Shown: positions 1-64,000 of the stretch, piece by piece
Position numbering within the stretch: the first letter of the stretch is position 1
How the letters are laid out: each line of letters begins with the position of its first letter
Source: Polyangium mundeleinium
GTDB taxonomy: Bacteria > Myxococcota_A > Polyangia > Polyangiales > Polyangiaceae
Length of the DNA stretch: 64,000 nucleotides
Direction: 5' to 3'
Assembly: GCF_028369105.1 (NCBI RefSeq)
Contig: NZ_JAQNDO010000001.1
Span: 1,971,711-2,035,710 of the forward strand
Translations under genes and position numbers: made by a program
Notes under the pieces: model-generated
What the model was told of the DNA's origin: nothing
Database searches by the model: none
The model's input: the letters and a program-made list of their open reading frames with translations, nothing else

Positions 1-1
1 T

Positions 2-1414
2 CTTCCCGTCGCGCTCGTTGTGGGGATGGCGACGCTGCCTTCATGCACGGACGAGGGGGAGGGCGGGTTCGGAGGAAACGGGGGAGCAGGCGCGACCGGC
101 GGCACGGGCGCCGCGGGCGGAATGGGCGGGATGGGCGGCGTCGGTGGAATGGGCGGCGTCGGTGGAATGGGCGGGATGGGCGGCGCCGGGGGCGCGGGCG
201 GCTCGATGGCCGCGCCCGACCTGGATACGAATCTGGAGTGGTACGGGCAGAACCGCGACGCGCTCGACAAGATGATCGACGAGGCCGGAGTGAACAGCCC
301 GTCCTACGATCCCACGCAGAAGCCCGTCGCGATTTTCGACTGGGACAACACGGTCATCAAGAACGACGTGGGGGATCTCGTGTTCTTCTGGCTCGTGAAG
401 AACGACAAGATCATGCAGCCGCCGAACAAGGATTGGCGCGCGACGAGCCGCTTCTTGACGAATGAAGCGCGAAACGCGCTGAGCGCGGCGTGTGGGGACC
501 TGGCCGACGCGGGGATGCCGCTGCCGACGAGCACGAACGCGGAATGCGCGGACGAGATCCTCGCCGTGTATACGACGGCGAAGACGGTGGACGCCAAGGC
601 GGCGTTCGAGGCCTGGAACTACCGCACGATGGAGCCGTCGTACGCCTGGGCCGCGCAGATGCAAGCGGGATACACGCCGGCCGAGATGAAGGCATTCGCG
701 AAGAGCGCGATCGAGGAGGGGCTCGCTGCGGCGGAGGGGTCGAAGCAGACGATCGGGACGATGTCGGTCAATGCCTACGTGCGGGTTTACGATCAGATCG
801 GGGATCTGATCGACGTGATGCAGAAGAACGGGCTCGACGTGTGGGTGATTTCGGCGTCACCGCAGCCGAACGTGGAGGCGTTCGCGGAGCGGGTGGCCGT
901 GGGCGCGGATCACGTGGTTGCGATCCGGAACCTGCTCGACGGGGCCGGGAAGCTCACGTACGACTTCGAGGGCTGTGGGTCGGTCGTGGATGGATCGGGC
1001 AGTGGGGGGAACCCGGTCGGCAATACGATGATCACGTACATCGAGGGCAAACGCTGCTGGATGAACAAGGTGATCTACGGGGTGACCGGCCCCGACGCCG
1101 AGAAGCCGAACGCGGACATGAAGAAACGTCCGGTGTTCGGCGCGGGCGATTCGGATACGGACATTTCGTTCCTACATGACGCGACGATGTTGAAGCTCGT
1201 GATCAACCGCAACAAGAACGAGATCATGTGCAACGCGTACGCGAACTACATGGACAAGTGGATCGTCAATCCGATGTTCATCCTGCCCAACCCGCAGAAG
1301 GCCGCGGCCTACCCGTGTGCGACGACCGGGTGCAAGGACGCGACGGGCGCCGGCGTGGCGTGCGTGAACGAGGCGGGTGAGGTGATCCCGGATCAGATGG
1401 ATACGGTGTTCTGA
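2..1414 (+). CDS. HAD-superfamily hydrolase-like lipoprotein with Gly-rich (GGMGG) N-terminal low-complexity region. The ORF is open to the window edge, so the 5' end is probably just upstream.
   Basis: HAD motif I 'IFDWDNTVIKNDVGD' and a 'GDSDTD' motif III-like element. Hydrophobic 'LPVALVVGMATLPSC' reads through the window start. Codon usage is typical of the host. Confidence 0.6.
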   Translation, partial: LPVALVVGMATLPSCTDEGEGGFGGNGGAGATGGTGAAGGMGGMGGVGGMGGVGGMGGMGGAGGAGGSMAAPDLDTNLEWYGQNRDALDKMIDEAGVNSPSYDPTQKPVAIFDWDNTVIKNDVGDLVFFWLVKNDKIMQPPNKDWRATSRFLTNEARNALSAACGDLADAGMPLPTSTNAECADEILAVYTTAKTVDAKAAFEAWNYRTMEPSYAWAAQMQAGYTPAEMKAFAKSAIEEGLAAAEGSKQTIGTMSVNAYVRVYDQIGDLIDVMQKNGLDVWVISASPQPNVEAFAERVAVGADHVVAIRNLLDGAGKLTYDFEGCGSVVDGSGSGGNPVGNTMITYIEGKRCWMNKVIYGVTGPDAEKPNADMKKRPVFGAGDSDTDISFLHDATMLKLVINRNKNEIMCNAYANYMDKWIVNPMFILPNPQKAAAYPCATTGCKDATGAGVACVNEAGEVIPDQMDTVF

Positions 1415-1427
1415 GCGCGGACGCGCG

Positions 1428-1460
1428 AGGGGAGGGCTCCACGCGGGGCCCTCCCCGGGC
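1428..1460. terminator. GC-rich hairpin (ggggagggc / gccctcccc) between convergent genes; probable bidirectional terminator.
   Basis: Perfect 9-bp inverted repeat with a 9-nt loop, immediately after the stops of both flanking convergent CDSs. Confidence 0.5.
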
Positions 1461-1462
1461 GT

Positions 1463-2461
1463 TCAAGGGTTTCGCACGCAACGAAAGCCGAGCCCGGGGA
1501 CCTCGTAGGTATGAATGGCGGCGCCACGGAAGGACGCCTGGATGCCGAGGTTCGATCGATTCCAGCCGCCCCCGCGCACGACGTGCACGAGCACGCCGGG
1601 CTTCTGCACGTGGGGATCCGTGACCGGGTCGGCGCCATATTTGGCGTACGTGTCGTCGCACCACTCCCATACGTTGCCCGCGAGGTCGTGGAGCGTGCCG
1701 GTGGGCCAGGTGCGGTCGCCCTTCGGATGGGAACGAACGGGCGAGGTGCCGCCGCCATGGCAGCCGGAGTCGCCGCCGGGCGAGACGAGGACACCCATCG
1801 TGAAATCGGCGTGCTCGCAGGTGGGCTCGTCGTTGCCCCAGGGCCATTTGCGTCCGTCGCCGCCGGTCGCCGCCCATTCCCATTGCGCCTCGGTGGGGAG
1901 GTCTTTCCCCTGGGCCTTGCAATACTTCTTGGCCTTGTCCCAGGAGACCTCGTTGGCCGGATGATCGGGGCGGCGAGGATAATTCGCCCATACCTCGAGC
2001 GTCTTCGGCGGAGCGCAGGCCTTCGCGTCGACGCATGTCTTCATCGCCGCGACGGTGACCTCGGTCTCGTCCATGCAAAACGGGCGGGTGAGGACGACGC
2101 GGTGCGGGCGATCGGAGTCGGGCTGATGTCCCTTGCGGAGGCGGCGCGCGCCGCCATTCAAGGTAAATCCTTTGCCCATGACGAACCCGTCCGGACCGGT
2201 CTTCGGGATGTAAACCTCACCCGCGGGGCAATGCGGGACGCACGCGCCCGTGGCCTCGTCGCAGCGCTCGATCGAGGCGCAGGCGACGGCGGCACAGCGG
2301 GACGGTTCGGGCGGCGGCGCAGCCGAGGGGAGGGGCGTGGGCGCAGGCGTCAACGAGGCCGCAGATGCGGGCGGGGAGGGCGCGGGTGATGCGTCCGGGG
2401 AGGAGCAGGCGGCGGCCCCGAGGAAGAGGGCCGCCGCAGAGGGGAGCAGGCGCGAGGCCAA
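1463..2461 (-). CDS. Formylglycine-generating-enzyme (FGE-sulfatase/SUMF1) domain lipoprotein.
   Basis: Signal/lipobox 'LFLGAAACSS'. C-terminal 'GNVWEWC...RGGSW...GFRCV' motifs are characteristic of the FGE-sulfatase family. Confidence 0.8.
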   Translation of the reverse strand: MASRLLPSAAALFLGAAACSSPDASPAPSPPASAASLTPAPTPLPSAAPPPEPSRCAAVACASIERCDEATGACVPHCPAGEVYIPKTGPDGFVMGKGFTLNGGARRLRKGHQPDSDRPHRVVLTRPFCMDETEVTVAAMKTCVDAKACAPPKTLEVWANYPRRPDHPANEVSWDKAKKYCKAQGKDLPTEAQWEWAATGGDGRKWPWGNDEPTCEHADFTMGVLVSPGGDSGCHGGGTSPVRSHPKGDRTWPTGTLHDLAGNVWEWCDDTYAKYGADPVTDPHVQKPGVLVHVVRGGGWNRSNLGIQASFRGAAIHTYEVPGLGFRCVRNP

Positions 2462-2471
2462 GCGCCTGGGA

Positions 2472-5400
2472 TCAGTCGAGGCCGAGGCGCGCGCGTGCGT
2501 CGGCGTAGGCGTCGCTCACCGAGAAGACGATGAGCTCGCGCGCCTCGGCGTTGCGGCCGATCCAGGTGAGGCGCTCCTTGCCGGACGCCGGAGGCTGGTT
2601 CGTGTGGCCGCCGGCCCAGGCGATGCCCGTGAGCGCGATGTTGGGATCCCCGACCGCGAGCAGGCCCGCGCGTGCGCCCCAGCCGTTCACCGCGGTGTTG
2701 AGGGTCGAGGCGCGGTTGCCGATGTTGGCGATGACGTCGGTCGCGAGCGTGCGCACCTGGGGATCGAGGCTCCCCGGGAGCGCCTTCGCGACGCGCGTCG
2801 AGGCGTCGTTGAGCTTGGCCGGGTCGACCCCTTGCGGGGCAAACCCAGGGCTCAACGCCTTGAGGTACGCGGCGAGCAGCGGCCAGAGGTCGATCGGCGC
2901 GGTGCGCGCGAAGGCCGTGGCGTTCGCCTGGACGACCTTGAGCGCGCGGTGGACGAGGAACGAGCGAACCGCCTCGTTCGTCGCGGCCACGAGCGGCGCG
3001 CCGAGAACGATCGTCGGCGGATGCGCGCTCGCGGCGACGCACACCGAGCCGAGCGTGGACGACTGCAGCACCTTGAGATCCTCGATCCCGTAGGCGCGAG
3101 CGAGCTCCTTGATCTCCTCGGCGAGGTGCGCCTGCGGGGGCGGGAAGGGCGTCGCGCGGACCGACGTGACGTCGAACGGCACGGCGGTGTCGAGCATCGG
3201 CCCGGTGCGCTGCAAGAGGTCGCGGAACGCAGGCGTCATCACGTCGGGAGCGATGAGCTCGTCGAGCGAGATGTCGGCCGCCGCCACGCCCGCGCCCGCG
3301 AGCTCGACCGCGCCGCCGTCGAGGGCCGACACGCTGCCACGCGCGATGCGCGCGACCTCGGGACGGCCGCGCAGATCGGCGACGGTCGCGACGGTGCTGA
3401 AGAGGTACGGCTCGAAGCGACCGGTGCCGAGCGCGCGCCGCGCGTCGGCGACGGCACGATCGAGCAGCACGTTCGCGGCCTGCGCTTGATCGGTGCGCTG
3501 GTAGAAACTCGCGAGCGCGCCGAGCGCGACGTCGTCCTTGGGCCAGGTCTTGCGCGCCTGGAGCAAGGTCTGCTCGGCCTTCTTGAGGTCGCCCATCGCC
3601 TCGTAGATCTCGGCGAGCTGCGTCGTGCGGCGGCACTTCGCCTCGGGCTCCTCGACGTTGTTGATGAGGATCGTCTGCTGCTCGAGGGCCTTCGCCGTAT
3701 CGCCGAGGTTCTTGTAGAGATCGACGAGGCGTTCACGCGCGGCCTCGTTGTTCGCGAAGCGCTTCAAGACCTCCTGGTAGGAGAGCTCGGCGCGCTCGGC
3801 GTTCGGCAGCGGGCCGTTGTAGAGGTCGCCGAGGCGCATGTAGAGCTCGGCCTGGCGCTCGGGCTCCGCGACGAGGCGCGCGAGCCGGATCCAGGCCTGC
3901 TCCGCGCCGCCCCAGTCGTCTTCCTTCGCGCAGACGTCGGCGAACGCCGTCAGAGCCTCGACGTGGTCGGGGTTTTGATCGAGCGCCGCCGCGAGGGCCT
4001 GCTTCGCCGCTGCCGCGTCGCCGACATCGGCGAGCGCGCGGCCACGCAGGACCTCCATCTCGACACGCTCGGCCGGATCCGTGACGGCATCGAGGCGACG
4101 TTCGAGGAGCGCCGCGAGCTCGGCCCGCGCGCCGCTGGCGACGTAGATCGCCTGCAAGCGCTGGAAGACGTCGAGGTACGAGGGATCGACCGCGAAGACG
4201 CTCTCAAAGGCGCTCCGCGCTCGCTCGGTCTCGCTCGTCTTGTCGGCCCAGAGCACAGCCGCGAGGTAGAGGTTGCGCACGCGCTCCTCGGCCGTCGCGC
4301 TGGTCTGCGCGGCTGCTTCGAGCGCGGTCGCAGCGCCCACCGCGTCGCCGCTCTGCTCGAGGGCGCGGGCCCGTTCGAGATGCACCACGAGGTGACCCGG
4401 GACGAGCTCGATCGCCTTGTCGAGCAGCTCGCGGGCCTTCTCGGGTTGACCCGCGCGCGCCGCGGATTCGGCCGCGCGCAGCGAGAGCGTGGCGATCTCG
4501 GAGGCGCGCTCGGTGCGGTTCGCGAGCTCGAGGTCGACCTCGAGCGCCGTCGCCTCGTCGCCACGCGCGCGGGCATGCGCCGCCATCTGGCGGAGCGCCC
4601 AGAGCCCGCGAGGCTCGTTGCGATAGGCGATCTCGACCGGCTCGCGCGTCTCGTCCCAGCCGTGAATGCGGAGGCGGAGGCGCGCGGAGAGGTGCGCGTG
4701 CGCGATGGCCTCGGGGCCTTCGAGCGTCCTCGCGAGCGTGAAGACGACCGGCTCGAGCTCCTCGTCGCGGCCGCCCGCGATGAGGGCGCTCGCGACGCGG
4801 CGGAGCGTCGGCAGGTGCGTGGGCGTCTCTTCGAGGATCGTGCGGCGCCAGAGCAGGCCGCTCGCCGCGTCGCCACGGCCGACCTCGTCGAGCTCGGCGA
4901 GGCGCTCGTACGCCTGCAGGCGCTCGACGGCATCCTCCGTCGCGCGGGCGTACTGCAAGAGGCCGTCGACGAGATCACTCGTGCCATGGCCTGCGAGCGC
5001 GGCGCGGAACGCGCAGAGCGGCGCGAGCAGCGTCTCGCCCGCAGCGATGGCTTGCCGCGCGAGGGCCGCGGCCTTCTCGAGGTCGCCGTCGCGCTCGAAC
5101 TCGAGCGCGGCTTCGAGCGAGAAGCGCGCGGCGTCGGGGCCCGTGGAGGCCGCGGCGCGCTCGGCACGCCAGGACGCACGATCCGCGGGGCGCTCCGGCG
5201 AGAGGCGCTCGTAGAGCTCCCGCAGCCCGATGTCGTCGGGCCGCGCCGTGAGCGCCTGCGCGAGCAGGCGCGCCCCGTGCGCGGCGCCTTCCGGCGTGAT
5301 GAGCGCCTCGCGCACGAAGTCGCGGGCCTGCTCGATCGGATCCTCGCTCGCCTGACGGCGGAGGTGGAGCCACTCGATGAGGCCGTCGCGATCGCCCACG

Positions 5401-7516
5401 CCGCGCGCCGTGCGCTCGCCGAGGTGCACGGAGAGCGGGAGGCGCGCGTCGATCTCGGCCGCGCCGCGGAGGAGTTTGTCGCGCTCGTCGTCGATCGAGG
5501 TGTCGGGCACCTCGACTTCGAGCAAGCGGATCGCCGCCTCCGTGAGCAGGAGCGCGGCGCGCGTGCCCGGCTCGATCGACTGCGCGAGGCCGGCGAGGAC
5601 GCTCGACGCGGTCGTGGCGTCGGCGCCGGTCGCGCGAGCGCGCGTGGCGCCTTCGTGGGCCGGGTCGGACTGGCGGGCGCGATCGTACCCCTCGGCTGCG
5701 AGCTCTGCGTCGCCCGCGAGCTCGGCGAGGAGCGCGCTCGCGAGCGCGCTGTCGCGGTCCCCGTCCTCGGCGCCGCGCCACGCGGCGACGGCGCGCGCGA
5801 CGTTTGCGCCGGCCTTCGACTCGAGGTCGAGCTCGAGCTTCAGCGCGCGACCCGTGCCGCTATCGGCGGCGTACTCGGTGTAGCCGAGGATCGCCGCGGC
5901 GAGGGCGTCGCTCTCGCCGAGGGGTTTGCCGTCGGGACGCGCGTCGGCGAGGGCACGGCCGAGCGACGCGGAGGCGCGTGCGCTCGGGCTGCCAGCGCCG
6001 ATGACGCTGGTCGAAAGCGCGTCGGCCTCGCGGGAGGCCGCGCTCGCCGCGGCGAGCAACGGCGCGAGCTCGTCGTCGCCTGCGGCCGCTTCGACGGCCT
6101 GCTCGAAGAGCTCACGCGAGCCTCCGGTGAGCGCCGTCAAGGAGAGGCGGTCGGCAGCCGAGAACGCGATCGTGTCGCTGCCTTCGACGGCCGCGCGTGC
6201 TGCGGCGGCGTCGCCGAGCTCGATCGCGCGGGCCGCGAGGGCGCGCCGCGCGTCGGCGTCGTGCGTGCCGTCGAGTGCGCCGCGCAGGGCCTCGATCGAG
6301 CCCGGACGCGTGTCCTTGCGCGCGGCCGCGAGCATGCCCGCGAGCCAGCCCGCGCCGCCCTTGAGGGAGGCGGTGCTGCGCAGGCGCCCGAGGCTCGACA
6401 CCGCGAGGGACACGTCGCCCGCTTCGAGCGCGGCGCGCGCGCGTAGCAGCGCGTCGTACGCGGAGACGACGCCGCGGAGGCCACGCGGCACCACGCCGCG
6501 GTGGATCGCGACCTGCGTGAACGCGTCGCGCAGCGCCGAGAGCTCGTTCGCCTCCGGCGCGCGCACCCTCGTGAATGTGTCGTCCGCCGTGCCGAGCGCC
6601 TCGCAGAAGCGCTGCACGTGCGGGCGCGGATCCGAGGTGAGCGAGCGTTGCGCCAGATCCATGTACTTCTGCGCGCCCTCCTCGTCCTCCTGGCGGACCC
6701 GCAGGACCTCGGCGCCGAGCACGGCCGCGTGGGCGCGCGCGTCCGGCGTCGGCGCGATGCGCGCCTCGGTGTCGAGCACCTCGAGCGTGCCTTGCCAGTC
6801 CTGATCCCGCGCGAGCAAGCCGCGGAGCTGGCGATGCGCGAGCGGAGAGCTCGGCGCGAGCTCGCGCGCCTCGGCCGCGATCGCGCGCGCCGTCTGCTCC
6901 TCGCCTGCCATCACGTAGATCTCGGACACCGCCACGAGCGCTCGCGCGCGCGCGGCCTTGTCCTCCATCGCCTCCGCTTCGGCGCGCAGCCACGCGGCCC
7001 GCTCGGCCCATGCGTCACGCTGCTGCGTGCGCACGAGGTGCGCGCTCGCGTCCTGCTCGTCGTCGAACTTGGGCGCTCCCGCGACGGGCGCGCGCTCGCG
7101 ACGCGACGGCGCCACGGGGACATCGTCCACGGGCTCCGCCTCGGCCACGACCGCGGCCACCGGCGTCTCCTCGACCGCAGGCCCTGCGGGCGTGACCGCG
7201 TCGTGGGCGATCTCCTCCACGGAAGGCGGCACCTTCGTCTCCTCGACGAGGGCCTCCACCAGCCCGTCTTCCTCGGGCGGCACCGTGGGCATCTCGTCCC
7301 GCTCCCGCGCGTCCTCTTTCATACGCGCGCTCACCTCGCCAATCTCGGGCTCGTTGCGGGCGCCCCGCAGCGACTGCATCAGCTCGTCGGGCACGTGCGC
7401 CATGATGGTCGCCGCGTCGTCATCGTCGTCGTCGACAATCGCGTCCTCTGCGAGGTCGATCTCGTCTTCGGGCTCGCTCACGGGGCTTTGATCCTTTGCT
7501 CCAGAGTCGTCGCTCA
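2472..7516 (-). CDS. Giant tetratricopeptide-repeat (TPR) protein, about 1680 aa. Likely start is a GTG overlapping the stop of the upstream TPR gene (GTGA).
   Basis: Long ORF with dozens of TPR-like helical repeats and an acidic DDDDDD N-terminal tract. The listed ORF start at 7724 overlaps the upstream gene; the rc sequence 'cggTGAgcgac' gives a GTG start overlapping the TGA stop. Confidence 0.7.
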
Positions 7517-10500
7517 CCGGACACCCATGCCGAGCTTCTTGCGCAGCTCGAGGTAGCTGGGGGAAAGCACGAACGAGAGAAGGCGACGCGAGCGCTCGCT
7601 CTCGGTGACCACCGAGCCGAGCTGATCCCGCGGCACGCTCATGATGTCGCTCAGCACGATCGAGACGTCGCCGGCGGCGATCACCGCCATGCGATCCAGG
7701 CTGCGCCGTGCCGCGTTCGTCCACGCGCGCGCGTCCTGCTTGCTCGCCACGACCTTCTGGCAGACATCACCGATGCTCTTGCGGATCTTGCGCGAGATCT
7801 CCTTGTGCACCGCGCGCTGGATCTCGCCGTAGACCGCGTACCCGGGGTTCGCGACCTTGATGTCGACCTCGTTGCACGCCGCGATGACCACGGACGCGAC
7901 CGTGGCCTCGTCGCGTGTGCGGAGCGAGGTGATCCCGCGCCGCAGGGCGAAGACCGTCCGCGCGATGGCCGAGCGCGCCGCCGCGTCGAGCGGCGCTGTG
8001 ATCCCGGAGCCGATGACGATCGCGGGCACCTCGCCGGAGACGCCGTGCACGCCCTTCGGCTCGGAGCCGCCGACGTAGAGCTCGAAGTCACCCTCGAAGC
8101 CCACCGCGCCCATCCACTCGGCGACCGCCACGCGCAGCGGATGGCCGCCGCGTGAGTCGATGCGCTCCTTCTTGCCGACGTTCAGCGAGCCGAGCGTCGG
8201 GCCGAGCGCGAGCGTCACCGTCTCGGCCATGAGCACGAAGAGCTCCGCGATCGGGCCGTTGTCCTCCGGATCGGCGATCTCGGCCATGGCCTTCGCGTCG
8301 AGCACGATCTGAGGCCGCGTCGCGACGCGACCGTCGATCCGTTTGAGCTCCGTCGAGATCGCATCGTCGTCGCGGCCGAGCGAGACCAGGCAGCCGAGCG
8401 TCGCCTGCCGGAGCGCCGCGTCCTGCCCGGCCTGCGCGATCTTCGCGAGCCGCTCGACGCGGTCGGCGTCGCACGGATCCTCGGAGAGCTTCTGCACGAG
8501 CACGGACTTCGCGCGGCCGAGCAGGCGCTGGCGGAGCGACGCGTCGTAGCTCGTGGTGAGCACGAGATCGAGCGCCTCGCCGTCGTCCGGCGACTCGTCG
8601 AGCAGCTTCACGACCGAGGCCTCGGCCTTCAGCGGCTCGTTGATCTTGTCGCGCCAGATGGCCATCGAGAGCCGCGCGGCCTCCATGCGCCCCTCGCGCT
8701 TCTCACGCTCCTGCATGAGCTGCTCGAGGATCGCCGTCGCGCGCGACCAGGCGCCCGTCTTTGCCGCGACGCGCGCGAGGCGCTCGCGCACGGGCGGCGT
8801 GGACAGGCCTGCCTCGTGGAGACCCACGAGCACCTTGAGCGCCTTCTCCGGGGCGTTCAGCTTGTTCTCGTAGATGTCCACCGCCGCGACGCCGGACATC
8901 AGCCGCTGCTGCGCTGGCGCCTCGCCGATGCCCGAGAGCCGGCCGAGCAGATCCGCCGCCTCGGCGAACTTGCCCATCGTGATCGAGATCTCGCCCGCGA
9001 GCGCGAGCGCGCCGACGTGGTCGGGCTCGAGCATCGTGACGTTCTCGAGCGCCGAGAGCGCGCCCTCGCGATCGCCCTTCTTGCGGAGCACGCGCGCGCG
9101 CTCCCAGAAGAGCTTGCCGATCTCCGCCTCGTCGTCGGCGACGTCGAGGCGACGCCCGATGATGTCGAGCAGCTTGTCGTCCTCGTTGCGCGAACGTACG
9201 CGGCGGAAGAGTTTGTCGAAGGCGATGCTGCGGCTCGGATCCCGATCGAACGCACGGGCGAACGCGATCTCCGCGTCGTCGTGCGCGTCGGTGTGCTCGA
9301 GCAGGATGACGCCCGCGGACTCCCAGAACGCCGCGCCGCGCCCGTCGTCCTTGCTGAGGGCGCCGAGCTGCGCGAGCGAAAGCGCCGTGGAGACGTGGTC
9401 GCCGAGCGCCTCGCTCGCGGCGCGCACGCCTTCCCACGACACGATGTCGTCCTGGCGACGCTCGACGGCCGCGCGGAAGGTGGCGAGCGCCGCCTCCACG
9501 TTGCCCGCCGCGAGCTCCGACCAGCCCGAGAGCGCCGATGCGTCGCTCCCCGCCTCCTCGCCGAGCGCCCCGCCCACGTTTTGCAGGGCGAACGCGCGCC
9601 GGCGTGGATCGCAGCCGGGCATCGCGAGCTCCAGGTTCCCGAGGCGCGTCGCGTCCGACGTGCCGGCGAGCAAGGGCTGCGGCGTGTTCGGCTGATCGAG
9701 CATCGCCACGAGCGCGGCCGACGCTTCCATCGCCGACCACGGCTCGTCGTCGAGGAACGAGCCCACCGCGCGGCGCGCGGCCACCTCGGCCTCGCGATCC
9801 TTTGCAGTGAGCGACGCGCTGAGCCACTCGAGCGCGGCGTAGAGCTTCGGCTCCGCGTCCGCCCAGGCCGCCGCGCGCGACACCGCCGCGCCCGGGTCCT
9901 GATCGACCACGCGCGCCAGCCGGTACGCCTCGGCGCGGGCGATCGCCGTCGCCTCGTCGCCCTGATCCTCCAGCCGATCGAGCGCGCGATCGATCGCCGC
10001 CCGGTCACTCTGCGCATCAGGCCACGTCAGACGCGCGAGCCCCGCGGCGACCGTGATGTCGCCCGAGCCCTCGGCCTCCGCCGTCTCCAGCGCCGTGAGC
10101 GCCTCGGCGCGATCGCCCGCCTCGCCCTGGCCCACTTCCAGGCCGAAGCGCTCGATCGCGATGCTCGCCGGATCCGCGCCCGCCTCCGCGGCCGTGAGCA
10201 GCGCGCGGCGACGACCGTCGAGGCTGTCCGGATCGGCCCCGCGCAGCGCCCACGCGAGCAGCGCTGCGGCCGCCTTCGACGCGCTGCCACGCGCCTGCTC
10301 GATGAGCTCGATCGTCTTCTGCCGATCGCCGATCCGCCACGTGAGAAGCGCGGCTTCCAGGTAGAGCGCGGCGCCGAGCTCGATGTCCTCGGTCGTCGTC
10401 GCGCACGTCGACAGGATGTTCGACGCGGACGCGAGGTCCCCTGCGCGGCGCTCGAGCTCCGCGAGGAAGAGCGCGACCACCTCGTCCGACGGTGACGCCT

Positions 10501-12349
10501 CGTGCAGCTCGCGCAGCCGCGCGCGCGCCAGCTCGGTGTTGCCCGAGCGCGTGCTGCGCAGTGCAGCGACCACCCACAGGCCACGCGCGAGCGTCGGGTC
10601 CGTCTCGACCTTCGCGAGCTCCTCGATCGTCGACGCGAGCGGCCGGACTGCGATCACCTCGCCCGGCTCGGCCTTCTTCGCGCCGAGCGCGTATGCCGCG
10701 AGCACACGGCCGAGCCACGTCGAGGCGTCGCCGTCGAGCGTCGCGAGCTTCGCGAACGCCTCGGCTGCGCCGTCCGCGTCGCCGCGGAGCGCACGGCTCC
10801 GGCCGAGCTCGAACCAGAGGCTCGCCTCTTCGCCGGGCTCCGCGCCGCTCGCGACGAGCTCTGCCGTCACCTGCTCGTACCACGCCGCGTCGCCGCGGAC
10901 GGAGGCGAGCGTGCGGGCGATCCGCGCGAGCAGCGGCGCCGGCGTGCCGAGCGCCGCGGCCCGACCGAGCGCTGCCTTCGCGCCGTTCGAGTCACCCGCC
11001 TGGCAAGCCCACACGTAGGCCGCGATGATCTCCGCGCGCGCCTTCGCCTCGTTCGTCGAGCACGACGCGCCCGACGCTTCGAGGGATCGCGCGAGCGCTG
11101 CCGGATCCTGCGCGTCGCTCAGCAGATCGAGCTCGAGCGCGCGCGCCATGATCGACGCCGGGTCCGCTTCGAGCGCGCTGCGCAGCGCTTCGAGCGCGCC
11201 GTCCCGGTCGTTGTCGAGCATCGCTGCCTCGGCGATGCGCAGCCAGAGCGCTGCTGCGGCCGGGCCCGGGACGCCCGCGCCCCGCGCGAGCTCGGCCCGC
11301 GCGAGATCCGCCGCGCCCTTCGCGTCGCCGTTCGCCTCCAGCGAGGCGAGACGCGACCGCGCGATGACCGACGACTGCGGCAGTTGCTCGGCGGCCCGCG
11401 CGAGCAGCTTCACCCAGCCCTCTTGATCTCCTGCGCGCCGCTTCAGCTCGGCTGCGCGCAGCCATGCGTCGGCCGCGTACTCGGCGCGCCGCGCGAAGCG
11501 GGGCACGCCGCTCGCGTCGCCGCGCGCTTCGTCTTCGAGGGCCTCCTCGATGAGCTGCGCTTGCCCTTCGAGGGCCCGCGCCAGCGCCGTCGGGTTGTCC
11601 TCCCGCGCCGAGATCGCTTCGAGCGTCACCTGCGACCGGAACTGGCCTTGACCATCCAGCGCGGCGGCGGCGTCGATCAGATCGTACGCACGCTGCGCAT
11701 CGCCGGCCTTCGCCGAGAGCTCCGCGAGCTCGATGAACAGGTACGCCTTCCACGTCGGATCGCTGGCGAGCTCGGCGCGCGCCTCGATGGCGCGCATGCG
11801 GCCGGGCAGGTCGCCGTCCTTCGCCGCGATGAGCTCGAGCTCGAGCCACGGCGTCGGGTCCTCGGGGCTCGCGCTGACGGCCTCTTCGAGCGCTTCTTTC
11901 GCGCCCGGAAGATTCTGCTCGTAGTCCTGCAGGAACGCGGCGCGCTCCCAGAACGCGCGTGCGCGCTCCTCCGGGGTCACCGAGGCGCGTGTCAGCGCTT
12001 CGAGCAGTTTCCCGAGGTTCTTGATGGACTTGCGTCGGGTCAGGATCCGGACGAGGGACTCGAGCGGCTCGCGGAACTGCGGGTCCGCGTTGAACGCCGC
12101 GAGGTAGTCCCGCGCGGCGGACGGCTCCTCCCCGTGCTTCTCCTCGAGGACGCCACACTCGTGCAGGAGCAGGGCTTGGAGCGCCTGATCCTCCTGCGCG
12201 GCGTGCTCGGACCGTAAACGATTGAGGAAGGCCGCCGCATCCTCGGCCTGCCCCGTGGGCATGGGTGTCTCTACCGTCATTGGGCTCGACGCGCCTCCCG
12301 CGGAGACGGGTTTCTGGTCCATTGCATGCTGCGTGGGGAGACTAGCCAA
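7514..12349 (-). CDS. Giant TPR-repeat protein (1611 aa), paralogous in architecture to the downstream gene.
   Basis: 1611-aa ORF, TPR-rich throughout. No signal peptide. Confidence 0.7.
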   Translation of the reverse strand: MASLPTQHAMDQKPVSAGGASSPMTVETPMPTGQAEDAAAFLNRLRSEHAAQEDQALQALLLHECGVLEEKHGEEPSAARDYLAAFNADPQFREPLESLVRILTRRKSIKNLGKLLEALTRASVTPEERARAFWERAAFLQDYEQNLPGAKEALEEAVSASPEDPTPWLELELIAAKDGDLPGRMRAIEARAELASDPTWKAYLFIELAELSAKAGDAQRAYDLIDAAAALDGQGQFRSQVTLEAISAREDNPTALARALEGQAQLIEEALEDEARGDASGVPRFARRAEYAADAWLRAAELKRRAGDQEGWVKLLARAAEQLPQSSVIARSRLASLEANGDAKGAADLARAELARGAGVPGPAAAALWLRIAEAAMLDNDRDGALEALRSALEADPASIMARALELDLLSDAQDPAALARSLEASGASCSTNEAKARAEIIAAYVWACQAGDSNGAKAALGRAAALGTPAPLLARIARTLASVRGDAAWYEQVTAELVASGAEPGEEASLWFELGRSRALRGDADGAAEAFAKLATLDGDASTWLGRVLAAYALGAKKAEPGEVIAVRPLASTIEELAKVETDPTLARGLWVVAALRSTRSGNTELARARLRELHEASPSDEVVALFLAELERRAGDLASASNILSTCATTTEDIELGAALYLEAALLTWRIGDRQKTIELIEQARGSASKAAAALLAWALRGADPDSLDGRRRALLTAAEAGADPASIAIERFGLEVGQGEAGDRAEALTALETAEAEGSGDITVAAGLARLTWPDAQSDRAAIDRALDRLEDQGDEATAIARAEAYRLARVVDQDPGAAVSRAAAWADAEPKLYAALEWLSASLTAKDREAEVAARRAVGSFLDDEPWSAMEASAALVAMLDQPNTPQPLLAGTSDATRLGNLELAMPGCDPRRRAFALQNVGGALGEEAGSDASALSGWSELAAGNVEAALATFRAAVERRQDDIVSWEGVRAASEALGDHVSTALSLAQLGALSKDDGRGAAFWESAGVILLEHTDAHDDAEIAFARAFDRDPSRSIAFDKLFRRVRSRNEDDKLLDIIGRRLDVADDEAEIGKLFWERARVLRKKGDREGALSALENVTMLEPDHVGALALAGEISITMGKFAEAADLLGRLSGIGEAPAQQRLMSGVAAVDIYENKLNAPEKALKVLVGLHEAGLSTPPVRERLARVAAKTGAWSRATAILEQLMQEREKREGRMEAARLSMAIWRDKINEPLKAEASVVKLLDESPDDGEALDLVLTTSYDASLRQRLLGRAKSVLVQKLSEDPCDADRVERLAKIAQAGQDAALRQATLGCLVSLGRDDDAISTELKRIDGRVATRPQIVLDAKAMAEIADPEDNGPIAELFVLMAETVTLALGPTLGSLNVGKKERIDSRGGHPLRVAVAEWMGAVGFEGDFELYVGGSEPKGVHGVSGEVPAIVIGSGITAPLDAAARSAIARTVFALRRGITSLRTRDEATVASVVIAACNEVDIKVANPGYAVYGEIQRAVHKEISRKIRKSIGDVCQKVVASKQDARAWTNAARRSLDRMAVIAAGDVSIVLSDIMSVPRDQLGSVVTESERSRRLLSFVLSPSYLELRKKLGMGVR

Positions 12350-12475
12350 ACGGTGCGTCGGGAGTAAAGCGTGCTCGCGACGGATCGCGACGATCCCGCG
12401 CCCCTCCGCGCGGTTCGCCTTCTCTCGCCGCGCGGAGAGGGGGGAGAGGGGTGAGGCTCGTGCCTGCTCGCTCGC

Positions 12476-12602
12476 TCAGAGGGTGTTCCGCAGGCGTCGC
12501 GAGCGGCTCGATGCTAGGGAGGCCGAGCGAGGCGTACACTGTACGTCGAGCGAGGCCGACCGACGCGTCGAGCCGCGCAGCAGCCTGCGGAACACCCTCT
12601 CA
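12476..12602. promoter_or_regulatory. Long-range inverted repeat (cagagggtgttccgcaggc ... gcctgcggaacaccctctca) enclosing an internal palindrome GTACACTGTAC. Probable terminator/insulator between the PHA-PPIase operon and the TPR gene promoter.
   Basis: About 18-bp perfect inverted arms roughly 85 bp apart. Arm 2 abuts the stop of the 12600..12896 CDS. Confidence 0.4.
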
Positions 12603-12896
12603 GCCCTTGCCGAGCATCGCGTCGAGCTTCTCGTGCAGCTTGGACTCGACCACGGGGCGCATCGCGCGGAGCAGGAGCGGCAGCTCCACCCGGATCCGCA
12701 CGGCCTCCGCGGTCACGCGCACCGACCCCCGCGTCCCCTTCGCGGGCCCGCTCGGCGCGTCCAGACACAACTCGTCGCCTTCCCAGCGCCAGCGCACCCC
12801 GCGGCGCTGCTCCAGGCGCCGCGCCAGGTCTTCCGCGCGCCGACGCGCCGCGTCCTGGCTCATGCCGTGGGGTTTCAGGATGTCGATCTGCGCCAT
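12600..12896 (-). CDS. Putative polyhydroxyalkanoic-acid system family small protein (PHA_gran_rgn-like).
   Basis: 98 aa. 'DILKPHGMSQDAARRRAEDLARRLEQRRGVRWRWEGDEL...PVVESKLHEKLD' matches the TIGR02610-type family pattern as recalled from memory. Confidence 0.55.
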   Translation of the reverse strand: MAQIDILKPHGMSQDAARRRAEDLARRLEQRRGVRWRWEGDELCLDAPSGPAKGTRGSVRVTAEAVRIRVELPLLLRAMRPVVESKLHEKLDAMLGKG

Positions 12897-12924
12897 CGCG
12901 TCCGTCCCCTCTGCCTTCGTGGGC

Positions 12925-13503
12925 TTACTCGACCCGCTGCAGGATCCAGTAGCCGCGCGGCGTGTCCACGACCTCGCTCACCGCGCCCTTGGCCAGGCTG
13001 AAGAGAACATACTCCGGCGCAGGCTCCAAAATTCCGCGCGGCAGCCGCCCCGCGTTCTCCATCGAGCCCTTGTCGCCCTTCGCCACCGCCGCCTTGAAGT
13101 CCGTCTTCGCCTCCTCGGCGAGCTGCTTGGCGAGCGTCAGCGCCTCCTCGCGCGGCCGCGCGTTCGGCGGCGCGCCCTGGGCGCCCTTGTACTGCACGAG
13201 GACCACCCCGAAGATCACCGACTTCGGCGCCTCGCCCGCGAGCGGCGGCGGCGCCTCGCCCGTGAGCAGCAGCGTCCCGCCTGCGTCGACCGGACCTCCC
13301 GGCTCCACCTCGCCGCTCGCACCGGCGTCCGAGGGCTCCGCGCCTGCGTCCGCGGTCGGCGTCTCGCCTGCGTCGCTCGGCGTGCCTGCGTCGGCGGCGG
13401 CCGTCTCGGTGGACGTGCTCCCCCCGCGACCGCGCGGAATGGCGACGAGCGCGATGGCCCCGAGGACCAACACGGCGAAGAGGAAGGCGGTCGCTTTCTG
13501 CAT
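12925..13503 (-). CDS. Secreted parvulin (PpiC-type) peptidyl-prolyl cis-trans isomerase.
   Basis: N-terminal signal peptide. C-terminal 'FGVVLVQYKGAQGA...MENAGRLPRG...GYWILQRVE' rotamase-domain pattern. Confidence 0.7.
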   Translation of the reverse strand: MQKATAFLFAVLVLGAIALVAIPRGRGGSTSTETAAADAGTPSDAGETPTADAGAEPSDAGASGEVEPGGPVDAGGTLLLTGEAPPPLAGEAPKSVIFGVVLVQYKGAQGAPPNARPREEALTLAKQLAEEAKTDFKAAVAKGDKGSMENAGRLPRGILEPAPEYVLFSLAKGAVSEVVDTPRGYWILQRVE

Positions 13504-13686
13504 GGGGCGAGCGCGTTAGCACATTTCCCCGGCCCAGCGGAAGCGCGCGACGAATCTGCGCCGCTCGGCCGCCCGCTGCCTCCGCGCCCGCCGTCCCCCT
13601 CGTGTCGCAAATGAGCCGCGAAGCCTCAAACCCTGGTAGAAGTGACGAACGCGGAACCATCGCGCGCCCCAGGGCCCCTCGAAGGC

Positions 13687-16600
13687 ATGAGCATGGTCAA
13701 GGTCGAGTGCGACGCCTGTAAGTCGCCGTACCAGGTGGAGGAACGACGGATCCCGGCGACGGGGCTCAAGATGCGCTGCTCCAAGTGCGGCAACAGCATC
13801 TTGGTGCGCAAGCCCGCGGAGGCCGCGGAGGGCCTCGGAGACGCCGAGGAGATCGATCTCCCCTCGCCGGTCGCGCCGCGCGCGAAGGCGGGCACCGAGC
13901 GGATGATGCCGCGCCCCGCGCCGGGCAAGGCGCCTGCCGCGCCGGTCGCGCCGAAGCCGCCCGTGCTCCCCGCCGTCAAGCCGAAGCCCGCTACGCCCGC
14001 ACCCGCGCCGAAGCCCGCCGCCGCGCCCGCGCCGAAGCCCGCCGAGGCCACGGAGCTCGAGCTGTGGAGCGGCGACGACGATCCTGGCTTCGGCGAGATC
14101 GATCTTCCCTCGCCCGCGAAGGCCACCGTGCGGCAGATGCCCGCCGCGTCCGTGCCCGCGCCCGAAGCCGAGGAGGAAGAGCTCGCGGACCTGCCCATGC
14201 CCGCGAAGGCCACCGTGCGGCAGATGCCCGCGGTCGTGAACGAATTCCCTCTCGATGATGAAGAGGAGGAGGACGCGGCGCTCGCGGCGATCGAGATGCC
14301 CGCGTCGTCGCCGAGCAAGCCGACGGTCCGGCAGATGGCGACCCCGGTGACGGCGTCGCTCGAAGTGGATCTGCCCTCGCCGTCGCCTTCGCCCTCGCCT
14401 GCGCGTGCGGCCGCGGCCAGGACGCCGCCGCCGCCGAGCCCTCCGAAGCCAGTCGACAAACCGACCGCGCCCGCGCGTCCTGCGGCGAAGGGTTTTGGCG
14501 AGATCGACCTGCCCTCGCCCGCGCGCCCCGCCGCGCCGAAGCCGCCGCCGCCGAAGCCGGACGAGAAGCTCACCGCGCCCGCGCGCCCCGCGGCCAAGAG
14601 CGCGCCCGAGCCCGAGGTCGATCTCCCGAGCCCCGCGCGTCCCGCGCGCCCCGCGCCGCCCGCGGCGAAGGGCTTCGGCGAGATCGATCTCCCCGCGCCG
14701 GCGAGGCCCCCCGCCGCGCGCCCCGCGCCGCCTGCGGCGAAGGGCTTTGGCGAGATCGATCTCCCCGCGCCGGCGCGCCCGCCCGCGAAGAAGGAGCCCG
14801 CCGATCTCCCCGCGCCGGCTCCGCCGGGCCCGAAGCACCGCTCCTCCGGCGCGACGCCCGCGGCGCTGCGCGCAAAACCCCTGAGCAGCTTCGACCTGCC
14901 TGCCGTCACGGCCGACACCGCGCTCGACCTCGGCGCGTTCGGCGAGATCGAACTGCCCGCGCCCGACCTCGGCACGTTCGGCGAGATCGAGCTGCCCACG
15001 CCCGATAGCGGCGCGTCGTTCGGCGACCTCGAGGCCCCGCTGTCGCCGCCCGCGGGCGCTGCGCGCAAGCTCGACCCCGGCGCGACCGTGCCGGTCGCTG
15101 CGATCGCGGCCTTCGACCCGGGCGACCTGAGCGAGCTCGAGTTCCCCCTCGCGAGTGCCCCTCCGCCTCCCCCTGCGTCCTCGCCGCGCGCCGCCGTGCC
15201 CGTGACGTCCGGCTTCGAGCTCGACGACGCGGCCTTCGACGCGGCCTTCGCCGATCCTCCGCCGAACAAGGCCGCCGCCGCGCCCAAGCCGCCCACGCCC
15301 GAGCCGCCGAAGAGCACGCGCGCCGCGGGCCCCATCTCGGCGCCGGGCGAGGAGTTTTCCCTCGGCGAGCCGGACATGGACCTCTCGACGGGCGCGCCGA
15401 TCAGCACGGGCGCGCCGCCCGCGCGCGCCCCCATCCACGCCGCCGACGAGCCCGACGAGCCCGCACCGCCGCCGGACAGCAGCGCCAGCATCGGCGACGA
15501 GGTCGACCTCGTGCCGGGCGAGTCCGACGGCCTCGACGCGCTCGGCAAGCGCGACAAAGCCCCGAAGAGCCTCGCCAAGCCCGCCGCCGGTGACAAGCGC
15601 CCCCGCGGACGTGGCCGTGTCTACGGCATCGGCGCGGCCGTCCTCATCGCGATCGGCGGCGGCGCCCTCGCGTTGCTCCCCGACATCGGCCCGTTCGGCG
15701 CGCACGCCGTGAGTGATCTCGTGAACGCCTCCGCGCACGCCGAGGCGCTCACCGGGCTCGAAAAGAACACGCAGGCCACGCTCGACGAAGACACCGCCGC
15801 CGCGGCCGCGCGCGGGCTGGAAGCTGCCAAGGCCGCGCAGCTCTCGCGCCCGCGCCACCGCCCGACGGCCGCGTATGCTGCGTTCGTCGCCTTCTCGCGC
15901 AGCCTCCGCCATGGCCGCCGCGGCGAAGACGAGACCCTCGGCAAGCAGCTCCTCGGCCAGACCGAGAGCCCGAGCCGCGAGCGCACCCTCGCCGTCGCCG
16001 CGCAACACGCGCTCGCGGGCCGCCTCGATCCGGCCCGCCGCCTCGCCAAGGACGCGCTCGACGCCGATGCGAACGACATCGACGCCGCTGTCCTCCTCGG
16101 CGAGATCGAGCTCGCCTCCGGCTCCATCGCCGACGCGCTCCCCGCCTGGAAACGCGCCGTCTCGATCCGCAAAGGCGCCCGCTCCCTCTACGGCCTCGCG
16201 CGCGCCGAGCTCGCGAAGGGCGACGCCGTGGCCGCCGAGAAGAGCGCCCGCGCCGCGCTCGAAGCCTCTCCGAAGCACGCTGGCGCCCGCACCTTGCTCG
16301 CCTCGATCCTCGGCCGCGACGCTGCCAAGGAAACCGAGGCCCTCGACCTCCTCGGCAAGGTCACGGCCGAGGGCGACATTCGTGCTTCCGGCAGCGACCG
16401 CGAGCTCGTCGACGCCTACCTCGAAACCGGCCGCATCCACCTCGCCCGTTCGCGCATCACCGCGGCCGAGCAGGCCTTCGCCGCCGCGCTCAAGATCGAC
16501 CCGCGCAGCGCCCCTGCGCTCATCGGCGACGGCGAGCTCTTCTACCGATCGAGCCGCTTCTCCCAGGCGCTCCTCCGCTTCGAGGAGGCCACGCGTGTCG

Positions 16601-18033
16601 ACGAGAGCAGCATCCCGGCCCGCATTGGCGCGACGAAGACCCTCCTCGCGCTCGAACGCCTCAAGGACGCGAAGGCGCTCGCCGAAAAGCTCCGCGCCGA
16701 CAAGCCCGACGCCGCCTCCTCCGCGTACTGGCTCGGCCGCGCCGAGGACGCGCTCGGCAACAAGAAAGAGGCCGAGGCCCTCTACCTCCAGGCCATCAAG
16801 CTCGGCGGCATGCAGACCGAGGCTGTCGAGGCGTACGTCGCGCTCGCCTCGATCCTCGCGGCCGCCGGCCGCAACGACGAGGCCCAGGCCAAGCTCGCCG
16901 AGGCCAGCGCGAAATTCCCCGACCTCGCGGCGCTCCACCGCGCGAAGGGCGAGGTCTTCTCGCAGGCGGGCCGTTATCCCGAGGCGCGCACCGAATTCGA
17001 GGCTGCGCTCGCCAAGGAGGACGACCTCGGCACGCGATTCCGCCTCGGCATCACGCTCCGCCGCATGGGCGCCTTCGAGGACGCGCAAAAGGTCTTCGAC
17101 CAGATCGCGGCCGTCGACAAGGCGTTCCCGGGCCTCTCGCTGGAGCGTGGCCTCTTGTACGAGGAGACGGGCCAGAGCGAGCGTGCGCTGGAGATGTATG
17201 CGGCGGCGCTGGAGAAGGCGCCGACGGACATCGACCTCAAAATGCGCGTCGGCTCGGCGCAGGTCATGGCGGGCCACGCGGCGCAGGCCGAGCCGATCCT
17301 GCGTGAGGTCTTGAAAGAGCGCGCCGGCTCCGCGGACGCGAACCATTTCCTCGGCCGGGCCCTGCTCTTGAAGGGCGGCAGCAGCGCCGCGGGCGAGGCG
17401 ATCCGCTTCCTCGAACGGGCCACGGAGATCGACGGCAATCGCGCCGAGTATTTCCTTTACGTCGGCTGGGCGGCGAACGTCCTCGGCCAGTTCCCGAAGG
17501 CCGAGGCGGCGTTGAAGCGCGCCTTGGAGCTCGATCGCGAGCTCGCGGACGTGTACTGGCAACGCGGCGTCTTGGCCCACAAGCAGGGCCGCACGCTCGA
17601 CGCCCTGGCGGACCTGGAGATCGCCTTGCAAAAGCGCCCCTCCCGGCACGAAGCGCACGCCACGATGGCGCTCTGTTACCAGGAGCTCGGCCGCTGGCCG
17701 GAGGCGCAGACGGCGTGGCAAAAGGCGATCGCCGGCAATGGCACGGTGGCCGAGTGGCATTACCGGCTCGGGAAGATCTTCGAATCGAACGGGAACAAGC
17801 TCGCGGCGACGCCGGAGCTCGACAAGGCCGTGGAGCTGCTCGCGCAGAAGGGCGGGCCGGCCGAGAACTGGCAGGCCGACGCGTATTTCCTCCACGCCGA
17901 GGCCATGCGCACCACGGGGCAAAAGGACAAGGCCGTGAAGAGCTACCTCCGGTTCAAGGAGGTGGCGACGATGGACAATGCGTACCGGACCGATGTGGAG
18001 CGGGCGTTGTTATCGCTGGGGCACGGGCCGTAG
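13687..18033 (+). CDS. MJ0042-type zinc-ribbon protein with a Pro-rich repeat region ('KGFGEIDLP[SA]PAR' x7 or more), a predicted transmembrane segment and a C-terminal TPR array.
   Basis: N-terminal 'MVKVECDACKSPYQV...MRCSKCGNSI' CXXC...CXXC. Repeated GFGEIDLP motifs. Hydrophobic 'VYGIGAAVLIAIGGGALALL'. TPR repeats over the C-terminal roughly 800 aa. Confidence 0.75.
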   Translation: MSMVKVECDACKSPYQVEERRIPATGLKMRCSKCGNSILVRKPAEAAEGLGDAEEIDLPSPVAPRAKAGTERMMPRPAPGKAPAAPVAPKPPVLPAVKPKPATPAPAPKPAAAPAPKPAEATELELWSGDDDPGFGEIDLPSPAKATVRQMPAASVPAPEAEEEELADLPMPAKATVRQMPAVVNEFPLDDEEEEDAALAAIEMPASSPSKPTVRQMATPVTASLEVDLPSPSPSPSPARAAAARTPPPPSPPKPVDKPTAPARPAAKGFGEIDLPSPARPAAPKPPPPKPDEKLTAPARPAAKSAPEPEVDLPSPARPARPAPPAAKGFGEIDLPAPARPPAARPAPPAAKGFGEIDLPAPARPPAKKEPADLPAPAPPGPKHRSSGATPAALRAKPLSSFDLPAVTADTALDLGAFGEIELPAPDLGTFGEIELPTPDSGASFGDLEAPLSPPAGAARKLDPGATVPVAAIAAFDPGDLSELEFPLASAPPPPPASSPRAAVPVTSGFELDDAAFDAAFADPPPNKAAAAPKPPTPEPPKSTRAAGPISAPGEEFSLGEPDMDLSTGAPISTGAPPARAPIHAADEPDEPAPPPDSSASIGDEVDLVPGESDGLDALGKRDKAPKSLAKPAAGDKRPRGRGRVYGIGAAVLIAIGGGALALLPDIGPFGAHAVSDLVNASAHAEALTGLEKNTQATLDEDTAAAAARGLEAAKAAQLSRPRHRPTAAYAAFVAFSRSLRHGRRGEDETLGKQLLGQTESPSRERTLAVAAQHALAGRLDPARRLAKDALDADANDIDAAVLLGEIELASGSIADALPAWKRAVSIRKGARSLYGLARAELAKGDAVAAEKSARAALEASPKHAGARTLLASILGRDAAKETEALDLLGKVTAEGDIRASGSDRELVDAYLETGRIHLARSRITAAEQAFAAALKIDPRSAPALIGDGELFYRSSRFSQALLRFEEATRVDESSIPARIGATKTLLALERLKDAKALAEKLRADKPDAASSAYWLGRAEDALGNKKEAEALYLQAIKLGGMQTEAVEAYVALASILAAAGRNDEAQAKLAEASAKFPDLAALHRAKGEVFSQAGRYPEARTEFEAALAKEDDLGTRFRLGITLRRMGAFEDAQKVFDQIAAVDKAFPGLSLERGLLYEETGQSERALEMYAAALEKAPTDIDLKMRVGSAQVMAGHAAQAEPILREVLKERAGSADANHFLGRALLLKGGSSAAGEAIRFLERATEIDGNRAEYFLYVGWAANVLGQFPKAEAALKRALELDRELADVYWQRGVLAHKQGRTLDALADLEIALQKRPSRHEAHATMALCYQELGRWPEAQTAWQKAIAGNGTVAEWHYRLGKIFESNGNKLAATPELDKAVELLAQKGGPAENWQADAYFLHAEAMRTTGQKDKAVKSYLRFKEVATMDNAYRTDVERALLSLGHGP

Positions 18034-18046
18034 GTAGGCCGCGGGC

Positions 18047-21000
18047 CTATTGAAAGCTCACCGAGATGTTGTCGAGGCCCCAGCCCTCGTCGCCGACGCC
18101 TTGCAGCATCATGGCGCCGAATTCGAACATGACCTCGCTCTGCGTGTGCGGCAGCGCGTGGCTCAGGTGGTAGACGGAGTCGAGCGGCTGGCCACTCCAC
18201 AGGTAGCCGAGTGAGTTCACCTCGGTCGCGCCCGAAAGGCCGGGGTGGGAGGTCGGCGGCGTGCCCCAGTTGTCCGGATACGACTGCGCCCCGTTTGGCC
18301 CGTTTGCGAACGTCGTGCCCATGACGAAGACGCTGTCCATCTTGAGCCCCCATCCATCCGGCCCGGCGTTGCCGTCCCAGCTCTGGATCACGTAGAGATC
18401 GAACGCCAGCGTGATGCTCTCGTGCGGCGGCAAGTGCGCGAGCGTCAGCTTCATCGTGTGGTTGTCGAACTGCCCCAGGAACTTCGTCGCTGGACGGCTC
18501 CCGCCGGGCGTCTCGGAGACGAGGGCGGCCGGCAGTGCGCCCGAGACGAGGCTCCATTCGGATCCCACCGCGCCCTCGAAATCGTTGAAGTAGCTCCCCA
18601 TCGTGGCGATGGGCAGGGGCGCGTTCACGAGCGCGGTTGCGTACGACGCGTCGTTCGTCGAGGCCACGTCGAGGATGCATGCATTGAGGAGCCCCGGGTC
18701 CGTGACGCCCGCCTGCGTGCAGACCTGCTCGGCGGCCGTGTACGCTGCGGGCTCGAGCGATTGCGCGCTCGTCGGCTGCGCCGGGAACGCCAGATCCGTG
18801 TACGTCGCCGTGCTCTCCCCTGCCGCATAGTCGAAGAGCGACTCCACCTGCGAGATTCTCCAGCCATCGGCGAAGGTGTCGTGCAGGACCTCGTGCGAGA
18901 GCGGCTGCTCGAGTGGTGTGCCGTCGCGCAGGGCGAACTCGTTCGAGGGGATCCCATCGAAGTTGCCGAGCAGGCCGCTGACCTGCCCCGAATGCAGGTC
19001 GGTGAGCTTCAGCTGGAGGTCGATGCGATCGCCGGGATGCACGCGGACGACCAGCTTGTCGCCGCTGCTCCAGCGCACCACGAAATCGTGACCGCGATAC
19101 GAGACCGTGCCGCCGTCGAGCGGGATGCTCCCGACGCTGGAGAGGGGCACTTCGGCGCCATCGACGACGAGGCGCATCGAGGGGCGCGCGTGGAGGGCCA
19201 CGCGCTGCAGGCCGACGCGCGCCGCTACCGCGGTGTTCACGGCGATCGAGTTCGAGCTGCCGACGGGCTCCTGGCGGACCTGGGCCGTCAGCGTCGGCGT
19301 CGCCGCGAGCACGAATTCCCCGACGGACTGGAGGTCGTACAAGAGCCCATCGAACGTGACGAGGTGGGGATCGCCCGTGCTGCCCCCGCCCGTCGTGGGC
19401 GGCTCGGGGTCGCCGCCGCCGCCTCCACCGCCACCCCCACCGCCGCCGTCGCCGCAACGTCCGCATACCGCGCAGGCATTGGGGCAGCAGTCGCCGAACA
19501 CGACGCAGAGCGGATCACAATGGCAGCCTCCGCCGGCGCTGTTGCATTCGTTCGGCGAGCAGAGGCCGTCGAAGCAGTCGACCGCGCAGCTCACGGCGTT
19601 CTCGTCCGCCTCGCAGACCCCGTTTCCGCAGCAGGTGGTCTCGGCGCTGCTCGAATAAAACCACGTGGGATCCCAGAAGCTCGACTTGACGACGCTCGCT
19701 TGCGTGGCGTTGTCGATGATGAAGCCGAACTCCGAAACGGCGCCCCCGCAGTAGCTATCCATGAGCCCGCCCGGGTAGAGGTTCTGCGAGCCGATGTAGA
19801 ACGCTTGCTCGTCGATCATCACGAACTTGGAGTGGTTCGTGTACTCGATCCCGTCCGCCCACGTGGGAGCGAAGGCGTGCCTGAACTCCGCGACGTGCAC
19901 CTTGCCGCAATAAAGCTGCTCCGCCGTGGCGTACCCGAGCGCGGCGAGCTCGCCCGGGGGGATGGGGTCCTCGAGGAAGAACTGTTCGAGCTGCTGGGCC
20001 GTCCAGTCGACCGTCCATCCATTCTGGTAAAACCCCCCATCGAGGACGATCTTGACCTCGACTCCGCGGCGGATCGCGGCGCGTAGCTTCTCCCAGAGTT
20101 GATCGGAATAGGAGTGGTACCGGCAAATCGGAGAGGCGAACAGATCTTGCTGGCTGATGAGGATCGACGTTTGCGCCGCGTCGATGAGCGCATAAAGCGC
20201 CCGGTCACCAGCCAGCGAATCGCCGACGTCTCCGATGTTGGTCCCCGAGGTGCCGACCGAGATGACGCGGAGACGGGCGTGCGGGATGCTGGGCGGCGCC
20301 GTGAACCGATCAAGACAAGCGCCAGCATTGAGGTGGATGGGGGTCTTGGGGACGCTGATCCAGTGCGCGGGCCATGCGTTCTCACAATCCATGTCCTGGA
20401 GCTGGTTTACGTACTGCTGCGCGTGCGCGGCGGCGGCGCCGCGGAGCCGAACGGAGAGATCGTGCACGGGCGACAGGCGGTCGATGTAATCGTGGGCCCA
20501 CAGATTGATCCCGCCCGCGATGACCTCTTGGCCATCCGCGGCGACGATCTTCGAGTGGTTGAGCGGGAAGTCCCAGAACACGAGATGGCTCGGCATCCTC
20601 CCTGCGGAGACGCGGATGCGAAGGTCGGCCAGGAAGGGCGCCGTCACCTTGTCGACGATCTCCTCTGGCTCGAGGCCGCCATGGCCCGTGACGAACCGGA
20701 CGTGCAGCCGGGGCGCCCAGGGCTCCGCCGGCGGCGGGATCGGCGCCTTGCTGTTCAGCTTCTCGAGGGCCCCGGTGATCGCCTCCAGGAATCTGTCGTC
20801 ATGGAACGACAGGCTCGTGATATCGACGTATTGCTCCCCGCTCAGGATGACGTCGACGATCTCGTGGAGGTAGTCGTCGGAGTGATTGAGCGGCAGGGCG
20901 TTGTTGCCCCACCACCGCTGGTGGGGGAACTGGAGCAGGCCGACCATCGTGTTGTTGCACGAGGAATCCCAGTAGCGGCCCGGGGGCTCGGCCGCGTCGA

Positions 21001-21222
21001 GCGCGGCGATGACCTGGTCCCCGATCGTCGAACCGTTGCACCAGAGCTGCAACGGCGGCGCCGGCACCTCCACCTCCACGGGCGCCTCTTTCCTCCCCTG
21101 CGGTCCCCCTGTCCACGGAGCCCCGTTGTTGTTGGCGAGGGCGCCGCTCGCGTGTGCTGCAATCGTGGACGCGGCGGCGAGCGCGAGACACGCCTCTCGG
21201 CGGAAACGATGTGTCTGTTTCA
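18047..21222 (-). CDS. Secreted phospholipase D-family (two HKD motifs) protein fused to a von Willebrand factor type D (VWD) domain.
   Basis: Signal peptide 'RREACLALAAASTIAAHASGA' with a GTG start near 21222; the ORF in the track is extended 5' through the repeat array. HKD motifs 'NHSKIVAAD' and 'NHSKFVMIDEQ'. Cys-rich module, poly-Gly linker, and VWD signature 'GDPHLVTFDGLLYDLQSVGEFVL'. Confidence 0.75.
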
Positions 21223-21411
21223 CGGGGAAACCTCCGGGACGGAACCATGACGAGACGAACGCGAAGGCGAACGCGAAGGGGGGATGCTCACATCCGCATG
21301 GGTTGATCAAGATATTTGTAGGCGGGCTGAGGATGTTCGCGGGGGCTATGCCAAGGGGACGGGCGGGATTGGCGTCCACGCCCGGGGCAACGTGAACGAG
21401 GTGCCGAGAGG

Positions 21412-21905
21412 TCGAAGGCACGCTCGCCGGGCTTGTCGCAAGGGCTGGGAGGTTGTCGACGTGCTCGCCGGGCATGTCGGCAAGGGCTGGGGTGGTTGTC
21501 GACATGCGCGCCGGGTTCGTCGGCAAAGGCTGGGGAGGTTGTCGACATGCGCGCCGAGCTCGTCGGCAAGGGCTGGGGTGGTTGTCGACATGCGCGCCGG
21601 GCTCGTCGGCAAGGGCTGGGGTGGTTGTCGACATGCGCGCCGGGTTCGTCGGCAAAGGCTGGGGAGGTTGTCGACATGCGCGCCGGGCTTGTCGGCAACG
21701 GCTGGGGACTTTGTCGACATGCGCGCCGAGCTCGTCGGCAAGGGCTGGGGAGGTTGTCGACGTGCGCGCCGGGCTCGTCGGCAAGGGCGGGGGAGGTTGT
21801 CGACGTGCTCGCCGTGGTGGCCGGCAACGGTTGGGGACTTTGTCGACATGCTCGCCGGGCTCGTCGGCAACGGTTGGGGACTTTGTCGACATGGTCGCCC
21901 GTGGT
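21412..21905. repeat. Approximately 12 tandem copies of a 43-bp direct repeat (consensus cgccgggctcgtcggcaagggctggggaggttgtcgacatgcg), each containing the palindrome TGTCGACA.
   Basis: GTCGAC recurs with an exact 43-bp period (21455, 21498, 21541, 21584, 21627 and onward). The period is not a multiple of 3, and there are no intervening unique spacers. Confidence 0.9.
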
Positions 21906-22153
21906 TGCCGGGGGGGAGTCCCGTAATTACGGCAGTCGGAGTCCAAATGACGGCAGTCTGTACCGCCCTTTCACCCGCCCTCGACCCGCTCCCCTGAACA
22001 CGTGTGCTCGGATCGACCGTGATTGGCCCGGCTTGCCCGCGTCGGAGAGCGCGCCCGCGACGTCGCTCCTCCCGCTTGGATCGATCGGATGCGCGCGGTG
22101 GTCGTGGGATGTTGACAAGGCTCCCGGGGGTGACGTAAGCTGATATACGGGAC

Positions 22154-22384
22154 ATGCGGACCTTTCTTGCACTCTTCTGTGTAGCGGTCCTCGTGGAGGG
22201 GTGCGTTGACGAGCCCAGGAGGCGACCACCCTGCACGGATCCAGACGAATGTGCCGTGCAACGAGACAACTGCTTCAACGGCTGCGCCCAGCGTCATGCC
22301 CCAGTAAGCTGTGCAGATTGCTGTAACAGTGTGTTCAGGAGCTGCGATGATTGCAAATCATGGAACTTCGAGTCGTGCAGGTGA
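22154..22384 (+). CDS. Small secreted cysteine-rich protein (76 aa, 13 Cys) in a low-GC islet.
   Basis: Signal-like 'MRTFLALFCVAVLVEGC'. Dense Cys pattern. Local GC is lower than the surroundings. No recognizable family. Confidence 0.35.
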   Translation: MRTFLALFCVAVLVEGCVDEPRRRPPCTDPDECAVQRDNCFNGCAQRHAPVSCADCCNSVFRSCDDCKSWNFESCR

Positions 22385-22790
22385 CTCGTTCAAACCCGGA
22401 CTCGCAGCCATCCTCGTGGGCGGACTGCTCGCATTGTTCTGCGGATGCGGACGAAATGCGCCCCATCAACTCGTCCTGCGATACGATGAGGTGGCCCACG
22501 TGAGTGGATGCAACATCCGCCTCATTCAGATCACCATCCGTGACGATGGCTACGAGCCGTTCGCGGCTCTCAATTACAATTGCGGAGGCTTACCGGAGTC
22601 GGACCTGTTCGAGAAGAATTGGTCGAAGGACTATCTCCCGCCCCTCGGGTTCACGATGAACGTCGGGGATTGTCAGCTCTTCAAGGACACGTTCTACTGC
22701 GTCGAGGCCATCGAAACCGACAAGGTGACGCTCCAGGCGACGTACAAGTGGGCCAACCCAGACCATTCGCGAATCGAGCGGATCAAGTAA
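22347..22790 (+). CDS. Hypothetical secreted/lipoprotein in the low-GC islet.
   Basis: Hydrophobic 'LAAILVGGLLALFCGC' signal. The start is uncertain and overlaps the preceding small ORF. No family recognized. Confidence 0.4.
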   Translation: MIANHGTSSRAGDSFKPGLAAILVGGLLALFCGCGRNAPHQLVLRYDEVAHVSGCNIRLIQITIRDDGYEPFAALNYNCGGLPESDLFEKNWSKDYLPPLGFTMNVGDCQLFKDTFYCVEAIETDKVTLQATYKWANPDHSRIERIK

Positions 22791-23012
22791 TCTGCAAAGG
22801 CCCCGCCCCATCCACGCGCCTGTGCATCTCCAGGCACGCCTGATCCACCATCCCGCGCATCATCCGCGGCGCGACCCCGAGCACCGGACGCCCTGAGACG
22901 CATAACGGGCATTCCGCGCGGACGTCGCGGATCCGGGCCAACTCCACGCAGGAGCACGGCTGGCCGAAGTCAGCGGGTCGCCTCACGGGGGCTGCCGCCC
23001 TTCATCGAATCA

Positions 23013-23864
23013 TCACGGGCCGCTCGAGAGCCGGTACGTCGCGATCCATTGGTAACGGCTGCTCCGCGGCAGTTCGGAGGGATCGAAGGCGCCGGCCCAT
23101 GGCACCGCGTCCGAAACCCACAGGTTGGCCCGCACCTCTTGCGGGTGCTCGAGTTCACGCAAGATCACCGCGTCGGTGAAGCGGTGCAATTCGCGCCCGT
23201 CCACCCAGTAGGCGATGCGATCGGGCAGCCATTCGATCTCCCAGGTGTGGAAATCGGCGGAAGCATCGAAGTCGAGGTCCACCCTCTTCTCCGTTTGGTG
23301 CTTCGTCCCGCCATCGTCCACCCAGTGGAGCGCAAACTGCACGGCTTGGGTCCCGCCGACGAACTCGATGTCGATCTCGGCGGTCTCGAGCAGCTTCGTG
23401 TAGCTGGCGTCGAACTGGTAGAAGGCGGTGAAAAACGAGGCGACCATGCCCGGGCGGGCGGTGGGGCGCATGCGCGTGAGGAAGCGCCCGAACTTCTGCG
23501 CGCCGGTCCGAGCGTACTCCGCGCCCAGAATCGTGCGATCCGAGTCGATGACGGTGTCGCCGCGCGCGGTGAGCCACAGATCGAGGGCGCCCTCGCTGGT
23601 GCGGACGTTCGAGGGATGGAGCCAGGCGAGGTTCGAGCCAAAGGTCCAGTCACCGAGCGTCGAGGGACCGAGCCCCTGCTCGAAATCATCCAACCACGAG
23701 AGCTCGTACGCGATGCCGCCGCGCGTGGCGCGTGGGGGGAGCTCGCTCTCGTGCGTGGGGGCGAGGTCGCCTTGGGGCGAATCGGGGAGGTCGGTTCGTG
23801 GAGCAGGAGCCGGTGCGCAAGCCGCGGCGAGGGCGGCCGAGCAGAGGACGAGCGTGGCGCGCAT
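23013..23864 (-). CDS. Glycoside hydrolase family 16 (beta-glucanase/laminarinase-like) lipoprotein.
   Basis: Signal/lipobox 'LAAACAP'. GH16 catalytic motif 'EIDIEF' in a beta-jelly-roll-like context. Confidence 0.8.
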   Translation of the reverse strand: MRATLVLCSAALAAACAPAPAPRTDLPDSPQGDLAPTHESELPPRATRGGIAYELSWLDDFEQGLGPSTLGDWTFGSNLAWLHPSNVRTSEGALDLWLTARGDTVIDSDRTILGAEYARTGAQKFGRFLTRMRPTARPGMVASFFTAFYQFDASYTKLLETAEIDIEFVGGTQAVQFALHWVDDGGTKHQTEKRVDLDFDASADFHTWEIEWLPDRIAYWVDGRELHRFTDAVILRELEHPQEVRANLWVSDAVPWAGAFDPSELPRSSRYQWIATYRLSSGP

Positions 23865-23937
23865 CCTGCGGAGTGTAGGCGCGGGGAGGGAGGGGAGGAA
23901 GCGGTGGGTGGTGGGCGCCCACCCATCACGCCACAGC

Positions 23938-26325
23938 CTACGCCCTTGGCCGTCGCCGCAGAAGGAGCCATGCAGCGATCACCAGCCACCCCGTGGGGCC
24001 CGTCGGCGAGCCGCTCGTGCCGCAGCCGCCGCTCGTCGGTCCTTCGCCTTTGGCGCCGGTATCCCCGCCTTCCCCTCCGTCAGCACCGCCGCCGCCCTCA
24101 CTGCCGCCGCCTGCGCCGCCGTTCCCCAGGCACACGCCCGACTGGCACGTCCCCAGGCTGCAAGGTGTCCCGTCGGGCTTGGCTGCGCTCCCGCAGCCGG
24201 TTTGCGGGTCGCACGCGCTCGCCTCGTGGCATTCGTCCGGCGCCACGCAGACCAGGGGGTTCCCGGTGCACAGGCCGCTCTGGCAAGCATCCGCCTGCGT
24301 ACAGAGATTGCCGTCGTCGCACGGGACGCCATCCGGCGCCGGTCCATCCGCCGGGCATGCGCCCATGTCGCCGGAGCAGACCTCGGGCGCATCACAGGTG
24401 CCTGTCGCCGCGCGGCATTCGGTCCCGGCCGCGAGAAGGGTGCATTGGCCGATGGAGCCAGGGACGTTGCAGGCCTGGCAATCGTCCGTCGCCCCGTCGC
24501 CGCACGCCGTATCGCAGCAATGGCCGTCGACGCAGAACCCCGTCGGACAAGTGTCCGCCGATGAACACGCGGAGCCCGCGGGGCCCGTGTAAAGGAGGGC
24601 CCCCAGGGCCACGGTGCTGCCTGTCACAAAGCCGCCCGCCACGAGCACACGACCGTCTTGCAAGAGCGTGGCCGTTTGCCGGTATCGCACGCCGTTCATG
24701 GATACCGTGCCCATGAAATCACCGAGGTGGAGGCTGTAGAGCTCTGCGGTCGCCAGAGCCCCGCCCACCGTCCCCGCGCCGCCCACGAGGAGGACGTACC
24801 CCGTCGGCAGGAGCGTCGCCGTGTGTTGCGCCCGCGCGGCGAGCATGGGGGGGAGGGTCGACCATTTGCTGGTGGCCCGGTCGAAGACCTCGGCGGTCTT
24901 GAGCGCGACGGTCCCGACGCCATAACCGCCGGAGATCAGCACCTTGCCGCCCGGGAGCGCGACGGCCGCGAACGACTCCCGGGCCGTCTCGAGGGGCGGC
25001 AAGCTGGACCAGGTATTCGCGGACGGATCGTAAATCTCGGTCTCCGCCAGGTGGGTTGCGGAGTTGCCGACGCCACCGGTGACGAGCACCTCTCCGCTCG
25101 ACAGGAGCACCGCGGCGTGGCTCGCGCGGGCGAGCGCGAGCGGCGCCGTGGGTTGCCACGTGTTCGTGGCCGGATCGAAGACCTCCGCGCTCGCCACGCG
25201 GGTGGGCGTACCGGTGTTGAGCCCGGCGGTGATGAACACCCGGCCGTCCTGCAGCTTCGTGGCCTGGTGCCTCGTCCGCGCCGTGCTCATGGACGGCAGC
25301 GTCGTCCACGTCGCCGTGGCGGGGTCGTAGGCCTCGACGGTCGCAGAAGAGGCGCCGCTGAGCCCCCCGCCCGTGACGAGGACACGCCCATCGTCGAGCA
25401 GGTTCGCCGTGTGGAAGGCGCGCGCGTTGACCATCGACGCTGTGTAGGACCATTGGTTCGTGACCGGGTCATAAAGCTCGGCCGATTTGCCGGTCGTGGT
25501 GACGCTCGAGCCTCCCACGACCAGGACCCTGCCGTCCTGGAGCAGCGTCGCCGTGTGGAGATCGCGCCCGGCCTGGAGCGAGCCTGCCGGCGACCACAAG
25601 GGGTCGATGAGCAGCGCAGAAGCAAAAGGCGCATCGACCATCAGATCGATGAAATGGCCCCGCGCCACGAGCCGCACGGCGACCTCGCCTCCGCCTTCGG
25701 CGTACGCCACGGGGGCGGTCACCTGGATGCGCGCGTGGCCCTGGCCGTCGACGATCTGCACGGCATGGGCGGCCTGCCGGACCTCGGCGCCGTCGATTTC
25801 CCAGGTCGCCACGGCTTCACCCGCGCGCGTCGCTCCGGGCTCGACGTGGAGCCACTCCTCGAGGCCGCCGGCCGCGAGCGTCCAGAAGGATGTGCCCCCG
25901 GCGCGACGATAGGCAATGGCGCGGTCCGCCGGCGCGGCCTCGCCCTCGCGCCCGAGCTCGCGGACGTGAAAGGAAAAGCCGCCGGGCAAGGACATACGAA
26001 GGGGCTGATCGGATGCCCGTGGCAGCTCGACGCCGAGCGCGCCCCAGTGGGCTTCGCCGGGAGCCGGCAGGCCCCGGACGAATGCGCCGTCCCGCGCGGC
26101 GAAGAGCTGCTCGGCTTCGAGCACGGGACGGGAGCGTTCGGGGAAACGAAGGCGGAGACGCGTGGCTTCATGAGAGGCGGTCGGCTGGGAATGCGCGAGG
26201 CTTTCGAGCGAGCCCTCGTCCGGGTTGCTTTCGCTGCTGCAACCGAGCCCTCCCAAGGGCGCGCTCGCAACCGTCGCAGCGAACACCATGGGGGCGAGGT
26301 GTTGGAAGGATGGGCGGAGGTGCAT
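23938..26325 (-). CDS. Kelch-repeat beta-propeller surface protein with a myxobacterial Cys-rich repeat module and a MYXO-CTERM sorting signal.
   Basis: Multiple 'DGRVLV.GG' Kelch motifs. 'CPTGFCVDGHCCDTACG...' Cys-rich repeats. C-terminal 'GGCGTSG...WLVIAAWLLLRRRPRA'. Confidence 0.8.
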   Translation of the reverse strand: MHLRPSFQHLAPMVFAATVASAPLGGLGCSSESNPDEGSLESLAHSQPTASHEATRLRLRFPERSRPVLEAEQLFAARDGAFVRGLPAPGEAHWGALGVELPRASDQPLRMSLPGGFSFHVRELGREGEAAPADRAIAYRRAGGTSFWTLAAGGLEEWLHVEPGATRAGEAVATWEIDGAEVRQAAHAVQIVDGQGHARIQVTAPVAYAEGGGEVAVRLVARGHFIDLMVDAPFASALLIDPLWSPAGSLQAGRDLHTATLLQDGRVLVVGGSSVTTTGKSAELYDPVTNQWSYTASMVNARAFHTANLLDDGRVLVTGGGLSGASSATVEAYDPATATWTTLPSMSTARTRHQATKLQDGRVFITAGLNTGTPTRVASAEVFDPATNTWQPTAPLALARASHAAVLLSSGEVLVTGGVGNSATHLAETEIYDPSANTWSSLPPLETARESFAAVALPGGKVLISGGYGVGTVALKTAEVFDRATSKWSTLPPMLAARAQHTATLLPTGYVLLVGGAGTVGGALATAELYSLHLGDFMGTVSMNGVRYRQTATLLQDGRVLVAGGFVTGSTVALGALLYTGPAGSACSSADTCPTGFCVDGHCCDTACGDGATDDCQACNVPGSIGQCTLLAAGTECRAATGTCDAPEVCSGDMGACPADGPAPDGVPCDDGNLCTQADACQSGLCTGNPLVCVAPDECHEASACDPQTGCGSAAKPDGTPCSLGTCQSGVCLGNGGAGGGSEGGGGADGGEGGDTGAKGEGPTSGGCGTSGSPTGPTGWLVIAAWLLLRRRPRA

Positions 26326-26640
26326 GCGTACGGAGATCCTGGTTGATGGTTGGCTGTCTGCGTAGGTTGCCACGCTACAGGAAGTTACGACCCGGAGGAA
26401 GATGAACGCTCACGACCCCCCTTTCAGTCCAAGTTCGTCTCCCAATCCTCGAAGGGTGGCTCTACGACGTACGCCGCGTCCACGTAGCTCCGGATGTACT
26501 GGGCGGCGTGGTTCTCCGCCTGCTTTGCATTGCGTACGACGCCCTCCTCGTCCAGCTCGAGCACGTTGACGAAGAGCGCGCACGTCATCTCGACCGACTC
26601 TGTTATATGCGACTCCATGAACGGTATGTCGATTTCATCG

Positions 26641-28167
26641 ATGTTGCGTAGGCGCCCGCTCGTGCTCCTCGTCGGGGCCTTTCTTTCCCTCGGAGGCACG
26701 CGTGCCCTGGCGTCCCCCGTCCCCGTGGCGCAGTTCAATTGGACCCAGCAGCAGAAGCTCTTCATCGAGAACCCGATGGTCGGCGATCTCGCCGCGCAAG
26801 CGATCGGCCTCTCCGGCGATGTCATCATCGTCGGCGCGGCCGAGGCCGACCTCAAGGGGAGCCGATCCGGCGTGGCGCAGGTCTTCGTGCGAGCGGGAGG
26901 CTCCTTCGCCCCGACGCAGACGCTCTCCCCCGACGACGGGCAGCCCGACGACTATTTCGGCCACGCGGTCGACGTGGACGGCGATATCGCGATCATCAGC
27001 GCAGCCTTGGACGACGACAATGGGTTGAACAAAGGCTCGGCCTATGTGTACGCCCGGAGCGGGGGCGTCTACACGATGCAGCAGAAGCTCTTGGCACCTC
27101 CGGCGACCCTCGGCAGCTACGCATCCACCGTGGCCGTCAGCGGGACGACGATCCTCCTGGGGGGCGAGGGCAGCGGAGGTTTCGTGTATACCCAGAGCGG
27201 CTCGACCTGGTCGCTTCAGCAGAAGATCGCGCCGGCCGACCACGTCACGACGCATTTCGGCAATGCCGTCGACCTCTCCGGCGACACGGCCATCATCGCG
27301 GCATTCGCGGATCCCACGATGAGCGTCGATGGTGGCTCGGCCTCTCTCTATGTGCGCAGCGGCGCGACCTGGACGGAGCAACAAAAGGTCTTCCCGTCCG
27401 ATCCGACGGTAGGGCAAAACTTCGGGTATTCGGTCGCCATCGACGGCGATACGGCGGTCGTGGGCGCCATCGGCGACAGCGAGAAGGGGACGTGGGCCGG
27501 CGCGGCGTATGTCTTCGTCCGCAATGGCGTCACGTGGAGCCAGCAGCAGAAGCTCGTCGCGAGCGACGCGCAGGAGAGAGCGCAGTTCGGGTGGGGCGTC
27601 GCGGTGCAGGGGGACAGGGTGCTCATCGGGACCCCCACGATGAAGACGGCCGTGACGCAGCCGGGAGCGGCGTACGTCTTCGAGAGGAGCGGCGGCGTCT
27701 GGACCGAGGCGAACAAGCTCACGGCCTCGGACGCGGTGGCGGTGGAGAACAGGTTCGGCTGGTCTTGCCGTCTCGACGGCGAGACGGCGGTCGTCGGCGC
27801 GCCCAGCGATGCAGAAAAAGGCGGCTCCTCGGGCGCGGCGTACGTGTTCGCGATGGAGATGGGCGGGTCCGGTGGAATGGGCGGGGCCGGCGGAATGGGC
27901 GGGGCCGGCGGCGCGGGTGGGTCCGGTGGAATGGGCGGGTCCGGCGGAATGGGCGGGTCCGGCGGAATGGGCGGGTCCGGCGGAATGGGCGGGTCCGGCG
28001 GCGCTCCGTCGACGGAGGAGAGCGGCTGCGGCTGCCGGATGGCCGGCGCGGAGCGAGGCGGCGGGGCAGCATGGTTGCTCGCGCTGGGAGGGGTGGTCCT
28101 CGCCGGGAGTCAGCGGCGCGCGCGCTCCCGGAGCATTGTGCGGCGGGGCGACGGCTCGACGTTCTAG
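26641..28167 (+). CDS. FG-GAP (integrin-alpha-like) repeat protein with a GGMGG low-complexity linker and a MYXO-CTERM signal.
   Basis: Signal peptide 'MLRRRPLVLLVGAFLSLGGTRALA'. Repeated 'FG.AV...GD...IGA..' motifs. 'ESGCGCRMAG...LAGSQRRARS' at the C-terminus. Confidence 0.75.
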   Translation: MLRRRPLVLLVGAFLSLGGTRALASPVPVAQFNWTQQQKLFIENPMVGDLAAQAIGLSGDVIIVGAAEADLKGSRSGVAQVFVRAGGSFAPTQTLSPDDGQPDDYFGHAVDVDGDIAIISAALDDDNGLNKGSAYVYARSGGVYTMQQKLLAPPATLGSYASTVAVSGTTILLGGEGSGGFVYTQSGSTWSLQQKIAPADHVTTHFGNAVDLSGDTAIIAAFADPTMSVDGGSASLYVRSGATWTEQQKVFPSDPTVGQNFGYSVAIDGDTAVVGAIGDSEKGTWAGAAYVFVRNGVTWSQQQKLVASDAQERAQFGWGVAVQGDRVLIGTPTMKTAVTQPGAAYVFERSGGVWTEANKLTASDAVAVENRFGWSCRLDGETAVVGAPSDAEKGGSSGAAYVFAMEMGGSGGMGGAGGMGGAGGAGGSGGMGGSGGMGGSGGMGGSGGMGGSGGAPSTEESGCGCRMAGAERGGGAAWLLALGGVVLAGSQRRARSRSIVRRGDGSTF

Positions 28168-28192
28168 AGCGCCGAACAGTTCGGCGCTCTGC
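28168..28192. terminator. GC hairpin (gagcgccgaa cagt tcggcgctc) immediately after the stop codon; probable intrinsic terminator.
   Basis: 10-bp perfect stem starting 2 nt after the TAG at 28165-28167. Confidence 0.45.
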
Positions 28193-28287
28193 GAGATCGC
28201 GAAGCGAGCTCGCCTCGGGGGGTGAATCGGCCGGGCTCCGCCTGGCCGAGAGGGGGACGCGAGGCGTCCCCCTAGGGACGAAAGAAG

Positions 28288-28330
28288 CCTAGAACATCGA
28301 GCGGTTGTCAAACCGATCGATGTTCTAGGC
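28288..28330. promoter_or_regulatory. AT-rich 13-bp perfect inverted repeat CCTAGAACATCGA-N16-TCGATGTTCTAGG in an intergenic region; candidate operator or terminator.
   Basis: Seen directly in the sequence. The composition is strikingly AT-rich relative to the surrounding roughly 70% GC. Confidence 0.5.
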
Positions 28331-28612
28331 GGCCCCCACGCAGCCCGCGCTCCTGCCCTCCAGCGACCTTCGCGGTTCGCGGCCGGGCTCGGTCTGGCGG
28401 GTCCGCGAAGGCCATTCAAAGCAAGACGCGTGGGCGTGATGCGGGACGACCTGGCCCCGTGACGGTGACCTCTCGACGCCCGTCGCCATCGCTGCGGACG
28501 GCCGACTTGCGGCCCTCGGCGAGCGGCTCAACGTTCGGTCATGACGGGACCGAGCGGCGCGCGGAAAGAACCCTGCGCGGCGCGAGGGGACCACACGCGA
28601 GGGGGGCCGACG

Positions 28613-29689
28613 ATGACCCGACAATCGAGAAAGCCGAGAGGAGACTGGGAGCGTCGAGGGATCATCTCCCTGGGTTTGATCTTCGTGGGGCTGTCGTTCG
28701 TGGCATGCGACGAAAGCCTCGGGCAACGAGCGCGTATGGGAGGCGCGTGCCCGCCCGGGGAGATCTGCTCGGAGCAGACGCCGAGGGGCCTGGTATTCTT
28801 TGGCGCGCGGACATTCAACGATGCGGAAGCCAATGAACGCCTCGCCACGGCCCTTGGGGGCACGCAGACGATGTTCCTCCGCTACCCGGAGCCGCCCTAT
28901 GATCCCTTCGTGGCTGGCTTCAAGGCGATGCTCGTCGATTCCAGGGCTGCCGCGATCGAATCGAGTGGCGCCGCCTCGGTCGTCCTGCGAGGTGTCTCCG
29001 AGGGCCAATCCTTGCTGCGACTCCTCGAGCCAGGGACGAACAAGCTACTCGACCGGTACGCGATCAAGGTTGCGCCCGTCGCGCGTGTCGCCCTGCTCCC
29101 GCGGGAGCTTCGGGAAGAGGATGCGGACGTCGTGCGCTGGAAGGTGCTCGCCGGGAACCCGGCCTTGCTCGGGGTCCTGCTCTTCGACCCGAATGACCAC
29201 CAGCTCGTCGACGAGGGGCTCGAGGTGCGCGCCCACGCGGCAGAGGTCTCGCGGCATGCGTGGGATCTCTTCCAGGTCACGGTGGTGATCTCGGGGGAGC
29301 GGGTGCTCCTCACGATGCGGGCGGGCGACCGTTCCTTTGTCTCCAACGTGGAGGTCGCCTCGTCGGTCGACGCCATCGCCCTGCGATCCCCCGCGGCCCC
29401 GGAGGAGGGGCGCCCCATCGAGATCAAACGCGGAGCGCCCGGCACGCAGCTCTGCTTTCGCGCAGCCTCGAACAGCACCACGGTGGTCGGGGCGACGTGG
29501 GAGTTCCGCCCGTCCGAGACCGTCTCGATCGAGCGTCCGGAGCCGCCGTCGGGGGAGGAACTGTTGAATACGCCGCTCTGGACGACGCCGGGCTGCGTGA
29601 CGCTCTCCGGGAGGGAGGTCGGACCCGCGACGCTCGGGGTCACTGCGAGCAGCCACTTCGAGATGTTCAAGCTTCTCGTGGTCGAATGA
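28613..29689 (+). CDS. Hypothetical lipoprotein.
   Basis: Canonical lipobox 'LSFVAC' after a basic N-terminus. No family recognized. Coding-like codon bias. Confidence 0.5.
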   Translation: MTRQSRKPRGDWERRGIISLGLIFVGLSFVACDESLGQRARMGGACPPGEICSEQTPRGLVFFGARTFNDAEANERLATALGGTQTMFLRYPEPPYDPFVAGFKAMLVDSRAAAIESSGAASVVLRGVSEGQSLLRLLEPGTNKLLDRYAIKVAPVARVALLPRELREEDADVVRWKVLAGNPALLGVLLFDPNDHQLVDEGLEVRAHAAEVSRHAWDLFQVTVVISGERVLLTMRAGDRSFVSNVEVASSVDAIALRSPAAPEEGRPIEIKRGAPGTQLCFRAASNSTTVVGATWEFRPSETVSIERPEPPSGEELLNTPLWTTPGCVTLSGREVGPATLGVTASSHFEMFKLLVVE

Positions 29690-30094
29690 CCCCTGGAGGG
29701 TCCGATGAAATCATGGCTCACGGTGTTCGTCGCGCTGGGCTCGATCGATCGGCCCGAGTCATCGAAGGCTCCGACGTAGATCGGTTCCGGGTGCGTGGGC
29801 GTGAACGAATACCCGATGGTGCCAGCGCTCTCGCATGTGGCCGGCTCGTCGTGGCTCGTCGTGGTGCGTGACATATCGACGGTATCGACTTAAGGCACGC
29901 TCCGGATGACCGTCGCGTCGCGGAGAAGGCGCGAAGACCCGCCGCAAGAACCAGGTCGCGAAAGCCACGCCCGTGTCGAGCGACGGCACGTCATCGCCTC
30001 GCGCGCCCTCTATGCGCTTCTCTCCTCCACTGGCTCGTGGTACAGGTCCCTACCACGATTGGGCAGTATGTGCTGCCACAGTGGATGAGGTGTT

Positions 30095-33000
30095 ATGTCT
30101 GGACTCGTATCTTCGTGTCCGAGGAAGTCTCGTGCTCGGATTCGGCGCGGCCTGTGGTCCGCGCTCGTTGTCTGTATCGTCGCGCTCGTGGCGTCGTGCT
30201 CTGCCCGCGATGCGGAGCTCTCGTTGCAGGAGAGCACGCCTCCGGAGTCTGTGCCCGCGCGCGCGTCGGCGAAACAAACGCAGGTATCGGCGCCGTTTGA
30301 TCTCGACGGCGTCATGCGGCAGGTCCATTTCGCGTTCCGGAAGGACGGCGAGCGCTGGACGGGCGGGCACACGACCTACGGCGTGCGCGCCTCGACCTCG
30401 GCCTTTTCGGTCCGGCCCGCGTCCGCGGAGGTCGAGGGGGCGGAGGCCACGTTCGAAACCGTCGCGATGACCCGCGGCGCGGCCCGGAATCTCCGCGGCG
30501 TGGAGGGGCGCGTCGAGAAGGATGGCCACCTCGCCGTCGCGCGCGGCGAGGTCACCGAGCATCTGCGGAATGACGACGAGGGCGTCGAGCAGAGCTTCTC
30601 GTTCGAGGCGCGGCCGGAAGGGCGGGGCGACCTCGAGATTCGCGTGCGCGTCACGGGCCAGGCGTACGCGGGCGAGACCGCGGCGGGGCACCATTTCGTC
30701 GATCCGGCGACGGGCCTCGGGCTTCGGTATGGCCTGGCCACGTGGATCGACGGGCGCGGGGAACGGACGGCGGTGCCGGTGCGGTATACGAAGGCCGAGA
30801 GCGAGCTCGTCTTGACCGTGCCCGCGGCCGTCGTGGAGGGCTCCGCCTATCCTGCGGTGCTCGACCCGACGATTGGGCCGGAGTTCGGCCTGGATGCGCC
30901 GATTTATTTCCCGGTGTCCACGGCGCAGTCGTCCATGCAGGTCGCCTTCGACGGGACGAATTGGCTCGTCGCCTGGATTGACTTGCGGCAGCTCAACAAG
31001 ATCAGCGGGCAAACGATCGTCGGCGTCCGCGTCACGCCCGCAGGCGTGATCCTCGACCCGGGGGGCTTCGAGATCGGAGCCGGGATCAGCCTCGTCGCCG
31101 GCTACAATAGGGCGCTCGCTGTGGCCTTTGCAGGCACCCACTACCTCGTCGTGTGGGCGACGTATGCTTCCGAAGGGCTCGTCTATGGCGTGCGCGTCAC
31201 GCCGAACGGCGTCGTGCTCGACCCGACCCCGAAGAAATACGGGAGCCATTCCAGCGGAATCAGCGCGGTCGACGTGGCCGCCGGGGACACGAATTCCCTC
31301 GTCGTATGGGCGTCGACCGACGGGAAGGTGCAAGCCGCGCGCGTCGACGCGACGGGCACGGCCCTCGGCAGTTCCTTCACCGTCCTGCCGAGCACGGGCA
31401 AGGTCGAGTCCAACGCCGTGGTGGCGTCGAATGGAACCGACTTCCTCGTCGCGTGGGAAGACACGCGAAACAACGCCATCGCGGACATCTACGGCGCGCG
31501 CGTGACCGCGGCTGGGGCCGTGCTCGATCCGACCGGCTTTGCGATCTCGCTCGGGGCGCAGACCCAGCTCCTCCCCTCCGTCGCCTCCGACGGGACGGAC
31601 TACTTCGTCGCCTGGGAAGACGGCAGGTGGGGAAACAAAGATATCTACGGCGCGCGGGTCACGTCGTCAGGGGCCTTGCTCGATCCGCTCGGCATGCAGG
31701 TCTGCATGAACGCGGGGACGCAGGCGGCCCCTGACGTCGCGTTCGACGGCAGCCAGTACGTCGTCGTCTGGAGCGACAATCGCGCCGGCAGCACCTCCGA
31801 CATCTGGCAGGGGCGAGTCTCGGTCGACGGCGCTGCGCTCGACGGCACGGGGACCCCGGTCGCCGTCGCCACGAGCTCGCAGTTGCGGCCGAGCGTCGCG
31901 TGCAACGGCGGCGCTTGTTTCGCCGCCTGGGAAGACCAGCGCGCCGGCGGCAGTGCGGTTGCCTATGGCGCGCGCTTCACGGGGAGCACGGTCCACGAAC
32001 CGCTGGGCCTGCTGCTCCTCTCGGCCGCCAACCAGCAGGACGCGCCCTCCGTCGCCTACGACGGCACGAACTATCTCGTCGTCTGGCAGGACCTCCGCAC
32101 CAACACGAACCTCGACATCTACGGCGCGCGGGTCTCGCCGGACGGTGACGTGCTCGATCCCTCGGGCATCCAGGTGTCGGCCGCGACCGGCGATCAGTCC
32201 TCCCCGAAGGTCGTTTGGGGCGGCAGCCAGTACATGATCGTCTGGGAGGACAAGCGCTCGGGGACCTATTACGACGTCTATGCCGCACGCATGACCGCGG
32301 CCGGCGTCGTCAGCGATCCCAGCGGGATCCCCCTCGTCGCCGTCGCCAACCGGTATGAACAAGCCCCGCTGCTCGCGTTCGACGGCACGAATTACCTCGT
32401 CATCTGGCAGGACAATCGTGCGAGCGCCTCCTCCTTCAGCCTCTACGGCGCCCTGCTGACCCAGGCCGGCACGCTGCTCCAGCCGACCGGCTTCATGGTC
32501 GGGTCGTTCGGCGGGACCGGTTTGACGCACGCCTTGGCGTTCGGCGGGGGTCAATACTTCGCGGCATGGATGGCTCCTGGCAGCTACGGCGGGGGCCTGC
32601 GAGGTGGGCGCATCACGACCGCCGGGGCGCTCCTGGACAGCACGTCGGGGGTCTCCATTCGGCCCAACACCCCCACCGGCGGCACCGTCGCGGCGGCATA
32701 CGACGGTCTGAACTTCACCGTCGCGTACAGCACGGGACGCGTCTTTTTGGCCCGCGTGACGGCCGCCGGGGTCCTCATCGACACCCTCGACGTCGAGCTG
32801 TCCCCCAATGCCCAGAGCAGCACGCCTGCCATCGCCTTCGACGGGACCGATTGCCTCATCGTCTGGCGTGACGGGAGGCACGGCGCCAATGGCGCCATTT
32901 ACGGGAGCTGGGTGACCGAGGCCGGCGACGTCCTCACCCCCGGCGGCCAGCCCTTCGCGGGCAATGGCTCCATGTTCCACGGTCGGCCTGCGCTCGCGAG

Positions 33001-34189
33001 CGACGGCGCGGGGCACCTGCTCCTCGCTTATACGAAAGGCGACACCGCGCCGCCCTTCGGAAGCAACCGCGTCCGCGCCCGTCTCCTCACGACCTCGCAG
33101 CCCCTCGGCGCGGCCTGCTCCGCGTCGACCGATTGCGCGAGCGGCTTCTGCGCGGACGGCGTCTGCTGCAACACGAGTTGCGGCGGCTCGGCGCCCGATT
33201 GCCAGGCTTGCGCGGTCGCGCTCGGCGCGTCGGCCGACGGCACCTGCACGCCGCTCACGGGCGCGACGTGCGACGACGGCAATGCCTGCACGCAAAGCGA
33301 CGCCTGCGACGCGGGCGCATGCGTCGGCGCCGATCCGGTGGTCTGTACGGCTGAGGACGAGTGCCACGACCCCGGGACCTGTGATCCGGGGACGGGCACC
33401 TGCGATAACCCGACGAAGGAGGACGGCGAATCCTGCGCGGGTGGCACCTGCACGAGCGGGGTTTGCGAAAGCAGCAGCGCCGGCGCGGGCGGCAGCGGCG
33501 GCGGTGGCGGCAGTGGCGGCAGTGGCGGCAGCGGCGGCAGTGGCGGCAGCGGCGGCAGTGGCGGAAGCAGTGAATCCACCGCTTCGGGTGCGGGCGTGAA
33601 ACCAGGCGAAGGCGGCGAATCCGCCCTGGCCTCTGGCTCGGCCACCTCCGTCGGCTGCCAGGCCTCGGGCGCGCCCGCGACCGGGACGCCGATCGCCGCG
33701 CTGGTGATCGCCGCCGGGCTCCTCGTGCGTCGACGCGCCCCTCGCGCCGCCGCGACGCGTTGTCCTCCCGCGCCTGATTCGCTCCGCCTGAATCTTTCCG
33801 CGCGAGGGCAGGAGACGCCCCACGTCAAGCCTCGACACAGAGCCCTCGCGTATCCCCTCCGCTTCTCCTCGCTCGCCCCCTCGCTCGGCCCATCCCCCCT
33901 CCTCGGCGATCGCACAGCCGTCCGCGCTAACCCATCGTTTCCATTCTCCTCCGCATCCTACCTTCGCGAGTTTGTAGACCCGTCCCACACGATCGCTCTA
34001 CCCTTGCGAGACTCATGGGCGACTCCAGGCACGGTCGGGGTGGGGCGATGGGCAGGGCGCGATGGATCGCAGCGCTTGCCCTGGCCCTTCCTTTGGGCCT
34101 CGGGTGCTCCTCGGGCCCCCCGGCGACGCGGTTTCTCGTCGAGGTCGCAATCACCGCGAAGGCGAACCGGAATTCGCCCGTCCCCATGA
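30095..34189 (+). CDS. Large secreted/lipoprotein-like protein with tandem ~55-aa repeats (...VAW.D.R...DIYGARVT..G..LDP.G...), a myxobacterial Cys-rich repeat module, a Gly-Ser linker and a MYXO-CTERM-like motif. The ORF runs about 140 aa past the MYXO-CTERM (possible frameshift or missed stop).
   Basis: Signal/lipobox 'CIVALVASCSA'. At least 10 tandem repeats. 'CSASTDCASGFCADGVCCNTSCG...' then 'SVGCQASG...ALVIAAGLLVRRRAPRA' followed by non-protein-like read-through. Confidence 0.6.
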   Translation: MSGLVSSCPRKSRARIRRGLWSALVVCIVALVASCSARDAELSLQESTPPESVPARASAKQTQVSAPFDLDGVMRQVHFAFRKDGERWTGGHTTYGVRASTSAFSVRPASAEVEGAEATFETVAMTRGAARNLRGVEGRVEKDGHLAVARGEVTEHLRNDDEGVEQSFSFEARPEGRGDLEIRVRVTGQAYAGETAAGHHFVDPATGLGLRYGLATWIDGRGERTAVPVRYTKAESELVLTVPAAVVEGSAYPAVLDPTIGPEFGLDAPIYFPVSTAQSSMQVAFDGTNWLVAWIDLRQLNKISGQTIVGVRVTPAGVILDPGGFEIGAGISLVAGYNRALAVAFAGTHYLVVWATYASEGLVYGVRVTPNGVVLDPTPKKYGSHSSGISAVDVAAGDTNSLVVWASTDGKVQAARVDATGTALGSSFTVLPSTGKVESNAVVASNGTDFLVAWEDTRNNAIADIYGARVTAAGAVLDPTGFAISLGAQTQLLPSVASDGTDYFVAWEDGRWGNKDIYGARVTSSGALLDPLGMQVCMNAGTQAAPDVAFDGSQYVVVWSDNRAGSTSDIWQGRVSVDGAALDGTGTPVAVATSSQLRPSVACNGGACFAAWEDQRAGGSAVAYGARFTGSTVHEPLGLLLLSAANQQDAPSVAYDGTNYLVVWQDLRTNTNLDIYGARVSPDGDVLDPSGIQVSAATGDQSSPKVVWGGSQYMIVWEDKRSGTYYDVYAARMTAAGVVSDPSGIPLVAVANRYEQAPLLAFDGTNYLVIWQDNRASASSFSLYGALLTQAGTLLQPTGFMVGSFGGTGLTHALAFGGGQYFAAWMAPGSYGGGLRGGRITTAGALLDSTSGVSIRPNTPTGGTVAAAYDGLNFTVAYSTGRVFLARVTAAGVLIDTLDVELSPNAQSSTPAIAFDGTDCLIVWRDGRHGANGAIYGSWVTEAGDVLTPGGQPFAGNGSMFHGRPALASDGAGHLLLAYTKGDTAPPFGSNRVRARLLTTSQPLGAACSASTDCASGFCADGVCCNTSCGGSAPDCQACAVALGASADGTCTPLTGATCDDGNACTQSDACDAGACVGADPVVCTAEDECHDPGTCDPGTGTCDNPTKEDGESCAGGTCTSGVCESSSAGAGGSGGGGGSGGSGGSGGSGGSGGSGGSSESTASGAGVKPGEGGESALASGSATSVGCQASGAPATGTPIAALVIAAGLLVRRRAPRAAATRCPPAPDSLRLNLSARGQETPHVKPRHRALAYPLRFSSLAPSLGPSPLLGDRTAVRANPSFPFSSASYLREFVDPSHTIALPLRDSWATPGTVGVGRWAGRDGSQRLPWPFLWASGAPRAPRRRGFSSRSQSPRRRTGIRPSP

Positions 34190-34512
34190 CCATGGTCGCG
34201 GTGCAGGACGCGAAGCTCTTCGACCAGATCATCAAGCTCACCGCCAAGCAGTGGTACGAGCAGCGCGAGCAGATGCGCCGGGATTTCCCGAGCGGCACCG
34301 CGTTCACCGAGTGGGATTGGGAATTCGTCCCGGGCCAGGCGCCCCCGCCCATGGTCGTCGAGGTCGACGGCAAGGCCGTCGGCGCCGTCATCTTTGCCAA
34401 TTATCGCTCGCCCGGCGATCATCGCTTTCGAATCGGACCGCAACGCCGGATGCGGGTCGACCTCGGCGACGACGACCTCGTCGTGAGCCCCCTCGATGCT
34501 CCGGAGGAATGA
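34048..34512 (+). CDS. tssJ: Type VI secretion lipoprotein TssJ-like.
   Basis: Lipobox 'LGLGCSS'. About 155 aa. 'ANRNSPVPMTMVAVQDAKLF' resembles the TssJ 'sG.pSPvvvRvYqLk...F' core. Sits immediately upstream of tssK. Confidence 0.6.
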   Translation: MGRARWIAALALALPLGLGCSSGPPATRFLVEVAITAKANRNSPVPMTMVAVQDAKLFDQIIKLTAKQWYEQREQMRRDFPSGTAFTEWDWEFVPGQAPPPMVVEVDGKAVGAVIFANYRSPGDHRFRIGPQRRMRVDLGDDDLVVSPLDAPEE

Positions 34513-34513
34513 C

Positions 34514-35842
34514 ATGAGCGCCGACGACATTCCGCTCGCGATTCAATGGCATGACGGGATGCTCCTGTCGCCGCAGCACTTCCAGGAGGCCGATCGCAGG
34601 TCCGAGCGCCTGCTCGCCTACCACCTCGGACAGGCCTCGCCGTACCACCACGGCATCGTCTCGCTGAAGCTCGCCGAAGGCACGCTCGGCAGCGGTCTCC
34701 TTCGTATCCAGCAGGTCGAGGCCATCATGCCCGATGGCACCCTCGTCCATCACGTCGGGGGCAAACACGATCTCTCCGTCGATCTGCGCCCCCAGGCCGC
34801 GCTCGTCCGCGACGCACCCGCCACCGTGTACCTCGCCGTCCCGCGCGCGCAGGCGGCCGTCTCCGCCTCCGCCGCGGACCTCGCGCGCCATCGCTCCGCC
34901 GAGGGCGCGCCCGTCGTCGACGAACACACCGGCGAGGATCCCCTCGAGATCCCGCGCATCGCGCCGAGCGTCCGCCTCCTCGTCGCCGCCGAACCTCCGC
35001 CGCGCCTCGTGTGCTTGCCCATCGCGCGCGTCCGCCTCGAAGGCGAGGCGTTCGTCTCGACCGGTTACATCCCGCCCACCCTCGGCGTCGCGCCTGGCTC
35101 GGAGCTCGACGAGATGTGTCAACGTCTTGCCGGTCGTCTGCGCGAGAAGGCGATGCGCCTCGCCGAGAAGGCGAACTTCCTGTCGCGCACCACCGATCGC
35201 GAGCTCATCGGCGAGGTGCGCCGCCAGATCCAGTGCCTCGTCGCGGCGCTCCCTCCGTTCGAGACCGTCCTCTACTCCGAGCGCCCGCACCCGTTCTCGC
35301 TCTTCGTCGCGCTCACGGGCCTGCTCGGACAGATCTCGTCGCTCGCGCGCACGCCCGTCCCGCCGCTCCTCCCGAAGTACCGGCACGACGACCTCCGCGC
35401 GACCTTCGAGAACGCCCGCGACCACATCTTCCGCATGGTCGACGAGGGCATCATCGAGTCCTTCACGGCCTACCCGTTCGATCTCAAGGACGGCAAGTAC
35501 AACGTCCTCTTCCAGCGCGAGTTCCGTACACGCGCCCTCGTCGTCGCCGTCCGCGTGCAGCGCGGCGTCCGCGAGGATCAGCTCCTCAACTGGATGAACG
35601 GCGCGCTCATCGGCGCCCCGGCGCGCCTCCGCACGATGCAGGAGAGCCGCATCCTCGGCGCCGGACGCAAGCGCGTCGAGCGCAACGGCGATCTCGTCGC
35701 CACGCCCGGCATCTTGCTCTTCGAGCTCGAAGAGCAGAGCGTCTACCTCGACCCGGGCGAACCGCTCACCTTGTGCAACACGGCCGATCCGACGGGGCAG
35801 AGCGGGCCCTCCGAGGCGGTCCTCTACGTGAAGAGCGGGTAG
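34514..35842 (+). CDS. tssK: T6SS baseplate protein TssK.
   Basis: N-terminal 'IQWHDGMLLSPQHFQEADR' TssK signature. Size about 443 aa. Confidence 0.85.
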   Translation: MSADDIPLAIQWHDGMLLSPQHFQEADRRSERLLAYHLGQASPYHHGIVSLKLAEGTLGSGLLRIQQVEAIMPDGTLVHHVGGKHDLSVDLRPQAALVRDAPATVYLAVPRAQAAVSASAADLARHRSAEGAPVVDEHTGEDPLEIPRIAPSVRLLVAAEPPPRLVCLPIARVRLEGEAFVSTGYIPPTLGVAPGSELDEMCQRLAGRLREKAMRLAEKANFLSRTTDRELIGEVRRQIQCLVAALPPFETVLYSERPHPFSLFVALTGLLGQISSLARTPVPPLLPKYRHDDLRATFENARDHIFRMVDEGIIESFTAYPFDLKDGKYNVLFQREFRTRALVVAVRVQRGVREDQLLNWMNGALIGAPARLRTMQESRILGAGRKRVERNGDLVATPGILLFELEEQSVYLDPGEPLTLCNTADPTGQSGPSEAVLYVKSG

Positions 35843-35846
35843 GGGG

Positions 35847-36602
35847 ATGGCTGCTTCTCCGGGACGACCCGCGCTCTCCCCCAAGCAGGCTGCCCTGCGG
35901 GATCAACGCGTCCTCGTCGACGCGTTCTGCAACTTCCACGCGGACGTCGTCACGCAGAAGCGCGTTGTCGTCGCCTCGGGCGGCGTGCTCCCGCACGACG
36001 CCGTCCAGCAGCGCCTCCTCGACGCGTTCGAGCAACAAGCGGGCAAGATCCAGGGCTCGCTCCCCGAGCACGAGCGCCGCCTCTTCGAGGAGACCCGCTA
36101 CGTCATGATCGCCATGGCCGACGAGGTCTTCCTCCACCTCGACTGGACCGGCAAGGAGCCCTGGGCGGACAAACCGCTCGAGTCCGTCGTCTTCCAGACG
36201 CGCGACTCGGGAGACCGATTCTTCAACCGCATCGACGACGCCCTCAACGGACGTATCCCCGCCTCGTCGCAGCTCCTCACCGTCTACCTCACGGCCCTCG
36301 CGCTCGGCTTCCGCGGACGGTATGCGCCGCTCGGCACCGGCGAGCCCGAGACCTACCGCCAGCGCATCGTCGACTTCCTCGCCCGCACCGATCCCGAAAT
36401 CGTCCGTGGAGAAGAGCTCTGCCCCCAGGCGCACGAGCACACCACGAACGACGCGCAGCAGAAGCGTTTGCCCTCCCTCTCCCGAGGCCTCCTGCCGTTC
36501 CTCGTCGTCATCCTCGGCTGGATCGTCATCGGTGAGATCCTCTGGCTCTATCGCACGGCCGAGCTCGACGACGTGCTCGACCGCATCGAGGACGCCACGT
36601 GA
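35847..36602 (+). CDS. tssL: T6SS membrane protein TssL (DotU-like).
   Basis: About 250 aa with a single C-terminal TM 'LPFLVVILGWIVIGEILWLY'. Positioned between tssK and tssM. Confidence 0.8.
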   Translation: MAASPGRPALSPKQAALRDQRVLVDAFCNFHADVVTQKRVVVASGGVLPHDAVQQRLLDAFEQQAGKIQGSLPEHERRLFEETRYVMIAMADEVFLHLDWTGKEPWADKPLESVVFQTRDSGDRFFNRIDDALNGRIPASSQLLTVYLTALALGFRGRYAPLGTGEPETYRQRIVDFLARTDPEIVRGEELCPQAHEHTTNDAQQKRLPSLSRGLLPFLVVILGWIVIGEILWLYRTAELDDVLDRIEDAT

Positions 36603-39600
36603 CCGTCGGCACCCTCCTCAAAATCGTCGCCGGCCTGATCGCGCTCGCGGTCGTCGTGACCGGGGCTTACGCGCTCTTCCTCGCGCAGAAGAAAAAAGCG
36701 CAGAAGGCCCTGGAGCTCGCCAAGCGCGAGGGCAAACCCGATCCGACGGCCGAGATCCGCGCCGCCTTCGACAAGGCCAAGGCCGCGCTCGTCAAGAAGG
36801 TCCAGGACAAGACCGCGCGCGAGGAGATGCCGCGTTACCTGGTCCTCGGCGAACCTTCGTCCGGAAAGACCACGCTCCTCGGCGGCTCCGGCCTCAGCGT
36901 CCAGCTCATCGAGGGCGGAGATCCCGCGCCCGGCGACACGTCGGCGGTCAACCTCTGGATGCTCGGCAAGGCGCTGCTCGTCGACGTCGCCGGCCGTCTG
37001 CTCTTCGGCGAGGGCGGCACGCCTGCGCCCGATCCGCCGTACCGCGCGCTCTTGCACGAGCTCAAGCGCCTGCACCCCGATCGCCCCGTCGACGGCATTC
37101 TTTTGACGGTCCCCTGCGCCGAGGTCATGCAGACCGCGCGCTCCACGCCGGCCGAGCGCAAGCGCAAGGCGACGGTCCTGCGCGCCGCCGTCTCCCTCGC
37201 GCAGCAGACGCTCGGCATGAACGTGCCGGTCTACGTGGTCGTCACGCAGACGATCGCCTCTCTGGCTTCCGCAGCCTCGGCATCGAGGTCACGCAGACCG
37301 GCCGCGACGACATCCTCGGTTGGTCGAGCCCGCACCCGCCCTTCACCGAGGGCTCCGAGGACTGGGTCGAAGAAGCGCTCGGCACCGTCCGGGATGCACT
37401 CCTCCGCTACCAGGCGCGACGGTTTGCCGGCGCCCCCGTCGTCCGCTCCCCCGACGACTTCTTCCTCTTCCCGAGCGAGATCGAGTCGCTCGCCGACGGC
37501 CTGCGCACCTACGTCGATCCCGTCTTCCTCGAAGGCGCCGGCCAGGAGACGCTCACCCTCCGCGGCATCTACTTCTGCGGCCTCGCCGATCCGCCCGCGG
37601 GCCCCCCGCAGCTCACGGCCCCCGGCGCCGCCCCCGCTGCGCCCGCGCCGCCGAAGCCCGCGGGGGCCGCCGCGCCGGGCAAGGTCCTCTTCACGAAGGA
37701 TCTGTTCGAGCACAAAGTGTTCGCCGAGCGGAACCTCGGCAAGCCCGCGGCCACCGCGCTCCGCCGCCGCCAGCGCATCAACCTCGCGCTCCAGATCGTG
37801 GCGTGTTGCCTCGGCGGCGCCTTCCTCGCGGCCCTCTGGATCGACGCCTCGCGCCTCGAACGCCGCACGACCGCGGTGATGCCTTTCCTGCGCGACGTCC
37901 AGAGCAACGTCCTGCAGGCGAAGAGCGAGACCCCGGGCACCGAGGCGAGCTTCGACACCAAGAAGCTCCGCGCCAAGGCCCTCATCGAGAAGCTCGAGAC
38001 GATCGAGGAGTCGGGCCGCCTGCGCTCGCCGCTGAACCCGGCGTCCTGGTGGGGCCGCCTCGACCGCCGCGTCGACACGGCCTTCGTCGTCGCGCTCGAA
38101 CACGTCCTCGTCGATACGTTCCGCGCCGGCCTCACCGAGGAGGCCACGCACCTGCTCCGCCCGCTCCCGCCGCAGCCCCCGCCCGACGCGTTTTTCCCGC
38201 TCAGCGTCGAGAAGAGCCAGGAGTACATCAACCTCGAAACGTGGCTCCGCGAGCTCACCGCGTTCGAGGCCCACGTCGCGCGCCACGATGGCCTGCTCGG
38301 CGAGCTGCCCAAGGACGCCACGCCCGACGCCCGCATGCAGAGCGTCGCTGATCTCTCGGACTACCTGCTCGGCTACAAGACCTCGCCCACGATCGCGGTC
38401 GACTACTACCGCAACGCCCTCACCCGCGGCGCGCGCCGTCAACCGTTTGACCTCGCCCCGCGTCGGGATCCTGCGCGCGAGAAGGCCACGGCGCTCTTCA
38501 AGGGCCTGCAGGATCGTGTCCTCGAAGCCTACAGCGACGCCGTCGTCCGCGCCGACGTCGAGCAGCTCGTGCAGAGCCTCAAGGATCTGGAGACCAAGGG
38601 CGCCGAGTACACCGCGCAGGATCTCTGGACCCTGCGCGACGCGATCGCGCGCGTCGAAGCGCACCTCGGCGCGCCCACGCTCTCCTGGGTCTCGGGCGAG
38701 TCGCTCCCGCCGAACGAGGGCATCGCGGGTCTCTTGAAGACCGTCAAGAACTCGCGCCTCCTCGGCGCCGACGTCGAGGCGTCGTTGCGCAGTGGCGTCG
38801 ACGCGCGCCTGCTCGACCTCAAGACCTACGTCGCGAGCGCCGGCGCGCCCCTCTCCGGGCCCATCCTGGAGCGCAAGGGCGGTGTCCTGCTCATGCGCCT
38901 CTCGCCCTTCATCCTCGGGCTCAAGGCGCCCATCGACGCGCTCCGCCAGCAGACGTTCATGACGGCCGAGGAGGAGAAGACCCTCACGCCCGATCTCGAT
39001 CGGTCGCGCGTCGACTGGGACGCCGAGGTCCTCAAGGAGGCCGCGCGCCTGCCCAAGGACTACGAGACCTTCCTCCAGGGCGGCGTGCTCAAGACGGTCG
39101 ACGCGCGCATCCGCAACACCATCTCCGATCTCACGGTCCGCCAGATCAAGGCGAGCACCCTCGGCGCCGTCGCCCGCGCCGCGCGCCCGGCGACGCCGCT
39201 GCCTGGGAACAACAATCGCCAGTTCGAAACCGTCCGCGGCGACGCGACGAACCTCGGCCAGGCGATGGCCCCCATCCGCGAGATGATCGGCGCGTTCGTC
39301 CGCCTGCGCATGGACGACACGCGCGATCGGCTGCGCGAGCTCTTGCGTGGCCAGGGCTCCGAGGTCCTCGGCCGCGCCGCCGACGTCCTCCGCGCCGAGA
39401 ACCTCTACGGCCTCAAGAAGGGCGGCTTCACCTGGTGGGACGGCAAAGGCACGCCGGCCTTCGAGGCGTTCAGCGTCCCCGACGCCGGCCGTTTGTCCGA
39501 GTATGCCGCGGCCCAGCGCACGCGCGCGGCCACGATGCACAAGGAGCTCGCCGAGCCTTTGCTCGCGGCCATGGAAAGCCCCGAGGTCGCGGGCGACGCG

Positions 39601-40650
39601 AGCGGCGATCCCAACGTCTCGCTCTGGCAGAACGTCGCCTGGCCGCTCAAGGATTACGAAAACAAGAAGGCGGGCAACGGGGTCTCGAACCTGGAGACCT
39701 TCATGCTCTCCGACCTGCCGCTCATCACGGCGAAGAACTGCATCGCCGAGCTCGACAAACGCGCCGGCGTCGACGGCTCGGGCGGCTTTTTCGCGGGCAA
39801 ACAGAAGTACATCGTCGAGGAGCTGCGCGAGCGCTGCCGTGTCCTCGCGAGCGAGGAGATGCGGGATCGTTATGCCGCGCTCCGTCGCACCTTCAACCGT
39901 GAGCTCTCGGGCAAGTTCCCCTTCGTCAAGATCGAGCCGGGCATTCGCGTCGAGGACGCGCGCCCCGAGACCGTGCGGCGGTTCCTCCAGGACGCGGCCG
40001 ATTTCCGCTCCGATTTCGGGTATGTCCTCGGCAAGGACACGAAGGCCTCGGCCGGCGAGGTCGGGCGATTCCTCGAAAAGATCGAGGCCGTCCGCGCCTT
40101 CATGATGCCCATGTGGGCGCAGGTCGAGTCGGCCGAGGACGGCATCTACGACGTCAAGGTCGAGTTCCGCGTCAATCCCGCCCTCGAGGTCGGCGGCAAC
40201 CGCATCGCCGACTGGGCCATGCGGCTCGCGGACGAGCGCCTCTTCCGCGACGGCCCCAAGGCCGAAGCGAGCTGGCGCGTGAACGACCCCGTCCGCGTCG
40301 ATCTGCGCTGGGCGAAGAGCAGCCTCGACGTGCCGCTCTCGACGCAGGGCCCGAATGTCTTCGTGAACGATCGGACCGTCACGTTCGAGGAGCGCGGCCC
40401 CTGGGCGCTCTTGCGCATGATCGCGTTCCACCAGAGCTCCGCGCGTGACGGCTCGCAGAAGACCGAGGGCGGATCCCACGTGCTCGGCTTCGTCGTGCAA
40501 TCGTCGCCCGATCCGACGGGCGGCTTCATCGAGCGCGTCGGCACCGACGCCAACACCGTCCGTGTCTTCGTCCGCCTCGCGCTCACCGGCGTCGAGAAGG
40601 ACCGGATGCTCAGATACCCCGAGTTCCCCGCGATCGCTCCGAACCTTTAG
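36599..40650 (+). CDS. tssM: T6SS membrane protein TssM (IcmF-like), interrupted by an apparent -1/+1 frameshift near 37245-37255. This is either a sequencing error or a pseudogene.
   Basis: GTG start overlapping the tssL stop (GTGA). N-terminal TM plus Walker A 'GEPSSGKTT'. The conserved 'VYVVVTQ|DRLSGF' (cf. 'LVLTKADLLAGF') is split between frame 2 (36599 ORF) and frame 1 (36322 ORF). The IcmF body continues to 40650. Confidence 0.8.
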
Positions 40651-40664
40651 GAGACAGAGCCTCG

Positions 40665-41753
40665 ATGTCGACGAAGGCCCCGCTCATCGATCTGGAGACG
40701 CTTCTCCTGCCCATCTCCGAGGAGGCGCCTTGTGGCTCGTCTCTCCGGTACGAAGGCACGTACGACCGCGTGCGCGAGGCGCGTCGCGAGGACGATCCCT
40801 CGCTGCCCATGGGCGAATGGGAGACCAAGCTCAAGGTCGCCGACTTCGCGCTCGTGGACAAACTTTGCCAGGACGCGCTGCGCAAGAAATCGAAGGACCT
40901 CCAGATCGCGGCCTGGCTCGTCGAGGCCTGGCTCCGGCGCTCCCGCGTGAAGGGCCTCGGCCAGGGTTTGTCCCTCGTCGCCGGGCTCTGCGAGCGGTAC
41001 TGGGACGGCCTCTTCCCCGCGCTCGGCGACGACGCCGATGCCTCGGCGCGCGTCGCGCTTTACGAGTGGATGGACGACATCCTCTCGGATCGCCTGCGCC
41101 GCACGCCGTTCGGGGACGGCGACGGGGCGTTTTCGCTGCTCGATTGGGATCTCGGCGGACAGGCTGCGCCGCCCGACGGGGACGGCGAGGGCGCGCGGCC
41201 GACACGAGAATCGCTCCTCGCCAAGATCTCGCTCGGCGGCGCGGCGACGCGCTGGTCCGAGATCGCGCTCGACGCGGGCACGTCGATCATGGCGGCCGAG
41301 GCGGCCGAGGCGGCGATCGCGACGCACGTCCCGCGCCCGCCCACGCTCCGCCGCGTGCGGGAGGTCCTCGGGCAGATCGAGGTCCTCGCGCGTGACGCGG
41401 CGCGCATCAATGGCGAGAGTGTCCCGGAGGCGAGCGCGTCCGCGGCGAGCCCGCCGCCGCTCGGATCGGCTGCGGCGGCCGCGGCCGCGGCGGCGTTCAC
41501 GGCGCCGGGCGGGGGAGGGGGAGGCGGCGGCTCGTTTGCGATCGCGAGCCGCGCCGACGCTTATTATCGGCTCGCCGAGGCGGCCGAGTACCTCATGCGG
41601 ACCGAGCCGCACAGCCCGGTCCCATACCTGGTCAAACGTGCGGTGCAGTGGGGCAACATGTCGCTCGCCCAGCTCCTCTACGAGTTCGTGGGGAACCCCG
41701 ACGATCTCGTGGCGATACAGCGCTTGCTCGGGATGCGCGGGAGGGAGGAGTAA
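40665..41753 (+). CDS. tssA: T6SS protein TssA (ImpA N-terminal domain).
   Basis: N-terminal ImpA_N-like region 'ISEEAPCGSSLRYEGTYDRVREARREDD...LVDKLCQDALRKKSKDLQIAAWLVEAWLR'. Confidence 0.8.
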   Translation: MSTKAPLIDLETLLLPISEEAPCGSSLRYEGTYDRVREARREDDPSLPMGEWETKLKVADFALVDKLCQDALRKKSKDLQIAAWLVEAWLRRSRVKGLGQGLSLVAGLCERYWDGLFPALGDDADASARVALYEWMDDILSDRLRRTPFGDGDGAFSLLDWDLGGQAAPPDGDGEGARPTRESLLAKISLGGAATRWSEIALDAGTSIMAAEAAEAAIATHVPRPPTLRRVREVLGQIEVLARDAARINGESVPEASASAASPPPLGSAAAAAAAAAFTAPGGGGGGGGSFAIASRADAYYRLAEAAEYLMRTEPHSPVPYLVKRAVQWGNMSLAQLLYEFVGNPDDLVAIQRLLGMRGREE

Positions 41754-41927
41754 CCGGGGGGAAGGACCGGGAGCGGGAGGGAGCGAGCGCCCTCACGAGG
41801 GTGTTGTGTTGACGAGCCCGAGCACGGTAAAAGGGTAATGCCCAGGAGTACACGCCGTGCGCGGGCGGTTTTTCGGAGACTTCAAAAGCCGCGGCGTCGC
41901 CGCGAGAGCCGAGGAAGGGAGCCATCG

Positions 41928-42428
41928 ATGGCAGAGAGCAAGCAGCACTGGCTGGACCGAAACCGTCCGCCTCGTGTGCAGATCACGTACGACGTCGAGA
42001 CGGGCAACGCAATCGAGAAGAAAGAGATCCCGTTCGTGGTCGGCGTGTTGAGCGATCTGGGGCAGAACCCGGCGAATCCGCTGCCCAAGTTGAAGGAGCG
42101 CAAGTTCGTCGAGATCGACCGCGACAATTTCAACGACGTCCTCGCCTCGACGAAGCCGGAGATCACGGTGAAGGTCGACGACGTGATCAAGGGGGCGGGG
42201 AAGATCTCGATCCCGCTCACGTTCACGCACCTCGACGATTTCCGGCCCGAGCGCCTCGTCGAGCGCATCCCGGAGCTCCGCAAGCTGCTCCGCGCGCGCG
42301 AGCGCCTGAACGACCTCCTCGGCAAGCTCGAGGGCAACGACGAGCTCTCGGCGGCGCTGCGTGAGGTCATGGAGAGCACCGAGGCTCTCCAGAAGATCAC
42401 GGCGGAAGTTTCCAAGGATCAGAGCTAG
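41928..42428 (+). CDS. tssB: T6SS sheath small subunit TssB (VipA).
   Basis: About 166 aa. 'RVQITYDVETGNAIEKKEIPFVVGVLSDL' TssB signature. Confidence 0.9.
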   Translation: MAESKQHWLDRNRPPRVQITYDVETGNAIEKKEIPFVVGVLSDLGQNPANPLPKLKERKFVEIDRDNFNDVLASTKPEITVKVDDVIKGAGKISIPLTFTHLDDFRPERLVERIPELRKLLRARERLNDLLGKLEGNDELSAALREVMESTEALQKITAEVSKDQS

Positions 42429-42448
42429 GCCGCGCGGAGGGTACGAAC

Positions 42449-43951
42449 ATGCCGGAAACTACGAGCGTCAAGCAACTCATCGCCTCGAGCGCGGACGGCG
42501 GGGCGATCATCGATCAGATCCTCGCCGAGGGCGCGATGGTTCGGGGGGACAACCCCGTCCAGAAGAAGCACGCCCGCGACATCGTCGGAGAGTTCTGCCA
42601 GCAGATCCTCGACGAGCGGGATCCGAAGGACAAGCAGCGCGCCATTGATCTCGGCGCGGTGGCGGCCATTCAGGATCGCATCAACGAGATCGACGAGATC
42701 ATCGGCAAGCAGCTCGACGTGATCCTGCACGCGCCCGAGTTCCAGTATCTCGAAGCGCGGTGGCGGGGCCTGCACTACCTCGTCATGAACACGGAGACGA
42801 GCACGCGGCTCAAGATTCGCGTGATCAACGTCCGCAAGGACGAGCTCCGCAAGGATTTCGAGGCCTCGCCCGAGTTCGATCGCAGCTCGCTCTTCAAGAA
42901 GGTGTACGAGGAGGAGTACGGCACGTTTGGCGGCGCGCCCTACGGCCTGCTCCTCGGCGACTACGAGTTCGACGGTTCGAGCCCGGACGTCGGCCTCTTG
43001 ACCGAGCTTTCGAAGGTCGCGGCGGCGGCGCACGCGCCGTTCATCTCGGCGTCGAGCCCGTACCTCTTCGACATGGAGAACTTCGGCCAGATCGGCGTGC
43101 CCGGTGATCTCGCCAAGCTCTTCGAGAGCACGCAGCTCATCCAGTGGAAGGAGTTCCGCGAGACCGAGGACAGCCGTTACGTCGGCCTCGTCCTGCCGCA
43201 CGTCCTCATGCGCCTGCCCTATGGCCCGAAGGGCGTGCCGGTGGACGGCTTCATGTACGAGGAGAACGTCGGCGCGGAGGACAAGAACTTCCTCTGGGGC
43301 AACGCGGCGTATGCACTCGGCCAGCGGATCACGAACGCGTTCGCGCATTATGGCTGGTGCGCGGCGATCCGCGGCGTCGAGGGCGGCGGCCTCGTCGAGA
43401 ACCTCCCGGTGCACGTCTTCAAGACGAGCGAGGGTGATCTCGCGGTGAAGACCCCGACCGAGGTGGCGATCACCGATCGTCGCGAGAACGAGCTCTCCGA
43501 GCTCGGGTTCATCTCGCTCTGCTATCGCAAGAACAGCGGCCAGGCCGCGTTCTTCGGCGGCGCGACCGCGAACAAGCCCAAGGTGTACAACCTGCCCTCG
43601 GCGACGGCGAACGCCCGTCTCTCGGCGCAGCTCCCGTACATCATGGCGACGAGCCGGTTCGCCCATTACATCAAGGTCATGATGCGCGACAAGATCGGCA
43701 GCTTCATGACGAAGGACAACGTGTCGTCGTACCTCAACAACTGGATCGCGGACTACGTGCTCCTGAACGACGACGCGGGTCAGGACACGAAGGCGCGGCT
43801 GCCTTTGCGCGAGGCGCGGATCGACGTCACCGACGTTCCCGGCAAGCCGGGGGCGTACCGTGCCGTCGTTTTCTTGAAGCCGCACTTCCAGCTCAACGAG
43901 CTCACGGTCTCGATGCGCCTCGTGGCGGATCTTCCGCCTCCTGTGGCGTGA
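42449..43951 (+). CDS. tssC: T6SS sheath large subunit TssC (VipB).
   Basis: 500 aa. Conserved TssC blocks ('GGAPYGLLLGDYEF', 'WGNAAYA'). Confidence 0.9.
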   Translation: MPETTSVKQLIASSADGGAIIDQILAEGAMVRGDNPVQKKHARDIVGEFCQQILDERDPKDKQRAIDLGAVAAIQDRINEIDEIIGKQLDVILHAPEFQYLEARWRGLHYLVMNTETSTRLKIRVINVRKDELRKDFEASPEFDRSSLFKKVYEEEYGTFGGAPYGLLLGDYEFDGSSPDVGLLTELSKVAAAAHAPFISASSPYLFDMENFGQIGVPGDLAKLFESTQLIQWKEFRETEDSRYVGLVLPHVLMRLPYGPKGVPVDGFMYEENVGAEDKNFLWGNAAYALGQRITNAFAHYGWCAAIRGVEGGGLVENLPVHVFKTSEGDLAVKTPTEVAITDRRENELSELGFISLCYRKNSGQAAFFGGATANKPKVYNLPSATANARLSAQLPYIMATSRFAHYIKVMMRDKIGSFMTKDNVSSYLNNWIADYVLLNDDAGQDTKARLPLREARIDVTDVPGKPGAYRAVVFLKPHFQLNELTVSMRLVADLPPPVA

Positions 43952-44055
43952 CGGGCCTCGCAAATCAGTGTAGGGTATGATCAGGAAGTTACCGCCCCGC
44001 GCTCGAACGGAGCGCGCGGGCGGTGACCGTCGACGGGGACGCGGAGGAGTGAACG

Positions 44056-44550
44056 ATGGAAACGAGTTTTTTGGAGATTGAAGGCGTCAAGGGCGAGAGC
44101 ACGGCGAGCCAGGGCAAGGACAAGGTCGAGATCCTTTCCTTCAGCCACGGCGTCTCGATGCCCCTCACGGCGGGCGCCTCGGCGAACGCGCGTTCGCACG
44201 GCCGCACGGTTCATCAGGACTTCACGTTCAGCAAGTTCCTCGACATCACGTCGCCCACGCTGAACCTCAAGTGCAGCGGCGGCGACAACATCAAGAAGGC
44301 CGAGCTCACCGTCTTCCAGGCCGACAAGAACGACGGCGACATGGTCCTTTATTACAAGATCACGTTCGAGGACGTGATCCTGACGAACGTCTCGGTGAGC
44401 GGCGGCAGCGGCGGTCGTCCCATCGAGACGGTCACGTTCAACTACCGCAAGATCAAGTGGTCGTACGCCCAGCAGGGCCAGCCTTCGCCGGCCGGCAAGA
44501 AGGGCACGGCCGAGGCGGGTTGGACGCTCGAGGAGAACAAGAAGCTCTAA
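44056..44550 (+). CDS. hcp: Hcp (TssD) inner tube protein.
   Basis: 164 aa. 'FLEIEGVKGEST...KVEILSFSHGVSMP' Hcp1-family pattern. Confidence 0.9.
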   Translation: METSFLEIEGVKGESTASQGKDKVEILSFSHGVSMPLTAGASANARSHGRTVHQDFTFSKFLDITSPTLNLKCSGGDNIKKAELTVFQADKNDGDMVLYYKITFEDVILTNVSVSGGSGGRPIETVTFNYRKIKWSYAQQGQPSPAGKKGTAEAGWTLEENKKL

Positions 44551-44586
44551 CCCGAGGACGCTTCATCGTCCCAGGGGAACGACAGA

Positions 44587-45063
44587 ATGGCGAAGGCGTG
44601 GGGATCCACGAGCGCGGGCAGGGTTCCCCTGTTCGACCGGTTGGTCGACGAGAACCCTGCTCAAAAACAAGAAGCGGTCCCCTATTGCACCCTCGATCGA
44701 GACGGGCTGCGCGCCTCGGTGGCCCGCGAGCTCGGTCGAATCCTCGGCACCCGCAGCCCCATCTCCGGCGACGAGGCTCTCTCCCGGCAGCGCACGACCC
44801 TCGATTACGGTTTGCCCGACCTCGAGCTCGGCGGCCGTGCGCTCGTCCCGGAGGAGCTTCGCCGCCTCGTGCGCCTCGTGCAAAAGACGATCGAGGCGTA
44901 CGAGCCGAGGCTCCAGAACGTACGCGTGGAGATCAAACGACGCGAGGACGCGGCGCCGCATGCGCGCCTCGTGGTCGCGCTCTCGGCGACGCTCGTCACG
45001 GACGAGGTGCGTGAGCCGCTCTCCTTCGAGGCTCCGCTCGACGCGAGCCAGGGGGCCTTATGA
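44587..45063 (+). CDS. tssE: T6SS baseplate protein TssE (gp25-like).
   Basis: 158 aa. 'PLFDRLVDENP...' GPW/gp25 lysozyme-like fold pattern. Position hcp-tssE-tssF. Confidence 0.8.
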   Translation: MAKAWGSTSAGRVPLFDRLVDENPAQKQEAVPYCTLDRDGLRASVARELGRILGTRSPISGDEALSRQRTTLDYGLPDLELGGRALVPEELRRLVRLVQKTIEAYEPRLQNVRVEIKRREDAAPHARLVVALSATLVTDEVREPLSFEAPLDASQGAL

Positions 45064-46868
45064 GCAAGGGAGATCCCGATCGGGAGATGCTCGAGCTCTA
45101 TGCGCGCGAGCTCGCGTATCTGCGCGAGCGTGGCGCCGAGTTCGCGAAGGACTATCCGAAGATCGCGGCGCGCCTCGGTACCTCGAACCAGGCCTCGGCC
45201 GATCCCCACGTCGAGCGCCTCGTCGAGGCCTTTGCGTTCCTCTCGGCGCGCCTCACGCGGGACATCGAGGCCGAGCTGCCGATTTACACGACGTCGCTGC
45301 TCGGCACGCTGTATCCGCAGCTCGCGTGTCCCGTGCCGGCAATGGCGATCGCCGGGTTCGAGATCGACCCGAAGGAAGCCAAGCTCGGCTCCGGGTACAC
45401 GGTCGAGAAGCACACGCCGCTCTTCGCGGCCTCGCAGAGCGGCCCTGTTTGTTATTTTCGTACGGCGTTTCCGGTCACGCTCTGGCCGATCGAGATCGTC
45501 AATGCGGGCATGGTCCCGCCCGAGAACCTCGACGTCCCCTCGTGGCTGCTCACGAACGCCGCGGCGGCGCTCGAGATCGAGATCGCGACCGGCGGGGTGC
45601 CGCTCGACAAACTCGGCATGCGCTCGCTGCGCTTCCACATCGCGGGCGGCGGCATGGGCGCGGCGCGCCTCTACGATCTGCTCGCGGCGCACGCCGTGCA
45701 GGTCCTCGTGGTCGGGGAAAACCCCTCGCAAGATTGGACGTACGGCAAGATTCGCCCCGTCGGCTTCGAGGCGAACGAGGACGTCCTGCCGTATCCGCCG
45801 CACGCGCACCGCGGCCATCGCCTCGTGCAGGAGTATTTCGCGTTCCCGGAGAAGTTTCATTTCTTCGACATCGAGCTGCCGAAGCTCCCGCCGCGCAAGA
45901 ACGCGAAGATCCTGGTCCTCTTCGATCAGAAGCCGCCGGCCGGCGTCGCGGTCCGCCCGACGACGTTGAAGCTCGGCTGCACCCCGATCATCAACCTCTT
46001 CCCGCGCAGCGCCGAGCCCATCCGCGTCGATCACACGCGGCCCGAGTATCGCCTCGTCGCCGACGCGCGCCGCGAGCGGACCACCGAGGTCCATTCAATC
46101 ACGCGCGTCGCGGCCACCGCGCCCGGCGAGCCCAAGCAGGTCGACTACGCGCCGTTCTTTTCCTTCGTGCACCACCGCGCGGGCGAGCGGCCGCGCGCGT
46201 TCTGGCACGCGCGCCGCGTCGCCACGGGCCGCAAGGACCTGCCGGGCACCGACGTCTGGCTCACGTTCGTCGACACGGACTTCAAGCTCGCGCGTCCCCC
46301 GTCGGAGACCGTCTACGCCGGCGTCCTCTGCACGAACCGCGATCTCGCGAACGAGATCGCCAAGGACACGCAGCTCTCGCCCGAGCGCCCCGTCCCGGCG
46401 CGAAAAATCGTTTGTCTCACGAAACCGACCCCCCAGCGCGCCGCGCCCATGGGCGGCGAAGCGCTCTGGCGGCTCGTCTCGAACCTCTCGCAGAACCACC
46501 TCTCGATCACGGACGGCAAGACGGGCGTCGCGGCCCTGCGCGAGATCCTGCGCGCCTATGTCTTCGGCGACGCGCCCGACGCCGAGCGCCAGATCGACGC
46601 GCTCCTCGAAGTGTCGAGCCGCGTGGTCACGCGCCGCCTCGGCAGCGACGCGTGGCGGGGGTATTGCCGGGGCCTCGAGATCACGCTCACGCTCGCGGAC
46701 GAGCAGTTCGCCGGATCGAGCCCGGTCCTCTTGGCCTCGATCCTCAGCCGATTCTTCGCCTTACAGGCGCACATCAATGCGTTCACCGAGCTCGTGCTGA
46801 AGCGAGCATCGCGCGCGGAGGTCTGGAAACGATGGCCGCCCACGGCTGGCGAAAGAGCCCTTCTGTAG
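45060..46868 (+). CDS. tssF: T6SS baseplate protein TssF.
   Basis: 602 aa. ATGA overlap with tssE. TssF-like N-terminal region 'LELYARELAYLRERGAEFAKDYPKIAARLG'. Confidence 0.85.
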   Translation: MSKGDPDREMLELYARELAYLRERGAEFAKDYPKIAARLGTSNQASADPHVERLVEAFAFLSARLTRDIEAELPIYTTSLLGTLYPQLACPVPAMAIAGFEIDPKEAKLGSGYTVEKHTPLFAASQSGPVCYFRTAFPVTLWPIEIVNAGMVPPENLDVPSWLLTNAAAALEIEIATGGVPLDKLGMRSLRFHIAGGGMGAARLYDLLAAHAVQVLVVGENPSQDWTYGKIRPVGFEANEDVLPYPPHAHRGHRLVQEYFAFPEKFHFFDIELPKLPPRKNAKILVLFDQKPPAGVAVRPTTLKLGCTPIINLFPRSAEPIRVDHTRPEYRLVADARRERTTEVHSITRVAATAPGEPKQVDYAPFFSFVHHRAGERPRAFWHARRVATGRKDLPGTDVWLTFVDTDFKLARPPSETVYAGVLCTNRDLANEIAKDTQLSPERPVPARKIVCLTKPTPQRAAPMGGEALWRLVSNLSQNHLSITDGKTGVAALREILRAYVFGDAPDAERQIDALLEVSSRVVTRRLGSDAWRGYCRGLEITLTLADEQFAGSSPVLLASILSRFFALQAHINAFTELVLKRASRAEVWKRWPPTAGERALL

Positions 46869-47890
46869 AGGCCTGGCTCTTCGACGAGGGGCACGCGTTC
46901 GATTTTTATCAGGCCGTCTCCCTCCTCGAACACTGGCGCGAGGGCGACGCCGTCCCCGTCGGCGAAGGCTCCGATCCGTCGCGCGAGTCCGTGCGATTTG
47001 CCGGGAGCGTCGCGCTCGCCTTCCCCGAGACCGACGTCGCGCGTATTCGCCCGCCGCACCGCGAGGGCGAGCCTGCGAAGATGCTCGTGAACTTCCTCGG
47101 CCTCGGCGGCGCCCTCGGCCCGCTGCCGCCGCCCATCGTCGAGTCGATTTACATGCGCGCCGTCCGCGGCGACACCGCGGCGCGTGATTTCCTCGACATC
47201 TTCAACCACCGCCTCGTCTCGTTTGCTTATCGCATCCGCAAGGGCCACCGCGTCGGCCTCGGCGCCTCCTCGCCCGAGAAGGACGATGCGGCGCGGCACC
47301 TCTTCGCCCTGCTCGGCCTCGGCTTCAAGGCGCTCGAAGGCCGGCTCGCGGTCCAGGATCGGGCGCTCCTCGAGCACGCGGCGAACCTGGGGAGCGAGTC
47401 GCGCTCGCTCGAAGGCCTCGTCGCGATCCTCCGCCGGCATTTCGGCGTTCCCATCGAGCCCATCCCGCTCACCGGGGCCTTTCACCCGATCGAGGAGGCC
47501 GACCGCACGGCGATCGGCCGATCCGGCCAGAACCGCGCGCTCGGCCGTGACGCTTGCCTCGGGGGGCGTTTCTGGGATCAGGAGTCCACGTTCGATCTGC
47601 GCATCGGGCCCATGAAGCTCGATGAATTCCTTCGATTCCTCCCGGACGGCGACGCGCTCGGGCCTCTCTGCTCCCTCGTCCGTTTTTATGCAGGCGCACG
47701 ATTCCACTTCGGCCTCATCCTCGTCCTCGCCGAGCGCGAGGCGCCGCGGATCGAGCTCGGGAGCGCCACGTGCGCGCTCGTCGGCCAGATCGCCTGGCTC
47801 GGAAACGTGAACAAGAACGGCGGCAAGATCCGCGAGGTGCGTTTGTCCCGTGCGGCCATTCGGAAGGGGCTCGGCGAGGCGCCGGGCTGA
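46832..47890 (+). CDS. tssG: T6SS baseplate protein TssG.
   Basis: About 350 aa starting 'MAAHGWRKSPSVEAWLFDEGHAFDFYQAVSLLE'. The ATG overlaps the end of tssF. The listed 1017-aa ORF in this frame is an upstream read-through. Confidence 0.8.
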   Translation: MAAHGWRKSPSVEAWLFDEGHAFDFYQAVSLLEHWREGDAVPVGEGSDPSRESVRFAGSVALAFPETDVARIRPPHREGEPAKMLVNFLGLGGALGPLPPPIVESIYMRAVRGDTAARDFLDIFNHRLVSFAYRIRKGHRVGLGASSPEKDDAARHLFALLGLGFKALEGRLAVQDRALLEHAANLGSESRSLEGLVAILRRHFGVPIEPIPLTGAFHPIEEADRTAIGRSGQNRALGRDACLGGRFWDQESTFDLRIGPMKLDEFLRFLPDGDALGPLCSLVRFYAGARFHFGLILVLAEREAPRIELGSATCALVGQIAWLGNVNKNGGKIREVRLSRAAIRKGLGEAPG

Positions 47891-48108
47891 AGGACTCCCT
47901 CATCCCCGCCCCTCGTTCATCGCTTGGGGGCTTCGCTTGGACGAGCCGAGCTCTGCCCCCAAACCCCCCTCGCGGGAGAGGGGAGAAGAGGCGTCTGGCG
48001 AGGGGTGAGGCTTGTCAACGGCGCGCGCGCCGCGGTATCGTGGCATCCCGATTTCGTGGGCATCGCTCGCCGTGACCGCGCCATTGGGAGAGGACGGTTC
48101 TTAGCCGC

Positions 48109-51100
48109 ATGACGACCGCAGATCAGAGCCAGGGCGCCACGGAGAGCATTCCGAGCAAGCTCGGGAAGTTCGCCTCGGAGCAGATCGACAAGGCCGAGGT
48201 CACGGTCACGAAGGGCGTCTCGACCGTCCGCGACTCGACGAACCAGATCATCAGCAAGGCCGAAGAGCAGATCCTCAAGCTCAACAAGGCCCTCTACGAG
48301 ACCAAGAACGGGATCTCGGCCGGCATCGACACGGCGATCAAGGAGACCGAGGGCCAGCTCAAAGGGATCACGCCCGAGCTCAAGAAGATGGGCGAGGAAG
48401 CCATCTCGACGGCCAAGGGCAAGCTCGACGGCCTCGTCGACGAGGTCGAGGGCAAACTCGAATCGCAGAAGGACACCCTCGTCAAGACGGCGCAGGATCA
48501 GATTCAGAGCGCGGCCGACGCGGCGAAGGGCAAGATCGACGAGATCGGACAGCTCGGCGAGGATCAGGCGACGAAGGTCCTCGACGCGGTGAAGGCGCAG
48601 GCCGACACGGTCGATCAGAAGCTCGGTGATCTCGGCGGACAGATCGACGGCAAGATCGAGGCGATCGGCTCCGATCTGCGCGCCAAGTTCGAGCTGGCGC
48701 TCGCGAAGGTGCCCGACCACGACGGCGCGAAGGTCGAGATGTCGGCGAACGTCGACGCTGTCGTCGACGAGCTGCGCTCTGCGACGAAGGACTCGATCGA
48801 GCAGGCGCGCGAGACGCTGAAGTCGCTGGTCAAGCAGACCGACGACACGATCAAGCAGACGATCGGCGACGTGCGGCGCACGATCGGCGAGGTCCCCACG
48901 CGCATCAACCAGTGCGCGCAGGACATCATCGCGAAGGTCAATGACGCGATCCAAAAGACGATCGACGAGATCTCGAACCTCGCGCACGGGCTCGTCGCGC
49001 GCACGGCGGAGCTGCTCAACGAGGCGCTGCTCACGATCACGAGCACCGTGGACAAACTCCTCGCGGACGGCTTCGCGCTCGTGCGGGGGATCAAGGCCGA
49101 TCTCGATCGTCTGCTCGACAAGCTGCTCGAACAGATCCGCGATTTGACGCTCGGCACGCTGGAAGACGTGCGCAAGGCGGCGAACGAGCTGCTCGGCACG
49201 TTCGAGACCGAATGCAAGAAGATCCTCCAGACGATGGAGGATTCCGTCGTGGGCTCGGTCGAGGAGCTCGGCGGCAAGATGAACGCCTCGATCAAGGCGC
49301 TCCAGGCCGAGTTGAACCTCGACGCCGACAAGATCGTCCGGGATCTCGTGGCCGAGGGCGCGAAGGGCCACGACGACGCGCTCGCCGACTTCATCAGCGC
49401 TGGTTACGAAGAGGACACCTCGGTCATCCCCAAGATCCGCGCGAAGGGCGAGGCTGCGATCAAGCAGATCGAGGCCAAGACGAAGGCGCAAGGGGAGAAG
49501 CTGATCAAGGACTTCGAGATGCAGGCGACCCTGCTGAAGCCCAAGATCCAGGCGCAGGGCATCAAGGTCGTCGCGCAGATCGCCGCGCTCGGGCCGAAGC
49601 TCGCGATGCAGGCGGTTCAGATCGCGTCGAGCATCGCTTCGAGCATCAAAGACAAGGGCGAGGCGGTCAAGAAGACGTTCGAGGAGCTGCAGAAGACGCT
49701 CGTCGACGCGATCACGAAGAAGATCCCCGATTACCTCGACAACTGCAAGAAGCAGATCAAGGCCGCGGCCGACGCGCTCGTCGAGGCGGGCAAGACGTTC
49801 TACGAGAAGACGCTCGCCGACCTCATGGCGACGATCAAGGCGGCCGAGGCGCGTTTCAAGAAGCTCGCCTTGGAGATGAAGGACCTCATCGAGACGCAGG
49901 TCCTCGAGCTCGTCGCCTCCATTCGCAGGACGGTGGAGACCTCGATCCAGCGCTTCAAGGATCTCGGCAAGGCGTTCGAGGACAAGACGAACGCGCTCAT
50001 CAACGACATCCCGGCGCGGCTCATCAAGCTGGAGCAGGTCGCGAGGCTCGCGGTCGATCGGGAAATCGCGCTGGCGAAGGGGCTCGCCAATGCGACGAAG
50101 GAAGACATTCTCCTCAAGGCGCGGACGGCGCTTTCGGAGATCAAGAAAGCGGCGTACGGGGTCCTCGGCGGGATTCAGGGGGATCTCGGCGCGGTGCAGG
50201 GCTCGCTCGCGCTCGTGATCCCGGCGGGCGCAGGGCTCGACGCGGCGGGCGCGATCAACCTCGCGGTGTCGGGCGGGCTCGAAGGGATGATTGCGTCGGC
50301 GGCGAACGCGGCGTCGGCCGTGGTGACGGCGGGCGTGAATGCGGCCGAGGCCGTGAATTCGGCGGCGGAGCAGGCGGCGGCCGCGATGGGCGCGGCGGGA
50401 TTCGAAGGCGCGGCGAATGCATTGACGGGCGTGCTCTCGCAGCAGATGGGCGAGGTGCGGACGGAAGGCGAGAAGGCCAAGAACGTCATTGCCGCGGCCA
50501 AGGAGAAGATGACGGCGGTCGCCAAGGAGGCGAGCGATACGTGCACGCAGGCGGCGCAGGCGGCGCAGGCCGCGGCCGCGGAGGTCGTGGAGGCCGCGAA
50601 TGCGACGGGTGACGCGGTCAAGGCGTCGGCCGAGAACCTGACGAAGGGCCTCGAAAAGGCGAAGGACATCGTCAAGGAAGCCGGCAAGACCGCGATGCAA
50701 TCGATGAAGGAGGCCCAGGACGCGCGCAAGGGCGGCGACGGCGCGCAGGCCGGCGCGGGCGCGCAGGCCGGGGCCGGCGGCGCGGATGCTGCGGCCGGCG
50801 GCGCGGAGGCGGGCGGCGCGGACGCGGCGGCAGGCGGCGCGGACGCGGCGGCAGGCGGTGCGGATGGCGCGGCGGCGCCCGAGGGCGAGGCGGCGGCGGA
50901 TGCGGCTGCGGAGGCAGCGGCTCCGGACGCGAAGGCAGCGGCCCCGGACGCGAAGGCAGCGGTTCCGGACGCGAAGGCAGCGGTTCCGGACGCGAAGGCA
51001 GCGGTTCCGGACGCGAAGGCAGCGGCTCCGGACGCGAAGGCAGCGGTTCCGGGCGCCCCTGCGGGAGTTCCGGACGCAAAGGCAGCGGTTCCGGGCGCTC

Positions 51101-51915
51101 CTGCGGGAGTTCCGGACGCGAAGGCAGCGGTTCCGGGCGCCCCTGCGGGAGTTCCGGACGCGAAGGCAGCGATTTCGGGCGCCCCTGCGGGAGTTCCGGA
51201 CGCGAAGGCAGCGGTTCCGGGCGCCCCTGCGGGAGTTCCGGACGCGAAGGCAGCGATTCCGGGCGCCCCTGCGGGAGTTCCGGACGCGAAGGCAGCGGTT
51301 CCGGGCGCCCCTGCGGGAGTTCCGGACGCGAAGGCAGCGGTTCCGGGCGCCCCTGCGGGAGTTCCGGACGCGAAGGCAGCGATTCCGGGCGCCCCTGCGG
51401 CGGTTCCAGGCGCCCCTGCGGCGGTTCCGGGTGCGGACGCGGCCGCCGCAGCAGCGCCGAAGCCCGGTGAAAAGCCTGCCATTCCAGGCGGCGCGGCCGT
51501 GCCCGCGGCCCCGAAGGTCGGCGATAAACCCGCCGTGCCCGCGGGCGCCGCGCCTGCCGCGCCCGCCGTCCCCGGTGCTCCCGCGGCCTCCGGTGCTCCC
51601 GCCGTCCCCGGTGCTCCCGCGGCCCCGAAGGTCGGCGACAAACCCGTCGTGCCCGCGGGAGCCGCTGCTCCCGCCGCGCCTGCTGCGCCCGGCGTCCCGG
51701 CGGCCCCTGCGGCCAAGCCCGCGGCGCCCGTGGTCCCCGCCGGCGCCAAACCCGCGCCCGCAGCCCCCGGCGCCCCCGTGGTCCCTGCCGGCGCCAAACC
51801 CACGCCCGGCGCCCCCGTGCCTCCGTCCGCGCCCGCATCCCCCGGCGCCAAGCCGGGCACCCCTGCCGCTCCCGGCGCGAAATGGCCCGGCAGCGGCGGC
51901 AAACCCGGCGTGTGA
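48109..51915 (+). CDS. Large (1268 aa) K/E/A-rich alpha-helical-repeat (apolipoprotein/tape-measure-like) protein with a C-terminal tandem Pro/Ala repeat region ('PDAKAAV' x6, then 'VPGAPAGVPDAKAA' x9) and a P/A/G/V-rich tail. Function unknown; encoded directly after tssG in the T6SS operon orientation.
   Basis: No TM or signal peptide. Strong host-like codon usage. Perfect 21-bp and 42-bp DNA tandem repeats at about 50923-51420. Confidence 0.6.
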   Translation: MTTADQSQGATESIPSKLGKFASEQIDKAEVTVTKGVSTVRDSTNQIISKAEEQILKLNKALYETKNGISAGIDTAIKETEGQLKGITPELKKMGEEAISTAKGKLDGLVDEVEGKLESQKDTLVKTAQDQIQSAADAAKGKIDEIGQLGEDQATKVLDAVKAQADTVDQKLGDLGGQIDGKIEAIGSDLRAKFELALAKVPDHDGAKVEMSANVDAVVDELRSATKDSIEQARETLKSLVKQTDDTIKQTIGDVRRTIGEVPTRINQCAQDIIAKVNDAIQKTIDEISNLAHGLVARTAELLNEALLTITSTVDKLLADGFALVRGIKADLDRLLDKLLEQIRDLTLGTLEDVRKAANELLGTFETECKKILQTMEDSVVGSVEELGGKMNASIKALQAELNLDADKIVRDLVAEGAKGHDDALADFISAGYEEDTSVIPKIRAKGEAAIKQIEAKTKAQGEKLIKDFEMQATLLKPKIQAQGIKVVAQIAALGPKLAMQAVQIASSIASSIKDKGEAVKKTFEELQKTLVDAITKKIPDYLDNCKKQIKAAADALVEAGKTFYEKTLADLMATIKAAEARFKKLALEMKDLIETQVLELVASIRRTVETSIQRFKDLGKAFEDKTNALINDIPARLIKLEQVARLAVDREIALAKGLANATKEDILLKARTALSEIKKAAYGVLGGIQGDLGAVQGSLALVIPAGAGLDAAGAINLAVSGGLEGMIASAANAASAVVTAGVNAAEAVNSAAEQAAAAMGAAGFEGAANALTGVLSQQMGEVRTEGEKAKNVIAAAKEKMTAVAKEASDTCTQAAQAAQAAAAEVVEAANATGDAVKASAENLTKGLEKAKDIVKEAGKTAMQSMKEAQDARKGGDGAQAGAGAQAGAGGADAAAGGAEAGGADAAAGGADAAAGGADGAAAPEGEAAADAAAEAAAPDAKAAAPDAKAAVPDAKAAVPDAKAAVPDAKAAAPDAKAAVPGAPAGVPDAKAAVPGAPAGVPDAKAAVPGAPAGVPDAKAAISGAPAGVPDAKAAVPGAPAGVPDAKAAIPGAPAGVPDAKAAVPGAPAGVPDAKAAVPGAPAGVPDAKAAIPGAPAAVPGAPAAVPGADAAAAAAPKPGEKPAIPGGAAVPAAPKVGDKPAVPAGAAPAAPAVPGAPAASGAPAVPGAPAAPKVGDKPVVPAGAAAPAAPAAPGVPAAPAAKPAAPVVPAGAKPAPAAPGAPVVPAGAKPTPGAPVPPSAPASPGAKPGTPAAPGAKWPGSGGKPGV
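50923..51420. repeat. Intragenic tandem DNA repeats (6 x 21 bp, then about 9 x 42 bp) encoding PDAKAAV/VPGAPAGVPDAKAA units.
   Basis: Near-identical repeat units with a g/a, t/c wobble, visible directly in the sequence. Confidence 0.85.
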
Positions 51916-51979
51916 CGTTCGCCCGCGGAGATGAGGCACAGCGCCGTTTGACCCGAAAGCCGGGCTCCGGCGTCGACCC

Positions 51980-53041
51980 ATGAGCGACTACCAGGACTGC
52001 ACGCTCATCGAGATTCGCGGGGCGAGGGAATTCGTCGTCGACGCACGACGGGTGCATGCAGATGCGCTGCTGCCGCTGCCGTCGGACCCCGCCACGATGC
52101 TGCGCATGCTTTGTGAAGGAACACGCGCGAAGGCGCTGCCGACGATCGCGCCCGACCTCGATTATTTCGACGAAGCGCAGCTCCTCGACAAGGCGAGTGG
52201 TTTCTTCGACGACGTGGAAGTCCTCGCGTGTGGCGCGCGCGCGGGCCAGCTCGAAGCGCGGTACCGGATCCGCTTGCGGACAAACCTCGACTGGCGTCGC
52301 CACGAAGCGGGCGCGCGGTGGGGCGCAGCCGCGGCCGTCTGGCTGCCCGGTGTGGGCGGAGCGCCCAGCGAGCTGCTCACGCATCTCGCCAGAAATGCGC
52401 GAGGCAAAAAAGGGGGTACGCCCGCCGAGCGCCTCGCGACGTTGAAGAACATCATTCGAACCCGCGTGCGCGACGTCGGCGCGGCCGCGAAGCAGCTCGG
52501 CACGTTCGAGGCCGAGGCTTCGGACATGGCGTTCGAGTTGAGCCGATTTCTCTATTACCCGTACCTCGCGGTCGACGTCGCGCCCGCGCTCGGGCTCCTC
52601 GGTCATCCGTCCGCCGTTGGACCGCTCGTCCTCGCGCTCCTGCACACCGAGCGCCTGAGGTTGCCCCATGACAAACCGTGTGCGCCGTATTTTCAGCAGG
52701 CGCTCGCCTGGCTCGGCCCGATCGCAAAGCCACTCGCCGAGGCTGTCCTCCGCGCGCCCGGGGAGGAGACCCTGGAGCTTGATTTTGCGCGATGGCGCGT
52801 GCTCGGCGACGATGACGCGCGCCGCAGGTTCGTCGCGACGAAGGCGCCCTCCAACGTCAACGCCGCCCTGATGTTCAAGCTCCGGCGCAAGGCCCTCCTT
52901 ATCGACGGCCCGAGCACGCAGCTTCGAGACATCATCGACGGCGTGCGGGAGGGCCTCCGCAAAAAGAAAGACCTCGACGGCCTCGGGACGTCCTTCGCGC
53001 AGCTCGAAAAGGTCGCCCTCGCGCGTTGCGCCAAGGCGTAA
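51980..53041 (+). CDS. Hypothetical protein (353 aa), convergent with the PAAR-like gene.
   Basis: Coding-like codon bias. No family recognized. Confidence 0.5.
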   Translation: MSDYQDCTLIEIRGAREFVVDARRVHADALLPLPSDPATMLRMLCEGTRAKALPTIAPDLDYFDEAQLLDKASGFFDDVEVLACGARAGQLEARYRIRLRTNLDWRRHEAGARWGAAAAVWLPGVGGAPSELLTHLARNARGKKGGTPAERLATLKNIIRTRVRDVGAAAKQLGTFEAEASDMAFELSRFLYYPYLAVDVAPALGLLGHPSAVGPLVLALLHTERLRLPHDKPCAPYFQQALAWLGPIAKPLAEAVLRAPGEETLELDFARWRVLGDDDARRRFVATKAPSNVNAALMFKLRRKALLIDGPSTQLRDIIDGVREGLRKKKDLDGLGTSFAQLEKVALARCAKA

Positions 53042-53047
53042 CGCCTC

Positions 53048-53437
53048 TCAGGGCACCTGGACCGTGACCTGCCCGGGGAACGAGATCTGAATCACGCCGC
53101 CCCACATACACATCAGCTTCGAGCTGTTGTTCAGCGCGGGCATGTTCGCCAGGAGCACCGTGGGTGCACCAACGATCCACGGCGCCGGCGTGTTCGGAAT
53201 GCACGGCATCGGCGTGAGCACGCCCATCGCCGCCGCCGTCGCCGCGGCCACCGTCGGGTTCGCCAGGCTCTGACACATCCCGAACGGCAGCACGTTCAGC
53301 ATCGGCTTGCCGTCCATGATGTTCGCCAGCGGTCCTGCGCTGTTCAACGTCCGGTTCGCGGGCAGCACCGTGAGCGAGCTCGGCGCCACGCCGAAGCTGC
53401 ATTGCATCATCGCGCCCATGCATACGTGCTGGCCCAT
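53048..53437 (-). CDS. PAAR-like DUF4280-family protein.
   Basis: 129 aa. 'CMGAMMQCSFGVAPSSLTVLP...LPFGMCQSLANPTVAAATAAAMGVLTPMPCIP...KLMCMWGGVIQI' matches the DUF4280 pattern. Located downstream of vgrG. Confidence 0.8.
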   Translation of the reverse strand: MGQHVCMGAMMQCSFGVAPSSLTVLPANRTLNSAGPLANIMDGKPMLNVLPFGMCQSLANPTVAAATAAAMGVLTPMPCIPNTPAPWIVGAPTVLLANMPALNNSSKLMCMWGGVIQISFPGQVTVQVP

Positions 53438-53439
53438 CG

Positions 53440-54192
53440 TCAGCCTCCCGCGAGCTTGTTCACGATCTTGTCGAAGAAGGACGTCTCCTTCTCCTCCTTC
53501 GACTTGGGAATGCCCTTGTCGTCGTACTCGACTTCGCCGCGCTTCTCGCCGTCCTTGTACGACGCCTTCGCCTTCAGCTTGCCTTGCACGTCGTAGCTGA
53601 ACGCGTCGCCTTGTTTCTTGCCGTTGTCGTACGTGGCGCGCTCGCGGACCTCGCCGTTCGGGAAGTACTCGATCACTTCCCCGTGCAGTTTGTCCGCCTT
53701 GTAGTTCGCTTTCCGCAGCGTGTTGCCCTTGCCGTCGAGGAACAAGGACTCGCCTTCGAGCTTGCCGTTCTTGTAGAACGACCGCACGACCTCGTTTCCC
53801 TGCTCATCGAACGACAGGAACGGGCCGTTCTGTTTGCCCTTCTCGAAATGCATCAGCGTCCGCAGCCGGCCCTCGTCGTAAAGACGCGTCGGCCCGTGCT
53901 GCTCGCCTTTCACGAACGTCACGATCTGCGAGATCTTGCCGTGCTCGTCGAAGAGCTTCGTCTCGCCGTGCAGCGCGCCGTTCTCGAAGGACGAACGCTC
54001 GACCTCGCGCCCCTCCGGGTCGTACGTGATCGACAGCCCGTGGAGCTTGCCCTTCGCGTAATTCGCCCGGTGCGCGATCTGCTTTTCGGTCTCCCCGTAC
54101 TGGACGAACTCCCCGTGCAGCTCGCCCTCTTCCATCTGGAACCGGGAGATCAGCTTGCCGGTTTCGTCGCGCTCTTCGTGGTCGGTCGGCAT
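53440..54192 (-). CDS. MORN-variant (YwqK-family) repeat protein, 250 aa, between vgrG and the PAAR-like gene.
   Basis: About 8 tandem 'G..HG....Y..NG.L' MORN_2-type repeats. The real start 'MPTDHEERDE' lies 12 nt after the vgrG stop; the 627-aa ORF in the track is an antisense/frame read-through of vgrG. Confidence 0.75.
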   Translation of the reverse strand: MPTDHEERDETGKLISRFQMEEGELHGEFVQYGETEKQIAHRANYAKGKLHGLSITYDPEGREVERSSFENGALHGETKLFDEHGKISQIVTFVKGEQHGPTRLYDEGRLRTLMHFEKGKQNGPFLSFDEQGNEVVRSFYKNGKLEGESLFLDGKGNTLRKANYKADKLHGEVIEYFPNGEVRERATYDNGKKQGDAFSYDVQGKLKAKASYKDGEKRGEVEYDDKGIPKSKEEKETSFFDKIVNKLAGG

Positions 54193-54203
54193 CGGGCCCT
54201 CGC

Positions 54204-56204
54204 TCAGTTGATCTTCACCATGCCGCCCTTCAACGTCAGCATGCCGCCGCCCTCCACCGCCGCCTGCGCGCCGCCCTTCGCCTTCAGCGCGATCGCGCCC
54301 TCGAGCGTCATGTTCGTCCCGCCCTTGGCCTTGAAATCGGTGCCGGCCTTCAGCGTCATCCCCGTCCCGGACTCGGCCTTGAAATCCGTGCCCGCCTTCA
54401 TCGTGAACGCCTGCTTGGCCTTGATCGTGACGCTCTTCGCCTCGATCACGAGGTCGCCGTCGACCTTGATCGTGTAGTTCTTCGTCACCTTGTAATCGAG
54501 GTTCGCCTTGTTCGTGTGCGCCTCGTCCTTGGTGATCTCCAGCGTGCGTTTGCCCTTCACGCTGTGCGTCTCGTCGCCCTTGTCGACCTTGATCGTGCGG
54601 TTGCCCTTGGTGACCGTGAGCGACTCGTCGCCCTCTTCGATCGTCACCTTCCGCTCGTTTTTGACGTTCTTCGTGTAATCGTGGAGGACCTTCACCGTCC
54701 AGTCGTTCTCCACCTCGAAGAGCATGTCCTTCTGGGCGTGCGCGTAGAACTCCTCGCTGTCCTTCTTGTCCTCGAAGCGCAATTCGTTCCCCGCGTCGCC
54801 CTCCTTCGTCGAGCGGCTCAGGATCGTGCTCTTCGTCTGCGCGCCCGGCAGCCCATAAGGCACCGTTTGCTCCGCGTTGTACACCGAGCCCGTCACGAGC
54901 GGCCGGTCCGGATCGCCGTCGATGAAGCTCACGACGACCTCTTGCCCGATGCGCGGCAAGAACCACGCGCCCCAGCTCTTGCCCGCCCAGGACTGCACGA
55001 CCCGCACGAAGCACGAGCTCTTGTCGTCCTTCGCGCCCTTGCGATCCCAGTGGAACTGGACCTTGATGCGCCCGTATTCGTCCGTCCACTGCTCCTCGCC
55101 GCTCTTGCCCACGACGACGGCCGTTTGCGTGCCGGGGATCGCGGGCTTCGGCGTGATGCGCGGCGGGCGGTACGGCGTCTTCTTCGGGAAGCCCTCGAAG
55201 GTATTCGTGTACCCCTCCTGGCTCGCCCGATGCACGACCGCGCCGAGGACCCAGTCGGTGTTCGCGTCGTCCCGATCGTGCTCGTCGAGCTTGAACGCGT
55301 GGCCCGCGGTGAAGGCGCGACAATTGGATGCGCCGGACAAACGCACCGCCCGCGCCTCCTCCGCTTCGATGCGGAGCTTCGCGCGCGCGTCGCCCGGGCT
55401 CTTCTCGATGTGCCCGCCCGGGTACTCGAAGAGCTCGAGCTTGCCGGATTCACCCGAGACCTCCGCGAGCAGCGACGTGCTCGGCATCTCGAAGTTGTAA
55501 TCCGTCGACGCGTACTTCCCCGCGACGATCTCTTCTTCGAGCGTGCACTCGACGACCGCGTCCTCGTCCGTCGACGACGAGAACTGCTCGACGAACCGCG
55601 CCTTGTCGAGGTTCGGGCACGGCACGGCCGACGCGCTGTCGTCGGTCAAGACCATCACGTGCTTGCCGTCCTCGTGCGTGAAATAATAGTGGATCCCCTC
55701 GTCCTCCATGAGACGCGACACGAAATCGAGCGCGGTCTCCTGGTACTGCACGCAGTAGGGGCGCGGCGCGTACGAGCCCTTCAGCGAATCCTTGAAGTGC
55801 TCGCCCGACGAGAAGCCGAGCTCCTGGAAGAGCGCCTTCAGGATGTCGGGTACGCTCTTCTCCTGGAAGATGCGGCAATCGCTGGTCTTGCCGAGGAGCC
55901 ACAACCACGGGTGCAGCTCCGCGCGGTAGCGTGTCTGCTTGCCGACGCGACCTGCCTGGACGAACCGCGTGCAGATCCCGTGGATGAAGCGCGGCTTCTC
56001 CTTGGCCATGCCCCGGATCGTCAAGGTCACGCCCTTGCCGACGATCGCCTTGAAGTCGAGCGCCTTTTCCGGCGACACGAGCTCGAGCTCGAAGCGGAAG
56101 AGCCCCGAGATCCGCTCTTCACCGTGCAGATCGACGAGCAGAACCGCATCCGCGCCGAAAGGCGTCGAGATGGCGATGCCGAGGCTGCCCTGCGGATAAG
56201 GCAT
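54204..56204 (-). CDS. vgrG: VgrG (TssI) spike protein.
   Basis: 666 aa with gp27-like and gp5-like regions ('RFIHGICTRF', 'WAGKSWGAWFLPRIGQEVVVSFIDGDPDRPLVTGSVYN'), and C-terminal beta-helix repeats 'TMKAGTDFKA...'. Confidence 0.9.
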   Translation of the reverse strand: MPYPQGSLGIAISTPFGADAVLLVDLHGEERISGLFRFELELVSPEKALDFKAIVGKGVTLTIRGMAKEKPRFIHGICTRFVQAGRVGKQTRYRAELHPWLWLLGKTSDCRIFQEKSVPDILKALFQELGFSSGEHFKDSLKGSYAPRPYCVQYQETALDFVSRLMEDEGIHYYFTHEDGKHVMVLTDDSASAVPCPNLDKARFVEQFSSSTDEDAVVECTLEEEIVAGKYASTDYNFEMPSTSLLAEVSGESGKLELFEYPGGHIEKSPGDARAKLRIEAEEARAVRLSGASNCRAFTAGHAFKLDEHDRDDANTDWVLGAVVHRASQEGYTNTFEGFPKKTPYRPPRITPKPAIPGTQTAVVVGKSGEEQWTDEYGRIKVQFHWDRKGAKDDKSSCFVRVVQSWAGKSWGAWFLPRIGQEVVVSFIDGDPDRPLVTGSVYNAEQTVPYGLPGAQTKSTILSRSTKEGDAGNELRFEDKKDSEEFYAHAQKDMLFEVENDWTVKVLHDYTKNVKNERKVTIEEGDESLTVTKGNRTIKVDKGDETHSVKGKRTLEITKDEAHTNKANLDYKVTKNYTIKVDGDLVIEAKSVTIKAKQAFTMKAGTDFKAESGTGMTLKAGTDFKAKGGTNMTLEGAIALKAKGGAQAAVEGGGMLTLKGGMVKIN

Positions 56205-56319
56205 GGATCTCGGGAAGAGCGTACCGGGGTTCTCAGGCTTTCGGCAAGAGGCTTGATCTCCGGCGCGCGCTCATCGAAGATCACGAGACCGTGGTACGCT
56301 TCTGGGAAGAGACCTGCCG

Positions 56320-57186
56320 ATGACGTTCTTTCGAACGGGCATGGGGCTCTTCCAGCTCGGCCGCCCCAAGCTCCCGAGCCGCGACGAGGCCGTCGAGATG
56401 CTCGTGCAAATGGCCCAAAAGCGGGGCGGCGCGCGGTATCTGCGAGGCGTCCTCGCCGACGACGTCCCCAAGGTCCTCGTCGACACGATGCCCGACGACG
56501 AGGTCTTGCGTTCGCTCGTCGAGCGCATCTCGACCGGACGCATCACGTTCGTGCTCTTGCGCCCGCGCGACACCCGCGCGCCGGGCTTCTTCGTCGAGGG
56601 CGACGCGACGGGCGCCGTGCTCGGCCCGGAAAACAAGGCCGGCGATCTGCGCCCCGCGCCCGAGGTCCCGCCCGAGTATCCGGTGCTCGCGCGCGTCGAG
56701 AGCGATCAGGTCATCGAATCCACGGCGAAGCTCGTGGCGGATCTCGCGGCGCTGCTCTTCGGCAGGTTCGCCCGGGAGAAACGCGAATCGACGATCGCGC
56801 GCACGTACGTGCTCGTCGCGGGCGAGGAGGGATCGCGGATCCAGGGCGCGCGCAGCACGGTCGATATCGCGCTCGACACCGCGCGCTGGCCTGGCGGCGG
56901 CCTCGGGCGGCCGAAGCCTTCGGTGCCGGTCGAATACAAGAGCGCCGCGAAGACCACCGGCGAGAGCGCGCGCTTCGCGATCGACAAGCTCTCCGCCTCG
57001 CTCGGCCCTGCGTCGCCTCCGACGTCGAGCCGCCCCGCGCCCGCGGTGCCGGACACCTACGTGAACGTCGCGAGTGGCACCGCGCAGACGACGAAGGGCG
57101 CGATCGACTCGCTCGGCAAGAGCTTCGCCGACCTTTTCCGCGAGGCGCCTTTCGTGCGTCCGCGTAACACGAGTCCTGTCGAATGA
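56320..57186 (+). CDS. Hypothetical protein, paralog A of a duplicated pair (shares a conserved central domain with the downstream gene).
   Basis: 288 aa. The 'NKAGDLRPAPEVPPEYPVLARVESDQVIESTAKL' block is shared with gene B, including a 64-bp identical DNA run. Confidence 0.5.
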   Translation: MTFFRTGMGLFQLGRPKLPSRDEAVEMLVQMAQKRGGARYLRGVLADDVPKVLVDTMPDDEVLRSLVERISTGRITFVLLRPRDTRAPGFFVEGDATGAVLGPENKAGDLRPAPEVPPEYPVLARVESDQVIESTAKLVADLAALLFGRFAREKRESTIARTYVLVAGEEGSRIQGARSTVDIALDTARWPGGGLGRPKPSVPVEYKSAAKTTGESARFAIDKLSASLGPASPPTSSRPAPAVPDTYVNVASGTAQTTKGAIDSLGKSFADLFREAPFVRPRNTSPVE

Positions 57187-58730
57187 GCGCCGAGACGACA
57201 GGCTTCGGGAACATCCTGCTGGGCCGCCCGCGGCGCCTCGATCGGCACGGCATCCTCGCGTTTTTGCGCAACGTCGCGCTCGATCGCCGCGGCATGCTGG
57301 AGCTCCGGCGCATGCTCGCCGAGGAGCTCCATCGCTCCTCGATTCATCACCTCCGCGACGACGTTGTGATCGAGCAGCTCGCGGATCGATACCTGCGCGG
57401 CTCGCTCTCGCTCGTCCTCGTGCACCCGCGCGACGTCGAGCTCGAAGGCTTCATGGTCGAGGGCGCGGACACGACGCCCCTCACGGGTCCGAAAAACGAG
57501 GCCGGCGATCTGCGCCCCGCGCCCGAGGTCCCGCCCGAGTATCCGGTGCTCGCGCGCGTCGAGTCCGATCAGGTCATCGACTCCACGCTGAAGCTCATCG
57601 CGAAGCTCACCGATCTGCTCTTCGGCTCGTTTGGCCTGCAAAAACGCCCCTCGACGCTCGCGAAAGAGCTCGTGCTCCTCGCGGCCGACGAGGCGCGCGG
57701 CGTGAAGACCGCGAACACGAAGGTCGATCTCGACCTCGCGCTTCAGCTTCATCCCCAAGGCAACGTCATCGTCCCCGATCCGCAGGTCAAGGACGCGTAC
57801 GTCGCCGCCGCGGCCGAGATTGCGGCCGGGCCGCATCCCGCCGCGAAGGGCCTCATCGATCTGATCTTCCCGCTCGCGCGCGTCGACGTCTCGCGCAGGT
57901 TCGACAATCCCGTGAAGAGCGGGTCTGTCCGGAATGACCGGATGGGCGAGGACAAGGCCGAGGACGGCTCGGGGGATTGGGTCGAAATCGAACTCGTCGA
58001 CGACGGCGATCCGCCGAAGCCGCTCGTGGGCCAGCCGTTCCGGGTCGAGCTTCGGAATGGCAAGGTCGTCGAGGGCGTGCTCGACGAGAATGGCAAGGCG
58101 CGCGTCGAGGGCGTCACGGCGGGCAGCGCCACGGTCACGTTCCCCGAGATCGACAAGAAGAAGTGGAAGCCCAACGACGAGGGCAAGGCCTACGGCCTCG
58201 GAGGCCCGGCGCCTGCCGGCGCGAGCCCCGTCACGGGATCGTCCGTCGCGGAGGACACGACGTTCGTCGAAGTGGAATTGCTCGACGACGGCGATCCGCC
58301 GAAGCCCGTGGCCGGCGCGCGTTATCGTGTCGAGCTCGACAGCGGCGAGACCTTCGAGGGGACGCTCGACGACAGCGGCAAGGCGCGCCTCGAAGGTTTG
58401 CCCAAGGGCAAGGGGACGATCACGTTCCCCGACATCGATCAAGGGCAATGGGAGCCGAACGAGGGCGGCACCTTCACGCCCCCGAGCGCGGGCGCGAGCG
58501 CCGCGTCCGCGGCGTCGCCCGTACCTGCGGGCGCGTGGACCGACATCGAGCTCGTCGACGACGGCGACCCGCCGAAGCCCGTGGCCGGCGCGCGGTATCG
58601 CCTGGAGCTCGCGGACGGCAAGGTGATCGAGGGGACGCTCGACGAGAATGGCAAGGCGCGGATCGACGACGTCCCCGAAGGCAGCGGGACGCTCACGTTC
58701 CCGGACATCGACGAAGGCCAGTGGCGCTGA
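57183..58730 (+). CDS. Hypothetical protein, paralog B: the conserved N-terminal domain plus three CarboxypepD_reg-like beta-sandwich repeats.
   Basis: 515 aa. ATGA overlap with gene A. Three repeats of 'ELVDDGDPPKPVAGARYR.EL..G...EGTLDENGKAR...VP.GSGT.TFPDID'. Confidence 0.55.
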   Translation: MSAETTGFGNILLGRPRRLDRHGILAFLRNVALDRRGMLELRRMLAEELHRSSIHHLRDDVVIEQLADRYLRGSLSLVLVHPRDVELEGFMVEGADTTPLTGPKNEAGDLRPAPEVPPEYPVLARVESDQVIDSTLKLIAKLTDLLFGSFGLQKRPSTLAKELVLLAADEARGVKTANTKVDLDLALQLHPQGNVIVPDPQVKDAYVAAAAEIAAGPHPAAKGLIDLIFPLARVDVSRRFDNPVKSGSVRNDRMGEDKAEDGSGDWVEIELVDDGDPPKPLVGQPFRVELRNGKVVEGVLDENGKARVEGVTAGSATVTFPEIDKKKWKPNDEGKAYGLGGPAPAGASPVTGSSVAEDTTFVEVELLDDGDPPKPVAGARYRVELDSGETFEGTLDDSGKARLEGLPKGKGTITFPDIDQGQWEPNEGGTFTPPSAGASAASAASPVPAGAWTDIELVDDGDPPKPVAGARYRLELADGKVIEGTLDENGKARIDDVPEGSGTLTFPDIDEGQWR

Positions 58731-58739
58731 GCGCGCGGC

Positions 58740-61700
58740 TCACATGGGCTTCTTGATGTTCCGGTACTTCGTCTTGCCGTTCGCGTCGCTGTAGGCTTCG
58801 AGGATCTCTTTGCGGTTCGTCCCGGTGGTGTACGAGACGTGCACCCAGCGGTTGAATTCGAAGATCACCTGATCGAAGGGCATCTTCGATTCGAACGCGA
58901 TGTAGTTGAAGACCTCCTTCACGGTCTTGCCGGAGACCTTGAAATCGGCGGCCTCGCCCTTCACGTGTTGCGACGTCGTCGATCCGCCGATGGCGGTGTT
59001 CAGCTTCTCGCAACGGAAGCCGCTGGAGACGGCGACAGAGGCGCCGAAATGCGCGCGGACCTTCTCCAGCACGTTGTCGCAGAGCGCCTTCATGGCTGCG
59101 ATCTCGGAGGCCTTGGGCGTGTTCTTGATGCCCTTCTTGTCGGCCGTCGAGGAGGCGATGAACTCGGCGAGCGTGAAATGCTCGCTGAGCTTCCCGTCGG
59201 TCACGTTGCCGTCGTACTTCTTTCCGCCGCCCGACGAGCTGGACGAGGAGCTGGACGACGAACTCGACGACGACGAGCTGCTCGTGTTCGACGAGCTCTG
59301 CGAGCCCGTGCTCGACGACGTTTGCGAGCTCGTATTCGACGACGTTTGCGAGCTCGTCGACGAACTCGACGACGACTGCGCGCTCGACGATGCCGCCGGC
59401 TGCGGGGCTGCCTCGCCGCTCGCCAGCGCGACGCGGTAGAGGAACGTGATCGGGTTGTAATGCCAGACCTTGGGGCTCGCGGGCAGCGGGACCTTCTTCC
59501 CTTGCGCCTCCTGCCACCAGATCGAGGGCTTCAGCCGATCCTCGAGCCCCCACGTGTTGAACCGGCCCTTCATCGCCGGGATCGCCTTCGACAGATCCAC
59601 GGCCCACTCGCTGATGAAGCGGCACGCATAGTTGCGCAGGTCCCGCGACTTGGGGTTCGTCTTGTAGAAACGGTGCAGCTCGTCGACGCTGAGGATCTCG
59701 TTCTCGTCGTAGAAGCTCCACGAGACCTCGTCCTGCTCCACCATCTTCAGGATGGCGTCGCAGTCCATGTTGAAATCGTCGTCCATGTCCTCGACCTTCT
59801 TGGCCCAGGGCAGCACGAACTCCTCCGAGAAGATCTCCCAGTGGACCATGCCGGTCCGCGCGCCGGTCGAGCCATACAGGCCCGACACCCAGAGCACGTC
59901 ACCCGTCTCCACCTCGCGATCGACCTTCGCCACGACGCCCTTGTCGAGCTCCTTCACGAGCGCCGCGTCGAGCTCGACGCCGCCATTGCCCGCCGGCGGC
60001 GGCGGCTGGCAGAGCTTGCCCCACGTCGTCCCGCCCGGATCCACGCGGCCGTCCGGCTTCTTCGCCCACGCCGACTGGAACGTCTTGATCGCGTCCTTCG
60101 TCGCCTGATCACAGGCGTCCTGGATCGCGCCCTTGTATTTGCCGTGCTTCTGCAGCCGCGTCTGCACCTTGCGGACGTCGGCCGCCTTGTTGATCCCGCC
60201 CTCGCCCACGGAGGCGGAGATCGTGTCCGTCGACGCCGGCTCTGTCGCGGGCTTCGGCGCGTGGAGCCATTTCACCGCCTTGAAGAGCTCGTTCGAGCCG
60301 TCGAACTTCACGGCCCCGAGGTGCATGTAGAGCGACCAGAACTTGTATTGCTTCTTCTCGTCGAGCTTCGGGAACGTGACCGCTTCGTGGTACGACTGGA
60401 ACCAGTCGCCCTTCACCGCGACATATCCCTTTTTCCCCTTCAGCGCCGCGTCCGCCGAGCGCGTCACCGTCACCTGGGCCCAGACGAACCCGTCCGCCGA
60501 GGTGTACTTGTCCGTGACGAGGTCGACGCGGTCGCCTTCCTTCAGCACGCCGACCTTGTCGGCCGATTTCGTGGCCTTCGCCCGCACGTTCACGTCCTGC
60601 GTGGCGCGATAGCCGATCACCTTGCCGCGCGGGGCCGTCTTGTTCAGCGTCGCCCCGTCGATCTCGTGCTGGAGCAGCACGAAGCTCATGCTGCCGTAAT
60701 GCGTGATCGCCTTCTTCGGGTCCGAGGGCAAACGCGCCGCGATGACCTTCCCCTTGTAAGGCGCCACGACCTGCGTCCCCTCGGCCACGTGCAGGTGCAC
60801 GCCGCCATGCCAGACCGTGTTCGCGCCGAGCGGGTAATACCCGCCTTTGCTCTCGACCTCGGTGTGCGCGTAGTACGCCGCCGCGTTCTCGGGCGAGGCG
60901 ACGCGCGAGTCCTTCAGCGCCACGGGGAAGCTTATCGGCGTGCGCCGCGGGCTCAGCGCGTCACCCTCGACGAGCGTGTAAATGATCGAGCGCGTCCCGT
61001 CCTTGCTCGCCTTCGGCGACAGCTCGTTCGTCGTCGTGTTCTTGAGCGAGTGATCCGTCTCGAGGAGCTGGATGAAGCGCAGGTAGTTCGCCATCCCCGA
61101 GAGGACCTGGCAGCCCTCGGACCACGCGCCCGCGCGATCCTCGGCGACCGTGTTCTTCTCGCCGCCGTAATGGATGTTGATCGACGCGTTGTCGTGCGTG
61201 CTCGCCGCGCTCTCGCCGACGGCGCCGACGTTGCTCGCGTCCGTGATGCGCGTGCACTTCACGTGCGGATCCGGGTTCAGCGCGCGATAGCCGAACCCCT
61301 TGATGTCCGCGTACGCCTTCACGCCCACGAGCGGTTTGTACTCCCTGTCCTTCTTGTGCACGGCCAGCTTGTACTTGTGCTGGCCGAGCAGGATGACGGC
61401 CGACGCGCCCGCCGACGTCCACTCCGTCGTGCACTGGAACTTCGAGACGGCTTTCTTGCCGTCCTTCTTGTAGATCAGGAAGAGGCAATCGTCGTATTTC
61501 GTGTTCGTGCTCGGGACGGGCACCATCGTGTCGAACTCGAACCCGCGCGCGCCGAGGAGGTTCATGCGGCCCTCCTCGTCCTGGAAATCGAACTCCGCCT
61601 TGCCCTCGTTGCCGAACCGCTTCTGCGAGCGCTTCCACACGTCGCGCAGGTGATCGTAGAGCTGCTCCTGCGAGAAGTTCTTCAGGTCGAACGTGGTCGT

Positions 61701-62492
61701 CGGCTCGCGGAGGATCACCTGATCGCTCGGGCCCGAGCTCGTGCTCTGGCTCTGGCCTTTCCCGCCGCAAAGGATGAAGAGCTGGTAGCGCGCGCCGAGC
61801 GTCAACCGCGAGTGGTCCTTCACCCAGGACTCCTTCGCGGCCGTCTCCCAGTTCTTCTCCTTGATGGCCTTGTTCATATTCTTGAACTTGTCGAGGCCGG
61901 AGTTGCCGACCGCGAAGGCCAGGTTGATGACGAGCGCCCAGGCGATGGCCGGGTAATCGAGGTAGCCGCCCTCGTGCTGCTTCGTGTTCGGATACGCGGT
62001 GTTGAACAGCGAGTCCGCCTTCGACTTCATCACCTCCGTGCACTTCTTCCGCGCCGTCTCCGTGCTGATCTGGCACTTCATCAGCGAGGCGTACTTCGAG
62101 GCGATCGGTGGTTTGTCGCTGTGGTCGTTGAAATGATCCTTCGCGGCGTCCCAGTCTTTTTTCTTGTCGGACGCGGAGGCCGCGGCGCCCGTGCTCTTCA
62201 ACGTCATCGGCAGGCTGTCGAGCGCGCTCTTCGCGCTGCCATCGAGCAGGAGGCCAATGCCGATCGTCACGAGCCCGAGGTGATCGCAGTACATGTGCGT
62301 CAGGCAGCCCTCGAACCGCCCCGCGAGCAGCGCGGCGATCTCCAGGCACTTCGCCGCGCCCACGTCGCGCACCGTCTTCCCGACGTACGGCGACACGTCT
62401 GCCCACACCGCGTCGAGCTCCCCCTGCGTGCAGACGCCGCCCTTGTCGGACGTGAGCTTGTCGGTGATGTACTTGTCGAGCTTCAGGGTCAT
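58740..62492 (-). CDS. Giant (1250 aa) multi-domain peptidoglycan hydrolase: N-terminal GH24 (T4-lysozyme-like) domain, a possible Cys-His domain, an M23/LytM-like peptidase domain, a PG_binding_1 domain, a Ser/Gly-rich linker and a C-terminal peptidase M15A (zinc D-Ala-D-Ala carboxypeptidase-like) domain. No signal peptide; candidate T6SS cargo effector.
   Basis: 'FEGCLTHMYCDHLGLVTIGIG' lysozyme motif. 'GGVHLHVAEGTQVVAPYKGKVIAA...HYGSMSFVLLQHE...SLYMHLG' is M23-like. 'VRKVQTRLQKHGKYKGAIQDACDQATKDAIKTFQ' is PG-binding. 'SQHVKGEAADF' is the M15 SxHxxGxAxD motif. Confidence 0.8.
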   Translation of the reverse strand: MTLKLDKYITDKLTSDKGGVCTQGELDAVWADVSPYVGKTVRDVGAAKCLEIAALLAGRFEGCLTHMYCDHLGLVTIGIGLLLDGSAKSALDSLPMTLKSTGAAASASDKKKDWDAAKDHFNDHSDKPPIASKYASLMKCQISTETARKKCTEVMKSKADSLFNTAYPNTKQHEGGYLDYPAIAWALVINLAFAVGNSGLDKFKNMNKAIKEKNWETAAKESWVKDHSRLTLGARYQLFILCGGKGQSQSTSSGPSDQVILREPTTTFDLKNFSQEQLYDHLRDVWKRSQKRFGNEGKAEFDFQDEEGRMNLLGARGFEFDTMVPVPSTNTKYDDCLFLIYKKDGKKAVSKFQCTTEWTSAGASAVILLGQHKYKLAVHKKDREYKPLVGVKAYADIKGFGYRALNPDPHVKCTRITDASNVGAVGESAASTHDNASINIHYGGEKNTVAEDRAGAWSEGCQVLSGMANYLRFIQLLETDHSLKNTTTNELSPKASKDGTRSIIYTLVEGDALSPRRTPISFPVALKDSRVASPENAAAYYAHTEVESKGGYYPLGANTVWHGGVHLHVAEGTQVVAPYKGKVIAARLPSDPKKAITHYGSMSFVLLQHEIDGATLNKTAPRGKVIGYRATQDVNVRAKATKSADKVGVLKEGDRVDLVTDKYTSADGFVWAQVTVTRSADAALKGKKGYVAVKGDWFQSYHEAVTFPKLDEKKQYKFWSLYMHLGAVKFDGSNELFKAVKWLHAPKPATEPASTDTISASVGEGGINKAADVRKVQTRLQKHGKYKGAIQDACDQATKDAIKTFQSAWAKKPDGRVDPGGTTWGKLCQPPPPAGNGGVELDAALVKELDKGVVAKVDREVETGDVLWVSGLYGSTGARTGMVHWEIFSEEFVLPWAKKVEDMDDDFNMDCDAILKMVEQDEVSWSFYDENEILSVDELHRFYKTNPKSRDLRNYACRFISEWAVDLSKAIPAMKGRFNTWGLEDRLKPSIWWQEAQGKKVPLPASPKVWHYNPITFLYRVALASGEAAPQPAASSSAQSSSSSSTSSQTSSNTSSQTSSSTGSQSSSNTSSSSSSSSSSSSSSSSSGGGKKYDGNVTDGKLSEHFTLAEFIASSTADKKGIKNTPKASEIAAMKALCDNVLEKVRAHFGASVAVSSGFRCEKLNTAIGGSTTSQHVKGEAADFKVSGKTVKEVFNYIAFESKMPFDQVIFEFNRWVHVSYTTGTNRKEILEAYSDANGKTKYRNIKKPM

Positions 62493-62514
62493 GGCATCGT
62501 CCCGCGAGCGCCGC

Positions 62515-62802
62515 TCACATCGAGAGTTCGAAGGAAGGCAGGACCTCGAGCGAATTCACGAGCACGGTCCCCTCGGCCGAGCGCGCGACGAGCCGGATCC
62601 CCATCTGCATCGCCGGCTTCTCCGGCGACTCGCCCGCCGCGGCCTCTTCCTCGGGGATCTCGGGATCCTCGGCGGGCGCGCCCTCGGCGCTCTCCTCCTC
62701 GGGCTCCGCGCCGCCCGTCGGGGCCGTCGTCGCGCCTTTCTCCTCCAGCGCGTCGTCTGCCTCCGAGATGAACTCGAGCCCGAGATCCTCGACGTCATCC
62801 AT
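62515..62802 (-). CDS. Small acidic protein (95 aa), immediately upstream of the giant hydrolase gene in the same operon. Function unknown (adaptor or chaperone candidate).
   Basis: pI strongly acidic. 'MDDVEDLGLEFISEADDALEE...' No signal peptide or TM. Confidence 0.4.
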   Translation of the reverse strand: MDDVEDLGLEFISEADDALEEKGATTAPTGGAEPEEESAEGAPAEDPEIPEEEAAAGESPEKPAMQMGIRLVARSAEGTVLVNSLEVLPSFELSM

Positions 62803-62816
62803 GGCCGCTCTCCCGA

Positions 62817-63449
62817 TCAGAACCCGTAAAACTCCGCGAGCGCCTTCTGCGTCGCCGCGTCGTACTTCCCCGTCACGCCGAGCTTTTGAATGCGCTGGAA
62901 GAACTCGATCGCGGCCGTGGTCTCGTCGCCGAGCTCGCCGTCGAGCTCGCCGCGGTAGAGGCCGAGGTTGTGGAGGCGCGTCTGCGCGCCGCGGATCGTG
63001 TCGATCGGATCGATGTCACCGAGCACCAGCGTGTACGTCTGTTGCCTGCGCGGCAGCGTCAGCACGAGGTCTTTCTGATCCGACGGCACCTCGGCTTCGA
63101 GCATCCCTTCGCCCGAGGTTTTTCCTTCGATCTCGTGCTCGCCGAACTCGATCCGGTAGGGCTCGTCCTTCAGCGGCTCGCGGTTTGCCGTGAGCCGGAG
63201 GTGGACCTTGATGCGCTCGCGGTGGATCACGAACCGGTGCGCCTTGCCCGTCTCGATCGGCGACTGCCGCGGCTTCGCCTTCGGCACCGTCACCTTGTCG
63301 CCCGGCGCGAGCACGTTCGGATCTTTGCGCGTCTTGCGCAGCGCCGCGTTCTCCGGCGCTTCCCATACCGTCTTCCAGGGGACGCCGTACTGCGCCGCTA
63401 TGGTGGCGATGCACTCCCCCGGTTTGACCTCGTGTGTCGTGCCTGCCAT
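62817..63449 (-). CDS. LysM-domain protein with a C-terminal peptidoglycan-binding (PG_binding_1-like) domain; no signal peptide.
   Basis: N-terminal 'HEVKPGECIATIAAQYGVPWKTVWEAPENA...LAPGDKVTVP' LysM. C-terminal 'TRLHNLGLYRGELDGELGDETTAAIEFFQ'. Start 'MAGTTHEV' chosen; the track ORF extends upstream of it. Confidence 0.7.
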   Translation of the reverse strand: MAGTTHEVKPGECIATIAAQYGVPWKTVWEAPENAALRKTRKDPNVLAPGDKVTVPKAKPRQSPIETGKAHRFVIHRERIKVHLRLTANREPLKDEPYRIEFGEHEIEGKTSGEGMLEAEVPSDQKDLVLTLPRRQQTYTLVLGDIDPIDTIRGAQTRLHNLGLYRGELDGELGDETTAAIEFFQRIQKLGVTGKYDAATQKALAEFYGF

Positions 63450-63487
63450 GGAGATCCGCCGACGATGATACACGCCGCGGCGCCCGA

Positions 63488-64000
63488 TCACTCCATCAAA
63501 AAACCCATCCGCGCAAAGCGCAGGAGTTTTTGCTCGGTGATCTCGGCGAAGACCTCGCCGTCCACGCAGGGCGCGCCGTTCATCTCCACCGACACCACGC
63601 CGCGCCGCGCGTCTTCGAGCGCCGCCGCCGTGAGCGCCGCGGCGTCGCGCGTTCCATCCATGCGCGCGAGGATCACCCGATCGAACGAGTCGACCTGCAC
63701 GCCTTCGTGCAGGAGCGTGGTGCAAAACGGGCTGCCGATGCTCGCCTGATAACGGGCGAACGGGAAGGCGCGTGGTCTTTCGTCGGGCGCCCGGGCCGCG
63801 GGCTTCGCCGAGGCCCAGAGCCGGATCGCGCCCTTCGTGTAGAGCCCGAGCAGGTTCCGCGCGAGCCGCGCCCGCGCCTCGCCCTCGAATGCGGCGAGCC
63901 CGAGCTTCTCGCCGGTCTCCCAGGCGAGCGCGTCGAACGAAAGCCCGCCCGGCGCATACGCGGCGAGCGCGACGAGCGCGGCCTTGAGCGTCGCCTGGTC
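63488..64000 (-). CDS. Hypothetical protein, 5'-partial (continues beyond the window end).
   Basis: The open frame on the minus strand runs from the window edge to the stop at 63488. Coding-like bias. No family recognized. Confidence 0.35.
   Translation of the reverse strand, partial: DQATLKAALVALAAYAPGGLSFDALAWETGEKLGLAAFEGEARARLARNLLGLYTKGAIRLWASAKPAARAPDERPRAFPFARYQASIGSPFCTTLLHEGVQVDSFDRVILARMDGTRDAAALTAAALEDARRGVVSVEMNGAPCVDGEVFAEITEQKLLRFARMGFLME

Follow-up and report, generated by a model that had tools for sequence, protein, structure and literature searches.

Gene content of the locus

The window analysed here, a 64,000-nucleotide stretch of a Polyangium mundeleinium contig, carries a type VI secretion system (T6SS), with TssK, L, M, A, B, C, Hcp, TssE, F and G encoded at 34496–47887 on the plus strand. 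An earlier note, made from the letters alone, had described a three-gene minus-strand operon beside the vgrG locus; the ORF listing confirmed the three ORFs at its coordinates. The genes considered below are the following:

53048..53437, minus: DUF4280 (PAAR-like) protein, 129 aa (Pfam PF14107, 1.5e-35)
53440..54192, minus: MORN_2 repeat protein, 250 aa, between vgrG and the DUF4280 gene (Pfam MORN_2, 4.7e-18)
54204..56204, minus: VgrG spike, 666 aa (Pfam Phage_GPD, 5.5e-97; Gp5_trimer_C; Phage_base_V)
56320..57186, plus: 288-aa paralogue of the N-domain of the 515-aa protein, without repeats (45% identity over aa 1–202)
57183..58730, plus: 515-aa protein, an N-domain of no known family plus three ~65-aa repeats
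58740..62492, minus: 1250-aa protein, very probably a WHIX-class T6SS effector (ATG start; stop codon 58740–58742)
62515..62802, minus: 95-aa acidic protein (ATG start)
62817..63449, minus: 210-aa LysM + beta-domain + PG_binding_1 protein (ATG start; no signal peptide)

Codon-position GC bias supports 58740..62492 as a real gene (0.55/0.45/0.93, in DNA of ~68% GC). An overlapping plus-strand ORF at 58839..62771 was not picked by the codon-position GC filter; its product is Arg/Ala-rich, high-GC and out of frame, and it was treated as spurious. Gaps of only 14 and 22 nt separate the three minus-strand genes, which makes an operon plausible. It is convergent with the gene at 57183–58730(+), the two stop codons lying 9 nt apart, and it is separate from the vgrG transcription units, without co-transcription with vgrG.

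The called starts of the three operon proteins are supported by homologues that begin at the same residues (MTLKLD..., MAG.TH... and M.D.EDL...), the effector homologues P0005 and P0008 sharing MTLKLD. For the 210-aa protein the mechanical ORF extends to a TTG at 63725, and the length is counted from the ATG. The stop-to-stop ORF of the 1250-aa protein opens only 21 codons 5' of its ATG (62555 vs 62492), and an N-terminal hydrophobicity scan found no signal-like segment in any of the three proteins, in agreement with the claim that the large protein lacks a signal peptide.

The proposed link of the effector to T6SS and vgrG also held, since the Tss cluster, VgrG and the DUF4280 gene all lie in the window and homologues of the effector adjoin VgrG. 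An allusion to extracellular contractile injection systems (eCIS) did not, the locus being a canonical TssA-M T6SS (TssA, J-less K/L/M, B/C, Hcp). No link to the effector operon was seen for the other large genes in the window, which encode TPR proteins, a PLD/VWD protein and an FGE-sulfatase.

Domain organization of the 1250-aa protein

From the N-terminus, the protein is laid out as follows, all on the minus strand:

61758..62375, minus: GH24/T4-lysozyme-like muramidase domain, aa ~40–245 (E61, D70, T76)
60948..61697, minus: YkuD-fold (L,D-transpeptidase/carboxypeptidase-like) His/Cys domain ("X"), aa ~266–515
60627..60857, minus: WHIX region 1, first part, aa 546–622 (W561-H562-G-G-V-H566; FVLLQH609E)
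60378..60626, minus: SH3b-like domain nested in WHIX, aa 623–705
60258..60377, minus: WHIX region 1, second part, aa 706–745 (FWSLYMH724L, of which L, H and L are invariant)
60003..60230, minus: PG_binding_1 domain between the two WHIX regions, aa 755–830
59418..59981, minus: WHIX region 2, aa 838–1025 (GMVH884WEIFS; R953; SE962W; W993; VWH1011YNP)
59223..59405, minus: Ser/Thr/Gln-rich low-complexity linker, aa 1030–1090, read from the translation
58743..59210, minus: Peptidase_M15_3 (LAS-type Zn peptidase) domain, aa 1095–1250 (S-Q-H1176-x-x-G-x-A-x-D1183; W-V-H1218)

Pfam and NCBIfam scans of the whole protein and of segments gave no match for aa 261–545 or 830–1060, and sequence searches of the PDB returned only weak matches to T4 lysozyme and to 1lbu. 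The M15 domain is the clearest assignment by Pfam (PF08291, 88.3 bits, E 4e-25, cut-off 23.2); H1176, D1183 and H1218 are present, and the SxHxxGxAxD motif lines up with that of a Streptomyces albus Zn D-Ala-D-Ala carboxypeptidase (1lbu). The GH24-like domain falls below the Pfam gathering threshold (Phage_lysozyme, sub-threshold) and its catalytic loop was modelled with low confidence, though E61, D70 and T76 align to E11, D20 and T26 of T4 lysozyme and are kept in P0005 and P0008. The third enzymatic domain has a YkuD fold bearing a catalytic His and Cys (H...S-x-G-C). The aligned catalytic residues are intact in the GH24-type, YkuD-fold and M15 domains.

The YkuD-like domain had no Pfam match even at E<=10, and its sequence did not match canonical YkuD families significantly. 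A word-indexed homologue search with this segment found only two extra proteins, and an exhaustive phmmer search only 71 clusters, 64 of them new beyond those already known; WHIX is carried by 41 of these 64, the rest being mostly short. Judged by sequence, the domain is a rare family almost always fused to WHIX. Tlde1 of Salmonella is an L,D-transpeptidase-like T6SS effector, a periplasmic toxin with a YkuD-type fold and a His...S-x-G-C signature; the domain described here is alike by that description, without detectable similarity to canonical YkuD. More than one wall-cleaving activity on a VgrG-delivered polypeptide is likewise found in Tse4 of Acinetobacter baumannii, and TseP of Aeromonas dhakensis is a bifunctional peptidoglycan hydrolase, also VgrG-delivered; both differ from the 1250-aa protein in their domain families.

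Against this layout, the domain list of the earlier note was largely borne out: it rightly listed GH24-like, PG-binding (PG_binding_1, aa 755–830) and M15 modules, and the L,D-transpeptidase-like domain that it suspected from the Cys-His "WSEGCQV" residues corresponds to the YkuD fold. The supposed LytM-type endopeptidase is the WHIX domain, and the SH3b insert had been overlooked.

A bipartite WHIX domain with a degenerate LytM fold

WHIX was described in 2025 as a T6SS export domain (Fridman et al. 2025, PMC12135965), and the published domain is an export and VgrG-binding module that is non-toxic alone (PMC12135965). In the 1250-aa protein, a bipartite WHIX domain occupies aa 546–1025, interrupted by the SH3b and PG_binding_1 inserts. 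Across alignment A1 (26 sequences), W561, H562, two Gly residues, H566, H609, H724, H884, R953, E962, W993 and H1011 are invariant. An HMM built from this alignment was run against residues 1–480 of the founding WHIX protein, Va01435 of Vibrio alginolyticus (WP_005373349.1; sequence taken from the AlphaFold file of PMC12135965), and scored 60.5 bits and E 1e-20 in a single-sequence search. The match spans region 1 and enters region 2, of which it covers the beginning; the WHY.P motif closing region 2 also aligns to the founding protein, with a weak local score. The first part of region 1 aligns to WHSGIH and NFVLIEHE of Va01435 and the second part to FYTLYMHL, and the motifs WHxGxH, NFVLxxHE, FYxLYMHL, xHxExFS and WHYxP are collinear between the two proteins. 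With 545 aa N-terminal to WHIX (an N-terminal extension of >99 aa marks subclass II) and M15 at the C-terminus, the protein has the form of a subclass II effector.

This domain is what had been read as a LytM-type endopeptidase. Its core does have the LytM/M23 beta-fold, but HxxxH (HGGVH) replaces HxxxD and GMVHWE lacks the first His of HxH, a pattern that is family-wide. Pfam M23 (PF01551) scored 16.2–20.2 bits against a cut-off of 28.7, covering only profile positions 3–30. [quoted passage not shown]

Homologues and synteny

The 1250-aa protein has 14 homologues, mostly in Polyangium. In every Polyangium locus examined the effector gene lies beside genes for VgrG, a MORN protein and a DUF4280 protein, and homologues adjoin VgrG at seven loci (L001, L002, L003, L007, L016, L040 and L090). 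The MORN_2 protein is 71–91% identical in L001 and L002.

Two relatives are particularly informative: WP_272421927.1 (P0006), a syntenic Polyangium jinanense protein with 42% identity over 64% of the query, and WP_281319639.1 (P0012), encoded at the equivalent genomic position in Polyangium sp. y55x31. Both share with the 1250-aa protein the YkuD-like domain, WHIX and the slot between a PKMT-type methyltransferase gene and vgrG-MORN-DUF4280. Unlike it, both carry an N-terminal muramidase of the pesticin type (PF16754), and the C-termini differ: M74/MepA-like in P. jinanense, a different ~700-aa extension in y55x31 and M15 here. The slot is thus polymorphic among Polyangium strains, with differing N- and C-terminal enzymes and M15, M74 and ~1700-aa alleles, a kind of variation typical for effectors and not for a housekeeping assembly factor.

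An accession search found WP_272421927.1, WP_272459081.1 and WP_281319639.1 in the tree and CLANS files of PMC12135965, the first and last also in its N-terminal-extension file; WP_281319639.1 is the Table 2 example for "Lysozyme-like" (PMC12135965). The architecture is therefore not unprecedented: it is that of a subclass II ("double-blade") WHIX effector whose Polyangium relatives were already catalogued. Like Awe1 of Aeromonas jandaei and other subclass II effectors, the protein has a central bipartite WHIX with WHxxxH, a variable insert between the WHIX regions, peptidoglycan-targeting domains on both sides, no signal peptide and a position beside vgrG/PAAR-like genes. It differs in having two N-terminal enzymatic domains (GH24-like and YkuD-like), hence three predicted catalytic domains, in the SH3b and PG_binding_1 domains nested in WHIX, in its tail-less cognate VgrG, in the absence of flanking signal-peptide immunity genes and in its lineage, Myxococcota.

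Partner proteins

The 210-aa protein matches Pfam LysM marginally (21.1 bits, cut-off 20.9) and PG_binding_1 with 47.6 bits. Counterparts 38–70% identical occur in L001, L002 and L005, and the protein is kept with WHIX genes in Polyangium and a Myxococcaceae MAG; a Phycisphaerales contig has the LysM N-domain only. The idea of a universal "post-VgrG" gene held only in part: among 80 loci related to the LysM/PG_binding gene, a VgrG gene lies directly 5' (ending <=1.5 kb upstream) in 15 of the 63 with enough upstream sequence, and many are orphan cassettes. Polyangium sp. y55x31 has neither this gene nor the small tail-protein gene beside its effector allele, so that not every allele requires the LysM protein.

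In Ketobacter (Kalk_10460), a stand-alone LysM protein was required for VgrG–effector binding, as judged by co-immunoprecipitation (Commun Biol 2023, PMC10673891). Such proteins are likewise small, cytoplasmic and encoded next to or between vgrG and a wall-degrading effector, and PG_binding_1 in vgrG loci was reported only in gamma-proteobacteria (PMC10673891). Here, LysM, a beta-domain and PG_binding_1 are joined in one 210-aa protein, and the bridging is putative. By this analogy the protein most likely bridges VgrG and the effector, in line with the loading role first proposed for it.

The 95-aa acidic protein had no match in Pfam or NCBIfam. It ends in a conserved C-terminal tail (...MGIRLVARSAEGTVLVNSLEVLPSFELSM), and the C-terminal ~30 aa are kept in small ORFs adjoining WHIX genes at six loci (L001, L002, L005, L007, L009 and L010), with only weak, uncertain matches to the tail motif in Nannocystis loci. 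The tail (...N.L.V...F..S.-COOH) is the sole conserved part of the protein.

The repeats of the 515-aa protein (aa 266–329, 356–424 and 451–515) share 36–57% identity with the ~65 C-terminal residues of VgrGs from other lineages (L003, L007, L024, L040 and L054), where they form a C-terminal extension, and its family is kept beside vgrG in L001, L002 and L090. The protein thus bears detached copies of a VgrG C-terminal domain that is missing from VgrG in Polyangium itself. Like the adjacent 288-aa protein and the 95-aa tail protein, it probably also acts in loading.

Immunity genes

Flanking immunity genes accompany the large majority of published WHIX effectors, a usual and not a defining feature (PMC12135965). 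As the earlier note had it, no adjacent periplasmic immunity gene is apparent: a simple N-terminal hydrophobicity scan found no signal-peptide immunity gene among the neighbours from 48109 to 63449, and no signal-peptide or lipoprotein gene was found flanking the effector at this locus. The relatives L003 and L006 do have flanking lipoproteins, and strain 6x1 has a signal-peptide protein, not obviously related, ~5 kb past the window end.

Interpretation

The 1250-aa protein is very probably a cargo effector of the adjacent T6SS, belonging to subclass II ("double-blade") of the WHIX class; the absence of a signal peptide and the vgrG linkage point the same way, as had been suspected. By analogy with the Aeromonas and Vibrio WHIX work, WHIX would load the protein onto the VgrG/PAAR-like spike, so that the entire polypeptide would be delivered to a neighbour's periplasm. 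Glycan strands, and peptide stems or cross-links, would be cut there by the three enzymatic domains, with the two inserts (SH3b and PG_binding_1) keeping the effector attached to the sacculus. The 210-aa protein would most likely bridge effector and VgrG, as stand-alone LysM proteins do elsewhere. Against this loading route counts that the Polyangium VgrG, which ends ...KGGMVKIN without a C-terminal extension, lacks a tail of the kind bound by the WHIX cavity in Aeromonas (PMC12135965). Further points against the effector reading are the convergent orientation of the operon outside the vgrG transcription units, the lack of flanking immunity genes and the weak sequence matches of the GH24-like and YkuD-like domains.

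It is doubtful that the WHIX region serves as a fourth "blade", with M23-type metallo-endopeptidase activity of its own in addition to, or even in place of, a loading role. The change of HxxxD to HxxxH, the lost first His of HxH and a sub-threshold Pfam match confined to the first ~28 residues all speak against it, and binding is the role of degenerate LytM domains elsewhere, for example in EnvC. In addition, WHIX from Awe1 sufficed for export on its own and was non-toxic in the E. coli periplasm (PMC12135965). A wall-remodelling enzyme for the cell's own T6SS assembly, like TagX or MltE, would fit a gene that adjoins the T6SS core cluster and combines wall-cleaving with wall-binding domains; a WHIX export domain, an effector-like polymorphic slot and the lack of a signal peptide or membrane anchor to reach the cell's own periplasm make it very improbable.

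Myxobacteria secrete many lytic enzymes, and the protein could be a predatory autolysin, released by lysis or through Sec/Tat from a true start upstream with a signal peptide. Only those 21 codons of open frame precede the ATG, however, P0005 and P0008 begin at the same MTLKLD, and no hydrophobic N-terminal segment exists, so that we give this reading almost no weight. Scarcely credible, too, is a virion- or tail-associated lysin of phage or eCIS origin in a prophage remnant, with the LysM protein as a baseplate component: apart from the T6SS genes themselves, the Pfam-scanned genes of the window and the called genes of related loci included none of phage or eCIS type, the surrounding system is a canonical T6SS, and vgrG-MORN-DUF4280 synteny is stable across Polyangium.

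Within the effector reading, a rather unlikely proposal is that WHIX loading has been rewired in Polyangium. The peptide capped by the WHIX cavity would be supplied in trans to the tail-less VgrG by the small acidic protein and/or the 515-aa protein, with the LysM/PG_binding protein as a bridge, to mount a "three-blade" toxin without adjacent cognate periplasmic immunity proteins. If so, self-protection would come by other means, e.g., wall chemistry or immunity genes elsewhere.

Overall, the 1250-aa protein is an unusually heavily armed example of the known WHIX class, not a new kind of system. With three predicted wall-cleaving and two wall-binding domains on one WHIX chassis it is an extreme example, and by sequence it brings predatory and social myxobacteria into a class whose experimental tests have so far been confined to Vibrio and Aeromonas. 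A single operon here joins two separately published loading elements, WHIX and a stand-alone LysM protein. Leads on how large cargo may be mounted on a tail-less VgrG come from the small protein with its tail, from the detached copies of a VgrG C-terminal domain and from the lack of immunity genes.

Gene Calls and Nearest Relatives of the Operon

Mechanical ORFs are plentiful in the window because its GC content is ~64–76%, and a codon-position GC filter singled out 58740–62492 (−), the gene of the 1250-aa effector, as real (GC1/2/3 = 0.55/0.45/0.93). The start residues of the operon proteins are the same in homologues. ORF calls, codon-position GC, and shared starts therefore confirm the coordinates, strand, and sizes that the earlier note gave for the three ORFs. 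At the DNA level, 53040–63997 matches a Polyangium sp. 6x1 contig with 94% identity, and the best protein match is a Polyangium MAG protein (97% identity).

Operon and T6SS genes of the window (T6SS genes, VgrG, MORN_2, and DUF4280 assigned by Pfam)
34496–47887, +, TssK, TssL, TssM, TssA, TssB, TssC, Hcp, TssE, TssF, TssG
53051–53437, −, DUF4280 PAAR-like protein
53443–54192, −, MORN_2 protein, 250 aa
54207–56204, −, VgrG
56320–57186, +, 288-aa gene, between vgrG and the effector operon
57183–58730, +, 515-aa gene, between vgrG and the effector operon
58740–62492, −, effector
62515–62802, −, 95-aa ORF, directly upstream of the effector gene (gap 22 nt)
62817–63449, −, 210-aa ORF (from ATG), upstream of the 95-aa ORF (gap 14 nt)

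The 288-aa and 515-aa genes point away from vgrG and towards the effector gene; the 515-aa and effector genes end in stop codons only 9 nt from each other (58728–58742), with no space for separate terminators. In Polyangium, the gene on the upstream side of the effector slot is always of the PKMT type (protein-lysine methyltransferase-like, WHD_PKMT); it lies at 63491–64000 (−) in the window and at L001:596-2179, L002:14564-16108, and L090:8415-9959 in related loci. In the window it ends 41 nt before the start of the 210-aa ORF and could be co-transcribed with the operon. In all Polyangium loci seen, a MORN_2 protein conserved at 71–91% identity is encoded between vgrG and the DUF4280 gene (53440–54192 (−) in the window); it may act as an accessory of the spike or as an adaptor.

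The scanned window genes (30095–34186 (+) and the cluster 34496–47887) gave no sign of a ClpV-type AAA+ ATPase, and the 1364-aa protein upstream of tssK (30095–34186 (+)) had no Pfam match. Within the T6SS cluster, immediately 3′ of tssG, a 1268-aa protein (48109–51915 (+)) matched no family above threshold; its N-terminal half is an apolipoprotein-like coiled coil, and its long tail is made of tandem repeats rich in Ala and Pro (AAVPDAK / AVPGAPAGVPDAK). Another toxin could be encoded at 18050–21946 (−), ~12 kb from the T6SS cluster, where a 1299-aa protein has a PLD-like phospholipase domain and a VWD domain.

The Effector Is a Multi-Domain Member of the WHIX Class

When aa 546–1035, the region that the earlier note had called M23-like, was used as a query, it recovered 53 proteins, mostly myxobacterial and ~600–850 aa long, in which the module is joined to various N-terminal enzymes (pesticin-like, C39-like, and amidase_2). 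The module is bipartite, with conserved segments at aa 547–612 plus 716–725 and at aa 840–1020 separated by variable inserts, and a 26-sequence alignment has W561, H562, G, G, H566, H609, H724, H884, R953, E962, W993, and H1011 as invariant. This layout and the WHxxxH motif agree with WHIX as defined in the literature (PMC12135965): this two-part T6SS domain takes its name from that motif and is sufficient for T6SS export, peptidoglycan-targeting toxins flank it, and it is proposed to cap the VgrG C-terminal tail. On the founding member (V. alginolyticus WP_005373349.1, sequence taken from the AlphaFold file in that paper's supplement), an HMM of the alignment scored 60.5 bits with every signature motif collinear. 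The tree of that paper and its set of N-terminal extensions include two Polyangium proteins, WP_272421927.1 and WP_281319639.1 (PMC12135965). The former is the P. jinanense protein from the syntenic position; the latter fills the same slot in Polyangium strain y55x31 and serves in Table 2 as the example for “Lysozyme-like” extensions of the N-terminus. The HMM score, collinear motifs, and catalogued relatives establish, at the sequence level, that the effector belongs to WHIX subclass II.

Across the family, the M23 signature is altered in WHIX: HxxxD has become HxxxH, and HxH lacks its first His. The structural intuition behind the M23-like label was thus right, given a LytM-like fold, but the region does not qualify for peptidase family M23, since it lacks the motifs that define the family and scores below the Pfam threshold. 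WHIX on its own was found to be non-toxic and sufficient for export (PMC12135965); we found no statement in the text of that paper on a LytM-like nature. By our own inference, this nature suggests that the “deep cavity” was once a groove for substrate and has come to bind a peptide tail.

Pfam placed Peptidase_M15_3 at aa 1105–1220 (88 bits) and PG_binding_1 at aa 771–819, while the SH3_3, M23, and Phage_lysozyme matches were all below threshold. Three catalytic domains are predicted in total: GH24-like, YkuD-like, and M15. An exhaustive phmmer search returned only 71 clusters for the YkuD-like domain among 1.84 billion representatives. WHIX immediately follows this domain in 41 of the 64 further matches; the remaining matches are mostly short proteins and probably fragments. 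Across this small family, WHxxxH almost always comes ~105 residues after the domain. The YkuD-fold domain (window 60948–61697 (−)) also occurs in a Phycisphaerales protein (L089), where a LysM domain opens the product of the upstream gene.

T6SS Linkage and Allele Variation

WHIX genes occur near vgrG in several lineages. The finding is real, and the earlier note's reading of the protein as a T6SS effector is well supported.

Related loci linked to vgrG
L001, operon of 210-aa, 96-aa, and 1186-aa genes, adjoining vgrG-251aa-DUF4280 and TssG...TssB
L002 (P. jinanense), operon of 429-aa, 71-aa, and 1295-aa effector genes, divergent from vgrG
L003, 700-aa WHIX protein directly after vgrG
L007, YkuD-like+WHIX protein two genes after a VgrG-like gene
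L016, WHIX gene in a Nannocystis vgrG locus
L040, WHIX gene in the vgrG locus of a Bryobacteraceae MAG
L090 (y55x31), published example WP_281319639.1 in the same slot, flanked by the PKMT-type methyltransferase gene and by vgrG

The C-terminus of the slot's alleles is M15, M74, or longer depending on the strain; polymorphic effectors behave in this way. WHIX alleles and accessory sets between the PKMT-type gene and vgrG-MORN-DUF4280 differ among L090, L002, L001, and the window: the y55x31 slot is without LysM and small-protein genes, and the operon is inverted in P. jinanense.

Candidate Loading Accessories

The 210-aa partner combines LysM, a beta-domain, and PG_binding_1 and lacks a signal peptide. 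Relatives with 38–70% identity stand beside WHIX genes in Polyangium and a Myxococcaceae MAG, and a scan taking one genome per species yielded 80 related loci in Myxococcota, Acidobacteriota, Planctomycetota, and other phyla (L009–L088). Where VgrG is present, the typical order is TssE-F-G, a ~930-aa gene, VgrG, LysM/PGB, and a variable 300–820-aa protein; one locus (L025) has two tandem LysM/PGB-plus-cargo pairs. The upstream DNA was long enough at 63 loci; VgrG lies directly upstream in only 15 of them, and others resemble orphan cassettes. The distribution of the 210-aa protein fits a published role: LysM (and PG_binding_1) proteins that stand alone in vgrG loci are required for VgrG–effector binding and accompany mainly Lyz-like, NlpD-like, and NlpC/P60 toxins (PMC10673891).

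A recurrent multi-phylum cassette, with or without a nearby VgrG gene, comprises a VgrG C-terminal-type domain, a LysM/PG_binding_1 protein, and a variable large protein; the first is VgrG-fused or a small ORF (e.g., L024, L054, L048, L062, L025, L015, L033, L077). The cassette looks like a widespread effector-loading module outside Proteobacteria.

No family was assigned to the 95-aa acidic protein; its ~30 C-terminal residues recur, conserved, in small ORFs next to WHIX genes at seven loci. The 515-aa protein contains three ~65-aa repeats, each with 36–57% identity to an extension at the C-terminus of VgrGs in other lineages (L003:7673-9955, L054:7640-9982, L024:7511-9949, and L040:2-2326). 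VgrGs with such a repeat-like extension occur in Acidobacteriota, Planctomycetota, and other Myxococcota. In Polyangium, VgrG stops right after the beta-helix. Because the repeats are homologous to extensions that this VgrG lacks, the domain appears to have been detached in Polyangium and to sit on a protein of its own, whose gene is divergent from vgrG. The WHIX cavity in Aeromonas binds the 14 C-terminal residues of VgrG4 (PMC12135965); it is plausible that in Polyangium the tail or tail domain would be supplied in trans.

Immunity and Position within the WHIX Class

The earlier note reported no obvious adjacent periplasmic immunity gene, and no N-terminal signal-like segment was found in the neighbours between 48109 and 63449; its question of self-protection therefore stands. 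Lipoproteins are encoded in the flanks of two relatives (L003 and L006). Most published WHIX effectors are flanked by immunity genes (PMC12135965), and the lack of a signal-bearing neighbour is the main departure of the locus from that pattern.

The architecture is that of a class described in 2025, in which Polyangium relatives are already catalogued, and the effector is a heavily armed new member of it. The residual interest lies in the absent immunity genes, the loading accessories, and the LytM origin of WHIX.
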